A stretch of DNA of 64,000 nucleotides from Vicinamibacterales bacterium (GCA_965203525.1 OZ241898.1:1024176-1088175), one strand, 5' to 3'; counted from the stretch's first letter, positions 1 to 64,000 are shown. Notes: a model not told the origin generated them from the sequence alone. Program-made: numbers and translations.

Positions 1-1
1 C

Positions 2-921
2 CGGGGCGACCGGCTGGAGCTGGCGGTGGAGGCGCGTATCCCGCACGGCCTTCGTCACTCGACGATGAAACCGGACCTGGATACGGTGCGGTACCAGGTG
101 GCGCTGGGCGTCGACCAGACGCAACGCCGGTTCGAGTTCAAGGCCGAGACGCTGATGTTGAAGAAGACGACCCCGGCGTCGAACGCGCCGCAGCCGTCCT
201 TTCCGTCCATCCGGCCCCGGCCGGATTCGCTGCAGATCAGCATCCGACAGCGGAACAACAAGGTGGTGATCAACAAGGCGCCGGGAGGGAACGACAACTT
301 CTACAACGAGGCCAAGCGGCCGGACGAGGGTTGGGCGCCGTCGTTCAGGCTGGGGCCGCGCAAATCGGCCCTCGGCAACCTGCCGGTGGACGCCACGTCG
401 TTCCCCGTGGCGACGTGGTTTCGGGAACATCTGGACGAAGGTCTGCAGCGGTTCGTGCTCAACAGCCGTACGATCCGGCGCCCCAGTCCTCCCACGAAGG
501 TCGCCGGATTCGAACCGGACGGGTCGAATCTGCCCTGGGTCATCGCCCGGCTGCGGGAGCAGCGCCCGGAACGCTACGACGAGTGGATGGCCACCTGCGA
601 ACCGCCCTGCCGGACCTTGAAGGCATCGACATGGTCGAACGCGACGAGGACCGGCACAGTTACATGATCTACACGTACCGGAACGGGCTGAAGGCCCCGT
701 CGTGGCTGGTGTCCGACGGCACGCTGAGGCTGCCGGTGCTCACGCTGCCGGCGTACCTCGCCGACTTCCGCGGCATCTACCTGATCGAGGAACCCGAGAA
801 CGGGGTCCATCCGGGGGCGGTGGCGACCGTGTACGACTCGCTGTCTTCGGTCTACGACGCCCAGGTGCTGCTGGCGACGCATTTGCGCTCCTTTCCGCCG
901 TTTTCGCGCCCGCCGGCATGA
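2..921 (+). pseudogene. AAA_21/ABC-type (SMC-like) ATPase, 5'-truncated by window edge and frameshifted
   Basis: Open from the window start. The frame of ORF 26..667 reads ...FEPDGSNLPWVIARLREQRPERYDEWMA. The homologous reading then continues in the frame of ORF 331..921: HLRTALPDLEGI...LVSDGTLRL (signature-like), IYLIEEPENGVHP (Walker B/D-loop), VLLATH (H-loop). One extra base in the run ggccacctg near 590-600 would restore a single frame. The stop overlaps the next start (ATGA at 918-921). Confidence 0.6.
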
Positions 922-2408
922 CCAGCAACCGGAACCGTGACTACCTTCTCGGCCTGGTGCGGGAGCTGCGCCGGTTGCCGCACGAGACCGAGTGGGTGGA
1001 GTTCAAGGTCGACCAGCGCGACCCGCGCGCCATCGGCGAGTACGTGTCGGCGCTGGCGAACGCGGCGGCCCTGCGCGACAAGGCGCGCGCGTACCTGCTG
1101 TGGGGAATCGAGGACGGCACGCACGCGGTGGTCGGCACGCATTTTTCGCCCGGCACGGCGAAGAAGGGCGCCGAGCCGCTGGAAACGTGGCTGCTGCGTC
1201 TGCTCAGTCCGCGGATCGACTTTCGCTTCCGGGAAGTCTCCGTCGACGAGCGGCGCGTCGTGCTCCTGGAGATCGACCGCGCCGCGCACCGGCCGGTGGC
1301 GTTCGAGGGCGTCGAGTTCATCCGGGTCGGCAGCACGAAGCGGAAGCTCAGGGACTATCCGGAGAAGGAACGCGCGCTCTGGCGCCGGTTCGACCGGACG
1401 CGCTTCGAGGACGGGGTCGCGGCGGAACGGCTGAGCGGCGAAGAGACCCTGCTCCGGCTCGACTACCCGGCGTACTTCCACCTGCTCGGCCGGCCGCTGC
1501 CCGACGGCCGGGCCGCGATTCTCGAGGCGCTGCAGCAGGACCGGCTGGTCGCGCCGTGCGAGGCCGGCGGCTTCGACGTCACGAACTTGGGCGCCATCCT
1601 GTTCGCCAGGAACCTCGGCGATTTTCCGCCGCTGGCGCGCAAGGCCGCGCGGGTCGTCGAGTACCGGGGCCGGGGGCGCACCGAGGCGCTGGGAGAACGC
1701 GAGGAGACGACGGGGTACGCCGCCGGCTTCGAGGGGCTGATCGGCTACGTCGACGCCCGGCTGCCGAAACGCGAGGAGATCGGGCCGGCGTTGCGCCGGA
1801 ACCTCCCCGAGTTCCCGGAACCGGCGGTGCGCGAGCTGGTGGCGAACGCCCTGATCCACCAGGACTTCTCGGTGACCGGCGCCGGGCCGATGATCGAAAT
1901 CTTCGACGGCCGCATCGAGATCACGAATCCCGGCGAGCCGCTGGTGGACACCGAACGCTTTCTCGACAGCCCGCCCGCCTCCCGCAACGAGGCGCTGGCG
2001 TCGCTGCTGCGCCGGTTCGACATCTGTGAAGAGCGCGGCAGCGGCATCGACAAGGTGGTGGCGCAGGTCGAGGCCCACCAGCTTCCGGCGCCGCTCTTCG
2101 AGGCGCCGCCCGGCTTCACCCGCGTCGTCCTCTTCGCCCGCAAGCCGATGGCCGACATGGACCGGGCCGAGCGGGTGCGGGCCTGCTACCTGCACGCCTG
2201 CCTGAAGTACGTGACGCGGGACTTCCTGACCAACGCGTCGCTGCGGGAGCGGTTCGGCATCACGACGAACAACAAGGCGATGGTCTCCCGCCGCATCCGC
2301 GAGGCGGTGGACGCGGGCGCGATCAGGCCGTTCGACGAGCACGCGGCCCCGAAGCTGCGGAAATACGTTCCCCACTGGGCCGGCGTTTCCGCCGGCGGAT
2401 ATAGTTGA
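918..2408 (+). CDS. AlbA_2 (Schlafen-like) DNA-binding domain + HATPase_c_4 + C-terminal wHTH protein (family often annotated as RecG-like regulator)
   Basis: ATG at 918 in the frame of ORF 702..2408. N-terminus ETEWVEFKV...ALANAA...YLLWGIEDG is typical of AlbA_2. Central VRELVANALIHQDF...IEITNPG is a GHKL-like fold. The C-terminal part looks like a helix-turn-helix. Confidence 0.8.
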   Translation: MTSNRNRDYLLGLVRELRRLPHETEWVEFKVDQRDPRAIGEYVSALANAAALRDKARAYLLWGIEDGTHAVVGTHFSPGTAKKGAEPLETWLLRLLSPRIDFRFREVSVDERRVVLLEIDRAAHRPVAFEGVEFIRVGSTKRKLRDYPEKERALWRRFDRTRFEDGVAAERLSGEETLLRLDYPAYFHLLGRPLPDGRAAILEALQQDRLVAPCEAGGFDVTNLGAILFARNLGDFPPLARKAARVVEYRGRGRTEALGEREETTGYAAGFEGLIGYVDARLPKREEIGPALRRNLPEFPEPAVRELVANALIHQDFSVTGAGPMIEIFDGRIEITNPGEPLVDTERFLDSPPASRNEALASLLRRFDICEERGSGIDKVVAQVEAHQLPAPLFEAPPGFTRVVLFARKPMADMDRAERVRACYLHACLKYVTRDFLTNASLRERFGITTNNKAMVSRRIREAVDAGAIRPFDEHAAPKLRKYVPHWAGVSAGGYS

Positions 2409-2730
2409 CGGACAGCGGTCCGCGCCCGCTTGAAATCCAGGCAAGTTGTTGAAAAAAAGCGATTTGCTCCAGTTGACGGGTAGTTGACCGGCAACGGTCG
2501 TCCGGCCGTCTTCCCGCCCCGCCAGCGGGGGCGCCCGGCGGCCCATGGTCCATGCGCGACCGGGGTATCCGCCGGAGGAGGGACAGGAGACACGGCCAGG
2601 CGGAGAGGCCCGGCGGCCCCCTTCGTTGACGGTAGTTGACGGGTAGTTGACCGGCGGCTCGCCTCGCCGGCGGGAATCACCACAAGCCGTTGCCCAGAAA
2701 GCACTTGTCCAGTTGACGGGTACTTGACTG
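2403..2730. repeat. Iteron-like array: 8 copies of a 10-11 bp unit (T)AGTTGAC(G/C)GG grouped 1+2+3+2
   Basis: Units start at about 2403, 2471, 2481, 2624, 2633, 2644, 2711 and 2721. The doublets at 2471 and 2711 are each preceded by a related ~30-bp segment: caagttgttgaaaaaaagcgatttgctcc versus caagccgttgcccagaaagcacttgtcc. Confidence 0.85.
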
Positions 2731-2755
2731 CGCCGGTCCGACGCCCACCGGCGGG

Positions 2756-2840
2756 GTCGCGCCACCCCGCGTGCCGCGAATTCAGCGGCGGCGCGGGAGG
2801 AGTCGCGCCACCCCCGCGTGCCCGCGAATCAGCGGCGGCG
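2756..2840. repeat. Two direct copies of a ~38-bp segment (period ~46 bp)
   Basis: gtcgcgccaccccgcgtgccgcgaattcagcggcggcg versus gtcgcgccacccccgcgtgcccgcgaatcagcggcggcg. Confidence 0.8.
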
Positions 2841-3074
2841 GAAGCGGCGCCCGGCGTCACGGTGGGAGCGTCGGCTCGGATCGGCCGAACACCGCTTGCA
2901 GCCACTCGGCGAACGCGCGCCGGCGCACGAAGACAGGTCGATGGTCAGATCGGTGAAGCGTTTGAAGTTCGCCAGGCGCAGCCGGGTGACGTTCATCGAG
3001 TCTCGGTCCGCCGGCAGCGCGAACGCGGCGTCCCGAAGACGCGCGCGTTCGCCCGCCCCGGCGCCGCGGCGGTC

Positions 3075-5186
3075 TCAGTCCGCCGGCAGCGCGAAGGCGA
3101 CGATCCGCGGGCCGCCGCCGATGCTGACGGCGATGTGCTGCCGGCCGTCGACCTGGTAGGTCATCGGCGTGCCGACGGTGCCCGCCGGCAGGTCGACGGC
3201 GCCGCGCACCTCGCCGGTCCGCTTGTCCCAGGCGACCAGGGCCGGCCCGCCCCCGCTGCCGGCGGTCGGCACCATGCTGACGAGCAGGGTCTTCGTCAGC
3301 AGCGGCCCGCCGATGGCGCCGTCGCCCACCGGCGGCAGGTTCAGGTGCCGCAGGCGGGGATGGTTGCGGATGCGGTCGCCGTTGCCGAGCGGGACCATCC
3401 AGACGTGTTCACCGGTGTTCATGTCGATGGCGGTCATCCGCGAGTAGGGGGGCTTGAGCAGCGGCAGTCCCTGCGGCATCCGCGCCTGGTACGACTGGCC
3501 GCGGCGGATCTGGCGGAGCCGCTGCTCCTCGGGGGCGCCGTGCGTGTACCGCATCGTTGCGCCGAGGGCCGGGTCCGGCGTGTAGAGCGGGATGGAGACG
3601 GCGACGTTGCGCGACGGGACGTAGAGCATCCCGGTCTCGGGATCGACGGCCGCGCCGGCCCAGCCGGCCGCGCCGAAGTCGGGCGGGCGCATCAGGGTGC
3701 CCTGCGCGCCGCCGGCGATGGGCCGGCCCGGCGGAGTGAAGAGCGGCCCGATCCGGTAGTTGGAGACCACCTCGATCGCCATGCGGCGGAGCTCCGGCGT
3801 GAAGTCCACCAGGTCGTCGATGGTGACCCCCTGGTAGTCGAACGGGGCCGGCTTCGTCGGGAACGGCTGCGTCGGCGACGGGACCTCGCCCGGCATGTTG
3901 GTCGCCTGCGGCACCGGGCGCTCCTCGATGGGCCACAGCGGCTCGCCGGTCACCCGGTCGAAGGCGTAGACGAACGCCTGCTTGCTCACCTGCGCGAGCG
4001 CCTTGACGGGGCGGCCGTCGACCACCAGGTCGACCAGGTTCGGGTGGGTCGGGAAGTCGTAGTCCCACAGCCCGTGGTGGACCGCCTGGAAGTGCCACAT
4101 CCGCTGGCCGGTCTCGACGTCGACGGCGATGATCGTCTCGGAGAAGAGGTTGTCGCCCGGCCGGTCGGCGCCGTAGTAGTCGTTCGTGGTGGTGCCGGTC
4201 GGCAGGTAGACGTAGCCGAGCTCGTTGTCGCCGGCGAGCATCGACCAGACGTTGGCGTTGCCGGAGTAGCGCCACGAATCGTTCAGCCAGGTGTCGACGC
4301 CGAACTCGTCGGCGCTGTTCGGCACGGTGTGGAAGTCCCAGGCGTGCTCGCCGGTGCGGACGTCCCACGCCCGCACCCAGCCGGGGGGCGCTTCCTTCGT
4401 GATGCGCCGGTCGGCGATCTGCGAGCCGTGGATCACCTTGTCGCGCACCACGATCGGCGGCGAATTGATGGAGTAGAGCAGGGCGTTGAGGTAGTCGCGC
4501 GCCTCGCGCTCGACCCGCGGGATGCCGACCATCGCGTCGACCATGCCGCTGCCGCCGGGTCCGAAGTCGGGGCACGGCTGCCCGGTCTGCGCCCGCACGC
4601 AGACGAGGTGGCCGTTGCCGGTGCCCCAGAAGATCCGCTCGTCGCCGGCGCCGTCGGTCCAGTAGGCGACGCCGCGCTGCGTCCAGGGCCCGCTCATCGA
4701 CGGGGTTCCCTCTTCGTAGCTCTTCGGGTTGAAGATCCAGAGCGTCTCGCCGGTGGCCGCGTCGACCGCGACCCCCTGCGACAGCGGCGTGTTGAAGTAG
4801 AGCACGCCGCCGACCATCAGCGGCGTCGCCTGCAGGCGTGACGGATTCGGGGGCTGGCTGTCGCGGTAGAGGTTCGGGGTCTCCTCGACCAGCGACTCGA
4901 CGATGACGCCGAGCGGGGCCGACCACTCGCCGCCGCCGGGCATGGTGCGGCTGACGAAGTTGTCGACCGACGTCCACTCCCACGCCACCTCCAGGTCGCC
5001 GAAGTTGTCCGCGTCGATCTGGTCGAGCGGCGAGTACTTGGTGCCCGCGACGTCGCCGGCGTAGCTGCGCCATTCGCCGTTCTCCGTGCCGTAGCTCTGC
5101 CACGGCCCGTCCGACGCCCGTTCCTGTGCGAAAGCGGCGCCTGCCCCGGTCAGCGCGGCGAGCGACGTGATCAGCAACGACCTCAT
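3075..5186 (-). CDS. PQQ-dependent (quinoprotein) dehydrogenase, secreted
   Basis: 703-aa ORF with signal peptide MRSLLITSLAALTGAGAAFAQ. Start of the mature protein is W..YG.....RYSPLDQI....L.VAW, typical of 8-bladed PQQ propeller dehydrogenases. W/G-rich propeller repeats run throughout. Confidence 0.85.
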   Translation of the reverse strand: MRSLLITSLAALTGAGAAFAQERASDGPWQSYGTENGEWRSYAGDVAGTKYSPLDQIDADNFGDLEVAWEWTSVDNFVSRTMPGGGEWSAPLGVIVESLVEETPNLYRDSQPPNPSRLQATPLMVGGVLYFNTPLSQGVAVDAATGETLWIFNPKSYEEGTPSMSGPWTQRGVAYWTDGAGDERIFWGTGNGHLVCVRAQTGQPCPDFGPGGSGMVDAMVGIPRVEREARDYLNALLYSINSPPIVVRDKVIHGSQIADRRITKEAPPGWVRAWDVRTGEHAWDFHTVPNSADEFGVDTWLNDSWRYSGNANVWSMLAGDNELGYVYLPTGTTTNDYYGADRPGDNLFSETIIAVDVETGQRMWHFQAVHHGLWDYDFPTHPNLVDLVVDGRPVKALAQVSKQAFVYAFDRVTGEPLWPIEERPVPQATNMPGEVPSPTQPFPTKPAPFDYQGVTIDDLVDFTPELRRMAIEVVSNYRIGPLFTPPGRPIAGGAQGTLMRPPDFGAAGWAGAAVDPETGMLYVPSRNVAVSIPLYTPDPALGATMRYTHGAPEEQRLRQIRRGQSYQARMPQGLPLLKPPYSRMTAIDMNTGEHVWMVPLGNGDRIRNHPRLRHLNLPPVGDGAIGGPLLTKTLLVSMVPTAGSGGGPALVAWDKRTGEVRGAVDLPAGTVGTPMTYQVDGRQHIAVSIGGGPRIVAFALPAD

Positions 5187-5397
5187 TCCAGACCCTCTCT
5201 TTCCACCCGTTCCGCGGACGCTTCCGCTTCTTCTACCGGTCCTGCCGGCTTCGGCGCCGCGTCTTCATTCCGCCGGTTCCGGCGCCGCGCCTGCAACCGG
5301 TTCCACCGCCGCCGCCAACCGCAACGCGATCGGAAATGCGCGGGCAGCGGATGCGCGTTCGGCGCCCGGGCGGGGAGGAACGGCATGCGATCCTATA

Positions 5398-5667
5398 CTA
5401 CGGCGGGAACGCGTCGAGAAAATGGACCTCGCCGTCGATCACGCCCGCCTCGACGCCCACCGCCGCCGACTCCGGCGAGGCCATGAACGCTTCCGCCCGT
5501 TCCCGATCCTCGACGTCCAGCAGGAAGAACACCTCGTCGGCCGCGTCCAGGGAGCGCCACACCCGGACCACCGTCAGTCCGGCCGCGGCACCGGCGGTCG
5601 TCTGGCCGTCGAAGACGCGCTTCCACCTGTCGACGTCCCGCACTCGATTGCGAACCAGCAGCACCAT
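5398..5667 (-). CDS. Small conserved-looking hypothetical protein (possibly ABM/ferredoxin-like fold)
   Basis: 89-aa ORF with strong GC3 coding bias. The fold guess rests only on the pattern ...VWRSLDAADEVFFLLDVEDRERAEAFMASPE... Confidence 0.45.
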   Translation of the reverse strand: MVLLVRNRVRDVDRWKRVFDGQTTAGAAAGLTVVRVWRSLDAADEVFFLLDVEDRERAEAFMASPESAAVGVEAGVIDGEVHFLDAFPP

Positions 5668-5756
5668 CGTTCGTCTCCCGGGGTGACGAGCGCCTCGCGG
5701 CCGGCGCTCGGGGCGTTCTCGATACTACAGGCGCCCGGGCCGTTCCGGCCCCGGCA

Positions 5757-5870
5757 GGCCGGCGTTTCCGGCGCCGTGACCTGCGACGCCGACGACGCGC
5801 CGGGCGCGATCACCGGCGGCCGCGCCCGGGCCGGCGTTCCCGGCGCCGGGACCTGCCGCGCCGACGACGC
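5757..5870. repeat. Imperfect direct duplication, period ~72 bp
   Basis: ggccggcgtttccggcgccgtgacctgcgacgccgacgacgc versus ggccggcgttcccggcgccgggacctgccgcgccgacgacgc. It lies immediately upstream of the methyltransferase start. Confidence 0.8.
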
Positions 5871-5878
5871 CTGACGCC

Positions 5879-6667
5879 GTGACGACCGCGGACGACAGCG
5901 CGGCCGGTTGGGGCGGCTGGGACGCCTACGCCCCGTTCTACGACTGGGAGAACCGGCGCACCATGGGCCGCCGCGACGTCCGGTTCTGGACGGATCTGGC
6001 TCGCCGCGCGGGCGGAACGGTGCTGGAGCTGGGGTGCGGGACCGGGCGCCTGTCGGTGCCGGTGGCGCGGGCCGCGCCCCGCTTCGTCGGGCTGGACCGC
6101 TCGGAGCCGATGCTCCGCCGGCTGCGGGCGCGCATCCGCCGGGCCCGTCTGGCCGGACGCGCGTCGATCGTGCGCGGCGACGTGCGCGCCCTGCCGTTCC
6201 GCCGGGACTGGCGCTGCCGGCTGGTGATGGCGCCCTACGGCATGCTCCAGTCGCTGCTTTCGGACGAGGACCTGACGCGGACGCTGGACGCGGTCGCCGG
6301 CGTGCTGGCGCGCGGCGGGACGTTCGGCGTCGACGTCGTGCCGGACCTGCCCCGCTGGGAGGAGTATCACCGGCGGGTGGGGCTGCGCGGGCCGGCGAGC
6401 GGGGGGCGCCGCGTCACGCTGATCGAATCGGTGCGGCAGGTGCCCGAGCACGGGCTCACCGTCTTCGATCAGGAGTTCGTGGAATGGCGCGGGCGGCGCC
6501 GGACGGCGCACCGCTTCTCGCTCGCGTTCCGCACCATCACGGTCCCGCGGATGGCGGAGCGCCTGGAGCGGGCGGGGTTCCGCGTCGACGCCGTCCTCGG
6601 CGACTACGCGGGCAAGGAGTGGTCGCCCGACGCCCGGGTCTGGATCCTCGTCGCGCGCCGCTTCTGA
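5879..6667 (+). CDS. Class I SAM-dependent methyltransferase
   Basis: Motif I VLELGCGTGRLSVPVAR; 262-aa ORF. Confidence 0.8.
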   Translation: MTTADDSAAGWGGWDAYAPFYDWENRRTMGRRDVRFWTDLARRAGGTVLELGCGTGRLSVPVARAAPRFVGLDRSEPMLRRLRARIRRARLAGRASIVRGDVRALPFRRDWRCRLVMAPYGMLQSLLSDEDLTRTLDAVAGVLARGGTFGVDVVPDLPRWEEYHRRVGLRGPASGGRRVTLIESVRQVPEHGLTVFDQEFVEWRGRRRTAHRFSLAFRTITVPRMAERLERAGFRVDAVLGDYAGKEWSPDARVWILVARRF

Positions 6668-6750
6668 CCCCGGGGTGGAGGAGCCCATCCGGCTGCGCCG
6701 GGGCCCGGGGTCCGGATCCTCGTCGCGCGCCGCTTCTGACCCCGGGGTGG
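6632..6750. repeat. Imperfect direct duplication of the methyltransferase 3' end including its stop codon, period ~71 bp
   Basis: gcccgggtctggatcctcgtcgcgcgccgcttctgaccccggggtgg (6632-6678) is repeated at 6703-6750. Confidence 0.85.
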
Positions 6751-6785
6751 TTTTCCGCGGCCCGGGGTTTTGCGATAATGGGGCC

Positions 6786-7535
6786 ATGTCCGGACATTCC
6801 AAGTGGGCTTCGATCAAGCACAAGAAAGGCGTGGCGGACGCGCGTCGCGGCAAGCTCTTCACCCGCATCATCAAGGAACTGACGGTGGCGGCGCGCGACG
6901 GCGGCGGCGATCCGTCGATGAACCCCCGCCTGCGCACCGTGATCGCCGACGCCAAGGCGGCCAACATGCCGGCAGAGAACATCCGGCGCGCCGTCCGGCG
7001 CGGCACCGGGGAGGAGCCGGGCGTTTCATACGAAGAGGTGACCTACGAGGCGTACGGGCCGGGCGGCGCGGCGCTCCTCATCGAGTGCCTGACCGACAAC
7101 ACGAACCGGGCCGTCGGCGAGATCCGCCACCTGCTGTCGAAGCACAACGGCAACCTCGGCACCACCAACTCGGTGGCCTGGATGTTCGAGAAGCACGGCC
7201 ACGTCGTCGTCGAGCAGGGGAGCGTCGACGAGGAGACGCTGATGACCGCGGCGATCGACGCGGGCGCCGACGATTTCCGCGAGGACGGCGACAACTGGGA
7301 GATCGTCAGCAGCCCGGAGGCCTTCGAGGCCGTCCGGGAGGCGGTCGCCGCGGCGGGCGCGACGCCGATCGCGGCCCGGGTCGCCATGCTGCCGCGGAAT
7401 CTCGTCAAGGTCGAGGGCAAGGCCGCCCAGCAGATGATCAAGTTGATGGACGTGCTCGAAGAGCTGGACGACGTGCAGCACGTCTGGTCGAACTTCGACG
7501 TCGACGCCAAGGAGATCGAGGCCTCCCTGGCGTGA
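6786..7535 (+). CDS. yebC: YebC/PmpR family DNA-binding transcriptional regulator
   Basis: MSGHSKWASIKHKKG...KLFTRIIKEL... is the canonical YebC N-terminus. The ATG at 6786 is in the frame of ORF 6675..7535. Confidence 0.93.
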   Translation: MSGHSKWASIKHKKGVADARRGKLFTRIIKELTVAARDGGGDPSMNPRLRTVIADAKAANMPAENIRRAVRRGTGEEPGVSYEEVTYEAYGPGGAALLIECLTDNTNRAVGEIRHLLSKHNGNLGTTNSVAWMFEKHGHVVVEQGSVDEETLMTAAIDAGADDFREDGDNWEIVSSPEAFEAVREAVAAAGATPIAARVAMLPRNLVKVEGKAAQQMIKLMDVLEELDDVQHVWSNFDVDAKEIEASLA

Positions 7536-8086
7536 GAATCTTCGGGGTCGACCCCGGCTCCGCGCACACGGGGTACGGCTGCATCGACGCGTCGGGCGGC
7601 CGTCACCGGGTCCTCGCTTGCGGCGTGCTGAGCCCGCCGGCCCGGGGCGGCTTTCCCGAGAAGCTGCGCGCCGTCCGCGACGGCCTGGCCGCGCTGCTCG
7701 CCGAGCACCGGCCGGAAACCGTCGCCGTCGAGGACCTCTTCTACGCCCGCAACGCCCGCAGCGCGCTGAAGCTGGGCCACGTCCGAGGCGTCGTCATGCT
7801 GGCCGCGTCCGAGGCGGGGCTGCCGGTGGCGGAGTACGCGCCGGCCGAGGTCAAGCAGGCGGTGGTCGGCTACGGGCGGGCCGAGAAGCAGCAGGTGCGG
7901 CAGATGGTCTGCCTGCTCCTGGGACTCGACCCGCCGCCCTCCCGGCTGGACGTGACCGACGCCCTGGCCGTGGCGGTCTGCCACGCGCACTCGGTCCGGC
8001 CGGCCGCCCCCGGCGCGCCGCCGCCCGCGCCGCGCGGGGCGCCCCGCTCGTGGCGGCAGTACCGCCCCCCGGCCGGGGTCCGCTGA
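7532..8086 (+). CDS. ruvC: Crossover junction endodeoxyribonuclease RuvC
   Basis: VRIFGVDPGSAHTGYG... and ...VAVEDLFYARNARSALKLGHVRGV. The GTG at 7532 overlaps the yebC stop. Confidence 0.9.
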   Translation: MRIFGVDPGSAHTGYGCIDASGGRHRVLACGVLSPPARGGFPEKLRAVRDGLAALLAEHRPETVAVEDLFYARNARSALKLGHVRGVVMLAASEAGLPVAEYAPAEVKQAVVGYGRAEKQQVRQMVCLLLGLDPPPSRLDVTDALAVAVCHAHSVRPAAPGAPPPAPRGAPRSWRQYRPPAGVR

Positions 8087-8096
8087 CGGTCCGGCC

Positions 8097-8693
8097 ATGA
8101 TCGCCAGACTCCGCGGGACGCTCGCCGACAAGCAGCCGGGACGGGTCGTCGTCGACGTCGGGGGCGTCGGCTACGACGTCTGGATTCCGCTGTCCACCTA
8201 CTACGCCGTGGGCGACCGGGGCGCGGACGTGGCGCTGCGCGTCCACACCCACGTCCGCGAGGAGGCGCTCTCGCTCTTCGGGTTCGCCACGGTCCTGGAG
8301 CTCGACCTGTTCGAGCGGCTGATCGGCGTCAACGGCGTCGGGCCGCGTCTGGCCCTAGCGGTCATTTCGGGCATCGAGCCGCCGGCGCTGGTCGAGGCCG
8401 TCCGCGCGTCGGACCTCGCGCGGCTGACCGGCATCCCGGGGGTGGGGCGGAAGACGGCCGAGCGGATCGTGCTGGAGCTAAAGGACAAGCTGCCGGCCGC
8501 CGCGGCGGCCGACGAGGCCGGCGAGGCGGCGGAGACCGGCGGCCGCGGTCTGCGCGGCGACGTCGTCTCGGCCCTTCTCAACCTCGGCTATCCCCGCTCC
8601 CCCGCGGAACGCGCCGTGACGGCGGCGCTCGAACGCGGCCCGGGCGATTTCGATGCGACGCTCCGGCAGGCGCTCCGGGAGCTGGCCGGATGA
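8097..8693 (+). CDS. ruvA: Holliday junction DNA helicase RuvA
   Basis: MIARLRGTL....VVVDVGGVGYDV.. and GVNGVGPRLALAV, GIPGVGRKTAERI (HhH motifs). Confidence 0.93.
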   Translation: MIARLRGTLADKQPGRVVVDVGGVGYDVWIPLSTYYAVGDRGADVALRVHTHVREEALSLFGFATVLELDLFERLIGVNGVGPRLALAVISGIEPPALVEAVRASDLARLTGIPGVGRKTAERIVLELKDKLPAAAAADEAGEAAETGGRGLRGDVVSALLNLGYPRSPAERAVTAALERGPGDFDATLRQALRELAG

Positions 8694-8757
8694 TCCGGCC
8701 CCCGCGCCGACCGCCCCGCCGGCGCCCCCGCCCGGCGCATAGAATGGTCGGGCCGCG

Positions 8758-9774
8758 GTGACCGAACACGTTCTCAGCACCGTGCGGGCGGACGACGACG
8801 CCCAGTACGAGGCGGGGCTTCGCCCGCGCGCCCTCGCCGACTACGTCGGCCAGGATCGCGTGCGCGAGAACCTCGTCGTCGCCATCACCGCGGCGCGCAA
8901 CCGCGACGAGGCGCTCGATCACGTGCTGCTCTACGGACCGCCCGGGCTCGGCAAGACGACGCTGGCCCACGTCATCGGCAACGAGCTGGGCGCGCCGGTG
9001 CGGGGCACGGCCGGTCCGGTGCTGGAGAAACCGGGCGATCTGGCGGCGATCCTGACGAACCTGAAGGCGCGGGACGTGCTGTTCATCGACGAGATCCACC
9101 GCATGAGCCCGGCCATCGAGGAGATCCTCTATCCGGCCATGGAGGACTACGAGCTCGACATCGTCATCGGACAGGGGCCGAGCGCGCGTTCCGTCAAGGT
9201 TCCTCTGCAGAGGTTCACGCTGATCGGCGCCACGACCCGCGCGGGCCTGCTGACGTCGCCGCTGCGGGCCCGGTTCGGCATCGTGCACCGGCTCGACTTC
9301 TATACGGAACGCGACCTGATCGAGATCGTGACCCGCTCGGCGCGCATTCTCGGGGCGCCGATCGACGCCGCCGCGACGGCCGAGGTCGCGCGCCGCTCGC
9401 GCGGGACCCCGCGCGTCGCCAACCGCCTGCTCCGGCGCGTGCGCGACTACGCCGAGGTGCGGGCCGACGGGGCGATCACGCTGGAGGTCGCCCGCCGGGC
9501 GCTGGCGCTGCTGGAGGTGGACGAGCAGGGCTTCGACGAAGCGGACCGGCGGCTGCTGCACGCGATCATCGACAAGTTCGGGGGCGGGCCGGTCGGGCTC
9601 AATAGCCTGGCCGCCGCCATCAGCGAAGAGAAGGACGCGATCGAGGACATCTACGAGCCGTACCTGATTCAGGCCGGCTTTCTCGACCGGACGCCGCGCG
9701 GGCGCATGGCGACGGCCCGCGCCTGGGACTACTTCGGGCTGGCGAACCCGGAGCGGCGCTCGCGGCTGTTCTAA
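8758..9774 (+). CDS. ruvB: Holliday junction DNA helicase RuvB
   Basis: LRPR.L.DYVGQ..V...L; Walker [12 protein letters not shown]; Walker B LFIDEIHR. Confidence 0.95.
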
Positions 9775-9826
9775 CCGGGGCGGGCGGCAGCACCGGCGGC
9801 GGCCGCCGGAGACAAGGACGGAGCGA

Positions 9827-10858
9827 GTGGCTGACGGAACCGGCGGGCAGTTCGACGGAGGAGGCGCGCGGCGGCGTGTCAAGGTCACGTCGCTCGGCAC
9901 GTACGTGCCGCCGCGCGTGCTCACCAACGCCGACCTCGAGAAGCTGGTCGACACGACCGACGAGTGGATCCTCAAGCGCACCGGCATCCGCGAGCGGCAC
10001 GTCGTCGACGAGGGGGTGGCGTCGTCGGATCTCGGCAAGGAGGCGGCGCTCGCGGCCCTGGCGGAGGCGGGGGTGGCCCCCGGGCAGATCGGGTTCATCG
10101 TCGTGGCGACGACGACGCCCGACATGTTCTTCCCGAGCACCGCCTGCCTCGTGCAGCACAAGATCGGCGCGTCGCGGGCCTGGGGCTTCGACCTCGGCGC
10201 CGCCTGCTCCGGGTTCACCTTCGCGCTGACGACCGGCGCGCAGATGGTGGCCAGCGGCGCGCACGACCACGCGCTGGTGATCGGCGCCGACGTGATGTCG
10301 TCGATCGTCGACTTCCGGGACCGCGCCACGTGCGTGCTGTTCGGCGACGGCGCCGGGGCCGTCGTGGTCTCGCCGGCCGCCGACGGCGAGCCCGGGATCA
10401 TCGACTTCGCCCACGAGATCGACGGCAGCGGCGGCCCCGCCCTCTGCATGCCGGCCGGCGGCAGCCTGCGGCCCGCCACGCGCGAGACGGTCGACGCGCG
10501 CCTGCACTACGTGCACCAGGACGGTCCGGCCGTGTTCAAGTTCGCGGTCCGCAAGATGACCGAGATCTGCCGGCGCGTGCTCGAAGCCAACGGGCTCGCG
10601 GCCGACGACGTCGACCTGTTCGTCTCGCATCAGGCGAACCGGCGGATCATCATGAGCGCCGCGGACCATCTGGGCCTGGACCGCGGCAAGGTGGTGATCA
10701 ACATCGAGCGGTTCGGGAACACCACCGCGGCGACGATCCCGCTCGCGCTGGCCGACGCGCGGCGCGAAGGCCGCCTCCCGAAGGGGGCGCGGGTGCTGCT
10801 CGCCTCCGTCGGGGCCGGTTTCACCGTCGGCGCGGTGCTGCTCCGCTGGGCGGGCTGA
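9827..10858 (+). CDS. fabH: Beta-ketoacyl-ACP synthase III
   Basis: [35 protein letters not shown]; active-site context GAACSGF; C-terminal HQANRRI...[10 protein letters not shown]. Confidence 0.92.
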
Positions 10859-10870
10859 CGGGCGGGCCGG

Positions 10871-10967
10871 CCCGTCCGTGCGCTTCTCCGGGTTCGCCCG
10901 CAGGCCGCCCTCGTCGGTTGCGCCGCGCGTCGAGGCCGAGTCCCGTCCATGCGCCTCTCCGATTTCG
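10871..10967. repeat. Imperfect duplication of the queA start region, period 71 bp
   Basis: cccgtccGtgcgcTtctccgGGttcg (10871) versus cccgtccAtgcgcCtctccgATttcg (10942). The second copy carries the real queA ATG. Confidence 0.7.
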
Positions 10968-11992
10968 ACTACCGGTTGCCCCCGGCGCGGATCGCCCGGG
11001 AGCCGGCGCCGGTGCGGGACGCGGCGCGCCTGCTGCGGCTCGACCGCGGTACGGGGGCGCGCTCGCACCACCGCGTCGCGGACCTCGACGCGCTGCTGGC
11101 GCCGGGCGACCTGCTCGTCGTCAACGACACGCGCGTGGTGCCGGCGCGCCTGCTCGGCCGGCGCGATCCGACCGGCGGCGCCGTGGAGTGCCTGCTGCTG
11201 GCGCGGCTGGACGACGGGCGCTGGGACGCCCTCGTGCATCCCGGACAGAAGCTGAAGGTCGGGTCGCGGGCCGTGTTCGAGGGGGGCGGACGCCGTCTGG
11301 CGCTGGAGGTGGAGGCCCGCCACTACCACGGCCGGCGCACGATCCGGCTGGCGGCGGAGGACGGGGACGTCGACGCCGCCATCGACGCCGTCGGGCACGT
11401 GCCGCTGCCGCCCTACGTCAAGCGGGCGGACCGGCCGGCCGACCGCGCCCGGTACCAGACCGTCTACGCGGCCGCCCGCGGCTCGGTGGCGGCCCCGACG
11501 GCCGGACTGCACTTCACCCCGGCGCTGCTCGGCCGGCTGCGGACGCGCGGCGTCGAGCGGCGCGCCGTCACCCTGCACGTCGGCTACGGCACCTTCGAGC
11601 CGGTGCGGACCGAGGAGGTCGAAGCCCATCGGGTGGCGCCGGAGCGCTACGCCGTGCCGGCGTCGACGGCGGCGGCGGTCAACCGCGCCCTGGACGAAGG
11701 ACGCCGTGTCGTCGCGGTCGGCACCACGACCACCCGCACGCTGGAAACGGCCGCCCGCCTCCACGGCGGCCGGCTCCGGCCGGGGGCGGGCGAGACGGAC
11801 CTCACCATCCACGGCGATTTCGACTTCCGGGTCGTCGGCGGCCTGCTCACCAACTTCCACCTGCCCCGCTCGTCGCTGCTGCTGCTGGTCTGCGCGCTGG
11901 CCGGCCGGGAGGCGATCCTGGCCGCGTACGGCGAGGCGGTCGACCGGGGCTACCGCTTCTACAGCTACGGCGACGCCATGCTGATCCTGTAG
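10949..11992 (+). CDS. queA: S-adenosylmethionine:tRNA ribosyltransferase-isomerase
   Basis: MRLSDFDYRLPPARIA..P...RD..RLL and HVPLPPYV, LHFT, TNFHLPRSSLL. Confidence 0.93.
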   Translation: MRLSDFDYRLPPARIAREPAPVRDAARLLRLDRGTGARSHHRVADLDALLAPGDLLVVNDTRVVPARLLGRRDPTGGAVECLLLARLDDGRWDALVHPGQKLKVGSRAVFEGGGRRLALEVEARHYHGRRTIRLAAEDGDVDAAIDAVGHVPLPPYVKRADRPADRARYQTVYAAARGSVAAPTAGLHFTPALLGRLRTRGVERRAVTLHVGYGTFEPVRTEEVEAHRVAPERYAVPASTAAAVNRALDEGRRVVAVGTTTTRTLETAARLHGGRLRPGAGETDLTIHGDFDFRVVGGLLTNFHLPRSSLLLLVCALAGREAILAAYGEAVDRGYRFYSYGDAMLIL

Positions 11993-13310
11993 CGCCGGCA
12001 GCGCCCGCCGGCGCGCCGATCAGCGGCCGCGGTCCGGCGACCTGGAGTACAATGTCAAAGCCGGCGCGAGTCCGGTCGCGACGCCGTGATCGACGGGGCG
12101 TGGCTGCTCCGCGAGCATCGCTCACGCCCCTCGGCCACTCGCGTACGCGCTCGACTTCGGGCGCACGTCGCGCAGCAGGCCGATTCGATGGTCGACTTCG
12201 GTGAATGCGGATGGAGCAATGGCGAAGAAACCAGAAAGTGAAGCCGGCATCGCAATCGGCAATTCGTCCGGCAAGTTCATCATCGACTTCATCAGCGGCC
12301 AACAGGTGCGGGCGACGCCGGAGGAAGTCGACGCCGTGCAGGTCTTTGCCCGCCGTTTGGTTGAAGATTATGGCTACGGCAAGGAGCAAGTGCAAGTCCA
12401 TCCTCAACATCGAGTTCGGGCAAGACCTTCCGACAAGGATCGATCCTTTCCGGTAGACATAGCCGTTTTCCGCGCAGGGGCGAACAGAAGAGAAGACGGA
12501 CTCCTGATGATAGTGGAATGCAAGAAAAGCGACCAACGGGACGGCGAGCATCAGCTTCGGCTTTACATGGACATGTCCGCCGCGGAGGTAGGCGTCTGGT
12601 TCAACGGCGACGACCACCTCTACCTGCGCAAGATTCACCACGAGGACGGCCGCCGCACCTATCAGACTCTCCCCAACATACCTCGCAACGGGCAGCGGAT
12701 TGAAGACATCGGGCTGTACAAACGCAAGGACCTCGTCCGCCCGTCGAACTTGAAAGCCGTTTTCCGCGACATCCGCAACCACCTGGCGGGCATGACCATC
12801 GGGATTACACGGGACGCGGCGCTTGCTCAGGAAATCATCAACCTTCTCTTCTGCAAGCTGCTGGACGAACAGGAAACCGGTGCGGACGACACTGTAAGTT
12901 TTCGTGCCGGCGTCGGCGAGCCCCGAGATGGCGTCCGAACACGTATCCACGCCCTCTTTGAACGGGTGAAGGAGAACGTCTTTGGCGACGTCTTTGAACC
13001 CACTGATCGGATTCGCCTTGATCCCGACAGTCTTGCCTATGTGGTCGGGGAGCTTCAGAACTACACCATCCTGGAAGCGGATCGGGACGCAATCGGTGAA
13101 GCCTTCGAGGTTTTCATCGGGCCGGCGTTGCGCGGCGCGGAGGGGCAGTTCTTCACCCCCCGCAACGTCATCGAAATGATGGTGAAGATGGTGGACCCAA
13201 GGCCGGGGGAGAAAATCATCGACCCCGCGTGCGGTTCCGGCGGTTTCCTCATCACGGCCCTCTCCCATGTCTGGGAACTTCTGGGGAATGAAGCCGGCCG
13301 CAAGAATTGG

Positions 13311-15067
13311 GAATCTCCTCAAATGCGTGTGGGTAGGGGCGGCGCCAGTTCGATGCCTCCGCAGCACAGGAACAGCATCGAGATGAGCGCATCGGGGGAG
13401 TGGAAACCGTACGCGCGCCGCGCGATCACCCGCAGCTTGTTGTTGATGCCCTCCACCGGCCCGTTCGTCATCCGGGTGTCCAGATACGCCAGGATGCCCT
13501 CGGCGTGTTTCCGAATCGTGCGCCCCAGCTTCACGAACGGCTCCAGACGGGACCGCGCCGCCCACTCCAGCCACTCTTCGAGCAGCTCCGGCGCCTCCTC
13601 GGGGGGCGCCTGTTCCAGGATCGTCGCCAGGTACTCCTTCAGTTCGTAAGCCCGGTCCAGCGCCCGGTTCGCACGACGCAACTTCTCCAGGCGCCGGGCC
13701 TCCTTGGGCTTCAGCCGCGCCGGGTGTTTCAGCAGGTCGTAGCGCGCCCCCTTCAGCGCCTTCGCATCCTCCAGGTCCGGACGACGCTGCTCCGCGCGGC
13801 GCACCTCGTCCACCGCATCGGCGGCCAGCCGTTCGACGTGAAACCGGTCGAACACCACCCGCGCCTGCGGAGCCCACGCCCGCAACGCCTTCTGCCAGCT
13901 CGACGCCAGGTCCGCCGTCACCAACTCGATCCGCGCGCACCCGGCCGGTCCCAACTGCTCGAAGAAGGCCCCCAGCGTCTCCGCGCTACGGCCCGGTCCC
14001 GCCCACACCACACGACGCTCGTCATGGTCGACCACGAGGGTCAGGTAGCGGTGGCGTTTCCGGTAGCTGAACTCGTCCACGCCGATCCGCCTCAGCTTCG
14101 CGAACCGCCCCCGGTCCAGCCGCCGGGCCACCACCCGCTCCACGATGCTGCCCACCGTCACCCACGAGATCCCCAGCAGGCGGCTCACCGCCGTGCGGTC
14201 CGTCACCTGGGCCAGATACGCCGTCAACTCCTCGAACTCCGACGTGAACGCGCTGGTTCCGCTCGCCCACGGCACCCGCTCCACCTTCACCCCGCAACGC
14301 GGGCACGACACCCGCCACGGCGCATACCGCAGACACGCCGACAGCCGGCCCCACGACAGATGCCGCCACCTGCGTTCCGGCTGCCGGTCATACCGCGGCG
14401 CCCGCTTCCCGCACGCGCCGCACCGGGAACGCCGCCACGACGGCGCCACCGACGCCGTCAACGGACCGGCAGCGGGCATTTCCACCGCCTGGACGTACAT
14501 CTGCGTGACACCCAACAGCCGCCGTAGTACCGTAGTCAGACGCATGGGGCTCTCCTCCTCGCGGGTCCTGGTTGTTGCACATCCTGCCCATGAGACCAGG
14601 AAGCCCCTGCGTTTTGCAACCCGCTTCGGCGAGCACGACGACGCACGCGGCGCCGACGCCCCCCCGACACCGGCCGGCCGACGGAGGTTCACGGCCCGCG
14701 CCGGCCCCGGCGCCGCTAGCCGGTTCCCGTCCCCGAACCGCCGGCCGGCGCGCCGTCCGCGTCGTCGTGGACGGCCGGGACGCTCCCGTCCAGGCCGGGC
14801 CGCAAGGCCCATAACTGCTGTCTGAGCGGAGGGACGGACGGTGTGTCACCCGAAGGGCCGGAGCGCAGCGAAGGACGCGCGCAGCGCGTTGACACGCCGG
14901 CCGGCCCTCCGCTACCTCCGACGGCCCTGCCCCGACACCGTGCGACCCGGACCTGCCTCAAGCAGGTGCGCCACGACCCGTCAGTTCCGAGGTCGCCGGC
15001 GCTGTCGGCACCCCGCGCCGACCCGACGATCGCGCCGCAACTTGCCCACACTCGTTGCAGGAGAGCC
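13311..15067 (-). mobile_element. ISL3-family insertion sequence (1757 bp) with 8-bp target site duplication AGAATTGG
   Basis: The TSD agaattgg occurs at 13303-13310 and 15068-15075. The imperfect terminal inverted repeats are gaatctcctcaaatgcgtgtgggtagg... versus the reverse complement ggctctcctgcaacgagtgtgggcaag... An 8-bp TSD and a GGCTCT-type end fit ISL3. Confidence 0.85.
13319..14545 (-). CDS. ISL3 family transposase
   Basis: MRLTTVLRRLLG...; N-terminal zinc finger C..CG...C.RCG; DDE region ...IGVDEFSYRKRHRYLTLVVD...VTADLASSW...; C-terminal NGPVEGINNKLRVIARRAYGF. The likely ATG is at 14545, inside ORF 13319..14812. Confidence 0.9.
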   Translation of the reverse strand: MRLTTVLRRLLGVTQMYVQAVEMPAAGPLTASVAPSWRRSRCGACGKRAPRYDRQPERRWRHLSWGRLSACLRYAPWRVSCPRCGVKVERVPWASGTSAFTSEFEELTAYLAQVTDRTAVSRLLGISWVTVGSIVERVVARRLDRGRFAKLRRIGVDEFSYRKRHRYLTLVVDHDERRVVWAGPGRSAETLGAFFEQLGPAGCARIELVTADLASSWQKALRAWAPQARVVFDRFHVERLAADAVDEVRRAEQRRPDLEDAKALKGARYDLLKHPARLKPKEARRLEKLRRANRALDRAYELKEYLATILEQAPPEEAPELLEEWLEWAARSRLEPFVKLGRTIRKHAEGILAYLDTRMTNGPVEGINNKLRVIARRAYGFHSPDALISMLFLCCGGIELAPPLPTRI

Positions 15068-16750
15068 AGAATTGGACGGAGCGCCGGCTGGCAAAGCGCG
15101 AATTCGAAGTCGCGTCGGACTGCTTTCGCGGAATCGACAAGGACGCCTTTCTTTCCCGCGTGTGCAAGGCGTACATGGCCCTCGTCGGTGACGGACGTGG
15201 CGGCGTTTTCTGCCAGAACGCACTGGAGCCGGTCGATGACTGGGCGCCTCCGTTGCGTCAGGACGTGCGCCCCGGGACGTTCGACGTCGTTCTGACCAAT
15301 CCGCCTTTCGGCAAGAAAATCGTCGTCAAGGGTGAAAAGATAATCTCCCAGTTCGAGCTTGGCCGGAAGTGGAAATACAGCAATTCGAAGGCGTCCTGGA
15401 TGCCGTCCTCGGTTCGGCACGACAGGCTGCCTCCACAGATTCCCTTTTTGGAGCGTTGCATCCAACTGCTCAAGCCCGGCGGGCGTCTCGGCATCGTGCT
15501 GCCGGAGAGCATTTTCGGCAATCCTTCGCACGGTTACGTCATGCAGTGGCTCAGGTCCCGTTTGCGAATCACGGCAATCATCAACATGCCGGAGCCCCTG
15601 TTCAAGACCAGCGGGAAGGGTGGAACGCACACCAAGGTGTGCGTTTTGATCGGCGCGCTGGATGACCAGAACGGCCGTCCGATCTTCATGGCGGAAGCGA
15701 AATGGTGCGGGCATGACAGCCGCGGCAACCCCACCCGCCGCACACTTCCGGGCGGCGACACGGAGCTGCTTGACGAGGTTCCCGAAATCGCCGCTCGCTT
15801 TGCGCAGTGGCGCAGTGATGCGGAGGTTTTCACGCCTGACCACCGGGGATTCCCATTGCCATGCGGGAACATCGTCAACGACGTATTGATTCCGAGATAC
15901 TACAACCCGGAGATCGATGCGGAGATGTCCCGTCTTGAAAGCGACTACAAGTTCGTCGCCCTGGCGGACCTGGTTGAACAGGGCGTTTTGTCGTTCGCCA
16001 CCGGCATTGAGGTGGGCAAGATGGCGTACGGCACCGGCGACATCCCGTTCATCCGCACGTCGGACATTTCCAATTGGGAGATCAAGGCCGATTTCAAGCA
16101 CGGCGTCAGCGATGAAATATACGAGACCTGGAAAAGGAAGATCGACGTCCAGGTTGCCGATATCCTCATGGTGAAGGACGGGACGTACCTGATCGGCACC
16201 ACCGCCATAGTCACGCGCTTCGACCTGCCCATGCTGTTTCAGAGCCATCTGTATCGCATCAGAGTGCGCAAGCCGGAAGTCATCAGTCCGTGGCTGCTGT
16301 TCGCACTTCTCAACACACGGATCGTGCGGCTGCAAGTGCGCGCCAAACAGTTCACCCAGGACATCATTGACACCATAGGCCAGCGGGTCTTCGAGCTGGA
16401 GATTCCGGTGCCGCGGTCGCAAGAACAGTCACGACACCTTGCCGAGGAGTGCAAACGCATCATCGAAACCCGAGTCGGGTTGCGTCACGAGGCCAGCGCT
16501 TTGGTCGGAGCGGTCGGCGCTCTGTCGCCGCCGGACGTCGTTCAATAGATGCCGGCCTCCGCCGCACCGGTTCCGGCCGCGAAGACGAGCGGCGTCCGCG
16601 GCCGCGGGCCGGCCCGGTCGAGCGGCGGCCGGGGAGACTGATCGGCATCGGCCGGCGAGAGGTACCGGCGGGGCGGCGACCGCCGCGCCGCCGAACGAGA
16701 TCGGGGCGCTGCCCGGTTGGACGGCTTGGCGTATAATGTTGGAGATCCGT

Positions 16751-16827
16751 GCCGGTGTAGCTCAGCTGGTCAGAGCAAGCGGCTCATATCCGCTAGGTCC
16801 GGGGTTCAAGTCCCTGCACCGGCACCA
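16751..16827 (+). tRNA. tRNA with CAT anticodon (elongator Met or lysidine-modified Ile2)
   Basis: Cloverleaf read by eye. Acceptor stem gccggtg/caccggc; D arm gctcagctggtcagagc; anticodon stem-loop agcgg-ctCATat-ccgct; T arm cgggg-ttcaagt-ccctg; encoded CCA. A TATAAT box sits at 16733-16738. Confidence 0.85.
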
Positions 16828-17057
16828 CCAATCGAAATCATGGTGCGAACGGAACGACGCGTTCCCGGAGGCTGCATCCGTACCGGGGAATCGGCCGCAT
16901 ACCGGACAACTTGCGCTCGGCGCCGGCCGGATCCGTGACGGCTTCTGCTGGCTCGTCTGCCCGGGCTGCTGCGCGGGTGTGGACGGAGTCTCAGCCTCCA
17001 GCGGAATGCGTGGTCGTCGTCGTTGATCCGGACGACAAGGTTGTGTGACTTCGAGCG

Positions 17058-18472
17058 ATGCGCGTGACCTCGCTTTCGCAGCGCGTCCGGCAGGCCGTCG
17101 CGCGCGATGCGCTCGTGCCGCCGGGAGGCCGGGTGCTGGTCGCCTGCTCCGGCGGCGGCGACTCGGTGGCGCTGGCCGCGCTGCTGTGCGAGGCGGCGCC
17201 GGGCGCGGGCTGGGCGGTCGCGGCGCTGCTGCACGTCAACCACCGCCTGCGGGGCGCCGCGTCCGATGCGGACGAGCGGTTCTGCCGCGGTCTCGCCCGG
17301 GAGCTCGGAATCCCGATCGCCGTCGAGCGCGTCGACGTGGCGGCGCGCGCCCGCGCGGAGCGGGTTTCGGTCGAGGCGGCGGGACACCGGATCCGCTACG
17401 AGATCTTCGAACGCATCGTGCGCGAGGGCGCGGCGGACCGCGTGGCGACCGCGCACACGCGCGACGATCAGGCGGAGACGGTTCTCCTGCGGCTGATCCG
17501 GGGCGCCGGACCGGCCGGGCTGGCCGGCATCCGGCCGCGCATCGGCGCCGTCGTGCGCCCGCTGCTCGACGTGCGGCGGCACGAGCTGCGCGAGTACCTG
17601 CGCCGGCGCGGTCTGCCGCACCGGGAGGATCCGACCAACCGGGACGAGCGGATCCTGCGCAACCGGGTGCGGCACCGGCTGATCCCGGTGCTGAGCGAGC
17701 ATTTCTCGCCGGCGATCGCCGACGTTCTCGCCCGCGCCGCGGCGATCGCCCGGGACGACGCGGACTGGATCGACGAGGCGGTGAACGCCGCCGCGCGGAA
17801 GATCGTCCGGGACGCGCAGGGGCGTGTCGACGTCGACGCCGCGCGGCTGGCGGCGGAGCCGCCCGCGGTGGCGCGCCGCGTCGCGCGGCAGGTCCTGGAG
17901 CGGGTCGGGAGCCGGCGGGTCGGTTTCGATCACGTCGAGCGCCTCCGGAGGCTGGCGGAAGCGGACGGCGCGGCGCCGGCGGCGGACTTCCCCGGCTGCC
18001 GGGCCGAGCGGCGCGGGGCGGCGTTGCGGATCACGCGGCGGTCCGGGCGTCCGGCGCCGGCCGCCGCCGCGGCGCCCTTCGAGTACCCGCTCGCGGTGCC
18101 CGGCGCGGTGGAGGTCGCCGAGGCCGGCCTGCGCATCACCGCCGCGCGCGGCGGGCGGCCGGCCCGGCTGGTCGCGCGCGGCGCCGCCGCGGCGCTGCCG
18201 GCGGCGCGGATCACGCCGCCGCTGACCGTACGGGGGTGGCGTCCCGGCGACGCGTTCCGGCCGCTCGGGCTCGGCGGGCGCAGGAAGAAGCTGCAGGACT
18301 TCTTCGTGGACCGCAAGGTTCCCCGCGGCCGGCGCGGAGCCGTGCCGCTGGTGGTCGACGCCCGGCTCGGCATCGTCTGGGTGGCGGGGCACGCGGTGTC
18401 GGAGGACGCGCGGGTGATCGACTCGGACGAAGGCGTGGTAACCTTGAGGATGGTGCAGACGGGAGGTCCCGG

Positions 18473-18476
<4 letters not shown>
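17058..18476 (+). CDS. tilS: tRNA(Ile)-lysidine synthase
   Basis: PP-loop [14 protein letters not shown]; ...[13 protein letters not shown]; [16 protein letters not shown]. Confidence 0.9.
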
Positions 18477-20398
<1,922 letters not shown>

Positions 20399-20475
20399 GG
20401 GCTCGCCCCCGTCCGGCCGTCACCTCCACGCCCGTTCGCGGCCGGGCTTGCGGTTGCCGTTCGTCCCGATCGCGC

Positions 20476-21399
20476 ATGACGCCGAGAGCGCCGTACACGC
20501 TCGCACTGCCGGGAGGGCGCACCCTCGCCCTGGGGTCGCGCACCCTCGTGATGGGGATCGTCAACGTCACGCCCGACTCGTTCGCGGACGGCGGCGCGTG
20601 TTCGGACCCGGGGCGGGCGGCCGACCGGGCCCTGGCGCTCGAGGCGGCGGGGGCGGATCTGCTGGAGGTCGGCGGCGAATCGACCCGGCCCGGCGCCGAG
20701 CCGGTGCCTGCGCGCGAGGAACTGCGGCGGATCGTGCCGGTGCTGGAGCGGCTCGCCGGGCGCGCCGGCGTGCCCATCTCCGTCGATACGTACAAGGCGG
20801 CGGTCGCACGGACCGCGCTGGACCACGGCGCCGCGATGATCAACGACGTTTCCGGGCTCGCGGCCGGCTCGGCGCTGGCGGCGGCGGCCGCCGCCGCCGG
20901 GGCGCCGCTCGTGCTCATGCACAACCGCGGCGGCTCCCGCGACATGTACCGGCGGGCCGCCTATCGCGACGTCGGCGCGGAGGTGGCGGCCGAATTGCGC
21001 GATGTCGTCGGCCGGGCGGTCGCGGCCGGCGTGCCGCGGGAGCAGATCGTCGTCGATCCGGGTCTCGGTTTCGCGAAACGCGCCGAGGCGACGCTCGCGG
21101 CGCTCGCGGAGCTGCCGTCCCTGCGGAGCCTGGACCGCCCGATCCTGGTCGGGCCGTCCCGCAAGTCGTTTCTCTCCGCCGCCCTCGGTGCGCGCCGGCC
21201 GGCCGGCCGGGAGTGGGGGACGGCGGCGGCGGTGGCCGCCGCGGTGTGGCTCGGCGCGCACGTCGTCCGCGTGCACGAGGTCGCCGCGCAGGTCGACGTC
21301 GTCCGGGTGGCGGACGCGATCCGGGCGGCGGCGGACCGGACGGGGACGGCCGCCGCGGAGCCCGCCCCCCGGCAGCCGTCCGGGGCGCGGAACCGATGA
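20476..21399 (+). CDS. folP: Dihydropteroate synthase
   Basis: VMGIVNVTPDSFADGG, GADLLEVGGESTRPGA, ISVDTYKA, INDVSG. Confidence 0.92.
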   Translation: MTPRAPYTLALPGGRTLALGSRTLVMGIVNVTPDSFADGGACSDPGRAADRALALEAAGADLLEVGGESTRPGAEPVPAREELRRIVPVLERLAGRAGVPISVDTYKAAVARTALDHGAAMINDVSGLAAGSALAAAAAAAGAPLVLMHNRGGSRDMYRRAAYRDVGAEVAAELRDVVGRAVAAGVPREQIVVDPGLGFAKRAEATLAALAELPSLRSLDRPILVGPSRKSFLSAALGARRPAGREWGTAAAVAAAVWLGAHVVRVHEVAAQVDVVRVADAIRAAADRTGTAAAEPAPRQPSGARNR

Positions 21400-22202
21400 C
21401 GATGTTCGACGCCGTGGGCGGCCTGCTCGGCATCCGCGTCGGCTGGCGCGACGTGCTGGACGTCGCCGTCGTCACCTTCCTCTTCTACGAGCTGCTGAAG
21501 CTGATCCGCCACACCCGGGCGGCGCAGGTGGTCTTCGGGGGCGCGCTCCTCGTCGGCATCTACTACGCCTCCGAGTTCGCCGAGCTCCGGACGGTGCGCT
21601 GGATCGTCGGCGACGTGTTCGGCTACATCGTCTTCGCCGCCATCGTGCTGTTTCAGGCCGACATCCGGCGCGGCCTGTCGAGGCTGGGCCGCGCGCCCGC
21701 CTTTCGCTACCTCACGCGCCGCGCGACGACGGACGAGACGATGGAGGAGGTGGTCACGGCGGCGGGGTTGCTGGCCGGCCGCAAGGTCGGGGCGCTCATC
21801 GCCGTCGAACGGGCGATCGGCCTGCGGAACTACGTCGACAGCGGCATTCCGCTGGATTCGCGAGTGACCTACGATCTGCTGGTGAGCATCTTCCAGCCCG
21901 AGTCGCCGCTGCACGACGGCGCGGTGATCATCCAGGACGAGCGCATCGCGGCGGCCGCCTGCTTCCTGCCTCTGACGGTCAGCCCGCAGAGCACGGAGCT
22001 CGGCACGCGCCACCGCGCCGCGATCGGCTTGACGGAGGAATCGGACGCGGTGGCGCTGGTGGTCTCCGAGGAGACCGGCGCCGTGTCCCTGGCGGTCGAC
22101 GGGCAGATCGAACGTGACCTCGACAGCAGCCGCCTTGCGGCCCGACTCGAGGCGCTGGTGCGGCCCGACCACCGCGCCGGTTCGGCCGGGAGCGGCTTCT
22201 GA
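21396..22202 (+). CDS. cdaA: Diadenylate cyclase CdaA (DisA_N domain, membrane anchored)
   Basis: Three N-terminal TM helices, then GALIAVER...PLHDGAVII...LGTRHRAAIGLTEESDAVALVVSEETG. The ATG at 21396 overlaps the folP stop. Confidence 0.9.
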   Translation: MTMFDAVGGLLGIRVGWRDVLDVAVVTFLFYELLKLIRHTRAAQVVFGGALLVGIYYASEFAELRTVRWIVGDVFGYIVFAAIVLFQADIRRGLSRLGRAPAFRYLTRRATTDETMEEVVTAAGLLAGRKVGALIAVERAIGLRNYVDSGIPLDSRVTYDLLVSIFQPESPLHDGAVIIQDERIAAAACFLPLTVSPQSTELGTRHRAAIGLTEESDAVALVVSEETGAVSLAVDGQIERDLDSSRLAARLEALVRPDHRAGSAGSGF

Positions 22203-23119
22203 TGCCGATGCCGCGGCAACTGATCGTGCGCGACTTCGGTCTCAAGCTGCTCGCGCTGGCGCTCGCCGTGGGGTTCTGGATCCAGGTGGCCGGCCAGCCG
22301 GTCGTCGAGCGCGGGCTCGACGCGCCGCTCGGTTTCGAGAACGTGCCGGACCGCCTGCACGTGGGAGGCGATCCGCCCGCTGCCGTGCGGGTGCGCGTAC
22401 GCGGCGCGTCCCGCATCGTGAGCGGCCTGCGGCCCGGCGACGTGGTCGCGGCGATCGACCTGGCCGCGGAACGTCCCGGCCGCCGCCTCTTCGACATGCT
22501 GGCGGGGCGCGTGCGCGCCCCGTTCGGCGTCGAAGTCACGCAGGTGGCGCCGGCCACCATCGCGGTGTCGCTCGAGCCCGCCGGCGCGCCGCGGGCGGTG
22601 CCGGTGGTGCCCGACGTCACGGGCCGGCCGGCGGAAGGGTTCGCCGTCGGCCGCATCACGGCCGAGCCGGCGGCCGTCGATGTGCTGGGCCCGGAGAGCC
22701 GGCTTGCCGGCCTGACGGAGGCGCTGACCGAGCCGGTGTCCGTCGCCGGAGCCTCCACCCGCGTCCGGGCGACGGTCACCCTCGGCGTGGCGGATCCGGT
22801 GCTCAGACTCCGCACCCCCGGATCGGCGCAGGTGACGGTCGAGATCGTGCCGGCGCCGCTGGAGCGGACGCTGCCCGCGGTGCCGGTGCGGACCGGCGCG
22901 GCCGGCCGCATCGCGGCGGTCGCTCCGGAGGCGGTCGAGGTGGGCGTGCGCGGCCCGCGGGATCGCGTGCGGGCGCTCGGCGACACGGCGGTCGAGGCGT
23001 TCGTCGACCTTGCGGGACTCCAGCCCGGCCGCTACAATCTGCCCGTCACCGTGGCGACGGGCGCCGGCATCGGCGTGACGCGCATCGACCCGTCGCGGGT
23101 GACCGTCACCGTGCGCTAG
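22202..23119 (+). CDS. cdaR: CdaR (YbbR-domain) regulator of CdaA
   Basis: N-terminal TM helix followed by repeated YbbR-like beta modules. It occupies the conserved position between cdaA and glmM. Confidence 0.75.
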   Translation: MPMPRQLIVRDFGLKLLALALAVGFWIQVAGQPVVERGLDAPLGFENVPDRLHVGGDPPAAVRVRVRGASRIVSGLRPGDVVAAIDLAAERPGRRLFDMLAGRVRAPFGVEVTQVAPATIAVSLEPAGAPRAVPVVPDVTGRPAEGFAVGRITAEPAAVDVLGPESRLAGLTEALTEPVSVAGASTRVRATVTLGVADPVLRLRTPGSAQVTVEIVPAPLERTLPAVPVRTGAAGRIAAVAPEAVEVGVRGPRDRVRALGDTAVEAFVDLAGLQPGRYNLPVTVATGAGIGVTRIDPSRVTVTVR

Positions 23120-23188
23120 TCCGCCCCGCCGGCCGGCCGTTCGCGGGGCGGGCTTCCGGGCGCGGCCTGTCCCGGGTCCCGCGGTTCC

Positions 23189-24526
23189 ATGTCGACCGTC
23201 CTGTTCGGCACCGATGGAGTGCGCGGCGTGCCGGGCGCCCCGCCGCTCGACGGTTCCACCATCACCCTGCTGGGCGCCGCCCTAGCCGAGGAACTCGGCG
23301 GTGCGCCGCGCGTCGTCCTCGGCCGCGACACCCGGGATTCGGGTCCGTGGGTGGAGCGGCGGTTCGCCGCCGGGGTGCGGGCGCGCGGCGGGCGGCCGGT
23401 GAGCATCGGCGTCATGCCCACGCCGGGGGTCGCCGTCGTCGCGGCGCGCCACGGCTTCGATGCGGGGGTCGCCGTCTCCGCGTCCCACAACCCCCACCCG
23501 GACAACGGGATCAAGATCCTGCAGGCCAGCGGGGCCAAGGCCTCGGCGGACCTCGAGCGCCGCATCGAGGCGCGCATCGCCGGGGCCCGCGCGGCCGGAA
23601 CGGTTCCGGACGACGACCCCGGGCAGCCTCTCGAAACGGCGGATCTGTCCGATTCCTACGTCGAGCATCTGGCCGGCGTCGTGGCGGGGGTGTCCGTGGC
23701 CGGCCCGCGGGTCGCCGTCGACTGCGCCCACGGCGCGACCAGCGGCGTCGCCCGCCGCGTGCTGGAGCGGCTCGGCGTCTCCGTGCTCGAGCTGCATGCG
23801 GCGCCGGACGGCCGCAACATCAACCAGGGGTGCGGCTCGACGCATCCCGAGGCGCTGCAGGCGGCGGTGGTCGAGCAGGGGTGCCGGCTGGGCTTCGCCT
23901 TCGATGGCGACGGCGACCGCGTCATCCTGGTCGACGGCCGCGGGCGTGTCGTGGACGGCGACGGCGTGCTCTTCGTGGCGGCCCGGCATCTGCATGCGGC
24001 CGGCCGCCTGGCGGGCGGCGGGGTGGTGGCGACCGTCATGAGCAACTTCGGGCTCGAGACGGCGCTGGACCGGGCCGGCATCGCGCTCCACCGCTGTCCG
24101 GTCGGCGACGCCCACGTGCGCGCGGAAATGGAGCGGCGCGGCGTCTGCCTCGGGGGCGAGCAGTCGGGACACGTCATCTTCTCCGACCTGCTGCCGACCG
24201 GGGACGGACTCGGCACGGCGTTGTCGGTGCTGCGAATCGTCGCCGAGAGCGGGCGGGAGCTGGCGGACCTGATGCGCGGCCTGCGCATCTGTCCGCAGGT
24301 CCTGCTGAACGTGCGCGTGGCCCGCAAGCCGAGTCTGGACGAGGCGCCGGCGATCGGCGACGCCATCCGGGCCGCCGAGGCGCGGCTCGCCGGCGCAGGA
24401 CGCGTGCTGGTACGCTATTCGGGGACGGAGCCGGTGCTGCGGGTGATGATCGAGGGGCCGGAGCGCGGCGCCGTCCAGGTGCTGGCGGAAGACATCGCCG
24501 CCTGCGCGCGGCGGGAACTCGCGTGA
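23189..24526 (+). CDS. glmM: Phosphoglucosamine mutase
   Basis: LFGTDGVRG; active-site loop SASHNP..DNGIK; FDGDGDR; GGEQSGH. Confidence 0.95.
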   Translation: MSTVLFGTDGVRGVPGAPPLDGSTITLLGAALAEELGGAPRVVLGRDTRDSGPWVERRFAAGVRARGGRPVSIGVMPTPGVAVVAARHGFDAGVAVSASHNPHPDNGIKILQASGAKASADLERRIEARIAGARAAGTVPDDDPGQPLETADLSDSYVEHLAGVVAGVSVAGPRVAVDCAHGATSGVARRVLERLGVSVLELHAAPDGRNINQGCGSTHPEALQAAVVEQGCRLGFAFDGDGDRVILVDGRGRVVDGDGVLFVAARHLHAAGRLAGGGVVATVMSNFGLETALDRAGIALHRCPVGDAHVRAEMERRGVCLGGEQSGHVIFSDLLPTGDGLGTALSVLRIVAESGRELADLMRGLRICPQVLLNVRVARKPSLDEAPAIGDAIRAAEARLAGAGRVLVRYSGTEPVLRVMIEGPERGAVQVLAEDIAACARRELA

Positions 24527-24565
24527 CCGGACCGGGAGTATCATCGCCGGGAGCCGGATCGGATC

Positions 24566-24814
24566 ATGGCCTGGATGCTGCGTCTGCTGCTGGCGGTGCT
24601 GATCATCCGGCTGCTCTGGAAGCTCGCCGCGGGCGTGGTCGCCGGCGTCCGCGATCCGCCGCCGCGCGGCGCGCAGCCGGGGGGCGCCCTCGTGCGCGAT
24701 CCGGTGTGCGGTACCTACGTCGAGCCTGCGCGCGCCCTCAGCACCCGCGCCGGCCGGGAGACGCATTACTTCTGTTCGAAGGAATGCCAGCGGTCGTTCG
24801 TGAAGACCGCGTGA
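24566..24814 (+). CDS. Small membrane-anchored YHS/TRASH-domain protein
   Basis: N-terminal TM helix followed by DPVCGTYV.......G...YFCSKECQRSF. Confidence 0.7.
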   Translation: MAWMLRLLLAVLIIRLLWKLAAGVVAGVRDPPPRGAQPGGALVRDPVCGTYVEPARALSTRAGRETHYFCSKECQRSFVKTA

Positions 24815-24837
24815 CGCGGAACGGCCACCCGGAAGCC

Positions 24838-25725
24838 ATGAACCCCGAAGAAGCCCGGCGCGCCGAGATCGTCGAGATCGGCCGCCGCCTGCACCAGCGC
24901 GCCTACGTCGCCTCGAACGACGGGAACGTCAGCGTGCGCCTCGACGCCGAGCGCCTCCTGACCACCCCGAAGGGCGTGTCGAAGGGCTTCATGTCCCCCG
25001 ACATGCTGGTGATCACCGACTACGAGGGGCGCAAGCTGGCCGGCGAACGGGACCCGTCTTCCGAGCTGCCGATGCACCTCGCCGTGTACCGGCGCCGCGC
25101 CGACGTCACGGCCGTCGTCCACGCCCATCCGCCCGTCGCGACCGGTTTCGCGGTGGCCGGGATCCCGCTCGACCGGGCGGTGCTGGCCGAGGTGGTCACG
25201 ACGCTCGGCAGCATTCCGATCGCGGAGTACGGGACGCCGTCGACGCAGGCGCTGGCCGATGCGGTCGACCGGCACGTCGCGGCGCACGACGGCCTGTTGC
25301 TGGCCAACCACGGCGCCATCACGGTGGCCGACGGGCTGCTGCCCGCGTACTACAAAATGGAGACGATCGAGCATTTCGCGCGCATCAGCGTGGTGGCCCG
25401 CATCCTCGGGCGCGAACGGCTGCTGTCGCGCGAGGAGGTCAACCGCCTGCAGGAGCTACGCGGCACGTACGGGATCGCCGCCCCCGCCCCGATCTGCCCG
25501 GAGGGCGACGGAATCGTCGCCGGCGGCGATGCGGCCTGCCAGACGCTGGAGGCGCCCTCCGCAACGGGCCGGCAGCTCGTGGACGACGTGCCGGCCGTTC
25601 CCGGCGCCGCGCCGCCGGCGGACGGAGCGGAGGAAATTCGTCTAACATACCGCGAACTGGCGGCGATCGTCGAAGACGCCGTCAACCGTCTGCGCGAGCA
25701 GGCGAATGCGTCCCGGAGCGGTTGA
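24838..25725 (+). CDS. Class II (fuculose/rhamnulose-1-phosphate type) aldolase with ~80-aa C-terminal extension ending in an amphipathic helix
   Basis: [36 protein letters not shown]. The extension ...[24 protein letters not shown] looks like a BMC encapsulation peptide. Confidence 0.85.
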
Positions 25726-25753
25726 CGGGGCGTCCGGCGCGGGCGGAGGACAC

Positions 25754-26038
25754 ATGGGTGAAGCGTTGGGGCTGGTCGAGACCAAGGGTCTCGTGGCGAT
25801 GATCGAAGCGGCCGATGCGATGGTCAAGGCCGCCAAGGTGACGCTGGTCGGCTGGGAGAAGATCGGCGCCGGCTACGTGACGGCGATCGTGCGGGGCGAC
25901 GTGGCGGCCGTCAAGGCCGCGACCGACGCCGGCGCCGCCGCGGCGCGCCGGGTCGGCGAGCTGGTGTCGGTGCACGTGATCCCGAGACCGCACGCCAACC
26001 TCGAGGACGCTCTGCCGATCGGCAAGTCCGGCGTATAA
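25754..26038 (+). CDS. BMC-H hexameric shell protein (PF00936, PduA/EutM/CcmK-like)
   Basis: [58 protein letters not shown]. Confidence 0.95.
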
Positions 26039-26042
26039 GGCC

Positions 26043-26321
26043 GTGATCCTGGCCCGGATCGTCGGAACCGTCGTGGCGACGTGCAAGGACGAGCGGCTCG
26101 TCAGCAACAAGCTGCTGGTGGTGCAGCCGATTGAACCCGGCGGCGCGGCGCGCGGCAGCCATCTGGTGGCGGTCGACACGGTCGACGCCGGGGCGGGGGA
26201 GACGGTGCTCGTCGTCGGCGGCAGTTCGGCCCGGATGGCCGGCGGCCTGCAGGATACGCCCGTGGACGCGGCGATCGTCGGCATCGTCGATTCCATCGCG
26301 CTGGCCGCCGATCGGAACTGA
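26043..26321 (+). CDS. BMC-P pentameric vertex protein (EutN/CcmL family), paralog 1
   Basis: MILARIVGTVVATCKDERLVSNKLLVVQPI...VAVDTVDAGAGETVLVV.GSSAR...DAAIVGIVD. Confidence 0.9.
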   Translation: MILARIVGTVVATCKDERLVSNKLLVVQPIEPGGAARGSHLVAVDTVDAGAGETVLVVGGSSARMAGGLQDTPVDAAIVGIVDSIALAADRN

Positions 26322-26366
26322 CGCCGCCGGTGGTTCTCCGGCGCCGCCGGAAGGTTGCGTACCGCG

Positions 26367-26648
26367 ATGCAGTTGGCGCGCGTCATCGGTGACGTCGTGG
26401 CGACCGTGAAGGACCGCACCCTGCACGGCCGGAAGCTGCTCGTGCTGCAGCCGCTGACGCCGGCCGGCGCGGCGTGCGGCCGGCCGCTGGTGGCGGTCGA
26501 CGCGGCCGGCGCGGGCGCCGGCGAGACGGTGTTCTTCGTGCGCGGCCGCGAGGCCTCGTTTCCCTTCCTGCCGGACGCGGTGGCGACCGACGCCAGCGTC
26601 GTCGGCATCGTCGATCACTGGACGGTGACGCCGGAAACGCCCGCCTGA
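26367..26648 (+). CDS. BMC-P pentameric vertex protein, paralog 2
   Basis: MQLARVIGDVVATVKDRTLHGRKLLVLQPL...VAVDAAGAGAGETVFFV...DASVVGIVD. Confidence 0.88.
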   Translation: MQLARVIGDVVATVKDRTLHGRKLLVLQPLTPAGAACGRPLVAVDAAGAGAGETVFFVRGREASFPFLPDAVATDASVVGIVDHWTVTPETPA

Positions 26649-26655
26649 TCCCGCC

Positions 26656-27033
26656 ATGCAGCTCGCCCGCGTGACCGGCACCGTCGTCGCGACGCACAAG
26701 CACGAGAAGCTGCTCGGGGCGAAGCTGCTGCTCGTGCAGCCGCTCGACGCCGGGGGCGTTGCGCGCGGCGCGCCGCTGCTGGCGGTGGACGCCGCGCAGG
26801 CCGGGGTCGGCGACCGCGTGCTGGTGGTCCGGGAGGGGCAGGCCGCGGTGGCCGCCATCCGCCGCCCCGCCGCGCCCGCCGACACCGCCATCGTCGGGAT
26901 CGTCGACCGGGTGGACGGCCCGGGCGGCGCGCCGGCGCCGGTGCGGGCCGGCGCCGCATCCGGGAGGGATTCGTTCGGCGGCGGGCAGACGGCCGCGCGG
27001 GCGGACTCCGTGCCGGCGGGGAGGGAGCCGTGA
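26656..27033 (+). CDS. BMC-P pentameric vertex protein, paralog 3, with a C-terminal low-complexity tail
   Basis: MQLARVTGTVVATHKHEKLLGAKLLLVQPL...LAVDAAQAGVGDRVLVV...DTAIVGIVD. Confidence 0.88.
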   Translation: MQLARVTGTVVATHKHEKLLGAKLLLVQPLDAGGVARGAPLLAVDAAQAGVGDRVLVVREGQAAVAAIRRPAAPADTAIVGIVDRVDGPGGAPAPVRAGAASGRDSFGGGQTAARADSVPAGREP

Positions 27034-27413
27034 CGCAGCCGGAGGTGCGCGCCGCCGTCGACGCCGCCATTCGCCGCCACCTGGCCGCGCGCCGCGCGGC
27101 GCCGCCGGCTGACGGGCCGCGGCCGGTCGCGCCGCCGCGGGCGGAGCAGCAGGCCGGTGACGCGGCGGTCACGGAGGGAGCACCGGGCCCGCCGTCGCCG
27201 GCGTCATCCGGGCCGCACGACCGCCCGGGCACGGAACTCGGTTCGATGTCGTCCGGTGCGCCGGGTCCGCCGCCGGCATCGTCCGGGCCGCACGCCAGCC
27301 ACGGCCGGTTCCCCCGCGCCGCCCGGCCGGGGGACCCGCCCGAGGGCCGTTGCGTGATCGAGCCCGAGGCCGAGTGCGTCGGCTCCGGATACTGCCGCTC
27401 GCACGGCTACTAG
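27030..27413 (+). CDS. Small BMC-operon protein: N-terminal amphipathic helix, Pro/Gly/Ser-rich repeat linker, C-terminal C-x8-C-x5-C tail
   Basis: The GTG at 27030 overlaps the stop of the third BMC-P gene. N-terminus QPEVRAAVDAAIRRHLAAR. Internal repeat APGPPSPASSGPH / APGPPPASSGPH. C-terminus GRCVIEPEAECVGSGYCRSHGY. I recognise no family. Confidence 0.55.
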   Translation: MTQPEVRAAVDAAIRRHLAARRAAPPADGPRPVAPPRAEQQAGDAAVTEGAPGPPSPASSGPHDRPGTELGSMSSGAPGPPPASSGPHASHGRFPRAARPGDPPEGRCVIEPEAECVGSGYCRSHGY

Positions 27414-27610
27414 TGTCCAGGCCGGTGAGGTTTCGCGAAAGCCAGGGACAGCAGAAATACCCCATGAACGTTGGGGAAACGCCCATCTCGAACATTTCGC
27501 GAATCACGATTACGGGACACTGGCCAGCGAACGGCCGGCGTGGTACGTCCAGGCGCTGCCTGCGAGCGGCACCGGCCGGCCGACCCCGCGACGCGGCGTG
27601 GCGTGACGAG

Positions 27611-28252
27611 ATGCTGACCGTCAACGAGATCTTCTACTCGATTCAGGGCGAATCGAGCTTCAGCGGGAGGCCGTGCGTCTTCGTGCGCCTGACCGCCTGC
27701 GACCTCCGCTGCCGGTGGTGCGACACGCCGTACGCGTTCCATGAAGGCGTTGCGACGTCGCTCGACGACGTGGTCGCGCGGGTCGACGCATACGGCTGCC
27801 CGCTGGTCGAGATCACCGGCGGCGAGCCGTTGCTGCAGCCTGACGTCTACCCGCTGATGCGCCGCCTGCTCGACGGCGGCAGGACGGTGCTGCTCGAGAC
27901 CGGCGGGCACGTCGACATCTCGAAGGTGCCGGACGCGGTGGTGAAGGTGGTCGACGTCAAGTGTCCCGGCAGCGGCGAATCGTCGCGCACCGATTGGGCC
28001 AACCTCGACCGGCTGGCCCGCCACGACGAGGTGAAGTTCGTGATCGCCGACCGGAAGGACTACGAGTTCGCCCGCGGCGTCGTCGAGCGGTACCGTCTCG
28101 GGCGCCGGTGCGCGGCGGCCCTGTTCTCTCCCGTGCACGGCGCCCTCGATCCGGCGGCGCTCGCGGCCTGGGTGCTGGACGACCGCTTGCCGGCGCGGGT
28201 GCAGGTGCAGGTGCACAAGTACCTCTGGGGCGCGGACGCCCGCGGCGTGTAG
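27611..28252 (+). CDS. queE: 7-carboxy-7-deazaguanine synthase (radical SAM)
   Basis: [10 protein letters not shown]...[21 protein letters not shown]... Confidence 0.92.
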
Positions 28253-28256
28253 CCGG

Positions 28257-28949
28257 GTGATGCCGCCTCCCGCGCCGCCGCGCGCCGTCCTTCTGCTGAG
28301 CGGCGGACTCGATTCGTACACCGCCGGCGCCGTGGCCCGGTCCGAGGGCTTCACGCTGCATGCGCTGACGGTGCGTTACGGCCAGGTCCATGCCCGGGAG
28401 CTGGACGCGGCGCGGCGGGTCGCCGCGGCGCTCGGCGTCGAGCGGCACCTCGAGCTGTCCGTCGACCTCTCGGCGCTGGGCGGTTCGGCGCTGACCGGCG
28501 ACGGGCGCGTCCCGAAGGACCGCGCGCTGGACGAGGCGGGGATTCCGGCGACCTACGTGCCGGCCCGGAACACGGTTCTGCTGTCGCTGGCGCTGGCGTG
28601 GGCGGAGGCGCTCGGGGCGCGCGACCTCGTCATCGGCGTCAACGCGCTCGACTATTCAGGGTATCCGGACTGCCGGCCGGAGTACGTGGCGGCGTTCGAG
28701 CGGCTCGCCGCGCTGGCGACGAAGGCGGGAGTCGAAGGGGGGCGCTTCCGCGTCCACGCGCCGCTCGTCAGCCTGACGAAGGCGGACGTCATCCGCCGGG
28801 GACGTGCCCTGGGGCTCGACTACGGCCTGACCCACAGTTGCTACGACCCGGCGCCGGACGGCGCGCCGTGCGCGCGGTGCGACAGTTGCCGCCTGCGCGC
28901 CCGCGGCTTCGCCGAGGCGGGTCTCGCGGACCCGCTACGCCCGGCCTGA
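28257..28949 (+). CDS. queC: 7-cyano-7-deazaguanine synthase
   Basis: [11 protein letters not shown] (PP-loop); YVPARN; C-terminal zinc cysteines SCY...[10 protein letters not shown]. Confidence 0.93.
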
Positions 28950-29041
28950 CGAGGACGCCGCGGTTCGACGGCGAGGAGCGCCCGCGCTCCCGCCAGCCGC
29001 GCCGTGGCCGGCACGGCGTCGGCCGCGGCGTCGAGGTGCGG

Positions 29042-30880
29042 TCAGTCGCGGCTTGCCCTGCGGATGCGCGCGCGGCCGAGCGCATGCAGAACGCGGAGGG
29101 TCTTTCCGATGTCGTCGGGAACGGCGGGCATGTCCCGGATGACGTCCCGCTCCGAAATCCGCAGGGCGAGCCCGCGCGCCTGGAGCCACGTGCGGAGACC
29201 GCCGAGGACCGCCTTCGCATCACACCACCGCTCGGGCTGCTTCCACCGTGCGGCCAGGAACTCGTCGGCCCGGTCGAGGGCGGTGCTCAGCGCGAGTCTT
29301 CTGTCCTCCTGCTGGATGCGCGTCGCCACGCGCTGCCGCACGTGCTCGCGCTGCGCGTCCAGAAGGCGGTCGAATTCCGCCGCGAACGCGCCCCGTTGCC
29401 GTTTCCATGCCGCCCCGACGTGCCGCTCCTCCGCCTGGCGGTCGAGCGCGTTCAGCATCGCCGCGCGGTCCAGGACGTAGTTCTCGATCTCGTTGGCGTC
29501 CCACATCAGGAGCTTGAAGTCGAGACGGTACGCGTCCGTCCTGGCCCTGCCGGCATGGGTTCGCAGCACGGCGCGGCGCGACGCATCCGTGCGGTAGTCC
29601 CGGTCGCTTATCGCCACCATGCGAACGGGTCGTCCCGACGCGGGACCGACGCTGTTCAGGAGGTCGCGGACCTGCCGGCCCAGATCGAGCACGCCGGCGT
29701 CGACCGGACTCTGATACGTATGGAGGAACGTCAGTGCGCGCCAGACTTCCTGCTGCTTCTTTTCGCCCCAGTGCTTCCGCGCGAAGTCCTGCAGCAGGTT
29801 CCGATCGCGCTTGTTCTCGACGAACACCACGGCCCGGCCGGCCAGCAGCGGGACGATCTCCATGTGTTCGACGGCGCCCAGCTCCTCGAGAAGCTGGAGT
29901 TGCTCCGGCTGGACGAGCAACGGCGCCACGCGGCCGTCCATGCAGACCCGGACGCTTCCCTCGGGCGCCGCGCCGAGAAGCTGCGGCGAATGGGTCGCCA
30001 GGATGAACTGCGCCGGTTCCTCGCGCGCCAGCCGGGCGAGGATCCGCACGAGCTGTTCCTGCAGGCGGGCGTGCAGGTGGGCGTCCGGCTCGTCCAGCAG
30101 CACCGTGCCGGCGCCGGGCGCGAGCACCGACGCGAAGATCTGCAACGCCTGGTGAAATCCCGAGCCCGCGGTCATGACGTCCCTTTCCCGCCTCAGCACC
30201 CGGTCGCGGTACGTGGCGTTCAGGAACCGGTCCACTTCGAGGTCGAAGCGCACGGAGACCGCGCTCTCCGGGAACAGCTCCTCGAGGACGTCCTGGAGCG
30301 TGTTCCAGCGCGGGCCGGCGTGCTCTCGCAGATCCCACAAGAGGTTCCGCACCATCTCGCCGTGGCGCTGCAGCCGCATCCGGTCCCGGCGGGCCGGCGG
30401 CGTCAGGTACTCCTCGCGCGGCGAAAAGCCCGAGAAGAGGGGAATGATCCGAATCTCCCGTCCATCGACGGCCTCGCGCCAGCGCCCCGTGACGCTCGGG
30501 ACGATGCTGAAGCGGTTGTAGCTCATCTGGAGCTGGAAGCCGATCGTCGCCGCGTTGTCGAACTCCGCGCGCAACGACAGCGGATTCGGCCGGCCTTTCG
30601 TGCGAACACGTCCGTGCGGCCAGAGATCCGCGGGATCCGCCACCGGCAGAACGCCGAATTCGTCGGGACTCACGGTCCGGCGGACGAGCGCGAGCCGCCC
30701 CGGTTCCGGGCCGTTCGTCCCGCGAGTCGTTTCGACGCAGTACTGAAACAGGGTGAGCGCCTGGAGGATCGTCGACTTGCCGCTGTTGTTGGCGCCGACG
30801 AGCACGGTCACGTCGTCCAGCTCGATGCCCGTCGCCTGCTCGAAGCGCTTGAAGCCCTCGATGGTGAAGCGGCGGATCAT
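29042..30880 (-). CDS. Fused ABC-type (AAA_15/21) ATPase + DUF4435/TOPRIM nuclease-like domain (OLD / PARIS AriA-AriB-fusion-like)
   Basis: Walker A GANNSGKST; signature-like AGSGFHQ; Walker B VLLDEPDAHLH; H-loop LATHSP. The C-terminal half has VVFVENKRD (TOPRIM Glu), ISDRDYR (DxD) and WDANEIENY. A GAGGA RBS precedes the ATG at 30880. Confidence 0.8.
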   Translation of the reverse strand: MIRRFTIEGFKRFEQATGIELDDVTVLVGANNSGKSTILQALTLFQYCVETTRGTNGPEPGRLALVRRTVSPDEFGVLPVADPADLWPHGRVRTKGRPNPLSLRAEFDNAATIGFQLQMSYNRFSIVPSVTGRWREAVDGREIRIIPLFSGFSPREEYLTPPARRDRMRLQRHGEMVRNLLWDLREHAGPRWNTLQDVLEELFPESAVSVRFDLEVDRFLNATYRDRVLRRERDVMTAGSGFHQALQIFASVLAPGAGTVLLDEPDAHLHARLQEQLVRILARLAREEPAQFILATHSPQLLGAAPEGSVRVCMDGRVAPLLVQPEQLQLLEELGAVEHMEIVPLLAGRAVVFVENKRDRNLLQDFARKHWGEKKQQEVWRALTFLHTYQSPVDAGVLDLGRQVRDLLNSVGPASGRPVRMVAISDRDYRTDASRRAVLRTHAGRARTDAYRLDFKLLMWDANEIENYVLDRAAMLNALDRQAEERHVGAAWKRQRGAFAAEFDRLLDAQREHVRQRVATRIQQEDRRLALSTALDRADEFLAARWKQPERWCDAKAVLGGLRTWLQARGLALRISERDVIRDMPAVPDDIGKTLRVLHALGRARIRRASRD

Positions 30881-31010
30881 GCGGTTTCCTCATCCGGTCG
30901 CCGGCGCGATCCCGGTCAGCCTTTGAATACGTCCTCGATCAACCGGCGGACGGAGGAAGAATCGATGCCGCCGCGCGGGTCGCGGCGACGAGGAAGCGCC
31001 GCTTCGAGGC

Positions 31011-31053
31011 CCGGAAAAAGATCGACGGCAGCGACCCGTGGCCGACTGCCGTC
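31011..31053 (-). terminator. Hairpin + short U-tract (distal copy of a duplicated putative intrinsic terminator)
   Basis: On the minus strand: GACGGCAG-N14-CTGCCGTC followed by GATCTTTTTCC. Confidence 0.4.
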
Positions 31054-31085
31054 TGCATCGACGTGGCGGTAGTGTTGTTTCACCC

Positions 31086-31127
31086 CCGGAAAAGATCGAC
31101 GGCAGCGACCCGTGGCCGACTGCCGTC
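31086..31127 (-). terminator. Hairpin + short U-tract ~37 nt downstream of the 31164 gene end (proximal copy)
   Basis: Same 8-bp stem and 14-nt loop as the distal copy, followed by GATCTTTTCC. Confidence 0.4.
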
Positions 31128-31163
31128 GAGAACTCCGAACCGGCCGGGGCGGGCGGCTTCGGG

Positions 31164-32306
31164 CTACCGTTGTTGCGCCCGCTGCCGGTCGAGCGGCTGC
31201 ACGGCGAGGGTCCAGGTGAGCGGCACCGACGCCGGGTTGAAGCAGACCGCGTCGTCGCACGCCTGGTAGTCGAGGCGGCCGGTCAGGGTCAGCGCGTCGA
31301 GCTCGGCGAGCTGCGCCGCCGCCTCCGGGCTGCCCTCGACCACGAGCTCCTGGACGAGCCGGAACGGCCGCTGGTACACCGGCACCCGCTCGTCGAGCGG
31401 CTCGAAGTGGTAGATCTCCGACGCCGGGTACTCCGCCGGCAGCGCGCGCAGGAAGTCCGGCGTGTCCAGATGCAGGCCGATGACGCGATAGCCGAGGTCG
31501 TCGGCGCCCGGCGCGTAGACGTGCATGCCCGGCTTCGGCGTGACGTCGAGCGCGAGGTGGAAGCGGCTGCCGACGGTGACGTCCGGGTTGCTCTGCGACG
31601 CGGCGATCGCCAGGTGCGCCGTCTCGCCCGAGGAGCCGGCGATGCCCGAGAGCGGCGTGCCGAGCTTCAGCATGACGTTCGCGGCGGTGTTGCGCTCGCG
31701 GTAGAACTCCTCGAAGAACCGCGACGTCACCCGTCCCTCGCGGTCGACGACGAAGGTGCCCGGAAACGGCGTGCCGACGATCATCGGGTTGGCGCCGAAG
31801 ACCGAGACGTACCGCGCCACGTCGGCCTGGACGGCGGGGTCGTCCCGGTCGGGGCCGACGCCTTCCTCCGCCACGTGGTTGTAGATGCCGAAGGCCCGGA
31901 TCACGGACGAGTCGCCGTCGGAGAGGAGCGGCACGTCGGCGACGCCCTTGCGTTCCGCGAAGGCGGCCAGCACTTCCTGCGAGTCGTAGCTGACGGCGGC
32001 GACGCCGAGACCCTGCGCCCGCAGCTCCTCGTGACGTTCTTGCAGCTCCACGAGCTGCGCCTTGCAGTACGGTCACCAGTCGGCGGACCGGTGGAAGACC
32101 AGCATCGCGCCCCGCTCGCCCATGACGGAGTCGAGGGTCCGGGTGCGGCCGTGCTGATCGGGGAGGGCGAAGTCGGGGACCTTCTCGCCCACCTGCGGGC
32201 CGAGCGACGAGACGTCGATCGGCTCCCGCTCCTGCGCGGACGCCGGCGCGTACGCCAGGAGCACGACGGCGGTGGCGATCGTCATCGCCTGCAGCGTGTG
32301 TGTCAT
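31164..32306 (-). CDS. Secreted thioredoxin-fold (AhpC/TSA-redoxin-like) + DsbD-alpha-like fusion with an in-frame TGA in the W-x-P-Y-C redox motif (candidate selenoprotein, else pseudogene)
   Basis: Track ORFs 32073..32990 and 31164..32051 share one frame and are separated only by a TGA at 32073-32075. The reading is ...AMLVFHRSADW-TGA-PYCKAQLVELQ... Signal peptide MTHTLQAMTIATAVVLLAYAPASAQ starts at the ATG at 32306. The C-terminal domain ends in YQACDDAVCFNP. Confidence 0.65.
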
Positions 32307-32381
32307 GCGCGCATGGTAACACCGGCGGCGCCCTGCCGGACACCGGACCTGCGATACACTTGCACGACCCTGGGGGTGAGC

Positions 32382-33167
32382 ATGTCCGGAATCCGGTTGC
32401 GTGGCCTGTTTTTCGCCGTCGCCGCCGCCGTCGCCGCGCAGGCGCCGGCCCCCGCCCCGGCGCAGACCGATCCGCTCGCGATCATCGATCGCGTCGACCG
32501 CCTGCTGCGGGGCGAATCGAGCCGCGGCGTGATGACGATGGAGGTGGTGACCGAAAACTGGGACCGCAGCATGACGATGGAGGTCTGGTCGCTCGGCACC
32601 GACTACAGCCTGGTGCGCGTGCGGTCTCCGCGGCGCGAGGCGGGCACCGCGACGCTGAAGGCGGACGACGACATCTGGAACTACCTGCCCAAGGTCGACC
32701 GGTCGATCAAGATCCCGGCGTCGATGATGGGCGGGTCGTGGATGGGGTCGCATTTCACCAACGACGACCTGGTGAAGGACAGCCGCCTCGTCGAGGACTA
32801 CGACGTCGAGATCGCCTTCGAGGGCGACGGCCCGGACGGGGTCGCGGTCTGGGAGTTCGTCCTGACCCCGAAGCCGGAGGCCCCGGTGGTCTGGGGGCGC
32901 ATCGAGTACCGGGTGCGGCAGCGCGACCACATGCCGCTCTCGACGAGGTTCTACGACGAGGACGGCGAGCTCGCCCGCACGATGGAGCACAGCGCGTTCA
33001 CGGAAATGGACGGGCGCCTCGTGCCGGCGGTGATGGACATGTATCCGGCCGACAAGCCGGGCGAGCGGACCACGATGCGCTACGAGGAGATCGAGTTCGA
33101 CGTCGACCTCGAGAGGTCGTTCTTCTCCCTCCGCAACCTGCAGAGCGGGAGGGGCCGCCGCCGGTGA
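32382..33167 (+). CDS. Outer-membrane lipoprotein-sorting (LolA-like) protein
   Basis: Signal peptide, then DRSMTMEVW..G.DYSLVRV.SP.REAGTATLK.DDDIWNYLPKV.R.IKI, typical of the LolA_like family that accompanies FtsX permeases. Confidence 0.75.
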   Translation: MSGIRLRGLFFAVAAAVAAQAPAPAPAQTDPLAIIDRVDRLLRGESSRGVMTMEVVTENWDRSMTMEVWSLGTDYSLVRVRSPRREAGTATLKADDDIWNYLPKVDRSIKIPASMMGGSWMGSHFTNDDLVKDSRLVEDYDVEIAFEGDGPDGVAVWEFVLTPKPEAPVVWGRIEYRVRQRDHMPLSTRFYDEDGELARTMEHSAFTEMDGRLVPAVMDMYPADKPGERTTMRYEEIEFDVDLERSFFSLRNLQSGRGRRR

Positions 33168-34423
33168 GCGAGTCGCCCTGGCCCCGCATCGGCTGGCGCA
33201 ATCTCGGCCGGCACCGCAAGCGGACCGTGCTGACCGCGCTCGGGCTGGCCGTCGGCTACTTCGCCTGCGTGTTCATCGTCGGCTGGACGGCCGGAATCCA
33301 GGCCCAGATGGTCGAGAACGCGACTTCCCTCGTCGGCGGGCAGATCGAGATCAACGACGCGGAGTACCGGCCGGAGCGGAGCCTGTACGACACCATCGGG
33401 GGCCGCGGGGGCGCCGACGTGGCCGCGCTGCTGCGCGCCGTCGACGCCGACGAGGCGGTGGTGGCGGCGGCCCCGCGGGTCCACGCGGGCGGGTTGATCA
33501 GCTCCGGCGAGGCGACCACGGCGGGGTCGTTGCTGGGCATCGATCCCGAGCGCGAGCTGGCGCTGACGCGCTGGCTGGACGAGCTGGCGGCGGGCGCGCT
33601 GCCGGTCCCCGGCCGCAACGAGCTGCTCGTCGGCGAGGAGATGGGCCGGCAGCTCGGGGCCGGCGTCGGCGACGAGCTGGTCCTGGTCGGCTCCGGCGCG
33701 GACGGGTCGATGGCCAACGACCTGTTCACCGTCGCGGGGATCTTCCGCACGGGACTGCTGGAGTTCGACGCGGCGACCGCGGTGCTGCCGCTCGCCGACC
33801 TGCAGGCGTTCGTCGTCCTCGACCCGGGCCGGATCCACGAGATCGCGGTGGCGACCGCCGATCCGTGGGTGGCCGAGGAGACCGCGGCGCGGCTGGCCGG
33901 CGTGCTCGACGCCGGCGCCCGGCCCCTGGCGGTCGTGCCCTGGACGGAGCTCAACCCGGCCATGGTCGAGTACGTCGCCCTGTCCCGGAGCATGTACTGG
34001 TTCATTCTCGTCATCGTCTTCTCGATCGCCCTGTTCGGGGTGGCGAACACGATGCTGATGGCGACCTTCGAGCGCCGGCGCGAGTTCGCGGTGATGCTGG
34101 CGCTCGGGGCGACGCCCTGGGCCGTCGTCAGGACGGTGCTGTTCGAGGCGCTGGCCATCGGCGCCGTCAGCCTCGCGCTGGCCTCGGTGGTCACGTTCCC
34201 GCTGATGGTGTGGTGGCGCAACGCGCCGCCGAGCCTCTCCCTGTTCTTCGGCGACGTGACGATCATGGGCGCCCTGCTGACGCCGGACCTGCGCGTCGAG
34301 TACGACGTGCCGGTGTGGATCTGGACGGCGGTGGCGCTGGTCGCGACGGCGCTGCTCGCGGCCCTGTTCCCCGCGGCCCGGGCGGCGCGCATCCCGCCGG
34401 CCGACACGCTCTCGGGGCTCTGA
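33164..34423 (+). CDS. ABC transporter permease, FtsX/LolC-like
   Basis: IGWRNLGRHRKRTVLTALGL...; large periplasmic domain; C-terminal FtsX 4-TM block ending IPPADTLSGL. Confidence 0.8.
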   Translation: MSESPWPRIGWRNLGRHRKRTVLTALGLAVGYFACVFIVGWTAGIQAQMVENATSLVGGQIEINDAEYRPERSLYDTIGGRGGADVAALLRAVDADEAVVAAAPRVHAGGLISSGEATTAGSLLGIDPERELALTRWLDELAAGALPVPGRNELLVGEEMGRQLGAGVGDELVLVGSGADGSMANDLFTVAGIFRTGLLEFDAATAVLPLADLQAFVVLDPGRIHEIAVATADPWVAEETAARLAGVLDAGARPLAVVPWTELNPAMVEYVALSRSMYWFILVIVFSIALFGVANTMLMATFERRREFAVMLALGATPWAVVRTVLFEALAIGAVSLALASVVTFPLMVWWRNAPPSLSLFFGDVTIMGALLTPDLRVEYDVPVWIWTAVALVATALLAALFPAARAARIPPADTLSGL

Positions 34424-35727
34424 TGACGCCAGCCGCCGCTCCCCGATTCCAGCCGTTGCGCCTGCGCGTGCTGCTCGTCCTCGCGTTGCGGAACCTGCGG
34501 CGCAACCTGCGGCGGACGGTGCTGACCGCCTCGGCGATGATCGTCGGCGGCGGCCTGCTGAGCTTCTCGTTCTCCATCGGGGACGGCACCCACGAAGCGT
34601 GGATCGACTCGGGCGTCCGGATGGGGGCCGGCCACGTCACGGTCGAGCGCCCCGGGTTCCGCCTGAGCCGGCGCATCGAGGACCGCCTGCCGGCCGGCGT
34701 GCGCCGCGCCGCCGAGGAGGCGCTCGAGGCGCCGGAGGTCGCGCCGCACGTCGTGGCCCGGTCGTCCAAGCTCACCGTCAACGGTCTCGCGAGCTCGGCG
34801 GCGGGCGCGCGGCCCGCGCAGATCCTCGCCGTCGACCCGGCCTCCGAGGCGAAGTTCGGCACGGTCGACGAGCAGGTGGTCGAGGGCCGCTACCTGGAGC
34901 CGGACGATCGGCTGGCCGCCTGCATCGGGGAAGGACTCGCCGGCAGCCTGGACCTGCGGCTCGGCTCGCGCCTCGTGGTGCAGGCGCAGGACGCCGAGCG
35001 GGAGATCGCCGCCCAGTTGCTGCGCGTGGTCGGCATCTTCCGGACCGGCGTGCCCGAGGCGGACCAGGCGCTGATGCACGTCCCGCTCGCCACCGCCGGC
35101 GAGTGGCTCGGATCGGCCGCCGACGTCACCAACGTCGGGGTCGTCGTCGGCGACAGCGCGGTCGTCGGGCGGGTCGCCGAACACCTGGAGCAGGCGCTGG
35201 CCGAGCCGGTCGCGCGCGGCGAGGTGCGGGTGATGGACTGGCGCGAGTCGAACCCGGCGCTCGCGTCGGCGATTGCGATCGACGACTTCGGCAACTATCT
35301 GGTCTACTCCATCCTGTTCACCATCATCGCGTTCGGCGTGGTGAACACGGTGCTCATGTCGGTGCTCCACCGCCGCCGGGAGTTCGGCGTGCTGCAGGCG
35401 CTCGGGCTGACGCCCGGACAGACCGGGGCCATCGTGCTGGTCGAAGGATTGACCCTCACCGCCGCCAGCGGGCTGGCGGGCGTGGGGGCCGGCCTGTTCC
35501 TGACGTGGTACTTCTTCGGGGACGGCCTCGACTTCACGGCCCTGATGGGCGAGGACATGACGTTCTCCGGGGTCGTCATCGACCCGCTGATCGTGCCCCT
35601 GTTCCGGGTGGCCCGCATGGCCCAGATCTTCGTGTTCATGCTGGTCCTGGGGGCTGCCGCGTCGGTCTATCCGGCCCTCCGCGCGGCCCGCATCGACGTG
35701 ACCGAGGCGATGAAGTTCGACCGCTGA
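34423..35727 (+). CDS. ABC transporter permease, FtsX/LolE-like
   Basis: LALRNLRRNLRRTVLTASAMIVG...; C-terminal FtsX block ...YPALRAARIDVTEAMKFDR. The ATG overlaps the upstream stop (TGATG). Confidence 0.8.
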   Translation: MTPAAAPRFQPLRLRVLLVLALRNLRRNLRRTVLTASAMIVGGGLLSFSFSIGDGTHEAWIDSGVRMGAGHVTVERPGFRLSRRIEDRLPAGVRRAAEEALEAPEVAPHVVARSSKLTVNGLASSAAGARPAQILAVDPASEAKFGTVDEQVVEGRYLEPDDRLAACIGEGLAGSLDLRLGSRLVVQAQDAEREIAAQLLRVVGIFRTGVPEADQALMHVPLATAGEWLGSAADVTNVGVVVGDSAVVGRVAEHLEQALAEPVARGEVRVMDWRESNPALASAIAIDDFGNYLVYSILFTIIAFGVVNTVLMSVLHRRREFGVLQALGLTPGQTGAIVLVEGLTLTAASGLAGVGAGLFLTWYFFGDGLDFTALMGEDMTFSGVVIDPLIVPLFRVARMAQIFVFMLVLGAAASVYPALRAARIDVTEAMKFDR

Positions 35728-35770
35728 GCTGTCCGGAACGCCGCGTCCGGCCCGCTCGCAACGAGGCCCC

Positions 35771-36472
35771 ATGACCGATTCCGACAACGCCGCCGTCCGG
35801 ACCGCGGGGGTTTGGAAGATCTTCCACCAGGAGGCCGAGGAGGTCGCGGCGGTCCGCGACGTCAGCCTGACGGTGAACCGCGGCGAGTTCACCGCGCTCG
35901 CGGGGCCGTCCGGATCGGGCAAGACCACCCTGCTCAACCTGATCGGAGGCCTGACGCGGCCGACGCGGGGGCAGGTCTGGGTGGCCGGGCGCGGAGTCGG
36001 CGAGATGTCGAACCGCGAGCTGGCCCGGCTCCGCCTCGAGCAGGTCGGCTTCGTCTTCCAGGCCTACAACCTGCTGCCGGTCCTGACCGCGCTGGAGAAC
36101 GCCGAGTTCCCGATGCTGCTCCAGGGGGTGGACGCCGCAGAGCGGCGGGCGCGCGTGCGGGAGCTGTTCGCGCGGACCGGCATGGAGGGGCTCGAGGACC
36201 GGCGGCCCGGGAAACTCTCGGGCGGGCAGCAGCAGCGGGTGGCGGTGGTGCGGGCGGTGGCGAGCCGGCCGGCCCTGGTCCTGGCCGACGAGCCGACGGC
36301 CAACCTCGACTCGCATTCCAGCGAGGCGCTGCTCGACGTCATGGCCGAACTGAACCGCGAGCTCGGGGTGACCTTCGTCTTCGCGACCCACGACGCGCGC
36401 GTCATGGAGCGGTCGCGCCGCATCGTGCGCATGGTGGACGGGAACGTCGACGCCGACGAGACCCGCGCGTGA
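35771..36472 (+). CDS. ABC transporter ATP-binding protein (LolD/MacB-type)
   Basis: GPSGSGKTTLLN, LSGGQQQRVAVVRA, LVLADEPTANLD. Confidence 0.92.
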   Translation: MTDSDNAAVRTAGVWKIFHQEAEEVAAVRDVSLTVNRGEFTALAGPSGSGKTTLLNLIGGLTRPTRGQVWVAGRGVGEMSNRELARLRLEQVGFVFQAYNLLPVLTALENAEFPMLLQGVDAAERRARVRELFARTGMEGLEDRRPGKLSGGQQQRVAVVRAVASRPALVLADEPTANLDSHSSEALLDVMAELNRELGVTFVFATHDARVMERSRRIVRMVDGNVDADETRA

Positions 36473-37674
36473 CCGTCCGGTCGGCCGCCGCCGGTCTGCT
36501 CGCCGCCGGTCTGCTCGCCGCCGGGGCGCCGCCGGCCGGGGCGCAGCCGGGCCGGCTCACCGGCTACGTGCTGACTGTCCCGCTCGTCAGCGGCTCGACG
36601 GCCCTGTCCGACGGCAACGCGAGCAACTTCAACCGCTTCCGGCTGTCCACCGAACAGGTGCTCGGTCCGCTGGCGTTCGAGGCGGCGTACGAGCACGCCG
36701 TGACGTTCCAGCGGAACGCGACGCCGCCCGGCCTCGGTCTCGGCGGTCTGACCGCCATCCAGAGCGGCGGCGAATGGCTCGATCTGCAGGGGACGATCAC
36801 CCGCCACGACCAGGAGCGCGTGCTGTGGCGGCACCGCTTCGACCGCCTCGCCGTGTCGTGGGCGCCGGCCGAGGCGCTGGAGCTGAGCGTCGGGCGGCAG
36901 GCGATCTCGTGGGGCACGACCCAGATCCTCACGCCGGCCGATCCGTTTCCCGCCTTCAGCCCGACCGACCCCTTCCAGGTCTTCCGGGCCGGGGTCGACG
37001 CGGCGCGCCTGCGGATCTATCCCGGCCCGCTGAGCGAGATCGACGTCGTGTTCCGGCCCAGCCGCACCGCGGCGGGCGAGGAGTTCACCGCGCTCGCGCG
37101 GGGTCTCGCGACCTGGCGGAACTGGGGCCTCTCGGCGTGGGGCGGCGCGCTCTACGGCGATCCGGCCGGCGCGGTGGGCGCCACCGGCGGCATCGGGCCG
37201 TGGGCGGTGCACTTCGAGGCGGTCGTCCGCGACTACCGCGGGACGGTCGCGGGACGCGGCGCGGTCGGGACGTTCCGGCTGTTCCAGGTCGCCGGGCGGG
37301 ATCTGACGGTCGCGGCGGAGTACCAGCGGGACGGGCGCGGGGCGGGCGGACCGGACGAGGTGCTCGCCGTGCTCCGATCCCGCGAGTTCCGCCGCGGCGA
37401 GTACCAGGTGTTCGGCCGCAACGAGGTGGCCCTGACCACGGCCTACCAGCTCCACCCGTTGTGGAGCGTCACCGGCGCGGCGATCTGGAACCTCGACGAC
37501 CGGAGCGCGCTCGTCTTCCCCGGTTTCTCCTGGTCCCTGAGCAACGAGGCGTCGCTGGCGGGCGGCGTCTTCGCCGGCGTCGGCGCCGGCGATCCGGTGC
37601 CGGGCCGGCTGCTGCCGTCGATCTACGGCCTGGCGGGCGTCACCGGCTACCTCTCGCTCACCTGGTTCTTCTGA
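36469..37674 (+). CDS. Putative outer-membrane beta-barrel protein
   Basis: Signal peptide, alternating beta-strand pattern and C-terminal ...GYLSLTWFF. The GTG overlaps the ATPase stop. Confidence 0.55.
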   Translation: MTVRSAAAGLLAAGLLAAGAPPAGAQPGRLTGYVLTVPLVSGSTALSDGNASNFNRFRLSTEQVLGPLAFEAAYEHAVTFQRNATPPGLGLGGLTAIQSGGEWLDLQGTITRHDQERVLWRHRFDRLAVSWAPAEALELSVGRQAISWGTTQILTPADPFPAFSPTDPFQVFRAGVDAARLRIYPGPLSEIDVVFRPSRTAAGEEFTALARGLATWRNWGLSAWGGALYGDPAGAVGATGGIGPWAVHFEAVVRDYRGTVAGRGAVGTFRLFQVAGRDLTVAAEYQRDGRGAGGPDEVLAVLRSREFRRGEYQVFGRNEVALTTAYQLHPLWSVTGAAIWNLDDRSALVFPGFSWSLSNEASLAGGVFAGVGAGDPVPGRLLPSIYGLAGVTGYLSLTWFF

Positions 37675-37776
37675 GCGGCCGGACGGCGGGAGCACACTCC
37701 ACGGCCTGGCGGGCGTCACCGGCTGCCTCTCGCTGACCTGGTTCTTCCGCGGCGGCCGGAACCCCGGCGGGAGCAC
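37625..37776. repeat. Tandem duplication (period 76 bp) of the 3' end of the beta-barrel gene plus trailer
   Basis: acggcctggcgggcgtcaccggctAcctctcgctCacctggttcttc... recurs at 37701 with two substitutions and the stop codon lost. Confidence 0.85.
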
Positions 37777-37821
37777 GCTACGCGCCGCGGCCAGCGAGCC
37801 ATGCGGCGGCCGCCCGCCCGT

Positions 37822-39102
37822 CTATTCATAGCGTAGCGCCTCGATCGGATCGAGGCCGGAGGCGCGGACGGCGGGCACGATGCCGAACACGATGCCGACC
37901 GTCGCCGAGAAGCCGATGCCGATCGCGAACGACCACCAGGGCAGCGACACCGGGAACCCGGTGGCGTAGTGCACGCCGATGCCGATCCCGCTGCCGAAGA
38001 GGATGCCGAGGACGCCGCCGATGGCGGTCAGGAAGACCGCCTCGAGAAGGAACTGCCAGAGGATCTCGCGCCGCCGCGCGCCGATCGCCTTGCGCGTGCC
38101 GATCTCGCGCGTGCGTTCCTTGACGGAGATCGTCATGATCGCCATGACGCCGATGCCGCCGACGAGCAGGGCGATGGACGAGATCGCGACCAGCGCGAGG
38201 AACGTGGCGCCGCTGATCTGTTCCCACAGCCGGAGCGCCGTGTCCTGGGTCATGATGTCGAAGTCGTTCGGCTCGTCGAGACGCAGCCCGTGGCGGATGC
38301 GCATCACCTCGGTCACGTCGCGGACCGCGTCCTCGCGCGCGACCCCTTCGCGCGGCACCGCGCCGATCAGCAGGAACTGCATCCGGCCGCGCCGCGACTG
38401 CGAGAGGCGGACCCCGAACTGCTTCTGGTAGGCGCTGTGCGGGATCAGCGCGACGTCGTCCTGGCCCGCGTCAAGCCCCCCGAGGCCGGGGCGCGGCCCG
38501 ATGACGCCGATGACCGTGTACGGCTGGTTGCCGATGCGCACCGTCTTGCCGATCGGGTCGACGGCGGGGAACAGCGCCTGGAAGGGGGTCTGGCCGAGCA
38601 CCGCGACCCGGCGCCGGTGACTCACCTCGCCCTCGGTGAAGAACCGTCCCTGCTCGAGGGTGACGTGGAACACGTCCGGGTAGTTGTGCGTGGTGCCGAG
38701 GATCGCGATCTGCTTCGTCCGCTCGCCCCGGTAGTGCAGGCGGCTCCGCGTCGAGCCCGGTCCTTCGCCGATGGTGACGTTGACCTGGGCGATCGACCCG
38801 GCCTGCCGCTCGATGGCGCGCGCGTCGGCCGGCGTCAGCGTCGGCCGCTTGAGCAGTTCGTTGAAGTCGGCGCCGGACATCATGCTGGCGCTGGAGTACT
38901 GGGCGACGAACACCGTGTCGGGTCCGAGCTCGCGGATGCTGTCGCGTAGCGATTCGTCGAATCCGCGGATGAGCGACGTCATGCCGACGATGGCGGTGAT
39001 GCCGATGACGATGCCGAGGATCGTCAGCGCCGAGCGCATCTTCTGCATGCGGATGGTCGTGGCCGCCAGCACCACGATTTCCCGCAGGAGCGACCCGCGC
39101 AT
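37822..39102 (-). CDS. ABC transporter permease, MacB-like (MacB_PCD + FtsX)
   Basis: MRGSLLREIVVLAATTIRMQKMRSALTILGIVIGI...; C-terminal ...PAVRASGLDPIEALRYE. The ATG at 39102 overlaps the upstream stop. Confidence 0.85.
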   Translation of the reverse strand: MRGSLLREIVVLAATTIRMQKMRSALTILGIVIGITAIVGMTSLIRGFDESLRDSIRELGPDTVFVAQYSSASMMSGADFNELLKRPTLTPADARAIERQAGSIAQVNVTIGEGPGSTRSRLHYRGERTKQIAILGTTHNYPDVFHVTLEQGRFFTEGEVSHRRRVAVLGQTPFQALFPAVDPIGKTVRIGNQPYTVIGVIGPRPGLGGLDAGQDDVALIPHSAYQKQFGVRLSQSRRGRMQFLLIGAVPREGVAREDAVRDVTEVMRIRHGLRLDEPNDFDIMTQDTALRLWEQISGATFLALVAISSIALLVGGIGVMAIMTISVKERTREIGTRKAIGARRREILWQFLLEAVFLTAIGGVLGILFGSGIGIGVHYATGFPVSLPWWSFAIGIGFSATVGIVFGIVPAVRASGLDPIEALRYE

Positions 39103-40337
39103 CAGTCGGCCCGCCCCAGCGCGTCGATGGGATCCAGCGCGGCCGCGCGCGCCGCGGGGTACAGCCCGAAGAAGAGTCCGACCGCGGCGGTCATCGCGAT
39201 CGCCAGGACGACCGACCAGGGGTGCACGACGGCCGGCACCGGGGCGAACCGATCCAGGGCCAGCGCCGCCGCCGCGCCGAGCGCCGTCCCGGCCGCTCCG
39301 CCGAACACGGACAGCGCCACCGACTCGGACAGCATCTGCCACAGGACGTCCTGCCGCCGGGCCCCGAGCGCCTTGCGCAGGCCGATCTCCCGGGTCCGCT
39401 CCGACACCGCCATCAGCATGATGTTCATGATGACGATGCCGGCCACGACCAGCGCGAGGCCGACGACGCCGACCAGCACCGCAAAGATGCCGGTGGTGGC
39501 CTGGTTGAAGATGCCGAGGGCGGTCTCGGAGGTGAAGATGCCGAAGTTGTCGTCCTCGGCCGCCCGGAGCCGCCGCTCGATCCGCAGGGCGACGGTCGTT
39601 TCGCCGATGGCGCGGTCGATTTCGCCCGCGTCGGCGGGCTGGACGCGCAGGCCGAGCGAGGAGCGGCTGCCGAAGAGCCGCTGGAACGCGCCGAGCGGAA
39701 CGATCGCGAACTCGTCCTGCGACTGTCCGAACGTGGCTCCCTGCGGCCGGCTGACCCCGACCACCCGGAACGGCACGCCGCGGATCTTGACGGTGCGGTC
39801 TATCGGATCCAGCGCTCCGAACAGCCGCTCGGCTGCGTCCCAGCCCAGGACCGCGACGTTGCGCTTGCGGCGGACCTCGGAGGGGGTCATCAGCCGGCCC
39901 AGCTCGGCGTTGAACGTGGAGAACCGGATGAACTCCTCGGTGACGCCCTGGATGGAGACCGATTCGAGCACGTGCTCGCGGTAGCGGACCTCGCCGCGGC
40001 CGCGCCCCTCGGCCATGACCGCGGCGACGCTCGAAGCGGCGAAGCGGCGGACGGCGTCGGCGTCGGCCAGCGTGATGCGGGGGTTGTTCCGTGTCCGCTC
40101 GAGGTCCTCTTCGCTCATGATGATCCCGCGGCGGTCCACCACGAACGCGTCGGCGCCCACCTCCGACAGGATCAGGCCGGTCACCTCCGCGGTGATGCCC
40201 TGGATCAGCGAAACGAGGGTGACGATCGACGTGACGGCGACGACGTTGCCGAGGATCGTCAGAAAGGAACGGAGCTTGTTGGCCAGGATCGCGCCGAGGG
40301 CGATCCGGACCATCTCACGAATCAGAATCAGTCTCAT
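39102..40337 (-). CDS. ABC transporter permease, MacB-like (MacB_PCD + FtsX)
   Basis: MRLILIREMVRIALGAILANKLRSFLTILG...; C-terminal ...PAARAAALDPIDALGRAD. Confidence 0.85.
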   Translation of the reverse strand: MRLILIREMVRIALGAILANKLRSFLTILGNVVAVTSIVTLVSLIQGITAEVTGLILSEVGADAFVVDRRGIIMSEEDLERTRNNPRITLADADAVRRFAASSVAAVMAEGRGRGEVRYREHVLESVSIQGVTEEFIRFSTFNAELGRLMTPSEVRRKRNVAVLGWDAAERLFGALDPIDRTVKIRGVPFRVVGVSRPQGATFGQSQDEFAIVPLGAFQRLFGSRSSLGLRVQPADAGEIDRAIGETTVALRIERRLRAAEDDNFGIFTSETALGIFNQATTGIFAVLVGVVGLALVVAGIVIMNIMLMAVSERTREIGLRKALGARRQDVLWQMLSESVALSVFGGAAGTALGAAAALALDRFAPVPAVVHPWSVVLAIAMTAAVGLFFGLYPAARAAALDPIDALGRAD

Positions 40338-41655
40338 CGGGATCCACCGGGTCGCCGTCGTCGAGGTTGCGGACCACCTCGAACGGGCCGGTGATCACGA
40401 GGTCTCCTTCCTCCAGCCCGCTCAGGGCTTCGAAATAGCGCTCGCCGGCGATGCCGGTCGCGACCGGCACGAACACCGCGCGTCCCTGCCGGGCGACGAA
40501 CACCCCTTCCTGCTCTTCCCGCGTGGTCTCTCCCCCGGACGGTTCCGGCGCGGAGGCGGCGGACGCGGTGCGGGAGAGCACGCCGGACCCGGCGCCGTCC
40601 GTCCGCCGCACGATCCGGCCGGCCGCGTCGAGCTCCACCTCCCGGACGGTGGTCGCCTGGATGGGCACCGCCAGCGCCGCGGTCCGCGTCGCCGTGGTGA
40701 TCTCCGCCGTGCAGGTGAAGCCGGGCCGCACGCCGGGCACGTCGCCGTCGACGGTGACCACGACCAGGAAGTTGGTCGCTTCCTGCGCGCCGGCGGCGCC
40801 CGCCTGCGGCTGGATCGGGCTGTTGCCGATCTCGGTCACGCGGCCGGTGTAGGTGCGGTCCGGCAGCGCGTCGATCGTGATCTCGACCGGCTGGCCGAGG
40901 CGGACCGCCGGGACGTCGGTCTCGTCGACCTCGATCTCCGCTTCGAGGATGGAGAAGTCCGCGATGGTCAGCAGCACCGTGCCGGGGTTGTTCATCGTGC
41001 CGATGACGACCGTCTCCCCCTCTTCGATGTTGCGCCGGGTCACGATGCCGTCGATGGGCGACGTGATGGTCACCTGGGTCAGGTCGTAGCGCGCGCCGTC
41101 GAGCGTCGCCCGCTCCTGGAGGATCCGCTGCGCGGCCGCCTCGACGTCCACCTCGCGGGCCTTGCGCTCGGTCTCGCGCAGCTCCACGTCGGCGACCGCC
41201 TGCTCGTAGACCTCGCGGGAGACGAGGCGCAGCGACCACAGGTCCGCCTGCCGCTCCAGGTTCTCGCGGGCGATCTCGAGGTTGACGCGGGCCGTCTCCA
41301 CCGCCACCTGCGCCTGTTCGCGGGCCGCCACGGCCGCCTCGAGGGACGCTTCGCCGCGGTTGACGAGCGTCCGCAGGTTCTCCGGGTCGATCTGCAGGAG
41401 GAACTGCCCGGCCGTGACCCGTTCGCCTTCGTCGACGGCCAGGCGCGTGACCCGGCCCATCGTGCTCGCGCTCATGTCGACCGACAGTTGCGGCTGGATG
41501 GTGCCGGGCGCGGAAACGATCGCCACCAGATCGCGGCGTTCGACGGCTTCGACTTCGACCTCCGCCGCGTCGGAGCGTTCGAACAGCAGGTTGACGGCCA
41601 CGAGCGCGGCGCCGGTCAGGACCAGCAGTCCGCCGACGAGAAACTTTCTCGACAT
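40315..41655 (-). CDS. Efflux periplasmic adaptor (HlyD/MacA family)
   Basis: TM anchor, lipoyl-like GRVTRLAVDEGERVTAGQFLLQID, long coiled coil, ITSPIDGIVTRRNIEEGE. The ATG at 41655 is in the frame of ORF 40315..42756. Confidence 0.85.
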   Translation of the reverse strand: MSRKFLVGGLLVLTGAALVAVNLLFERSDAAEVEVEAVERRDLVAIVSAPGTIQPQLSVDMSASTMGRVTRLAVDEGERVTAGQFLLQIDPENLRTLVNRGEASLEAAVAAREQAQVAVETARVNLEIARENLERQADLWSLRLVSREVYEQAVADVELRETERKAREVDVEAAAQRILQERATLDGARYDLTQVTITSPIDGIVTRRNIEEGETVVIGTMNNPGTVLLTIADFSILEAEIEVDETDVPAVRLGQPVEITIDALPDRTYTGRVTEIGNSPIQPQAGAAGAQEATNFLVVVTVDGDVPGVRPGFTCTAEITTATRTAALAVPIQATTVREVELDAAGRIVRRTDGAGSGVLSRTASAASAPEPSGGETTREEQEGVFVARQGRAVFVPVATGIAGERYFEALSGLEEGDLVITGPFEVVRNLDDGDPVDPDETDSDS

Positions 41656-41657
41656 GT

Positions 41658-42392
41658 TCAGAAACCGAGGTTCGTCCGCAGCACCGCGATGATCAGGACG
41701 ATGGCGGCGTGGATGCCGTACAGGGTGGTCGCTATCGGAGCCGTCCGCCGCTGCCAGAGGACGGCCAGCCCGATCGAGAGGATCATCACCCACCAGACGT
41801 GGAAGAGGTCGACGGTGCTCAGCAGCTTGTGGACGAACGTCTCGTCGTCGAGCAGCGGCGCGAACGCCGCGAGCGTGGCCGGCGAGGTGATCGATTCCCG
41901 CGCGTAGTTGATCGGCAGGCTGAAGAGCTGCGCCACGACGAAGACCGGGCCGGCGTGGACGACCACCGCGAACACCTGCGCGAAGCTCGCCTTCGCGCCG
42001 AGGAAGCCGTGGCCCGCGCCGTACAGCAGGCCGGCGACGACGGCGCAGACGATCGGGACGCCGAGCACGAACGTGCCCAGCGTGGTGTACGGCGCCGTCC
42101 GGTTCCGCTGCTCCAGTTCGGCGTACACCTCGTCGGTCACGGTGACGCCGAACGCCTCCATCGAGGCGATCTGCTGCTCGAGCAGCTCCCGTTGCGCGAA
42201 ATCCATGCCCAGGAACGCGCTGCTCAGCCCGGCGACGACGCCGACTCCGAGGGCCAGCATCCCGATCCAGCGCGGAGCGGCGACCACCCGCTCGAACGTC
42301 TCGCGCGGCGACGTGACGATCCCGAGGAACCGGGCGCCGAGACCGAGGGGTTCGACCGGCGACGCTTCGTGCGGCTCGTTCGCTGTCGGCAT
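41658..42392 (-). CDS. Yip1-domain integral membrane protein
   Basis: 244 aa with about five TM helices. The N-terminus F.GIVTSPRETF is typical of the YIP1 family. Confidence 0.6.
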   Translation of the reverse strand: MPTANEPHEASPVEPLGLGARFLGIVTSPRETFERVVAAPRWIGMLALGVGVVAGLSSAFLGMDFAQRELLEQQIASMEAFGVTVTDEVYAELEQRNRTAPYTTLGTFVLGVPIVCAVVAGLLYGAGHGFLGAKASFAQVFAVVVHAGPVFVVAQLFSLPINYARESITSPATLAAFAPLLDDETFVHKLLSTVDLFHVWWVMILSIGLAVLWQRRTAPIATTLYGIHAAIVLIIAVLRTNLGF

Positions 42393-42485
42393 GATCCTTC
42401 CATTCTATGCGCGCGGCTGCCCGCACCCGCTTGATACGTCGCGGCGGGGCCGGAAGTTCTGAAAGGCCGGGCGCGCGGTCCGCGC

Positions 42486-43333
42486 TCAGACCGCGGGCCG
42501 GGGGATGCGCAGGCGTTCGATTTCCCCCGGCTCGAACTTGGTCAGACCGCCGGCGCAGGTTCTGCCGGCGGCCGTGTCGACGTGAGCGTTCAACCAGGAT
42601 ACGAGGCGGCCGAGCACGCTGGAGGCGAGGGGGCGCCTTGGGTACAGGCCGTGCGCGACGTTGAGAAGTGCAGGTGCAGGCCGGCCAGGGCGCTGGCCTT
42701 GACGCCGAGGTCGGCGAAGCGCGCGGCGTACCACGACTTCCAGTGCCCGGCGACATCGTGATGCCGTACGTACGGCGGGTTGCCCACGAAAGCGGTCGTG
42801 CCGTCGCAGTCCGGCAGGCGGACGTCGCGATAGTCGGCGACCAGGACGGTGGCGCGGCGCGTCCAGCCGCGGGTGCTCAGATTGGCCCGCAGCATCAGCG
42901 CGGCCAGCGGGTCGATCTCGACGGCCACGAGCCGCGCGGCGGGGAACGCGGCGCCGGCGGCCAGGAGAAAACGGCCGGAACCGGCGCCCGGGTCGACGAT
43001 GCGTTCCGGCCGGCGCTGGCGGCCGAGCCACGCCGTCATCGAGCGCACGATCGGCTGCGGCGTATAGACGGCTCCGGCGGCGCGGCGGGTGCGGGCGCCA
43101 CGGATCGACGAGAAGGCATCGCCGAGCGGGTCGGCGCCGCGCGCGATCGCCCGCCGGGCGGCGTGGACCGCACCGGCCGCGATCGGGGTGTCCGGCGCCG
43201 TCTCCGCCAGCGCCGACTCGGCCGCGGACAGCTCGTCGCGCCCTCCGATCAGCGCCAGGCACAGTCCGACGAGCTCCGGTTCGGTCCGCGGGAGGCGGAT
43301 CCGAGCCGCCGGGGCCGCGGGCGTCGGGCGCAC
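42486..43333 (-). pseudogene. Decayed Eco57I/TaqI-like N6-adenine DNA methyltransferase (frameshift and large internal deletion)
   Basis: Frame A (42590..43333) has AVYTPQPIV, IVDPGAGSGRFL and GNPPYVRH. Near 42660-42690 the homologous reading jumps to frame B (42486..): ...HGLYP....L..LVSWLNA......GRTCAGGLTKFEPGEIERLRIP. Only about 280 codons remain, which looks much shorter than related methyltransferases as I recall them. Confidence 0.65.
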
Positions 43334-43348
43334 GCGGTATCATACGCC

Positions 43349-43846
43349 GTGACTCCGGCCTTCACGCATCGCATCGAGGTGCGCTTTCGCGACTGTGATG
43401 CGATGGGACACGTCAACAACGCGGTCTACTTCACCTACTTCGAGCAGGCGCGCGCCGTGCTGGCGGAGACGCTCGGTCTGCGGCGCGAGCTGGCCCGGAC
43501 CGGTCTGGGCGTCATCCTGGCCCACGCCTCCTGCGACTACAAGGCGCAGGTCGTCTTCGGCGATCAGGTCGACGTCGGCATGCGGGTGGCGGCGGTCGGC
43601 CGCACCAGCTTCACGTCCGAGTTCGAGGTGCGCCGGGTCCGGGACGACGCGGTCGTCGCGGCCGGCAGGTCCGTGCAGGCGGTGTTCGACTACGACGCCG
43701 GCCGGACCGCCCCGGTGCCGGACGGCCTGCGCGCGAAGCTCGAGGCGCAGGCGGCCGGGGCCTCCGCCGCTCCCGGCCGGTCCCCGAGTCGCGGCGCCGA
43801 AGGCGTCCCGGCCGCCGGCCCCGGCCTTCGGGACCGGTCGTCGTGA
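43349..43846 (+). CDS. Acyl-CoA thioesterase, 4HBT/YbgC-like hotdog fold
   Basis: HRIEVRFRDCDAMGHVNNAVYFTYFEQAR. Confidence 0.8.
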   Translation: MTPAFTHRIEVRFRDCDAMGHVNNAVYFTYFEQARAVLAETLGLRRELARTGLGVILAHASCDYKAQVVFGDQVDVGMRVAAVGRTSFTSEFEVRRVRDDAVVAAGRSVQAVFDYDAGRTAPVPDGLRAKLEAQAAGASAAPGRSPSRGAEGVPAAGPGLRDRSS

Positions 43847-44634
43847 AGGTCATCCTGGTTCCGGGGTTCAATCCGGGTCCCTGGACCGGGGCCGGCAACA
43901 ACACCTGGCTGCTGCCGGGCCGCGAGCCGGCCCTGATCGACGCCGCTACCGGGGAGCCGCGCCACCTCGCCGCGCTGGACGCGGCGCTCGGGGGCGCGCC
44001 GCTCGCGCGCGTGCTCGTGACCCACGCCCATCCGGACCACGCATCCGGCGCGCCGCACCTGGCGGCCCGCTGGCGCGGGGCGGCGTTCTGCAAGCTGCCC
44101 TGGCCGGCCCGCGACGGGGAATACCGGGCAGACTGGCGGCCGCTGGCGGACGGGGACGCGGTGGACGCGGGGGACGGCGCGCTGCGCGTGCTGCACACGC
44201 CGGGCCACGCGCCGGATCACGTCTGCCTCTTCGACGAGGCGGAAGGCGTCCTGTTCTGCGGCGACCTGCTGATCCGGGGCGGGACGGTGGTGGTTCCCGC
44301 CGGCCGCGGGGGCGACCTGCCGGACTACCTCGCGTCTCTGGCGCGCGTGCGCGCGTTGCGCCCGGCCCGCGCGCTGCCGGCCCACGGCCCGGAGATCGAC
44401 GACGTGGCGGCGCTGATCGATCGCTACGTCGCCCACCGCCGCCGCCGCGACGGCGAAATCCTGTCGGCGTTGCGGCGCGGCCACACGACGCGGGCGGCGA
44501 TCGTCCGGGCGGTCTATCCGGGGCTGGCGGCCGGGTTGCGCGGGGCGGCGGGAGAGACCGTGCTCGCGCACCTGCGGAAGCTGGAAGCGGAGGGCGCCGT
44601 CCGGCGGAGCGACACGGCGTGGGAGCCGGTCTGA
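43843..44634 (+). CDS. MBL-fold metallo-hydrolase
   Basis: VLVTHAHPDHASG and ...HTPGHAPDH. Confidence 0.85.
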   Translation: MKVILVPGFNPGPWTGAGNNTWLLPGREPALIDAATGEPRHLAALDAALGGAPLARVLVTHAHPDHASGAPHLAARWRGAAFCKLPWPARDGEYRADWRPLADGDAVDAGDGALRVLHTPGHAPDHVCLFDEAEGVLFCGDLLIRGGTVVVPAGRGGDLPDYLASLARVRALRPARALPAHGPEIDDVAALIDRYVAHRRRRDGEILSALRRGHTTRAAIVRAVYPGLAAGLRGAAGETVLAHLRKLEAEGAVRRSDTAWEPV

Positions 44635-44780
44635 GCGTGGCCGCCGCGGTGCGTTCGGGGGAGGTCCGCCGCGGCGGCGGGCGGCGGCGGTGCCTCTGCC
44701 AGCGCCAAGCTGAACCAACTGGCCGGCCCGGGGAGGCCCGCCGCGAGGCGGGCGGCGGCGGTGCGGCGCGGGAGCCGGTC
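44617..44780. repeat. Decayed local repeats: 36-bp block repeated at period ~72 bp and the MBL gene 3' end repeated at 148 bp
   Basis: ggggaggtccgccgcggcggcgggcggcggcggtgc (44658) versus ggggaggcccgccgcgaggcgggcggcggcggtgc (44730). ggcgtgggagccggtc (44617) versus ggcgcgggagccggtc (44765). Confidence 0.7.
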
Positions 44781-44812
44781 CGAAACGCCCTCCGCCACGG
44801 GAAGGAGGCGAC

Positions 44813-45745
44813 GTGGACGTTTCCAAGGGCTACGCCAATCCGGAGTTGCTGATCGAGCCGACGGCGCTGGCCCGCCGCCTCGGCCTCGGTCCGGCGGCGG
44901 GAAACGCGCCCGGGGCCGCGGGCCCGGCCGGGGCCGGACCGGACCGGGGAGGGCATGCGGCCGGCGCGGCGGCAGGGGCCGCGGGCGAGCGCCCGGTCCT
45001 GCTGGACTTGCGGCCTGCCGAGGCGTTCGCCGCCGGTCACGTCCCCGGCGCCGCGCATTTGGATCTGTTCGGGCTGAGCCTGATCGACACCGACCCGGCG
45101 CCGCTCGCCGCATTCCTGTGGATGATCGCGCACCTGCTGACGTCGCGCGGCGTCGACGCGGCGCGCCCCGTCGTCGTCTACGACGAGCAGTCGGGGATCC
45201 GCGCCGCCCGCGCCTTCTGGTTTCTCGAATTCTTCGGCCACCCCGACGCGCGGCTCCTCGACGGCGGCTTCCGGGCCTGGGAACGCGCGGGGCTGCCCGC
45301 GACCCGGGAGGCGCAGGCGCCGGTGCGCGGGACCTGGGAGGTGGGCGCCGACGATGCGCGCCTCGCGACCTGGCGGCAGGTCGCCGAGCGCCTGGGCCGC
45401 GCGGACGTCGCGATCCTCGACACCCGCAGCGACGGCGAGTACCGCGGCGCGCTCGTGCGCGCCCGGCGGGGCGGGGCGATCCCGGGCGCCGTCCACGTCG
45501 AGTGGACGCGCAACCTGGACGAAACCGGCGCGTTCAAGCCGGCCGCCGAGCTGCGGGCGATGTACGAGGCCGCGGGCGTCACCCCCGGCAAGGAGGTCGT
45601 CTCCTACTGCCAGGGCGGGTACCGCGCGGCGCACGGCTACGTCGCGCTACGGCTGCTCGGCTACCCGCGGGTCCGGAACTACGTCGGGTCGTGGAAGGAA
45701 TGGGGCGACCGCGAGGACCTGCCGGTGGAGACGCCCGCGGACTGA
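44813..45745 (+). CDS. Rhodanese-domain sulfurtransferase (thiosulfate/3-mercaptopyruvate type, two domains)
   Basis: Active-site loop YCQGGYRAAH; tandem rhodanese architecture. Confidence 0.85.
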   Translation: MDVSKGYANPELLIEPTALARRLGLGPAAGNAPGAAGPAGAGPDRGGHAAGAAAGAAGERPVLLDLRPAEAFAAGHVPGAAHLDLFGLSLIDTDPAPLAAFLWMIAHLLTSRGVDAARPVVVYDEQSGIRAARAFWFLEFFGHPDARLLDGGFRAWERAGLPATREAQAPVRGTWEVGADDARLATWRQVAERLGRADVAILDTRSDGEYRGALVRARRGGAIPGAVHVEWTRNLDETGAFKPAAELRAMYEAAGVTPGKEVVSYCQGGYRAAHGYVALRLLGYPRVRNYVGSWKEWGDREDLPVETPAD

Positions 45746-45827
45746 ACCGCGCCGCATCGTTCTCACGGCTCGGCGGGGGCTTCCGCGGAGTTGGTGGACC
45801 TGAAATCGGCTGGCGGAATCCTGCCGG

Positions 45828-45988
45828 ATGCCGGAAGTGGCCGGCCGGCACGCCGGCCGGATGCCGGCGGTGGCGGCGAGGGACGGCGCCGGGTTCTTGA
45901 CTCCGCATGCCGGAAGTGGCCGGCCGGCACGCCGGCCGGATGCCGGCGGTGGCGGCGGCGAGGGATGGCGCGGGGGTCTTGACTCCGC
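45828..45988. repeat. Tandem duplication, two copies of 79-82 bp
   Basis: atgccggaagtggccggccggcacgccggccggatgccggcggtggcggc(ggc)gagggaYggcgc.ggg.tcttgactccgc occurs twice back to back. Each copy ends in TTGACT. Confidence 0.9.
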
Positions 45989-46007
45989 GGGGTCGGTGCC
46001 ATAGCAT
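45979..46007 (+). promoter_or_regulatory. Candidate sigma70-type promoter for pdaD
   Basis: TTGACT, 17 nt spacer, TAGCAT, about 37 nt upstream of the GTG at 46044. The -35 box lies inside the second repeat copy. Confidence 0.35.
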
Positions 46008-46043
46008 GCCTCGCTCACGACTGCCTTCGACGCCCGGACTCCC

Positions 46044-46595
46044 GTGCTTGGATTCGTTCCCCGCGAGTTGTTCTTCACCAAGGGCGTCGGCACGCACAGG
46101 GAGAAGCTCACGTCGTTCGAGCTGGCGCTCCGCTCCGCCGGGATCGCCGCCTGCAACGTCGTGCGGGTCTCCAGCATCTTTCCGCCGGGATGCCGGATTC
46201 TCCCGCGCGACGAAGGCGTGCGGCGGTTGCGGCCGGGGCAGGTGACCTTCGTGGTCATGTCCGAGGCGGCGACGAAGGAGCCCCAGCGCCTCATCGCGGC
46301 GACGGTCGGCGTGGCCATCCCCCGCGACCCGAGCCTGTACGGCTACCTCTCGGAGCACCACAGCTTCGGCGAGGACGAGGAGACCGCCGGCGACTACGCC
46401 GAGGACCTCGCCGCGGAGATGCTGGCCACCACTCTCGGGCTGAAGTTCGATCCCGACAAGAGCTGGGACGAGAACAAGGAAGTCTGGCGTCTGTCTAACC
46501 AGATCGTTCGTACCCAGCACGTCACCCAGACCGCCGTCGGCGACCGCAACGGTCTCTGGACGACGGTGGTGGCGGCGGCCGTCATGGTCGGCTGA
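46044..46595 (+). CDS. pdaD: Pyruvoyl-dependent arginine decarboxylase
   Basis: VPRELFFTKGVGTHREKLTSFELALRSAGIAACNVVRVSSIFPP, including the self-cleavage SS site context. Confidence 0.88.
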   Translation: MLGFVPRELFFTKGVGTHREKLTSFELALRSAGIAACNVVRVSSIFPPGCRILPRDEGVRRLRPGQVTFVVMSEAATKEPQRLIAATVGVAIPRDPSLYGYLSEHHSFGEDEETAGDYAEDLAAEMLATTLGLKFDPDKSWDENKEVWRLSNQIVRTQHVTQTAVGDRNGLWTTVVAAAVMVG

Positions 46596-46738
46596 CCGTC
46601 GTTGCGCGCGGCCCGCACGCCCGGACCGGCGCCGGCGGTCCGCCGTGCCGCGTCTTCCTTGGCGAGGAGATCGCTCCGCGGCCGGCGAAGGGCCGTGCGC
46701 CCGGGACGCCGGCGACCCGCGGCGCGGTTGAAAAGGAG

Positions 46739-46767
46739 TTGACGCGGGCCCGTAGCGTGCCTATACT
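46739..46767 (+). promoter_or_regulatory. Candidate sigma70-type promoter for pilB operon
   Basis: TTGACG (46739-46744), 17 nt spacer, TATACT (46762-46767), about 50 nt upstream of the pilB GTG. Confidence 0.5.
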
Positions 46768-46817
46768 GAAGATACCCCCTGCTCACCTTCGGACTCCCGG
46801 GAAGGCGATGGTTCCCG

Positions 46818-48563
46818 GTGTCCCTCCGTCTCGGCGAGTTCCTGCTCGAGAAGCGGCGCATCACGCAGGCCCAGTTCGAAGAGGCGCTGGCGTTCCGGGA
46901 GGCCAACGGCGGCGATCTCGGCAGCGTCCTGGTCCGCCTGGGATTCCTTCCGCCCGACGAGATCGCGGAGCTGCGCGGCGCGCAGTACGGCGTGCGGTCG
47001 ATCGACCTTTCCGGCTTCGAGATCGAGCCCGGCATCATCGGGTTGATACCGGCTCACACGGCCCGCAAGCACCGCATCGTGCCCTTGCGCCGCTCGGGCG
47101 CGACGCTGACGGTCGTGATGGCCGATCCGCGCAACGTCGCCGCGCTCGACGAAGTCCGGTTCCGCACCGGTTGCGCCGTCGAACCGCTGGTGGCGTCGGA
47201 GGCCGCGGTCGCCGCCGCCCTCGCCCGCCACTACGACGCCCCTCCGGATCCATCCGCGGCGGGCGGCGGCGGACCCGCCCTCGACGTGGCGGTGCGGGAG
47301 ATCGAGAAGCTGCCGGGCAGTCCGGACGATCCGCGGTCGGCGGACGACGAGCCGGAGATCGACCTTGCCGCGGGCGGCGAGGCGCGCGGGTTGGCGCCGG
47401 TGGTGCGGCTGGTGAACGTCATCCTGGCGTCCGCCGTGCAACGGGGCGCCAGCGACGTGCACGTCGAGTCGTACGAGAAGCAGTTCCGGATCCGGTTCCG
47501 CGTCGACGGCGTGCTCCACCAGGTGATGACGCCGCCGTTGCGCATGCGCGACGCCGTCACCTCGCGTCTCAAGGTGATGGCGAAGCTCGACATCGCGGAG
47601 CGCCGTGTGCCGCAGGACGGGCGGGTGCGGATCCGCTGCCGCGACGGGAGCGCGACCAAGGCGATCGATCTGCGGGTTTCGTGCCTCCCGACCCTCTTCG
47701 GCGAGAAGATCGTCCTGCGCCTGCTGGACAAGGCCCACCTCATGCTCGACATGACGAAGCTGGGGTTCGAGGAGGAGTCGCTCCGGCGTTTCACGGCGAA
47801 CATCCGCAAGCCGTGGGGCATGGTGCTGGTGACCGGCCCGACCGGGAGCGGCAAGACCAGCACGCTCTATTCGTCGATCGCGCGGCTCAACACCCCGGAC
47901 ACCAACATCGTGACCGCCGAGGACCCGGTGGAGTTCAACCTGGACGGCGTCAACCAGGTGCAGATTCGCGAGGGGGCCGGCCTGACCTTCGCCGCCGCGC
48001 TCCGCTCGTTCCTGCGCCAGGATCCGAACGTCATCCTGGTCGGCGAGATTCGGGACGTCGAGACCGCGGAGATCGCCGTGAAGGCGGCGCTGACCGGTCA
48101 CCTGGTGCTGTCGACCCTGCACACCAACGACGCGCCGAGCGCCGTCGGCCGTCTCCTGAACATGGGGGTCGAGCCGTTCCTGATCGCCGGATCGGTCAAC
48201 CTCGTCTGCGCGCAGCGCCTCGTGCGCCGGGTGTGCCGCGCCTGCGCGGCGCCGGCCGCGGCGAGTCCGCCGGCGCTGGTCGACGTCGGCTTCAGCGAGG
48301 CCGAGGCGCGCGTCGTGACGCCTTCCGCGGGGAAGGGGTGCGACGCGTGCGGCCGGACCGGCTACAAGGGACGGGTCGGTCTCTACGAGGTGCTGGAGGT
48401 GACCGACCCGCTGCGCGAGCGGATCCTCGCCGGGGGCTCGCCCCGCGCGCTGCGGCGCGCGGCGATCGACGAGGGGATGCTCACCCTGCGCCGGAGCGGC
48501 CTGCGCAAGATCACCGCCGGCGTCACCACGATCGACGAGGTGGTACGGGAGACGATGCCATGA
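46818..48563 (+). CDS. pilB: Type IV pilus assembly ATPase PilB (GspE family)
   Basis: T2SSE_N domain (LGEFLLEKRRITQAQFEEAL..); Walker A GPTGSGKTST; Asp/His boxes; tetracysteine CRACA...CDACGRTGYKGR. Confidence 0.92.
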   Translation: MSLRLGEFLLEKRRITQAQFEEALAFREANGGDLGSVLVRLGFLPPDEIAELRGAQYGVRSIDLSGFEIEPGIIGLIPAHTARKHRIVPLRRSGATLTVVMADPRNVAALDEVRFRTGCAVEPLVASEAAVAAALARHYDAPPDPSAAGGGGPALDVAVREIEKLPGSPDDPRSADDEPEIDLAAGGEARGLAPVVRLVNVILASAVQRGASDVHVESYEKQFRIRFRVDGVLHQVMTPPLRMRDAVTSRLKVMAKLDIAERRVPQDGRVRIRCRDGSATKAIDLRVSCLPTLFGEKIVLRLLDKAHLMLDMTKLGFEEESLRRFTANIRKPWGMVLVTGPTGSGKTSTLYSSIARLNTPDTNIVTAEDPVEFNLDGVNQVQIREGAGLTFAAALRSFLRQDPNVILVGEIRDVETAEIAVKAALTGHLVLSTLHTNDAPSAVGRLLNMGVEPFLIAGSVNLVCAQRLVRRVCRACAAPAAASPPALVDVGFSEAEARVVTPSAGKGCDACGRTGYKGRVGLYEVLEVTDPLRERILAGGSPRALRRAAIDEGMLTLRRSGLRKITAGVTTIDEVVRETMP

Positions 48564-48653
48564 CCGCGCCGTCGATCCTCTCGGTGCTTACATGCTTGCG
48601 CCTCTACCGAGCAGGCGTACGGGAGACGATGCCATGACCGCGCCGTCGATCCT
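48543..48653. repeat. 37-42 bp duplication (period 74) of the pilB-stop/pilT-start junction
   Basis: gtacgggagacgatgccatgaccgcgccgtcgatcct occurs at 48543 and again at 48617. The intervening ~30 nt are unrelated. Confidence 0.9.
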
Positions 48654-49752
48654 GTCGGAGCTGCTTGCCCGCACCGCCGCGCGGGGCGGGTCGGATCTGC
48701 ACCTGACCGCGGGCGCTCCGCCGCAGATCCGCGTGCACGGCGCCCTCGAGCCGCAGGCGGACCTCGAACCGCTGACGCCGGCCGACGCGCAGCGCGTGAT
48801 CTACGGCGGACTGACCGCGGCGCAGCGGCAGCGCTTCGAAGAGACCCGGGAACTCGACGTGGCGTTCGGAATCGAAGGCGTGGGGCGGGTGCGCGCCAAC
48901 GTCTTCCGCCAGCGCGGCTCGGTGGCGGCCGCGTACCGCCTGATTCCGGACCGGATCCAGGATCTGGACCGGCTCGGCCTGCCTCCCGTGGTGGCGGAGC
49001 TGGCCGGGCGTCCGCACGGGCTCGTGCTGGTGACCGGGCCTACCGGCAGCGGCAAGAGCACGACGCTGGCGGCGCTGATCGACCGCATCAACAGGGAGCG
49101 GCGGGGGCACGTGCTGACGATCGAGGATCCGATCGAGCACGTCCACCCCCACCGGCGCTCGATCGTCAACCAGCGCGAGGTGCACGGCGACACGGCCGGC
49201 TTCGAGCCGGCGTTGCGGGCGGCGTTGCGGGAGGACCCCGACGTCGTGCTCATCGGCGAGATGCGCGACCTGGAGACGACCGAGGCGGCGCTGCGGATCG
49301 CCGAGACCGGCCATCTGACCCTGGCCACCTTGCACACGAGCTCGGCGGCGCACGCCGTCGGCCGGGTGATCGACCTCTTCCCCGCGCACCAGCAGCAGCA
49401 GGTCCGTACCCAGCTCTCGCTGGTGCTCGAAGGGGTCGTCTGCCAGGCCCTCGTGCCGGCCGCCGGGGGCCGGGGGCGCGTCTGCGCCGTCGAGGTGCTG
49501 ATCGCCACGCCGGCGATCCGCAACCTGATCCGCGAGGACAAGGCGCACCTGATCTACGCGGCGATGCAGGCGGGCCGGCGGCAGAGCGGCATGCGGACGA
49601 TGACCCAGGCGCTCGCGGCCCTCTGCCGGCAGGGGCGCGTCACGCGGGAGGAGGCGCTCGACCACGCCGCGAACCGCGAGGAACTGGAAGGCCTGCTCGC
49701 CGGCGGGACGGACGAGCCGGGTTGGGCGCCGCGCGGGAGGGCGCTCCGATGA
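48634..49752 (+). CDS. pilT: Twitching motility ATPase PilT
   Basis: GGSDLHLTAGAPPQIRVHG; GPTGSGKSTTLAA; IGEMRDLET...ETGHL...TLHT; AIRNLIRE. Confidence 0.93.
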   Translation: MTAPSILSELLARTAARGGSDLHLTAGAPPQIRVHGALEPQADLEPLTPADAQRVIYGGLTAAQRQRFEETRELDVAFGIEGVGRVRANVFRQRGSVAAAYRLIPDRIQDLDRLGLPPVVAELAGRPHGLVLVTGPTGSGKSTTLAALIDRINRERRGHVLTIEDPIEHVHPHRRSIVNQREVHGDTAGFEPALRAALREDPDVVLIGEMRDLETTEAALRIAETGHLTLATLHTSSAAHAVGRVIDLFPAHQQQQVRTQLSLVLEGVVCQALVPAAGGRGRVCAVEVLIATPAIRNLIREDKAHLIYAAMQAGRRQSGMRTMTQALAALCRQGRVTREEALDHAANREELEGLLAGGTDEPGWAPRGRALR

Positions 49753-50969
49753 CGCAGGCCACCTTCGTCTTCCGCGGCCGCACCCGGCAGGGAGAGCGGG
49801 TGCGCGGGGAACGCCGGGCCGCGTCCGCGGCGGACGCCGTCGCCGCGTTGCGGCGCGAGCAGATTCTGGTGACCGCGATCGACCCGGTCGACCGGAGCGC
49901 CCGGGGGGCGTGGTGGAGGCGGGTCCGCGGAACGGTCCCGGCGCGGAGCCTCGCCGTGTTCACCCGGCAGTTCGCGGTGCTGGTCGACGCCGGACTGCCG
50001 CTGGTGCAGTGCCTGGACGTCCTCGGGAGACAGGAGGAGGACAGGCGCTTCGCCGCGACGATCCGTGCGGTGCGATCCGACGTCGAGGACGGCTCGACGC
50101 TGGCCGACGCGCTGCGCGCCCACCCCCGCTCGTTCGATCCGCTCTACACGAGCATGGTCGCGGCGGGGGAGGCCGGCGGCGTGCTCGACACGATTCTGGA
50201 GCGTCTGGCCGCGCACGTCGAGAAGCACGCCGCCCTGCGGGGGCAGGTCCGCTCGGCCATGACGTACCCCGTGGCGGTTCTCGCCGTCGCCGCCGTCGTC
50301 GTGGGGGCGATTCTCTGGAAGGTCATCCCGACGTTCGCGGCGCTCTTCGAAGGGTTCGGCGCGGTGCTGCCGCTGCCGACGCGGATCGTCATCGCGGCGA
50401 GCGACTCGCTCGCGTTCGCGGCGCCGCTGGCGGGCCTGGGCGCGCTGGGCGCGGCGCTGGCGTTTCGTCGATACTATTCGACGCGCGGCGGCCGGCTGGC
50501 GATCGACGGCGTCGCGCTCCGGCTGCCGGCGCTGGGGGGCGTCGTGCGCCGCAACGCCGTCGCCCGGTTCTGCCGCACCCTGTCGGCGCTGCTCGGCGCC
50601 GGCGTGCCGATCCTCGAAAGCCTGGAGATCACCGCCGGCACGGCCGGGAACGCGGTGGTCGAGGATGCGGTGCTGAATACGCGCGCGGCGATCGAGCGCG
50701 GCGAGCCGGTGGCCGCGCCGTTGCGCGACACGCAGGTGTTTCCGGTGCTGGTGACGCAGATGATCAACGTGGGCGAGACGACCGGCGCCCTGGATGCGAT
50801 GCTGGCGAAGGTGGCGGATTTCTACGAGGAGGAGGTCGATCGGGCCGTCGCCGGCATGACGGCGCTGCTCGAGCCGGTGCTGGTGGCGGTGCTGGGCGTC
50901 GTCGTCGGGGGCATCGTGGTGGCCATGTACCTGCCGGTGTTCGACCTGATCGGCCGGCTGGCGGGATGA
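49749..50969 (+). CDS. pilC: Type IV pilus inner-membrane platform protein PilC (GspF family)
   Basis: Two T2SSF repeats; ...MINVGETTGALDAML...; the ATG overlaps the pilT stop. Confidence 0.9.
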   Translation: MTQATFVFRGRTRQGERVRGERRAASAADAVAALRREQILVTAIDPVDRSARGAWWRRVRGTVPARSLAVFTRQFAVLVDAGLPLVQCLDVLGRQEEDRRFAATIRAVRSDVEDGSTLADALRAHPRSFDPLYTSMVAAGEAGGVLDTILERLAAHVEKHAALRGQVRSAMTYPVAVLAVAAVVVGAILWKVIPTFAALFEGFGAVLPLPTRIVIAASDSLAFAAPLAGLGALGAALAFRRYYSTRGGRLAIDGVALRLPALGGVVRRNAVARFCRTLSALLGAGVPILESLEITAGTAGNAVVEDAVLNTRAAIERGEPVAAPLRDTQVFPVLVTQMINVGETTGALDAMLAKVADFYEEEVDRAVAGMTALLEPVLVAVLGVVVGGIVVAMYLPVFDLIGRLAG

Positions 50970-51007
50970 GAAGCGGACGGGCGACGGAAGCGAAAGGAGA
51001 CGGAACG

Positions 51008-51544
51008 ATGAGACGGACACTGAAGGAACAGGAAGGGTTCACGCTGATCGAGCTGCTGATCGTCGTGGCGATCATCGGCATCATCGCCGCGATCGCCGCG
51101 CCGGGGCTGCTGCGGGCGCGGATGGCGGGCAACGAAGCGTCGGCGATCGGATCGCTGCGGGCGATCAACGGCGCGCAGGCGACCTACGCGGCCAGTTGCG
51201 GCAGCGGCTTCTATGCGCCGACGCTGGCCAACCTGGCGACGCCGCCGACGGTCGGCGGGGGCGGGGACGGGTTCATCGGCACCGATCTGGGCGCCGATCC
51301 GTCGATCAAGAGCAGCTACACGATCACGATGACCGGCGGAGCCGCCGCGACCGGCGCCCCGGCCTCGTGCAACGGCGTGGCCGCCGGCGGGGTGGTCGCC
51401 ACCTACTTCGTGGGGGCCGACCCGAATCCGGGCGGCGGGACGCGCTTCTTCGGAACGAACCAGGGGGCGACCATCTATCAGGCCACGGCCGCCCTGCCCG
51501 TGACCCAGACGGGCGCGCCGGCCGGCGCCGCGCCGATACAGTAG
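51008..51544 (+). CDS. Type IV pilin / pseudopilin with prepilin cleavage-methylation motif
   Basis: Leader MRRTLKEQEG followed by FTLIELLIVVAIIGIIAAIAAP. Two cysteines (ASCGSG and PASCNG). The RBS aaaggaga lies upstream. Confidence 0.88.
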   Translation: MRRTLKEQEGFTLIELLIVVAIIGIIAAIAAPGLLRARMAGNEASAIGSLRAINGAQATYAASCGSGFYAPTLANLATPPTVGGGGDGFIGTDLGADPSIKSSYTITMTGGAAATGAPASCNGVAAGGVVATYFVGADPNPGGGTRFFGTNQGATIYQATAALPVTQTGAPAGAAPIQ

Positions 51545-51666
51545 CGCCGCCCTGGCCGGCCGGCGCTGCGCCGATACGGGGGGCGCCGCCTGGCCGGCCG
51601 GCGCTGCGCCGATACGGGTGCCGTCGCCTGGCCGGCCGGCGCCGCGCCGATGCGGTGGCGCCGCCC
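51514..51666. repeat. Tandem array of a 37-39 bp unit, 3 full copies plus partial ends, seeded in the pilin 3' end
   Basis: Unit cgccgcc(c)tggccggccggcgcYgcgccgatRcgg.g. at 51545, 51584 and 51622. The last 30 nt of the pilin gene (gcgccggccggcgccgcgccgataca) form a zeroth copy. Confidence 0.85.
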
Positions 51667-51783
51667 TTGACGGCGCCGCGAGATGCCTTTACAAGTGGAC
51701 GGGACGGCGGGGGGGACGGCGCGGACCGCCGGAACGGATACGCGCCCGCTTGCGCGGGGGGAAGAACGGGGGGTGGAGGAACG

Positions 51784-53028
51784 ATGACCAGACGGACGCG
51801 GACGTGGATGACGATACTGGCGTGCGCCGGTCTCGCGGCGTCGGCCGCCTCCACCTATGTGCATCTCCGGATGCTCGGCGACCCCGGCTACGCCAGCTTC
51901 TGCGACGTGAACGCCACCGTGAGCTGCTCGCAGGTCTACCAGAGCCGGTACGGCAGCGTGCTCGGCGTGCCGGTGGCGCTCGGCGGCGTCGTCTGGTTCG
52001 CCGCCGTGCTGCTCCTGACGTACGCCGGGGCGCGGGCACCCCGCGCAGCGGCGCCGAACGTCGCCGGATACCTGCTGGTCTGGTCCACGGTCGGGCTCGC
52101 CGTGTCCATGTACATGGCGTACGTCTCGTTCTTCGTGCTCGGGACGGTCTGTCTGCTGTGCGTCGTGGTCTACGTGGCGGCCGCCGGCATCTTCATCCTG
52201 TCCGGCGGGGAGGAGGCCACTCCCGCGCGGCGGCTTCCGGCCGCCGCGGTGGGCGACCTGCGTGTCCTTGCGCGAAAACCGGTCGGGATCGGGCTGCTGG
52301 CGGCCTTCGTCGCCGGCTCGTTCGGTTCGGCCGGCTGGTTCGCCTGGCCGCGGCCGGCACCGGCGCCGGCCGCGGAGTCTTCCGTTGCGCCCCCGCCGGC
52401 GGTGACCGCGGACCAGCGGAGCGAGTTCGAACGGTACTGGGAGGCGGAGGAGCGCGTGGACCTGCCGCTGCCCGCCTCCGCGGACACCGGCGCCGCGGCG
52501 GTGGTCGTGGTCAAGTTCAACGACTACCAGTGTCCTGCCTGCGCCAGCGCGCACCGGGCCTATGCCCCGATCTTCGCCAAGTACGCATCGTCGCATCCCG
52601 GCCAGGTGCGGCTGGTGACGCTGGACTACCCGCTGGATCCGGCGTGCAACGACCAGGCACCGCGCGGCCGGCACCACGGAGCGTGCGCGGGGGCGGTGGC
52701 CGTGCGGCTCGCGGCCGGGCTCGGCGACGCCGCACGGACCGGGATGGAGGACTGGCTGTACGCCAACCAGTCCGGCCTGACCCGCGAGGCGGTCGTGGAG
52801 GCGCTCGCCGAGGTGGCCGGCATCGATCGGGCGCGCTACGACGCGGCCTACGACGAGACGATTCTGGCCGTGCGGACCGACATCGCCCTGGGCAATGACC
52901 TCCCTGTGGAGGCCACGCCCACATACGTCATCAACGGCGTGGTCGTCAAGGGCACGCTGGCCCCGCGCTACTTCGACGCGGCGATCGCCTACGAACTGGA
53001 GCGCGCCGGGCGCGGCCGGGGCGAGTAG
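51784..53028 (+). CDS. VKOR (vitamin K epoxide reductase) - DsbA/thioredoxin-like fusion
   Basis: N-terminal VKOR TM domain with FCDVNATVSCSQV and LGTVCLLCVV. C-terminal thioredoxin fold with YQCPACA. Confidence 0.85.
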   Translation: MTRRTRTWMTILACAGLAASAASTYVHLRMLGDPGYASFCDVNATVSCSQVYQSRYGSVLGVPVALGGVVWFAAVLLLTYAGARAPRAAAPNVAGYLLVWSTVGLAVSMYMAYVSFFVLGTVCLLCVVVYVAAAGIFILSGGEEATPARRLPAAAVGDLRVLARKPVGIGLLAAFVAGSFGSAGWFAWPRPAPAPAAESSVAPPPAVTADQRSEFERYWEAEERVDLPLPASADTGAAAVVVVKFNDYQCPACASAHRAYAPIFAKYASSHPGQVRLVTLDYPLDPACNDQAPRGRHHGACAGAVAVRLAAGLGDAARTGMEDWLYANQSGLTREAVVEALAEVAGIDRARYDAAYDETILAVRTDIALGNDLPVEATPTYVINGVVVKGTLAPRYFDAAIAYELERAGRGRGE

Positions 53029-53056
53029 CCCTCCGGGAACCCCGGCGGACACGGCG

Positions 53057-54016
53057 ATGCCGGCGGTTCGGCTCCGTGCGCTCTCGAAGACGTTCCGCAC
53101 CGGGTTCTGGCGATCCCGCGCGCAGCGCGCCCTCGACGAGGTGTCGCTCGACGTGCCGCCGGGCGCGGTGCTCGGCTATCTCGGGCCGAACGGCGCCGGC
53201 AAGACCACGACGCTGAGGCTGCTGATGCAGCTCGTTCGTCCGACGTCGGGCAGCGCCGAGATTCTGGGCCGTCCGGCCGGCGACGTGGCCGTCCGCCGGC
53301 GAATCGGGTTCCTTCCGGAGTCGGCCCGCTTCGACGATCTCTGCACGGCCGAAGAGTTCCTCGCGTACGTCGGGGGACTGTTCGGCTATCCGCCCGCCGA
53401 ACGCCGCCGGCGGGCTGCGCTCGGGCTCGACCGGGCCGGCATCGGGGCCGAGCGGCGGCGGCGGCTCCGGACGTACTCGCGCGGGATGCTGCAGCGCGTC
53501 GGCATCGCGCAGGCTCTGCTCAACGACCCGGAGGTGGTCTTTCTGGACGAGCCGCTGACCGGCCTCGATCCGCTCGGGCGCCGCGACGTGCGCAACCTCG
53601 TCCGCGCGTTGCGCGAGGAGGGGCGGACGGTGTTCTTCAGCTCGCACGTTCTGAGCGACGCCGAGGCGATCTGCAGTCACGTCGCCATCCTGAACCGGGG
53701 GCGGCTGGCGGCGGCGGGGCGCATCGCGGAGCTGGATCTGAACGTCCGCGGCTGGGAGCTGGTGGTGGCCGGCGCCGTGGAATCGTTGCGGGCGGCGTGC
53801 GGATCGGCCGCGCAACGGGTCGCGCCCGCCACGGATGGCCGCTGCCTGATCGACCTGCCCGCCGAGCCGCCCCCGGAGCGTCTCGTGACCGAGCTGGCGC
53901 GGCGCGGCGTCCGGATCGTCTCGCTGAACCCGCGGCGCGAGACGCTGGAGGACTACTTTCTCAGGCGGGTGACGGAGGACGCGCCGGCGCCCTGCGCGGA
54001 GGGCGTTCGCCCGTAG
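53057..54016 (+). CDS. ABC transporter ATP-binding protein (ABC-2 type partner)
   Basis: GPNGAGKTTTLRLL, YSRGMLQRVGIAQAL, VFLDEPLTGLDP. Confidence 0.9.
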   Translation: MPAVRLRALSKTFRTGFWRSRAQRALDEVSLDVPPGAVLGYLGPNGAGKTTTLRLLMQLVRPTSGSAEILGRPAGDVAVRRRIGFLPESARFDDLCTAEEFLAYVGGLFGYPPAERRRRAALGLDRAGIGAERRRRLRTYSRGMLQRVGIAQALLNDPEVVFLDEPLTGLDPLGRRDVRNLVRALREEGRTVFFSSHVLSDAEAICSHVAILNRGRLAAAGRIAELDLNVRGWELVVAGAVESLRAACGSAAQRVAPATDGRCLIDLPAEPPPERLVTELARRGVRIVSLNPRRETLEDYFLRRVTEDAPAPCAEGVRP

Positions 54017-54038
54017 ATTCGGGCGCGGCGGAACGGCC

Positions 54039-54848
54039 ATGCGGGTCGTCGCGATCATCGCCCGGCACGTTCTCCGGGCGGCCGTGCGGAGCCGGGTCCT
54101 GCACGGCGCCACGCTGCTCGCGCTGGGATTGATGGCCGCGGCGCCGGCCGCCGGCCGGCTGTCCGCCGGCCAGGAAGTGAAGGTCGTCAAGGACTTCGGC
54201 CTCGCCGCGATCAACCTCGGCGGCCTCTTCGTCGCCGTGTACCTGGGCATCCGGCTCCTTGCGCGGGAGATCGAACAGCGGACCGTGGACGTTCTGCTCT
54301 CCAAGCCGGTCCGGCGGCACGAGTTCGTCTGCGGCCAGTACGGCGGACTCGTCGTGACGCTGGCCCTGGCCCTGACCCTGATGACGGCCGGCCTGTTCGG
54401 CGTCCTCGCCGCCGTGGCGTGGCGGGGCGCCGAGGCGGGGTTCGCACCGGGGCCGGCCGCGCCGGTCGTCGATCCGGCCCTGCTGCCGGCGGTGTTCCTC
54501 ATCTTCGCCCAACTGGCGGTGATCGCGGCCGCGGCGCTCTGCTTCTCCACGTTCTCGGGTCCGGCGCCGGCCGCGGTGGCGACCTGCGGTCTCTACGTCA
54601 TCGGCCACTTCGGCGCGGAGCTGCGCAACCTGGGCGACGTCGTCGATTCACGGGTCGCGGCGCTGCTTGCCGCCGGACTGTCGTACGCCCTGCCGGACCT
54701 GGCGTCGTTCGACGTCAAGGCCGCGGTGGTGCACGCGCAACCGGTCACGGCCGGGTACGTGGCGCTGACCGCCGCCGCCGGCGCGGCCTACGCCGCGGCG
54801 TTCCTGGCGCTGGCCCTGGCGATCTTCACGAGGCGCGACCTGACGTGA
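54039..54848 (+). CDS. ABC-2 type transporter permease
   Basis: 269 aa with six predicted TM helices. The REIEQRTVDVLLSKPV motif is typical of the ABC2_membrane family. Confidence 0.7.
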   Translation: MRVVAIIARHVLRAAVRSRVLHGATLLALGLMAAAPAAGRLSAGQEVKVVKDFGLAAINLGGLFVAVYLGIRLLAREIEQRTVDVLLSKPVRRHEFVCGQYGGLVVTLALALTLMTAGLFGVLAAVAWRGAEAGFAPGPAAPVVDPALLPAVFLIFAQLAVIAAAALCFSTFSGPAPAAVATCGLYVIGHFGAELRNLGDVVDSRVAALLAAGLSYALPDLASFDVKAAVVHAQPVTAGYVALTAAAGAAYAAAFLALALAIFTRRDLT

Positions 54849-55822
54849 GCGGTCCGGACGGATCGGTGCGGGCTCGCTGCCGCCGCCCGGCGCGGCTCGC
54901 CGCGGAGCGGTTTTCGTGGAGCCGCCGCGCCGCGGCGCCCGCCGCCGTGATCCTGCTGGTGGCGCTCGGCGCCGGTCTGCAGGCGGCGCGCGGCCGCGGC
55001 CCGGGGAGCGGGTTCGACCCGCCGCGCGCCGGGTCCGCGCCGCCGGCGGAGGTCGTGCGCCGGATGGCGTTGTCGTTCCAGGCGGTCCTGGCCGACCTCT
55101 ACTGGATCCGGGCGGTGCGGCACTACGGCCGGACGAGGCTGTCCGGGGGCGGAGCGCAGGACTACGCTCCGTTGCATCCGCTGCTCGACGCGGCGACGAC
55201 CCTCGATCCCCGGTTCGACGCGGCGTACCGCCTGGGCGCGGTGTTCCTGGCCGAGCCGCCGCCCGGCGGTCCGGGACGGCCGGATCTCGCCGTCGCGCTG
55301 CTCCGCAAGGGGATGGCCGCCGCCCCCGGGCGCTGGCAGTACCTGCAGGACGCCGGCTTCGTGCACTACTGGTGGCTGCAGGACCCGGAGGGGGCGGCGC
55401 ACTGGTTTCAACGCGCCGCGGAGCTGCCCGGCGCGCCCTGGTGGCTCCGGCCGCTGGCCGCGGCCACGCTGGCCGAGGGAGGCGACCGGGCCGGCGCCAG
55501 AGCCCTGTGGCGGCGGGTGCGCGATGCCGCCGATGACGCCTGGATGCGCGGCGAAGCGGCCCGCCGTCTGGCGCAGATCGATGCGCTGGACGCGATCGAG
55601 CGGTACCGGCGCGTGGTCGACCGGTTCCGTGCCCGGACCGGCCGCCCGCCCGCGTCGTGGCGCGCCCTGGTGGCGGCCGGCGACCTGCCCGGCGTTCCCG
55701 TGGACCCGACCGGGGTGCCGTACGAACTGACGCCGTCCGGCGGCGCCGTCGCCCTGTCCCGGCGGTCGGCGCTGTTCCCCCTGCCGGGGAGGAACCGCTT
55801 CCCGGCCCGGCCGGCGCGATGA
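54845..55822 (+). CDS. Hypothetical membrane-anchored helical-repeat (TPR-like) protein
   Basis: The GTG overlaps the upstream stop. One TM helix, then W/Y-rich helical repeats (ADLYWIRAVRHYG..., QDAGFVHYWWLQD...). Confidence 0.5.
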   Translation: MSGPDGSVRARCRRPARLAAERFSWSRRAAAPAAVILLVALGAGLQAARGRGPGSGFDPPRAGSAPPAEVVRRMALSFQAVLADLYWIRAVRHYGRTRLSGGGAQDYAPLHPLLDAATTLDPRFDAAYRLGAVFLAEPPPGGPGRPDLAVALLRKGMAAAPGRWQYLQDAGFVHYWWLQDPEGAAHWFQRAAELPGAPWWLRPLAAATLAEGGDRAGARALWRRVRDAADDAWMRGEAARRLAQIDALDAIERYRRVVDRFRARTGRPPASWRALVAAGDLPGVPVDPTGVPYELTPSGGAVALSRRSALFPLPGRNRFPARPAR

Positions 55823-55921
55823 GCGACCCGTTCTCCGGCCTGCTCGTCCGAGAAAATCGACCGTGATGCCGTTTCGAACATCATGACGCGATGAGCGACC
55901 CGTTCTCCGGCCTGCTCGTCC
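55816..55921. repeat. 34-bp duplication (period 72) of the upstream-stop/pilD-start junction
   Basis: gcgatgagcgacccgttctccggcctgctcgtcc occurs at 55816 and at 55888. Confidence 0.9.
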
Positions 55922-56691
55922 TGCTGTTCGGGCTGGCCGCCGGCAGCTTCCTCAACGTCTGCATCCACCGGTTGCCGCGCGGGGCGTCGGTGGTCGCGCC
56001 GGCGTCCCGCTGTCCCGCCTGCGGGCGGCGCATCCGTTGGTTCGACAACGTTCCGGTCGTCGGGTACCTCGTGCTGCGCGGGCGGTGCCGCGCCTGCCGG
56101 GCGCCGATCGGTGCGACGTACCCGCTCGTCGAGATCGGCACGGCGGTTCTCTTCCTGCTGCAGTGGCGGGCGCTCGGTCCGCAGCCGCTGCTCGCGCCGC
56201 GCCTGCTGTTCACGGCCGCGATGATCGTCCTGTTCGTGGTCGATCTGCGGCACCGGGTGCTGCCGAACGCGGTCACCCTGCCGGGCGTCGCCGCCGGCCT
56301 GTTCTGCGCGCTCTTCCTGGAGCCCGGCTGGTTCGACGCGCTGCTCGGGGCGGTCGCGGGCGGCGGCGCGCTGCTGGCGATCGCGGCAGGCTATTCCCTC
56401 GTCCGCGGACGGGAGGGCCTGGGCCTCGGCGACGTCAAGATGCTCGCCATGGTGGGCGCGTTTCTGGGCTGGCGGCTGGCGTTCGTCACGCTGGCGTGGG
56501 CGTCGCTGCTCGGGGCGGTCGCCGGCATCGGCATGGTGCGGTTCGCCGGGGTCGGCTGGCGGCATCCGCTGCCGCTCGGGTCGTTCCTGGCGTTCGCCGC
56601 GGTCACGGCGTCGCTCGTCGGCGAACCGTTCCTCGACTGGTATTTCGGCGCCGCGGAGCGCCTGCTGGATCGGCTTCTCGGCCCCCTCTGA
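55891..56691 (+). CDS. pilD: Prepilin peptidase / N-methyltransferase (A24 family)
   Basis: GSFLNVCIHRLP....S.V.P.S.CP.CG..I.W.DN.P; catalytic-Asp context GLGDVKMLAMVGAFLGW. Confidence 0.92.
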   Translation: MSDPFSGLLVLLFGLAAGSFLNVCIHRLPRGASVVAPASRCPACGRRIRWFDNVPVVGYLVLRGRCRACRAPIGATYPLVEIGTAVLFLLQWRALGPQPLLAPRLLFTAAMIVLFVVDLRHRVLPNAVTLPGVAAGLFCALFLEPGWFDALLGAVAGGGALLAIAAGYSLVRGREGLGLGDVKMLAMVGAFLGWRLAFVTLAWASLLGAVAGIGMVRFAGVGWRHPLPLGSFLAFAAVTASLVGEPFLDWYFGAAERLLDRLLGPL

Positions 56692-56819
56692 ACCGGGGCG
56701 CGGAGCAGATTCCGCGCGGTCACCATCCGCCCGCGCGCGCGGAATCCGCCGCGTCGGACGGGAACCGGCCGCGGGGACGGGCGCATTCTGCTGGCCCGGT
56801 TCTTGCTTTTTTCGTCGCC

Positions 56820-57440
56820 ATGGCGCGACCCGCGGCCGGCCGTGCGCGCATCGCGACCCGGGCTCCGACCGCGCCGTCAACCCGGTGTCGTCCGGCACGG
56901 TCCGCGGCCGGCTATGCCCTCGTCGAGACGCTGGTGGCGGCCGGCATCGTCGTCGGACTCGCCGCCGGCGTGGCGCAGGTCGCGGTGCTGACCGGCGCGG
57001 CGGTGCGGGCGGGCGGGGCGCAGGGCCGGGCCCTGTTCCTGGCGGTGCAGAAGATGGAGCAGTTGCAGTCGCTCGCCTGGACCTTCGACGCCGCGCTGCA
57101 ACCGGTCTCCGACGAGTCGACCAGCCTGGCGCTCGATCCGCCGGCGCCGGGAGGCCGCGGCCTGCAGGCGTCCGGTCCGCTCGCCGGGCCGCCGGCCGCC
57201 GGCTACGTGGACTACCTGGACCGGGACGGCCGCTGGCTGGGGACCGGCGCGCAGCCGCCGCCCGGCACCGGGTTCGTCCGCCGCTGGTCGGTGACTCCGC
57301 TCACTCCGCCCGATGGCGACCCGCTCCTGTTGCAGGTCGCCGTCGTCGCCACCGGCGTCCGCGGACCGGCCGCGGCCCTGGATCCGCGGCCGAACGATCC
57401 GGGCGTCACGTGGCTGGCCACGGTGCGCGTTCGCCGTTGA
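56820..57440 (+). CDS. Minor pseudopilin-like protein
   Basis: Long basic leader followed by GYALVETLVAAGIVVGL (prepilin-type hydrophobic N-terminus). Confidence 0.6.
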   Translation: MARPAAGRARIATRAPTAPSTRCRPARSAAGYALVETLVAAGIVVGLAAGVAQVAVLTGAAVRAGGAQGRALFLAVQKMEQLQSLAWTFDAALQPVSDESTSLALDPPAPGGRGLQASGPLAGPPAAGYVDYLDRDGRWLGTGAQPPPGTGFVRRWSVTPLTPPDGDPLLLQVAVVATGVRGPAAALDPRPNDPGVTWLATVRVRR

Positions 57441-57452
57441 GACCCGCCGGCC

Positions 57453-58454
57453 ATGCTGATCGAGATGCTCGTCTCCGTCGCCGTCGTCGTCGGGTTGCTG
57501 GGGGTCGTCTTCGGCCTGGTCGACCCGTCGCGCGGCGCGGTGGCCGTGCAGACGCAGGCGGCGGAAGTCAATCAGCGCCAGCGCGCCGCCCTGGGCGAGC
57601 TCCAGCGGCAGCTTCTCCTGGCCGGAAGCGGCCCGCGCCCCGGGGTGGACGGTGTCGTCGCGCATCTGCGCCCGGCGGTCGCCCCTGCGTTGCGCGGCGC
57701 CGCCGCGGATCGCGCGCCGGGGGCGGATCGCCTGTCCGTGCTGTACGTGCCGCCGGGGGCGCAGGGCGCGCGGATCGCCGGCGACCTCGCCGCCAGCCCG
57801 GCGCGCGTCGGGCTGGCGGCGGCCGCCGGCTGCGCGTTGCCGTGCGGACTGTCGGACCGGGGAGGGGGGCTGGCGATCGTCTACGACGCGGCCGGCCGCT
57901 CGGACCTGTACCGCATCACCGATCTCGCCGGCGCCTCCGCGCTGCTGGAGCACCTCGGCGGCGGGGCGCCCGCCTACGGCGCCGGCTCGCGGATCGCGCC
58001 GGTGACGCTGCGCGGCTACTACCTGGATCGCGAAGCCGAGGTCCTGCGGGTCCACAACGGGGCGGGCAGCGACCTGCCGTTCGTCGACGGCGTCGTCGAC
58101 TTCACCGTCCGCTACTTCGGCGTCGCCCGGCCGGCGTCGCCGCCCGGCGGACCGGCGGCGGTGGCGGCGCCCTGCCTGGCCGCCGCCGCCGCCGGTTCCG
58201 CTCCCGCTTCCGGGATCGGTCCGCTCGACCTGACGCTGCTCGGAGACGATGCGTCGTGCGGCGGAGGCGGGACGCCGTTCGACGTCGATCTGTTCCGCAT
58301 CCGGCGGGTGCGGGTCGACGTCACGTTGCGCGTGGCGGACGCCGCGTGGCGGCGGCCGGCGGCAGGGCCGCTCCTGACGCCGGCGCGCAACGCCGCCGTC
58401 CGCGACGTCGCCGCGAGCCTCGACGTCGCGCCGCGGAGCCTCGCCGGCTGGTAG
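57453..58454 (+). CDS. PilW-like minor pilin
   Basis: N-terminus MLIEMLVSVAVVVGLLGVVFG. There is no room for a leader, because an in-frame stop lies 5 codons upstream. Confidence 0.55.
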   Translation: MLIEMLVSVAVVVGLLGVVFGLVDPSRGAVAVQTQAAEVNQRQRAALGELQRQLLLAGSGPRPGVDGVVAHLRPAVAPALRGAAADRAPGADRLSVLYVPPGAQGARIAGDLAASPARVGLAAAAGCALPCGLSDRGGGLAIVYDAAGRSDLYRITDLAGASALLEHLGGGAPAYGAGSRIAPVTLRGYYLDREAEVLRVHNGAGSDLPFVDGVVDFTVRYFGVARPASPPGGPAAVAAPCLAAAAAGSAPASGIGPLDLTLLGDDASCGGGGTPFDVDLFRIRRVRVDVTLRVADAAWRRPAAGPLLTPARNAAVRDVAASLDVAPRSLAGW

Positions 58455-58543
58455 CGATGGCTCGCCGGGGCTGCGCCATGACGGGGCGGGTGACGACGAA
58501 CCACGGTCTGCGAACTCGCCGGCTGGTGACGATGGCTCGCCGG
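58440..58543. repeat. 29-bp duplication (period 75) of the stop/start junction between minor pilin genes
   Basis: ctcgccggctggtAGcgatggctcgccgg (58440) versus ctcgccggctggtGAcgatggctcgccgg (58515). Confidence 0.85.
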
Positions 58544-59188
58544 CGACGTTCCGGCCGGGGCGAGGAAGGCTTCGCCCTGATCGTCACCATGATGGCGGGG
58601 CTGCTGCTGGTGGCTCTCGCCGGGGTGCTGGCGCCGCTGTCCCTGATCGAGACCGCGGTGGGCGTGAACCACCGCCGCGCCGTGCAGGCGCTGTACGCGG
58701 CCGAGGCGGCGCTGGAGCTGGCGGCGGCGGAGCTGGACTCGTTCCCGGACTGGAGCGGGGTCCTGGACGGCTCGCTGCGGTCGGGGTTCCGGGCCTCCGC
58801 CCTTGCGCCCGCCATGCCGGACGGGACGCGCATCGACCTGCCCGCGATCGCCGATCGGCTGCGGGCGAGCGGGGCCGGGGCGCGCTCGGCCGGCCGCGGG
58901 CTCGAATGGAGGCTGTTCGCGCACGGCCCGCTCGGTGTCCGGGCGGCGACGCCGGCGGGCTACGGTCCGTGGCTCGTCGCGGTCTGGATCGCCGACGACG
59001 CGGCGGACCCGGACGCCGATCCGGAGGTGGACGGCAACGGCGTCGTGGTCGCGCACGCGGCGGCGTTCGGGCCGCGCCGCGCCGAGCGGGCGGTGCAGGC
59101 GACCCTGGTCCGGCAGACCGTCACCCCGCCGCCGCCGTCGCCCCCCGCCGCGCGCGTGCGGGTGATCTCGTGGAGCATCGTGCGCTGA
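58532..59188 (+). CDS. PilX-like minor pilin
   Basis: MARRRRSGRGEEGFALIVTMMAGLLLVAL... An in-frame alternative ATG at 58457, in the duplicated copy, would add 25 residues. Confidence 0.6.
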   Translation: MARRRRSGRGEEGFALIVTMMAGLLLVALAGVLAPLSLIETAVGVNHRRAVQALYAAEAALELAAAELDSFPDWSGVLDGSLRSGFRASALAPAMPDGTRIDLPAIADRLRASGAGARSAGRGLEWRLFAHGPLGVRAATPAGYGPWLVAVWIADDAADPDADPEVDGNGVVVAHAAAFGPRRAERAVQATLVRQTVTPPPPSPPAARVRVISWSIVR

Positions 59189-59281
59189 GCGGGAGGGACG
59201 GCGCCGGCCTGCGTGCGCGGAACATGGCCGCGGGCGCATGCGAGGCCGGGCACTGCGCTGCGCGGGACGGGCGGCGCCGGC

Positions 59282-60367
59282 CTACGCGCCGGTGCCGATG
59301 GCACGCAACGAACCCCTGAATTCGTCGTCGGTCACGTCGTCGACGATCCGGGTGGCGCCGATGCCGGCCGGCAGCACGACGTGCAGGCGACCGTCGCGGA
59401 CCTTCTTGTCGCGCCGCATCGCCTCGACGAGCGCCTGCGCCGAGAGGTCGCCGACCGACGGCAGCGGTCCGAGCCGGGCGACGAGGTCCGCCAGCGCCGC
59501 CCGCTCCGCTTCCGCGAGGACGCCGCGCCGGACGCCGAGGTCGGCGACCGCGAGCATGCCGTGGGCGACCGCCTCGCCGTGCCGGAAGCGGCGGTACTTC
59601 GTGACCGCTTCGATGGCGTGGCCCGCCGTGTGCCCGAAGTTCAGGATGCGGCGCGGGCCGCTCTCGCGCTCGTCCTCGGCCACGACCCGCGCCTTGATCC
59701 GGCAGGAGTCGGCTATCACCGGGACCAGCGCGTCCTGCTCGCGGCGGACGATGGCGCGCAGGTCGCGTCCCACCCGCTCGAACAGGCCGCGGTCGGCGAT
59801 CATGCCGTACTTGATCACCTCGTAGAGACCGGCTCGGAACTCGCGCCGGGGCAGCGTGCCGAGCAACTCCGGGTCGGCGAAGACCGCGAGCGGCTGGTGG
59901 AACGAGCCGATCAGGTTCTTGCCGAGCCGATGGTTGACGCCCACCTTGCCGCCGATGGAGCTGTCGACCTGCGCGAGCAGCGTGGTCGGAACGTGCGCGA
60001 GTCCGACGCCGCGCAGCCAGGTCGCCGCCGCGAAGCCGGCCACGTCGCCGATCACGCCGCCCCCGATCGCGACGACGGTGACGCCGCGGTCGGCCGCCAT
60101 GCGAACCAGCGCGTCGTGGATCCGGGCGACGGTCCGGGTGGTCTTGGAGCGCTCGCCGTCGGGGACCAGGACGTGCTCCGCGCTCCCGAGGGCCCGCGCC
60201 ACGGCCGGGCCGTGCGCCTTCCATACCGTGGGGCTGGAGACGGCCACGCGCCGGCCGCCGACCCCCGCTTCGTCGAGCAGCGCGTCGAGCCGCGCGAGGA
60301 GGCCGGGGCCGACGTGGACGGGGTACTTCCGCGACGCGGCGGCGACCTGGATCACGATGGCGGGCAT
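59282..60367 (-). CDS. aroB: 3-dehydroquinate synthase
   Basis: VVAIGGGVIGDVAGFAAATWLRGV...VPTTLLAQVDSSIGGKVGVN....KN.IG.F.QP; ...LNFGHT.GHAIE. The ATG at 60367 is in the frame of ORF 59282..61999. Confidence 0.92.
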   Translation of the reverse strand: MPAIVIQVAAASRKYPVHVGPGLLARLDALLDEAGVGGRRVAVSSPTVWKAHGPAVARALGSAEHVLVPDGERSKTTRTVARIHDALVRMAADRGVTVVAIGGGVIGDVAGFAAATWLRGVGLAHVPTTLLAQVDSSIGGKVGVNHRLGKNLIGSFHQPLAVFADPELLGTLPRREFRAGLYEVIKYGMIADRGLFERVGRDLRAIVRREQDALVPVIADSCRIKARVVAEDERESGPRRILNFGHTAGHAIEAVTKYRRFRHGEAVAHGMLAVADLGVRRGVLAEAERAALADLVARLGPLPSVGDLSAQALVEAMRRDKKVRDGRLHVVLPAGIGATRIVDDVTDDEFRGSLRAIGTGA

Positions 60368-60457
60368 GCGCGCCGGTACAATAGCACCACCCCGCGGCGG
60401 CGGGGCGGCGGCGCGGGGTCGCGCCGCGGGGAAAGAATCGAACGAGGACAGGAGCAG

Positions 60458-61909
60458 ATGGCGCCGAAACAGCAGGCTTTCGTGACCGGGATCACCGCGC
60501 GGTCGGAGGACTTCTCGCGCTGGTACACCGACGTGATCCGCCGCGCCGAGCTGGCCGACTACTCCCCGGTCAAGGGGAGCATGGTGATCCGGCCGTACGG
60601 CTACGCCATCTGGGAGCTGATGCAGGCGGCCCTGGACCGGCGGTTCAAGGAGACCGGCCACGTCAACGCGTACTTCCCGCTGTTCATTCCGGAGAGCCTG
60701 CTCCGCAAGGAGGCGGCGCACGTCGAAGGCTTCGCGCCGGAGGTCGCCTGGGTCACCCGCGGCGGCGACGAAACGCTGGAGGAGCCGCTCGTGGTCCGCC
60801 CGACGTCCGAGGCGATCATCGGCACGATGTACGCGAAGTGGGTGCAGTCGTGGCGCGACCTGCCGATCCTGATCAACCAGTGGGCCAACGTGGTGCGCTG
60901 GGAGAAGGTCACGCGGCTGTTCCTGCGGACCACCGAGTTCCTGTGGCAGGAGGGGCACACCGCCCACGAGACCGAGGAGGAGGCCGAAGCCGAGGCGCGG
61001 CGCATGCTGGGGGTCTACAAGGAGTTCCTGGAGACCGAGCTCGCCGTGCCGGTGCTGGACGGGCGCAAGACCGACAGCGAGAAGTTCGCCGGGGCCGTCC
61101 GCACCTACTCGGTCGAAGCGCTGATGGGGGATGGACGAGCCCTGCAGGCGGGGACCTCGCACCATCTGGGCCAGAACTTCGCGAAGGTGTTCGACATCAC
61201 CTTCCAGGCGCGGGACAAGTCCGTGCAGCACGTCTGGCAGACCTCGTGGGGCATGACGACCCGGCTCATCGGCGGCGTCGTCATGGTGCACGGCGACGAC
61301 AGCGGCCTGATCCTGCCGCCCCGGATCGCCCCGCACCAGGTGGTCGTCGTGCCGATCCCGCGGGGCGACTGGCGCGCCACCGTGCTGCCGCGCGCGCAGG
61401 AGGTCGCGGCGGTCCTGAAACGGGCCGGGCTGCGCGTCGTGCTCGACGATCGGGAAGAGCACAAGCCGGGCTGGAAGTTCTCCGAGTGGGAGATGCGGGG
61501 CGTGCCGCTGCGGCTGGAGATCGGTCCCCGGGACGTCGAGCGGGAGCAGGTCCTGGTGGCGCGACGGGACACCCGCGAGAAGCTGACGGTGCCGCTCGGC
61601 GGGCTGGAGGAGCGTGTCGCCGGGCTCCTCGACGCGATTCAGGCCGCGCTGTTCGAGCGGGCGGCGGCGTTCCGCGACGGCCACACCCTCCGGACCACCT
61701 CCGGCGAGGAGTTCCGGCGCGCCTTCGAGGGGCGGCCGGGCTTCGTGATCGCGCCTTGGTGCGGGTCCGCCGACTGCGAGGCGCGGATCAAGGCGGACAC
61801 GCAGGCGACGATCCGCAACCTCGCGTTCGACCTGCCGCCGGCGACCGGCCCCTGCGTCCGTTGCGGCCGGCCGGGGCTGACCGACCCGTACTTCGCCAAG
61901 TCGTACTAA
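60458..61909 (+). CDS. proS: Proline--tRNA ligase (archaeal/eukaryote-like class IIa form)
   Basis: DFSRWYTDVIRRAELADYSPVKG..VIRPYGYAIWE; FLRTTEFLWQEGHTAH; C-terminal zinc-binding ...CGSADCE...CVRCG...YFAKSY. Confidence 0.93.
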   Translation: MAPKQQAFVTGITARSEDFSRWYTDVIRRAELADYSPVKGSMVIRPYGYAIWELMQAALDRRFKETGHVNAYFPLFIPESLLRKEAAHVEGFAPEVAWVTRGGDETLEEPLVVRPTSEAIIGTMYAKWVQSWRDLPILINQWANVVRWEKVTRLFLRTTEFLWQEGHTAHETEEEAEAEARRMLGVYKEFLETELAVPVLDGRKTDSEKFAGAVRTYSVEALMGDGRALQAGTSHHLGQNFAKVFDITFQARDKSVQHVWQTSWGMTTRLIGGVVMVHGDDSGLILPPRIAPHQVVVVPIPRGDWRATVLPRAQEVAAVLKRAGLRVVLDDREEHKPGWKFSEWEMRGVPLRLEIGPRDVEREQVLVARRDTREKLTVPLGGLEERVAGLLDAIQAALFERAAAFRDGHTLRTTSGEEFRRAFEGRPGFVIAPWCGSADCEARIKADTQATIRNLAFDLPPATGPCVRCGRPGLTDPYFAKSY

Positions 61910-61967
61910 GAGGCGGGGAACTTTCGCCAAAGTCGTACCGGTGAATGGTTGGGCAGGGATCGAAACC

Positions 61968-63548
61968 ATGCGCTCGTTCAACACCGCCGGCCCCGTCAAT
62001 CCGACCGATCACTACCTGATCCCGCCGCTGTCGAGGATCGATCCGGACGAGGTGCTCGGCCTGGTGCGGGACAAGAAGTACTTCGTGCTGCACGCGCCGC
62101 GGCAGACCGGCAAGACCTCGGCGCTGCTGGCCCTGGCCGATGTGCTGAACGAACGGGGCTACCACTGCGTGTACGTCACCGTGGAGACCGCCCGCACCGC
62201 CCGCGACGACGTGGCGCGGGCGATGCGCGTGGTCCTCGCCGCGCTGGCGCGGGCGGCGGGTTCGGACCTGGGCGACCGGTTTCTGCAAGGCGTCTGGGCG
62301 AAAACCCTCGCCGAGGTCGGGCCGGATCTGGCGTTGATCGAGGCGCTGTCGCGCTGGGCGGAGGCGGCGCCGCGGCCGCTGGTGCTGCTGATCGACGAGA
62401 TCGACACCCTGGTCGGCGATTCGCTGCTGTCGGTGCTGCAGCAACTCCGCGCCGGCTACCCCGACCGCCCGGAACGCTTCCCGCAGAGCGTCGTGCTGTG
62501 CGGCCTGCGCGACGTGCGCGACTACCGCATGGGCGCCTCCGGCAGCCCGTTCAACGTCGCCGCGAAGTCGCTGCGGCTGGGGGACTTCTCGCGGCAGGAG
62601 ACGCTGGCACTGCTCGGCCAGCACACCGCGGAGACCGGGCAGGCGTTCGCGCCGGAAGCGCTGGAGGCGGTGTGGACGCAGACGCGCGGCCAGCCGTGGC
62701 TGGTGAACGCGCTGGCGTACGGAGCCTGTTTCGAGAACAAGACGTTGCGCGCCGACCGTTCGCGCCCGGTCACCGCGGCCGACGTCGCCGCGGTCCGCGA
62801 GCAGCTCATCGTCAACCGGGTGACGCACCTGGACTATCTGGCGGACAAGCTGCGGGAGGAGCGCGTGCGGCGGGTGATCGAGCCGATGCTGACCGGCGCG
62901 GACCGGTACGCCTTCACGGACCGCGACGTCGGATACGCACGCGACCTGGGGCTGCTGGCGCAGGACGCGCCGGTGCGCATCGCCAACCCGATCTACGCCG
63001 AAGTGCTGCCGCGCGAACTGGCCTGGGTGGCGCAGGAGACGCTGGACCTGTCGCCGCCGCGGTACCTGCGGGCGGACGGCAGCCTCGACGCGGCGCTGCT
63101 GCTGGCGGAGTTCCAGGACTTCTTCCGGCGCCACTCCGAGCACTGGCGGAACCGCTTCGCCTACGAGGAGGCGTGGCCGCAGCTACTGCTGCAGGCGTAT
63201 CTGCAGCGGGTGGTGAACGGGGGCGGGCGCATCGAGCGGGAGTATGCGCTGGGGAGCGGGCGGGTGGACCTGCTGATCGTCTGGCCGCTGGCGGACGGGA
63301 TGCAGGAGTTGGTGGTGGAGTGCAAGGTGGTGCGGGAGCGCGACGGCCTCGAGAGCACGATCGACGAGGGGGTGGAGCAGACGGCGCGCTACGTGGCGCG
63401 CTGCGCGGCCGAGGCGGGGCATCTGGTGGTCATCGACCAGCGGGAGGACCGGAGCTGGGACGAGAAGACGTTCCACCACCGGCGCCGCCCGGCCCGCCCG
63501 CAAAGCGGCGCCGGCGCCGCGCCGTCAGTGGACGTGTGGGGCATGTGA
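61968..63548 (+). CDS. P-loop AAA-type ATPase with C-terminal PD-(D/E)XK nuclease-like domain
   Basis: MRSFNTAGPVNPTDHYLIPP; Walker A HAPRQTGKTS; Walker B LVLLIDEID. The C-terminal GRVDLLIVWP....ELVVECKV gives D...ExK. Confidence 0.7.
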   Translation: MRSFNTAGPVNPTDHYLIPPLSRIDPDEVLGLVRDKKYFVLHAPRQTGKTSALLALADVLNERGYHCVYVTVETARTARDDVARAMRVVLAALARAAGSDLGDRFLQGVWAKTLAEVGPDLALIEALSRWAEAAPRPLVLLIDEIDTLVGDSLLSVLQQLRAGYPDRPERFPQSVVLCGLRDVRDYRMGASGSPFNVAAKSLRLGDFSRQETLALLGQHTAETGQAFAPEALEAVWTQTRGQPWLVNALAYGACFENKTLRADRSRPVTAADVAAVREQLIVNRVTHLDYLADKLREERVRRVIEPMLTGADRYAFTDRDVGYARDLGLLAQDAPVRIANPIYAEVLPRELAWVAQETLDLSPPRYLRADGSLDAALLLAEFQDFFRRHSEHWRNRFAYEEAWPQLLLQAYLQRVVNGGGRIEREYALGSGRVDLLIVWPLADGMQELVVECKVVRERDGLESTIDEGVEQTARYVARCAAEAGHLVVIDQREDRSWDEKTFHHRRRPARPQSGAGAAPSVDVWGM

Positions 63549-63616
63549 CGCGCTCCGGTCGTCCCGGCGTCTGCGCCGTGCGCCGGGGCGGGGCGGTTGC
63601 GCACGAGGCGGCCGGT

Positions 63617-64000
63617 TCACGGCGTGCGCGCCACGAAGGTGGCGCGGCGGTTCAGACGGCGCGTCTCCTCGCGCGAGTTGTCGTGCGCCGGCCGTTCCTC
63701 GCCGTAGCTGATCGTCTCCAGGCGTGCGGCCGGCACGCCGCGGTCGAGCAGGTACTGCCGGACCGCGGCGGCGCGGCGATCGCCCAGTGCCAAGTTGTAT
63801 TCGTTGGTGCCGATGCTGCAGGCGTGTCCCTCGATCAGGATCCGGAGCCCCGGATTTTCCGCCATCGCCCCGACCACCTCGTCGAGCACCCGCGCGGCGC
63901 CCGGCCGCAGCGCGTGCTGGTCGAAGTCGAAGTGGACGTCCTCGAACGCGAAGTCGGGCGGCGGCGGAGGGGGGCTGACGAACACCGTGGCCGTGTCCGA
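63617..64000 (-). CDS. OmpA/Pal-family peptidoglycan-binding protein, N-terminus beyond window edge
   Basis: FDFDQHALRPGA...L..V...........I.IEGHACSIGTNEYNLALGDRRAAAVRQYL...G.....L..ISYGEE.P. The reading frame stays open to position 64000. Confidence 0.85.
   Translation of the reverse strand, partial: SDTATVFVSPPPPPPDFAFEDVHFDFDQHALRPGAARVLDEVVGAMAENPGLRILIEGHACSIGTNEYNLALGDRRAAAVRQYLLDRGVPAARLETISYGEERPAHDNSREETRRLNRRATFVARTP

Follow-up and report, generated by a model that had tools for sequence, protein, structure and literature searches.

The region at positions 24838-27413 of the window, by which we mean the whole 64-kb stretch of DNA that was analyzed, is in all likelihood the main locus of an ACI-type microcompartment (metabolosome) with a reduced gene set, located on a Vicinamibacterales chromosome (Acidobacteriota, subdivision 6). 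Six co-directional, tightly packed genes make up the region, and they encode a class II aldolase, a hexameric shell protein (BMC-H), three pentameric shell proteins (BMC-P), and a small Cys protein (Table 1). The gaps between them, read from the sequence, are 28, 4, 45, and 7 nt, with the last pair overlapping by 4 nt. The locus belongs to a catalogued type and is no new kind of system; its reduced architecture is the departure from the catalogue.

Table 1. Genes of the locus and of the adjoining YHS-domain protein, in window coordinates
Product	Position	Strand	Basis
YHS-domain protein, 82 aa	24566..24814	+	PF04945 sub-threshold; linkage
Class II aldolase, 295 aa	24838..25725	+	PF00596, E 2.4e-45
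BMC-H hexamer shell protein, 94 aa	25754..26038	+	PF00936, 3e-30
BMC-P paralog 1, 92 aa, GTG start	26043..26321	+	PF03319, 1.3e-29
BMC-P paralog 2, 93 aa	26367..26648	+	PF03319, 1.6e-25
BMC-P paralog 3, 125 aa	26656..27033	+	PF03319, 8.6e-27, aa 1-84
Small ACI-specific Cys protein, 127 aa	27030..27413	+	without Pfam or NCBIfam match

Gene order and selection

An earlier note on this DNA had described six genes in one direction, packed or overlapping, among them a class II aldolase, a BMC-H, and three paralogous BMC-P. All six were recovered where it had placed them, and the profiles with which it had proposed to search, PF00936, PF03319, and PF00596, all found matches, the first in the BMC-H, the second in each of the three BMC-P, and the third in the aldolase. 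Its account of the flanking genes, cdaA-cdaR-glmM upstream and queE-queC downstream, was correct for those genes and overlooked the gene for a YHS-domain protein that lies between glmM and the aldolase gene.

The module is a stable feature of the chromosomes of relatives. Independent gene calls in these genomes give the order tilS-ftsH-folP-cdaA-cdaR-glmM-YHS-ALD-H-P-P-P-Cys-...-queC, and the module stands at one shared chromosomal position in 80 of 80 species examined, these being the 80 best-matching among at least 597 species genomes. The reading frames of all genes of the locus are intact, and comparison with six relatives gave dN/dS values of 0.00 to 0.43 over all seven genes, the YHS gene included, indicating purifying selection. 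Rfam searches and scans for promoters and terminators across the locus returned nothing informative.

Correspondence with the ACI type

The ACI type was defined in a catalogue of microcompartment loci (Sutter et al. 2021, Nat Commun 12:3809, PMC8217296), where it comprises 125 loci from Acidobacteria, mainly of subdivisions 4 and 6, the latter being the subdivision to which the Vicinamibacterales are assigned. As catalogued, the ACI main locus contains a pf00596 aldolase with an encapsulation peptide (EP) at its C terminus, a BMC-H, an adjacent triplet of BMC-P belonging to the green, grey, and orange clades, and an ACI-specific protein of about 80 aa with an EP at its N terminus and three conserved Cys (PMC8217296). 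It also contains a hydroxyacid dehydrogenase (HADH; pf00389/02826) and two more proteins without known homologs, one of them with three conserved His, while the aldehyde dehydrogenase (AldDh; pf00171), whose EP lies near its C terminus, is placed, in "most genomes" where ACI loci occur, on a satellite locus (PMC8217296). The ACI aldolase is reported there to be closest to the aldolases of the HO and MIC3 types (PMC8217296).

The window agrees with this description in its acidobacterial host, in a PF00596 aldolase with an EP-like tail, in a BMC-H with the standard interface motifs, and in a Cys protein with an N-terminal helix and three invariant Cys. Its three side-by-side PF03319 genes, which resemble the ACI triplet in family and adjacency, are candidates for the green, grey, and orange clades. 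The main locus is without AldDh and without BMC-T in both, and the missing AldDh would be accounted for by the placement of this enzyme on a satellite locus in the catalogue. The points of departure are the absence of HADH, a Cys protein of 127 aa as against about 80 aa, and the proteins catalogued as unknown, of which one of three is clearly present, with the YHS protein, at a sub-threshold Pfam score, as the sole further candidate. In the part of the catalogue's tree files that was searched, neither Luteitalea nor Vicinamibacter had a match. The earlier note had reckoned with a match to a known BMC type, and one was found; ACI is catalogued, though not experimentally characterized, and the literature searched held no experiment on any ACI compartment.

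Aldolase and its C-terminal extension

The PF00596 domain of the aldolase spans aa 10-184 of 295, and the catalytic domain as a whole about aa 1-213. The nearest solved structures are those of FucA (6btd and 4c24), which cover aa 7-212, and the His, Glu, Ser, and Asn positions aligned to FucA motifs are invariant in 13 homologs. Because all NCBIfam equivalogs score under their cutoffs (OtnC, 125 bits; FucA, 122 bits), the enzyme is placed in its class and no substrate is assigned. The gene evolves under clear constraint (dN/dS, 0.08 to 0.18).

Beyond the catalytic domain lies an extension of about 80 aa. Its linker, of about 55 aa, bears a conserved pair of Cys, C220 (nt 25495-25497) and C234 (nt 25537-25539), kept in 81 of 83 relatives. 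The extension ends in a conserved amphipathic helix (approximately nt 25633-25698) with the motif E[IV]RLTYxEL, which is present in most of the 83 relatives. A low-confidence AF2 model gives coil at residues 211-270 followed by helix at 271-293, and the hydrophobic moment of the helix is equalled by only 2% of shuffles. From these properties we predict that the C-terminal helix is an EP.

Shell proteins

Over 92 aa the BMC-H has 70% identity to Haliangium ochraceum HO-5815, and the KAAK and IPRPH motifs of the interface are common to the two. The BMC-H is nearly invariant among relatives (dN/dS, 0.00 to 0.03), and no second BMC-domain gene was found in the 64 kb. The three adjacent BMC-P are mutually 53 to 55% identical. 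Paralog 1, whose scores are 64 bits against EutN (2hd3) and 62 bits against the HO BMC-P of 5v74, is the most canonical pentamer or vertex protein of the three, and in relatives its orthologs come first in the triplet. PDB matches of paralog 2 lie at 43 to 46 bits; judged by best-hit identity, this is the paralog apparently lost in a sister subclade with two BMC-P (L010-L014 and L208/L209). Paralog 3 combines a EutN fold (PDB matches, 43 to 47 bits) with a low-complexity C-terminal tail of about 40 aa, and its counterparts in relatives are 106 to 107 aa long.

Cys protein and YHS protein

The Cys protein matches no family in Pfam or NCBIfam. AF2 models an N-terminal helix at aa 3-23 (nt 27036-27098) with a pLDDT of about 97 and the rest of the chain at low confidence, and this helix is taken as a putative EP. 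The middle of the protein is a Pro-rich linker containing a 25-aa duplication, which accounts for its length relative to the 79 aa of its orthologs in relatives. The C-terminal domain (nt 27300-27410) has the pattern H91...C108-VIEP-x3-C116-x5-C122-xSHG, and in an alignment of 28 family sequences C108, I110, E111, P112, C116, C122, and G126 are invariant. The earlier note had spoken of a tiny Cys-tailed protein. Most family members have a fourth Cys (CxHCGYC), which is Ser in the window copy. The domain is presumed to be a metal or Fe-S site, and the gene has dN/dS values of 0.34 to 0.42. AF2 models of the Cys domain and of the aldolase lacked the confidence that fold searches require.

A profile of the Cys protein gave 256 matches among 1.84 billion representatives, and the 150 matches listed are stand-alone proteins of 68 to 135 aa, except for one outlier of 982 aa. 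The idea that the Cys domain and the tail of about 50 aa on the ACI AldDh are homologs is unsupported by this HMMER search, since the matches listed are short and stand-alone but for that outlier, and a word-based search gave it no support either.

The YHS protein scores 27.2 bits to PF04945 against a Pfam cutoff of 30.3, has a weak NCBIfam match to the PP0621 family, and has an N-terminal hydrophobic segment, MAWMLRLLLAVLIIRLLWKLAAGVVAGV; it is possibly a membrane-anchored metal-binding protein. Its gene lies immediately 5' of the aldolase gene in 80 of 81 Vicinamibacteria loci, has dN/dS values of 0.28 to 0.40, and is retained in the reduced clade, where the neighboring TPR and pdxJ genes are lost. 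The TPR/TM protein that precedes YHS in other Vicinamibacteria is absent from the window. On grounds of linkage, the YHS gene may be a seventh member of the unit.

Relatives and gene content

Homologs of the aldolase at 70 to 99% identity carry the names Vicinamibacterales or Acidobacteriota, and the 80 best-matching genomes, out of at least 597 species, are MAGs of Vicinamibacteria or Acidobacteriota, save two records under the titles Acidimicrobiia and Bifidobacteriaceae. Thousands of metagenomic homologs of the aldolase came from a protein search, and a plasmid collection held no ACI-like aldolase.

Of 68 assessable Vicinamibacteria loci, 50 have HADH and 18 are without it; among the latter are the ten closest relatives that the 80-locus species scan gave. 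In a census of gene sets covering 69 loci, the largest group (34 loci) has the Cys protein, HADH, and three BMC-P; nine loci, the window among them, have the Cys protein and three BMC-P without HADH, five have the Cys protein and two BMC-P without HADH, and 15 have HADH without the Cys protein. This dehydrogenase, which resembles glyoxylate/hydroxypyruvate reductases and in most Vicinamibacteria directly follows the shell genes, has been lost or relocated in the lineage of the window, and it is dispensable in the ACI main locus. A search with the HADH of locus L020 found no ortholog on reduced-clade contigs among the 120 matches listed, at 62% identity or above, which is a weak negative because the listing rests on cluster representatives.

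Enzymes of the canonical metabolosome are likewise missing from the window. The earlier note had stated that AldDh, PTAC, and acetate kinase are not encoded nearby, and our searches agree: Pfam found none of PF00171, PF00389/PF02826, PF06130, and PF00871 in about 40 further genes of the window, and tblastn with Escherichia coli EutE found no AldDh in the 64 kb or in 85 related loci, examined to 10 kb. Neither Pfam nor tblastn with a Vicinamibacteria ACI HADH detected an HADH in the 64 kb. A degenerate DNA probe for the AldDh motif TGEGxTxARxF, written with GC-rich codons, was run on metagenome contigs, and all 120 loci returned encode a EutE-like AldDh; the same probe had no match on viral contigs. 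Wherever the alignment reached the EutE C terminus, these enzymes proved to be without the ACI-type C-terminal extension, as their open reading frames end within one residue of that terminus, and they were rejected as the ACI AldDh. The loci that encode them are other BMC types, including HO- and MIC-like ones, with aldolases 48 to 51% identical to that of the window. The part of the catalogue's EP-HMM supplement that was searched contained no ACI model.

Alternative readings of the locus

The earlier note left a choice between a satellite shell locus and a compartment with the aldolase as its only enzyme. Given that the ACI AldDh is normally encoded elsewhere, this choice is mostly resolved in favor of an ACI main locus, with a small residual weight on the aldolase-only reading. 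We consider it quite improbable that the region is a satellite feeding extra shell paralogs to a complete metabolosome elsewhere, as the incomplete enzyme set of the window could suggest, when this locus itself houses the EP-bearing signature enzyme, the one basal BMC-H observed, and the complete set of three BMC-P, and the same module holds its position in every one of the 80 best-matching species examined, of at least 597. A minimal compartment, holding the aldolase only or the aldolase and the Cys protein and working without encapsulated AldDh, would be something other than a canonical metabolosome, and we regard it as unlikely. It is favored by the absence of AldDh from the 64 kb and from within 10 kb of 85 related loci, by the prior loss of HADH and of the TPR gene from the lineage and of one BMC-P from a sister subclade, and, as a weak test, by the lack of a close HADH ortholog on reduced-clade contigs among the matches listed; the small gene set is, moreover, functional, since the remaining genes are under purifying selection. 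What counts against it is that we know of no precedent for a compartment that generates an aldehyde and does not consume it, and that, in "most genomes" that have ACI loci, an EP-bearing AldDh is encoded at a satellite locus (PMC8217296). As the catalogue reports the enzyme there, a position away from the main locus is usual for it and does not speak for its absence. Doubtful, too, is a more specific proposal, in which the ACI organelle of this subclade has been streamlined to seven genes, without HADH and perhaps without encapsulated AldDh, and the Cys pair of the aldolase tail and the Cx7Cx5C domain share a metal or Fe-S site in the shell. If true, the seven-gene unit would be a non-canonical, metal-dependent aldolase compartment, not a classical metabolosome. 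Decay to an ACI relic that no longer forms a compartment could explain the progressive loss along the lineage of HADH, TPR, and pdxJ, the loss of paralog 2 in the sister clade, and a Cys protein whose low-complexity linker is duplicated and in which Ser stands where most family members have a fourth Cys. It is very hard to reconcile with intact frames, dN/dS values of 0.00 to 0.43 in seven genes, a nearly invariant BMC-H, and the keeping of the same reduced set in nine assessable loci, the window included, and we give it little credence.

The remaining comparisons are with other catalogued types. Erbilgin and colleagues reportedly described, in 2014, the PVM microcompartment of Planctomycetes and Verrucomicrobia as serving fucose and rhamnose degradation. 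The PVM core comprises AldDh, PTAC, acetate kinase, and a reductase alongside shell genes. The window has in common with this type a signature enzyme of the class II aldolase family and the BMC-P triplet, and the two probably follow the same general logic, in which an aldehyde made by the aldolase is oxidized inside the shell. They differ in enzyme content, the PVM core enzymes being absent here, and in the ACI-specific Cys protein, which the window has and PVM lacks. They also differ in phylum and in the number of BMC-H, as the catalogue confines PVM to Planctomycetes and Verrucomicrobia and gives it two BMC-H, whereas the window has an acidobacterial host and one; the third BMC-P clade, moreover, is purple in PVM and green in ACI (PMC8217296). 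We therefore set aside the PVM assignment suggested in the earlier note, and identity with a PVM-type fucose/rhamnose metabolosome has next to no probability. The HO type (PDB 5v74 and 5djb) is close in its shell, with a BMC-H of 70% identity bearing the same interface motifs and a triplet of BMC-P, and a class II aldolase accompanies many HO loci. HO differs from the window in its Myxococcota host, in having BMC-T and, in the main locus, an AldDh with an N-terminal EP, and in having no Cys protein.

Proposed function and significance

For an ACI main locus, a working scheme can be put forward. By analogy with BMCs in general and with the homologous H. ochraceum shell, BMC-H hexamers would tile the facets of a polyhedral shell and BMC-P pentamers would cap its vertices, and amphipathic helices would, by similar analogy, attach the aldolase and the Cys protein to the luminal side of the shell as it assembles. 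Within the shell, the Zn-dependent class II aldolase would cleave a ketose-1-phosphate (of the fuculose-, rhamnulose-, or pentulose-1-phosphate type), yielding DHAP and a reactive aldehyde of short chain, either lactaldehyde or glycolaldehyde, which a satellite-encoded, EP-bearing acylating AldDh would turn into acyl-CoA before it escapes. The Cys protein would bind a metal or Fe-S center, and the upstream YHS membrane protein may bind metal too.

The gene sets compared here show that the conserved ACI core of Vicinamibacteria is very small: one BMC-H and two or three BMC-P, with an aldolase that bears an EP and often a Cys protein that bears one too. The aldolase has relatives in at least 597 species genomes, and few microcompartments of soil bacteria appear to be as widespread as those of the ACI type. 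The interval 24566-27413, of about 2.9 kb, makes a convenient construct with which to study shells without BMC-T, the roles of the BMC-P paralogs, and the substrate of the aldolase or the cofactor of the Cys protein.

Locus content and type assignment

The microcompartment (BMC) locus is the main locus of a known type, the acidobacterial ACI of the catalogue of Sutter et al. 2021 (PMC8217296), in a reduced form that lacks the hydroxyacid dehydrogenase (HADH; pf00389/02826). It is thus already catalogued and not a new kind of system. The earlier note had suggested a planctomycete/verrucomicrobial (PVM) type and proposed typing against published catalogues; comparison with the catalogue's descriptions gave ACI, and the PVM suggestion was not borne out. 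All six plus-strand reading frames that the note had listed are present, five of them with matching Pfam families, but its listing left out a seventh, the YHS gene (see table). The flanks it gave, cdaA-cdaR-glmM upstream and queE-queC downstream, were also right; the upstream series is tilS-ftsH-folP-cdaA-cdaR-glmM. From the aldolase to the third BMC-P gene the gaps are 28, 4, 45, and 7 nt, and the third BMC-P gene overlaps that of the small ACI-specific Cys protein by 4 nt. The BMC-P genes are true paralogs with mutual identity of 53 to 55%, and the BMC-H protein is 70% identical to the Haliangium ochraceum shell hexamer, the KAAK and IPRPH motifs being common to both.

Features of the ACI locus and of other parts of the window
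Feature	Position	Strand	Match or remark
YHS-domain protein, 82 aa	24566-24814	+	PF04945, 27.2 bits, slightly below cut-off (Pfam)
Class II aldolase	24838-25725	+	PF00596, E 2.4e-45 (Pfam)
Aldolase linker, C220 and C234	25495-25539		
BMC-H	25754-26038	+	PF00936, E 3e-30 (Pfam)
BMC-P, first paralog	26043-26321	+	PF03319, E 1e-29 (Pfam)
BMC-P, second paralog	26367-26648	+	PF03319, E 2e-25 (Pfam)
BMC-P, third paralog	26656-27033	+	PF03319, E 9e-27 (Pfam)
Cys protein	27030-27413	+	No family in Pfam or NCBIfam
Direct repeat in Cys protein linker	27192-27230 / 27267-27305		
PQQ-dependent dehydrogenase	3075-5186	-	
Lower-GC island	12000-16830		
N6-DNA-methylase fragments	12501-13649, 15049-16548		
Transposase	13319-14518	-	ISL3 family
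tRNA-Met gene	16751-16827		
ATPase, 614 aa	29042-30886	-	AAA_15/AAA_21 (OLD/AbiEii-like)
Type IV pilus/secretion-like cluster	46812-59188		
Prepilin peptidase	55885-56691		PF06750/PF01478
PilX_N match	58562-59188		Weak, sub-threshold

In the catalogue's account, ACI was defined from 125 loci, "exclusively in Acidobacteria" and mainly in subdivisions 4 and 6, and comprises a pf00596 aldolase whose C-terminus bears an encapsulation peptide (EP), an HADH, a side-by-side BMC-P triplet, one or more BMC-H proteins that carry the standard motifs, and a short protein that has an N-terminal EP and three cysteines (PMC8217296). The window has the aldolase C-terminal helix, the BMC-H motifs, and the protein with an N-terminal helix and three cysteines, and it carries three adjacent BMC-P genes, but it differs in having no HADH. 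The absence of aldehyde dehydrogenase (AldDh; pf00171) is not anomalous, because the same account describes it for the main locus of ACI. The assignment is secure because of the peculiar Cys protein and the host taxon, Vicinamibacteria being a class of Acidobacteriota by lineage look-up. Window G+C is ~72%. Full-length homologs of the aldolase number in the thousands; the best 120 are 70 to 99% identical, and the named ones come from Vicinamibacterales or Acidobacteriota. When a single genome was scanned for each species, no fewer than 597 genomes contained relatives. The 80 best-matching genomes are MAGs assigned to Vicinamibacterales, Vicinamibacteria, or Acidobacteriota, except two labelled Acidimicrobiia and Bifidobacteriaceae. 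Our full-text literature search found ACI compartments treated solely in the catalogue and its preprint, and no experimental work. For a type this abundant and uncharacterised, the compact version in the window is a convenient experimental entry point.

Aldolase, Cys protein, and YHS protein

Alignment to FucA structures (6btd and 4c24) places the end of the aldolase domain near residue 213, leaving an extension of ~80 residues. The terminal segment, nearly invariant in 13 homologs and kept in most of 83 Vicinamibacteria aldolases, is predicted by a low-confidence model to be a helix after a long coil, and its hydrophobic moment is matched by just 2% of shuffles. His, Glu, Ser, and Asn positions aligned with the FucA motifs SSE, HAH, and NHG are invariant. 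The substrate cannot be named, because all NCBIfam equivalogs score far below cut-off, the best being 3-oxo-tetronate-4-phosphate decarboxylase (125 bits; cut-off, 250) and fuculose-phosphate aldolase (122 bits; cut-off, 264). Speculatively, the linkage to HADH in sister lineages would be as compatible with C2/C3 hydroxy-acid or glycolaldehyde chemistry as with lactaldehyde.

Two cysteines, C220 and C234, lie in the linker between domain and EP in a motif, PxPxC...CQ, that is kept in 81 of the 83 Vicinamibacteria aldolases and goes unmentioned in the catalogue's treatment of ACI (PMC8217296). The pair hints at a metal or redox site that lies beyond the catalytic domain. The Cys protein family aligns over an N-terminal helix, MTxPDVRAAVEAAIRRHL (AF2 pLDDT of ~97 for residues 3 to 23), and has invariant C108, C116, and C122 within CVIEPxxxCxxxxxC. 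This gives Cx7Cx5C plus a near-invariant His, extended by a fourth Cys in most members to Cx7Cx2Cx2C. A profile run against 1.84 billion representatives returned 256 relatives; the 150 listed are all short stand-alone proteins except one 982-aa outlier. The Pro-rich linker contains an imperfect direct repeat (75-nt spacing, 82% identity), which accounts for a length of 127 aa in the window against 79 aa in orthologs of close relatives; the long form is common to only a few of these.

The YHS gene sits 23 nt 5' of the aldolase, and its product has a YHS-type Cys motif after a hydrophobic N-terminal segment. In 80 of 81 Vicinamibacteria loci the gene immediately precedes the aldolase, and it is retained where the TPR and pdxJ neighbours are lost; its product may belong to the ACI unit and could have a role related to metal. 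Together, the Cys protein motif, the linker cysteines, and the adjacent YHS protein suggest that the locus has a metal or redox aspect, likewise suspected in the catalogue's account (PMC8217296).

Reduced architecture among related loci

By called-gene clustering and tblastn, we compared the window with 85 related loci that included flanks of up to 10 kb. The BMC genes occupy one chromosomal position, glmM ... queE/queC, in every one. The commonest order in Vicinamibacteria is glmM - pdxJ - (alpha/beta hydrolase) - TPR/TM protein - YHS - aldolase - BMC-H - P - P - P - Cys protein - HADH - nth - PPIase - ... - queE - queC, the HADH being glyoxylate/hydroxypyruvate-reductase-like. This gene is in 50 of 68 assessable loci and missing from 18, among them the window and all 10 species genomes of the scan in which aldolase identity to the window's is 79% or more. 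In a gene-content census of 69 assessable loci, 34 had the Cys protein, HADH, and three BMC-P genes; 15 had HADH and three BMC-P without the Cys protein; and nine, the window counted, had the Cys protein and three BMC-P without HADH. Five had the Cys protein and two BMC-P without HADH, five had three BMC-P only, and one had the Cys protein, HADH, and two BMC-P. The type is thus modular, with an invariant core of aldolase, BMC-H, and BMC-P, and the window represents a reduced version of it.

A sister subclade (L010-L014, L208, and L209; aldolase 79 to 82% identical) has two BMC-P genes only, as the gene calls supplied with the collection confirm. Judged by best-hit identity, the gene missing there corresponds to the second of the window's paralogs, and the subclade offers a natural experiment on the need for a BMC-P triplet.

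In all 80 species examined, the BMC genes lie within the conserved housekeeping block tilS-ftsH-folP-cdaA-cdaR-glmM ... queE-queC, and this shared position speaks for vertical descent throughout the order and against a mobile island. Against six relatives, dN/dS was 0.08 to 0.18 for the aldolase, 0.00 to 0.03 for BMC-H, 0.15 to 0.43 for the BMC-P genes, 0.34 to 0.42 for the Cys protein, and 0.28 to 0.40 for the YHS gene. With this range, 0.00 to 0.43 over all seven genes, decay is a very unlikely reading of the reduced gene set.

Core enzymes and proposed working

Gene calls based on GC content by codon position covered all 64 kb, and about 40 of the genes were scanned against Pfam; none was an AldDh, 2-hydroxyacid dehydrogenase, PduL-type phosphotransacylase, or acetate kinase. 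Nor did tblastn with Escherichia coli EutE and Vicinamibacteria HADH match the window, so that the absence of core enzymes remarked on earlier holds. A protein search for a relocated HADH listed no match on contigs of the reduced clade, which is weak negative evidence. A compartment working with the aldolase alone, with no satellite AldDh, would agree with the negative EutE search near all 85 related loci (up to 10 kb of flank each), but it is unlikely because the catalogue, in its account of the type, reports a satellite in most ACI genomes (PMC8217296). A 33-nt degenerate probe for the AldDh C-terminal motif TGEGxTxARxF, ACSGGSGARGGSNNNACSNNNGCSCGSNNNTTY, was run on metagenome contigs, and all 120 loci retrieved (L087-L206) carry EutE-like aldehyde dehydrogenase genes, many adjoining BMC-H or BMC-P genes. 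Among those whose alignment reaches the C-terminus, none has the C-terminal extension expected for an ACI AldDh. Three of the 120 loci (L162, L106, and L155) are HO/MIC-like, HO being the H. ochraceum microcompartment, with aldolases 48 to 51% identical to the window's.

With a separately encoded AldDh, the compartment would work as follows, by analogy with BMCs in general and the homologous HO shell. BMC-H hexamers would form the facets and BMC-P pentamers the vertex caps, and the EP-bearing aldolase and Cys protein would be packaged inside. The aldolase would yield DHAP and a short aldehyde, which the predicted EP-bearing AldDh would oxidise.

Other features of the window

Next after queC comes the AAA_15/AAA_21 ATPase gene, possibly a mobile defence gene; close relatives have a Peptidase_S13 gene after queC and an AAA_15 and DUF4276 pair upstream of tilS. 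The lower-GC island (64 to 67% versus ~72%) adjoins the tRNA-Met gene and has the transposase between the methylase fragments, probably a restriction-modification gene split by an insertion sequence. In the pilus cluster, PilB/GspE-, PilT-, and PilC-like ATPase/platform genes and a pilin-like gene were read by eye only. The cluster and the PQQ-dependent dehydrogenase are unrelated to the ACI locus.
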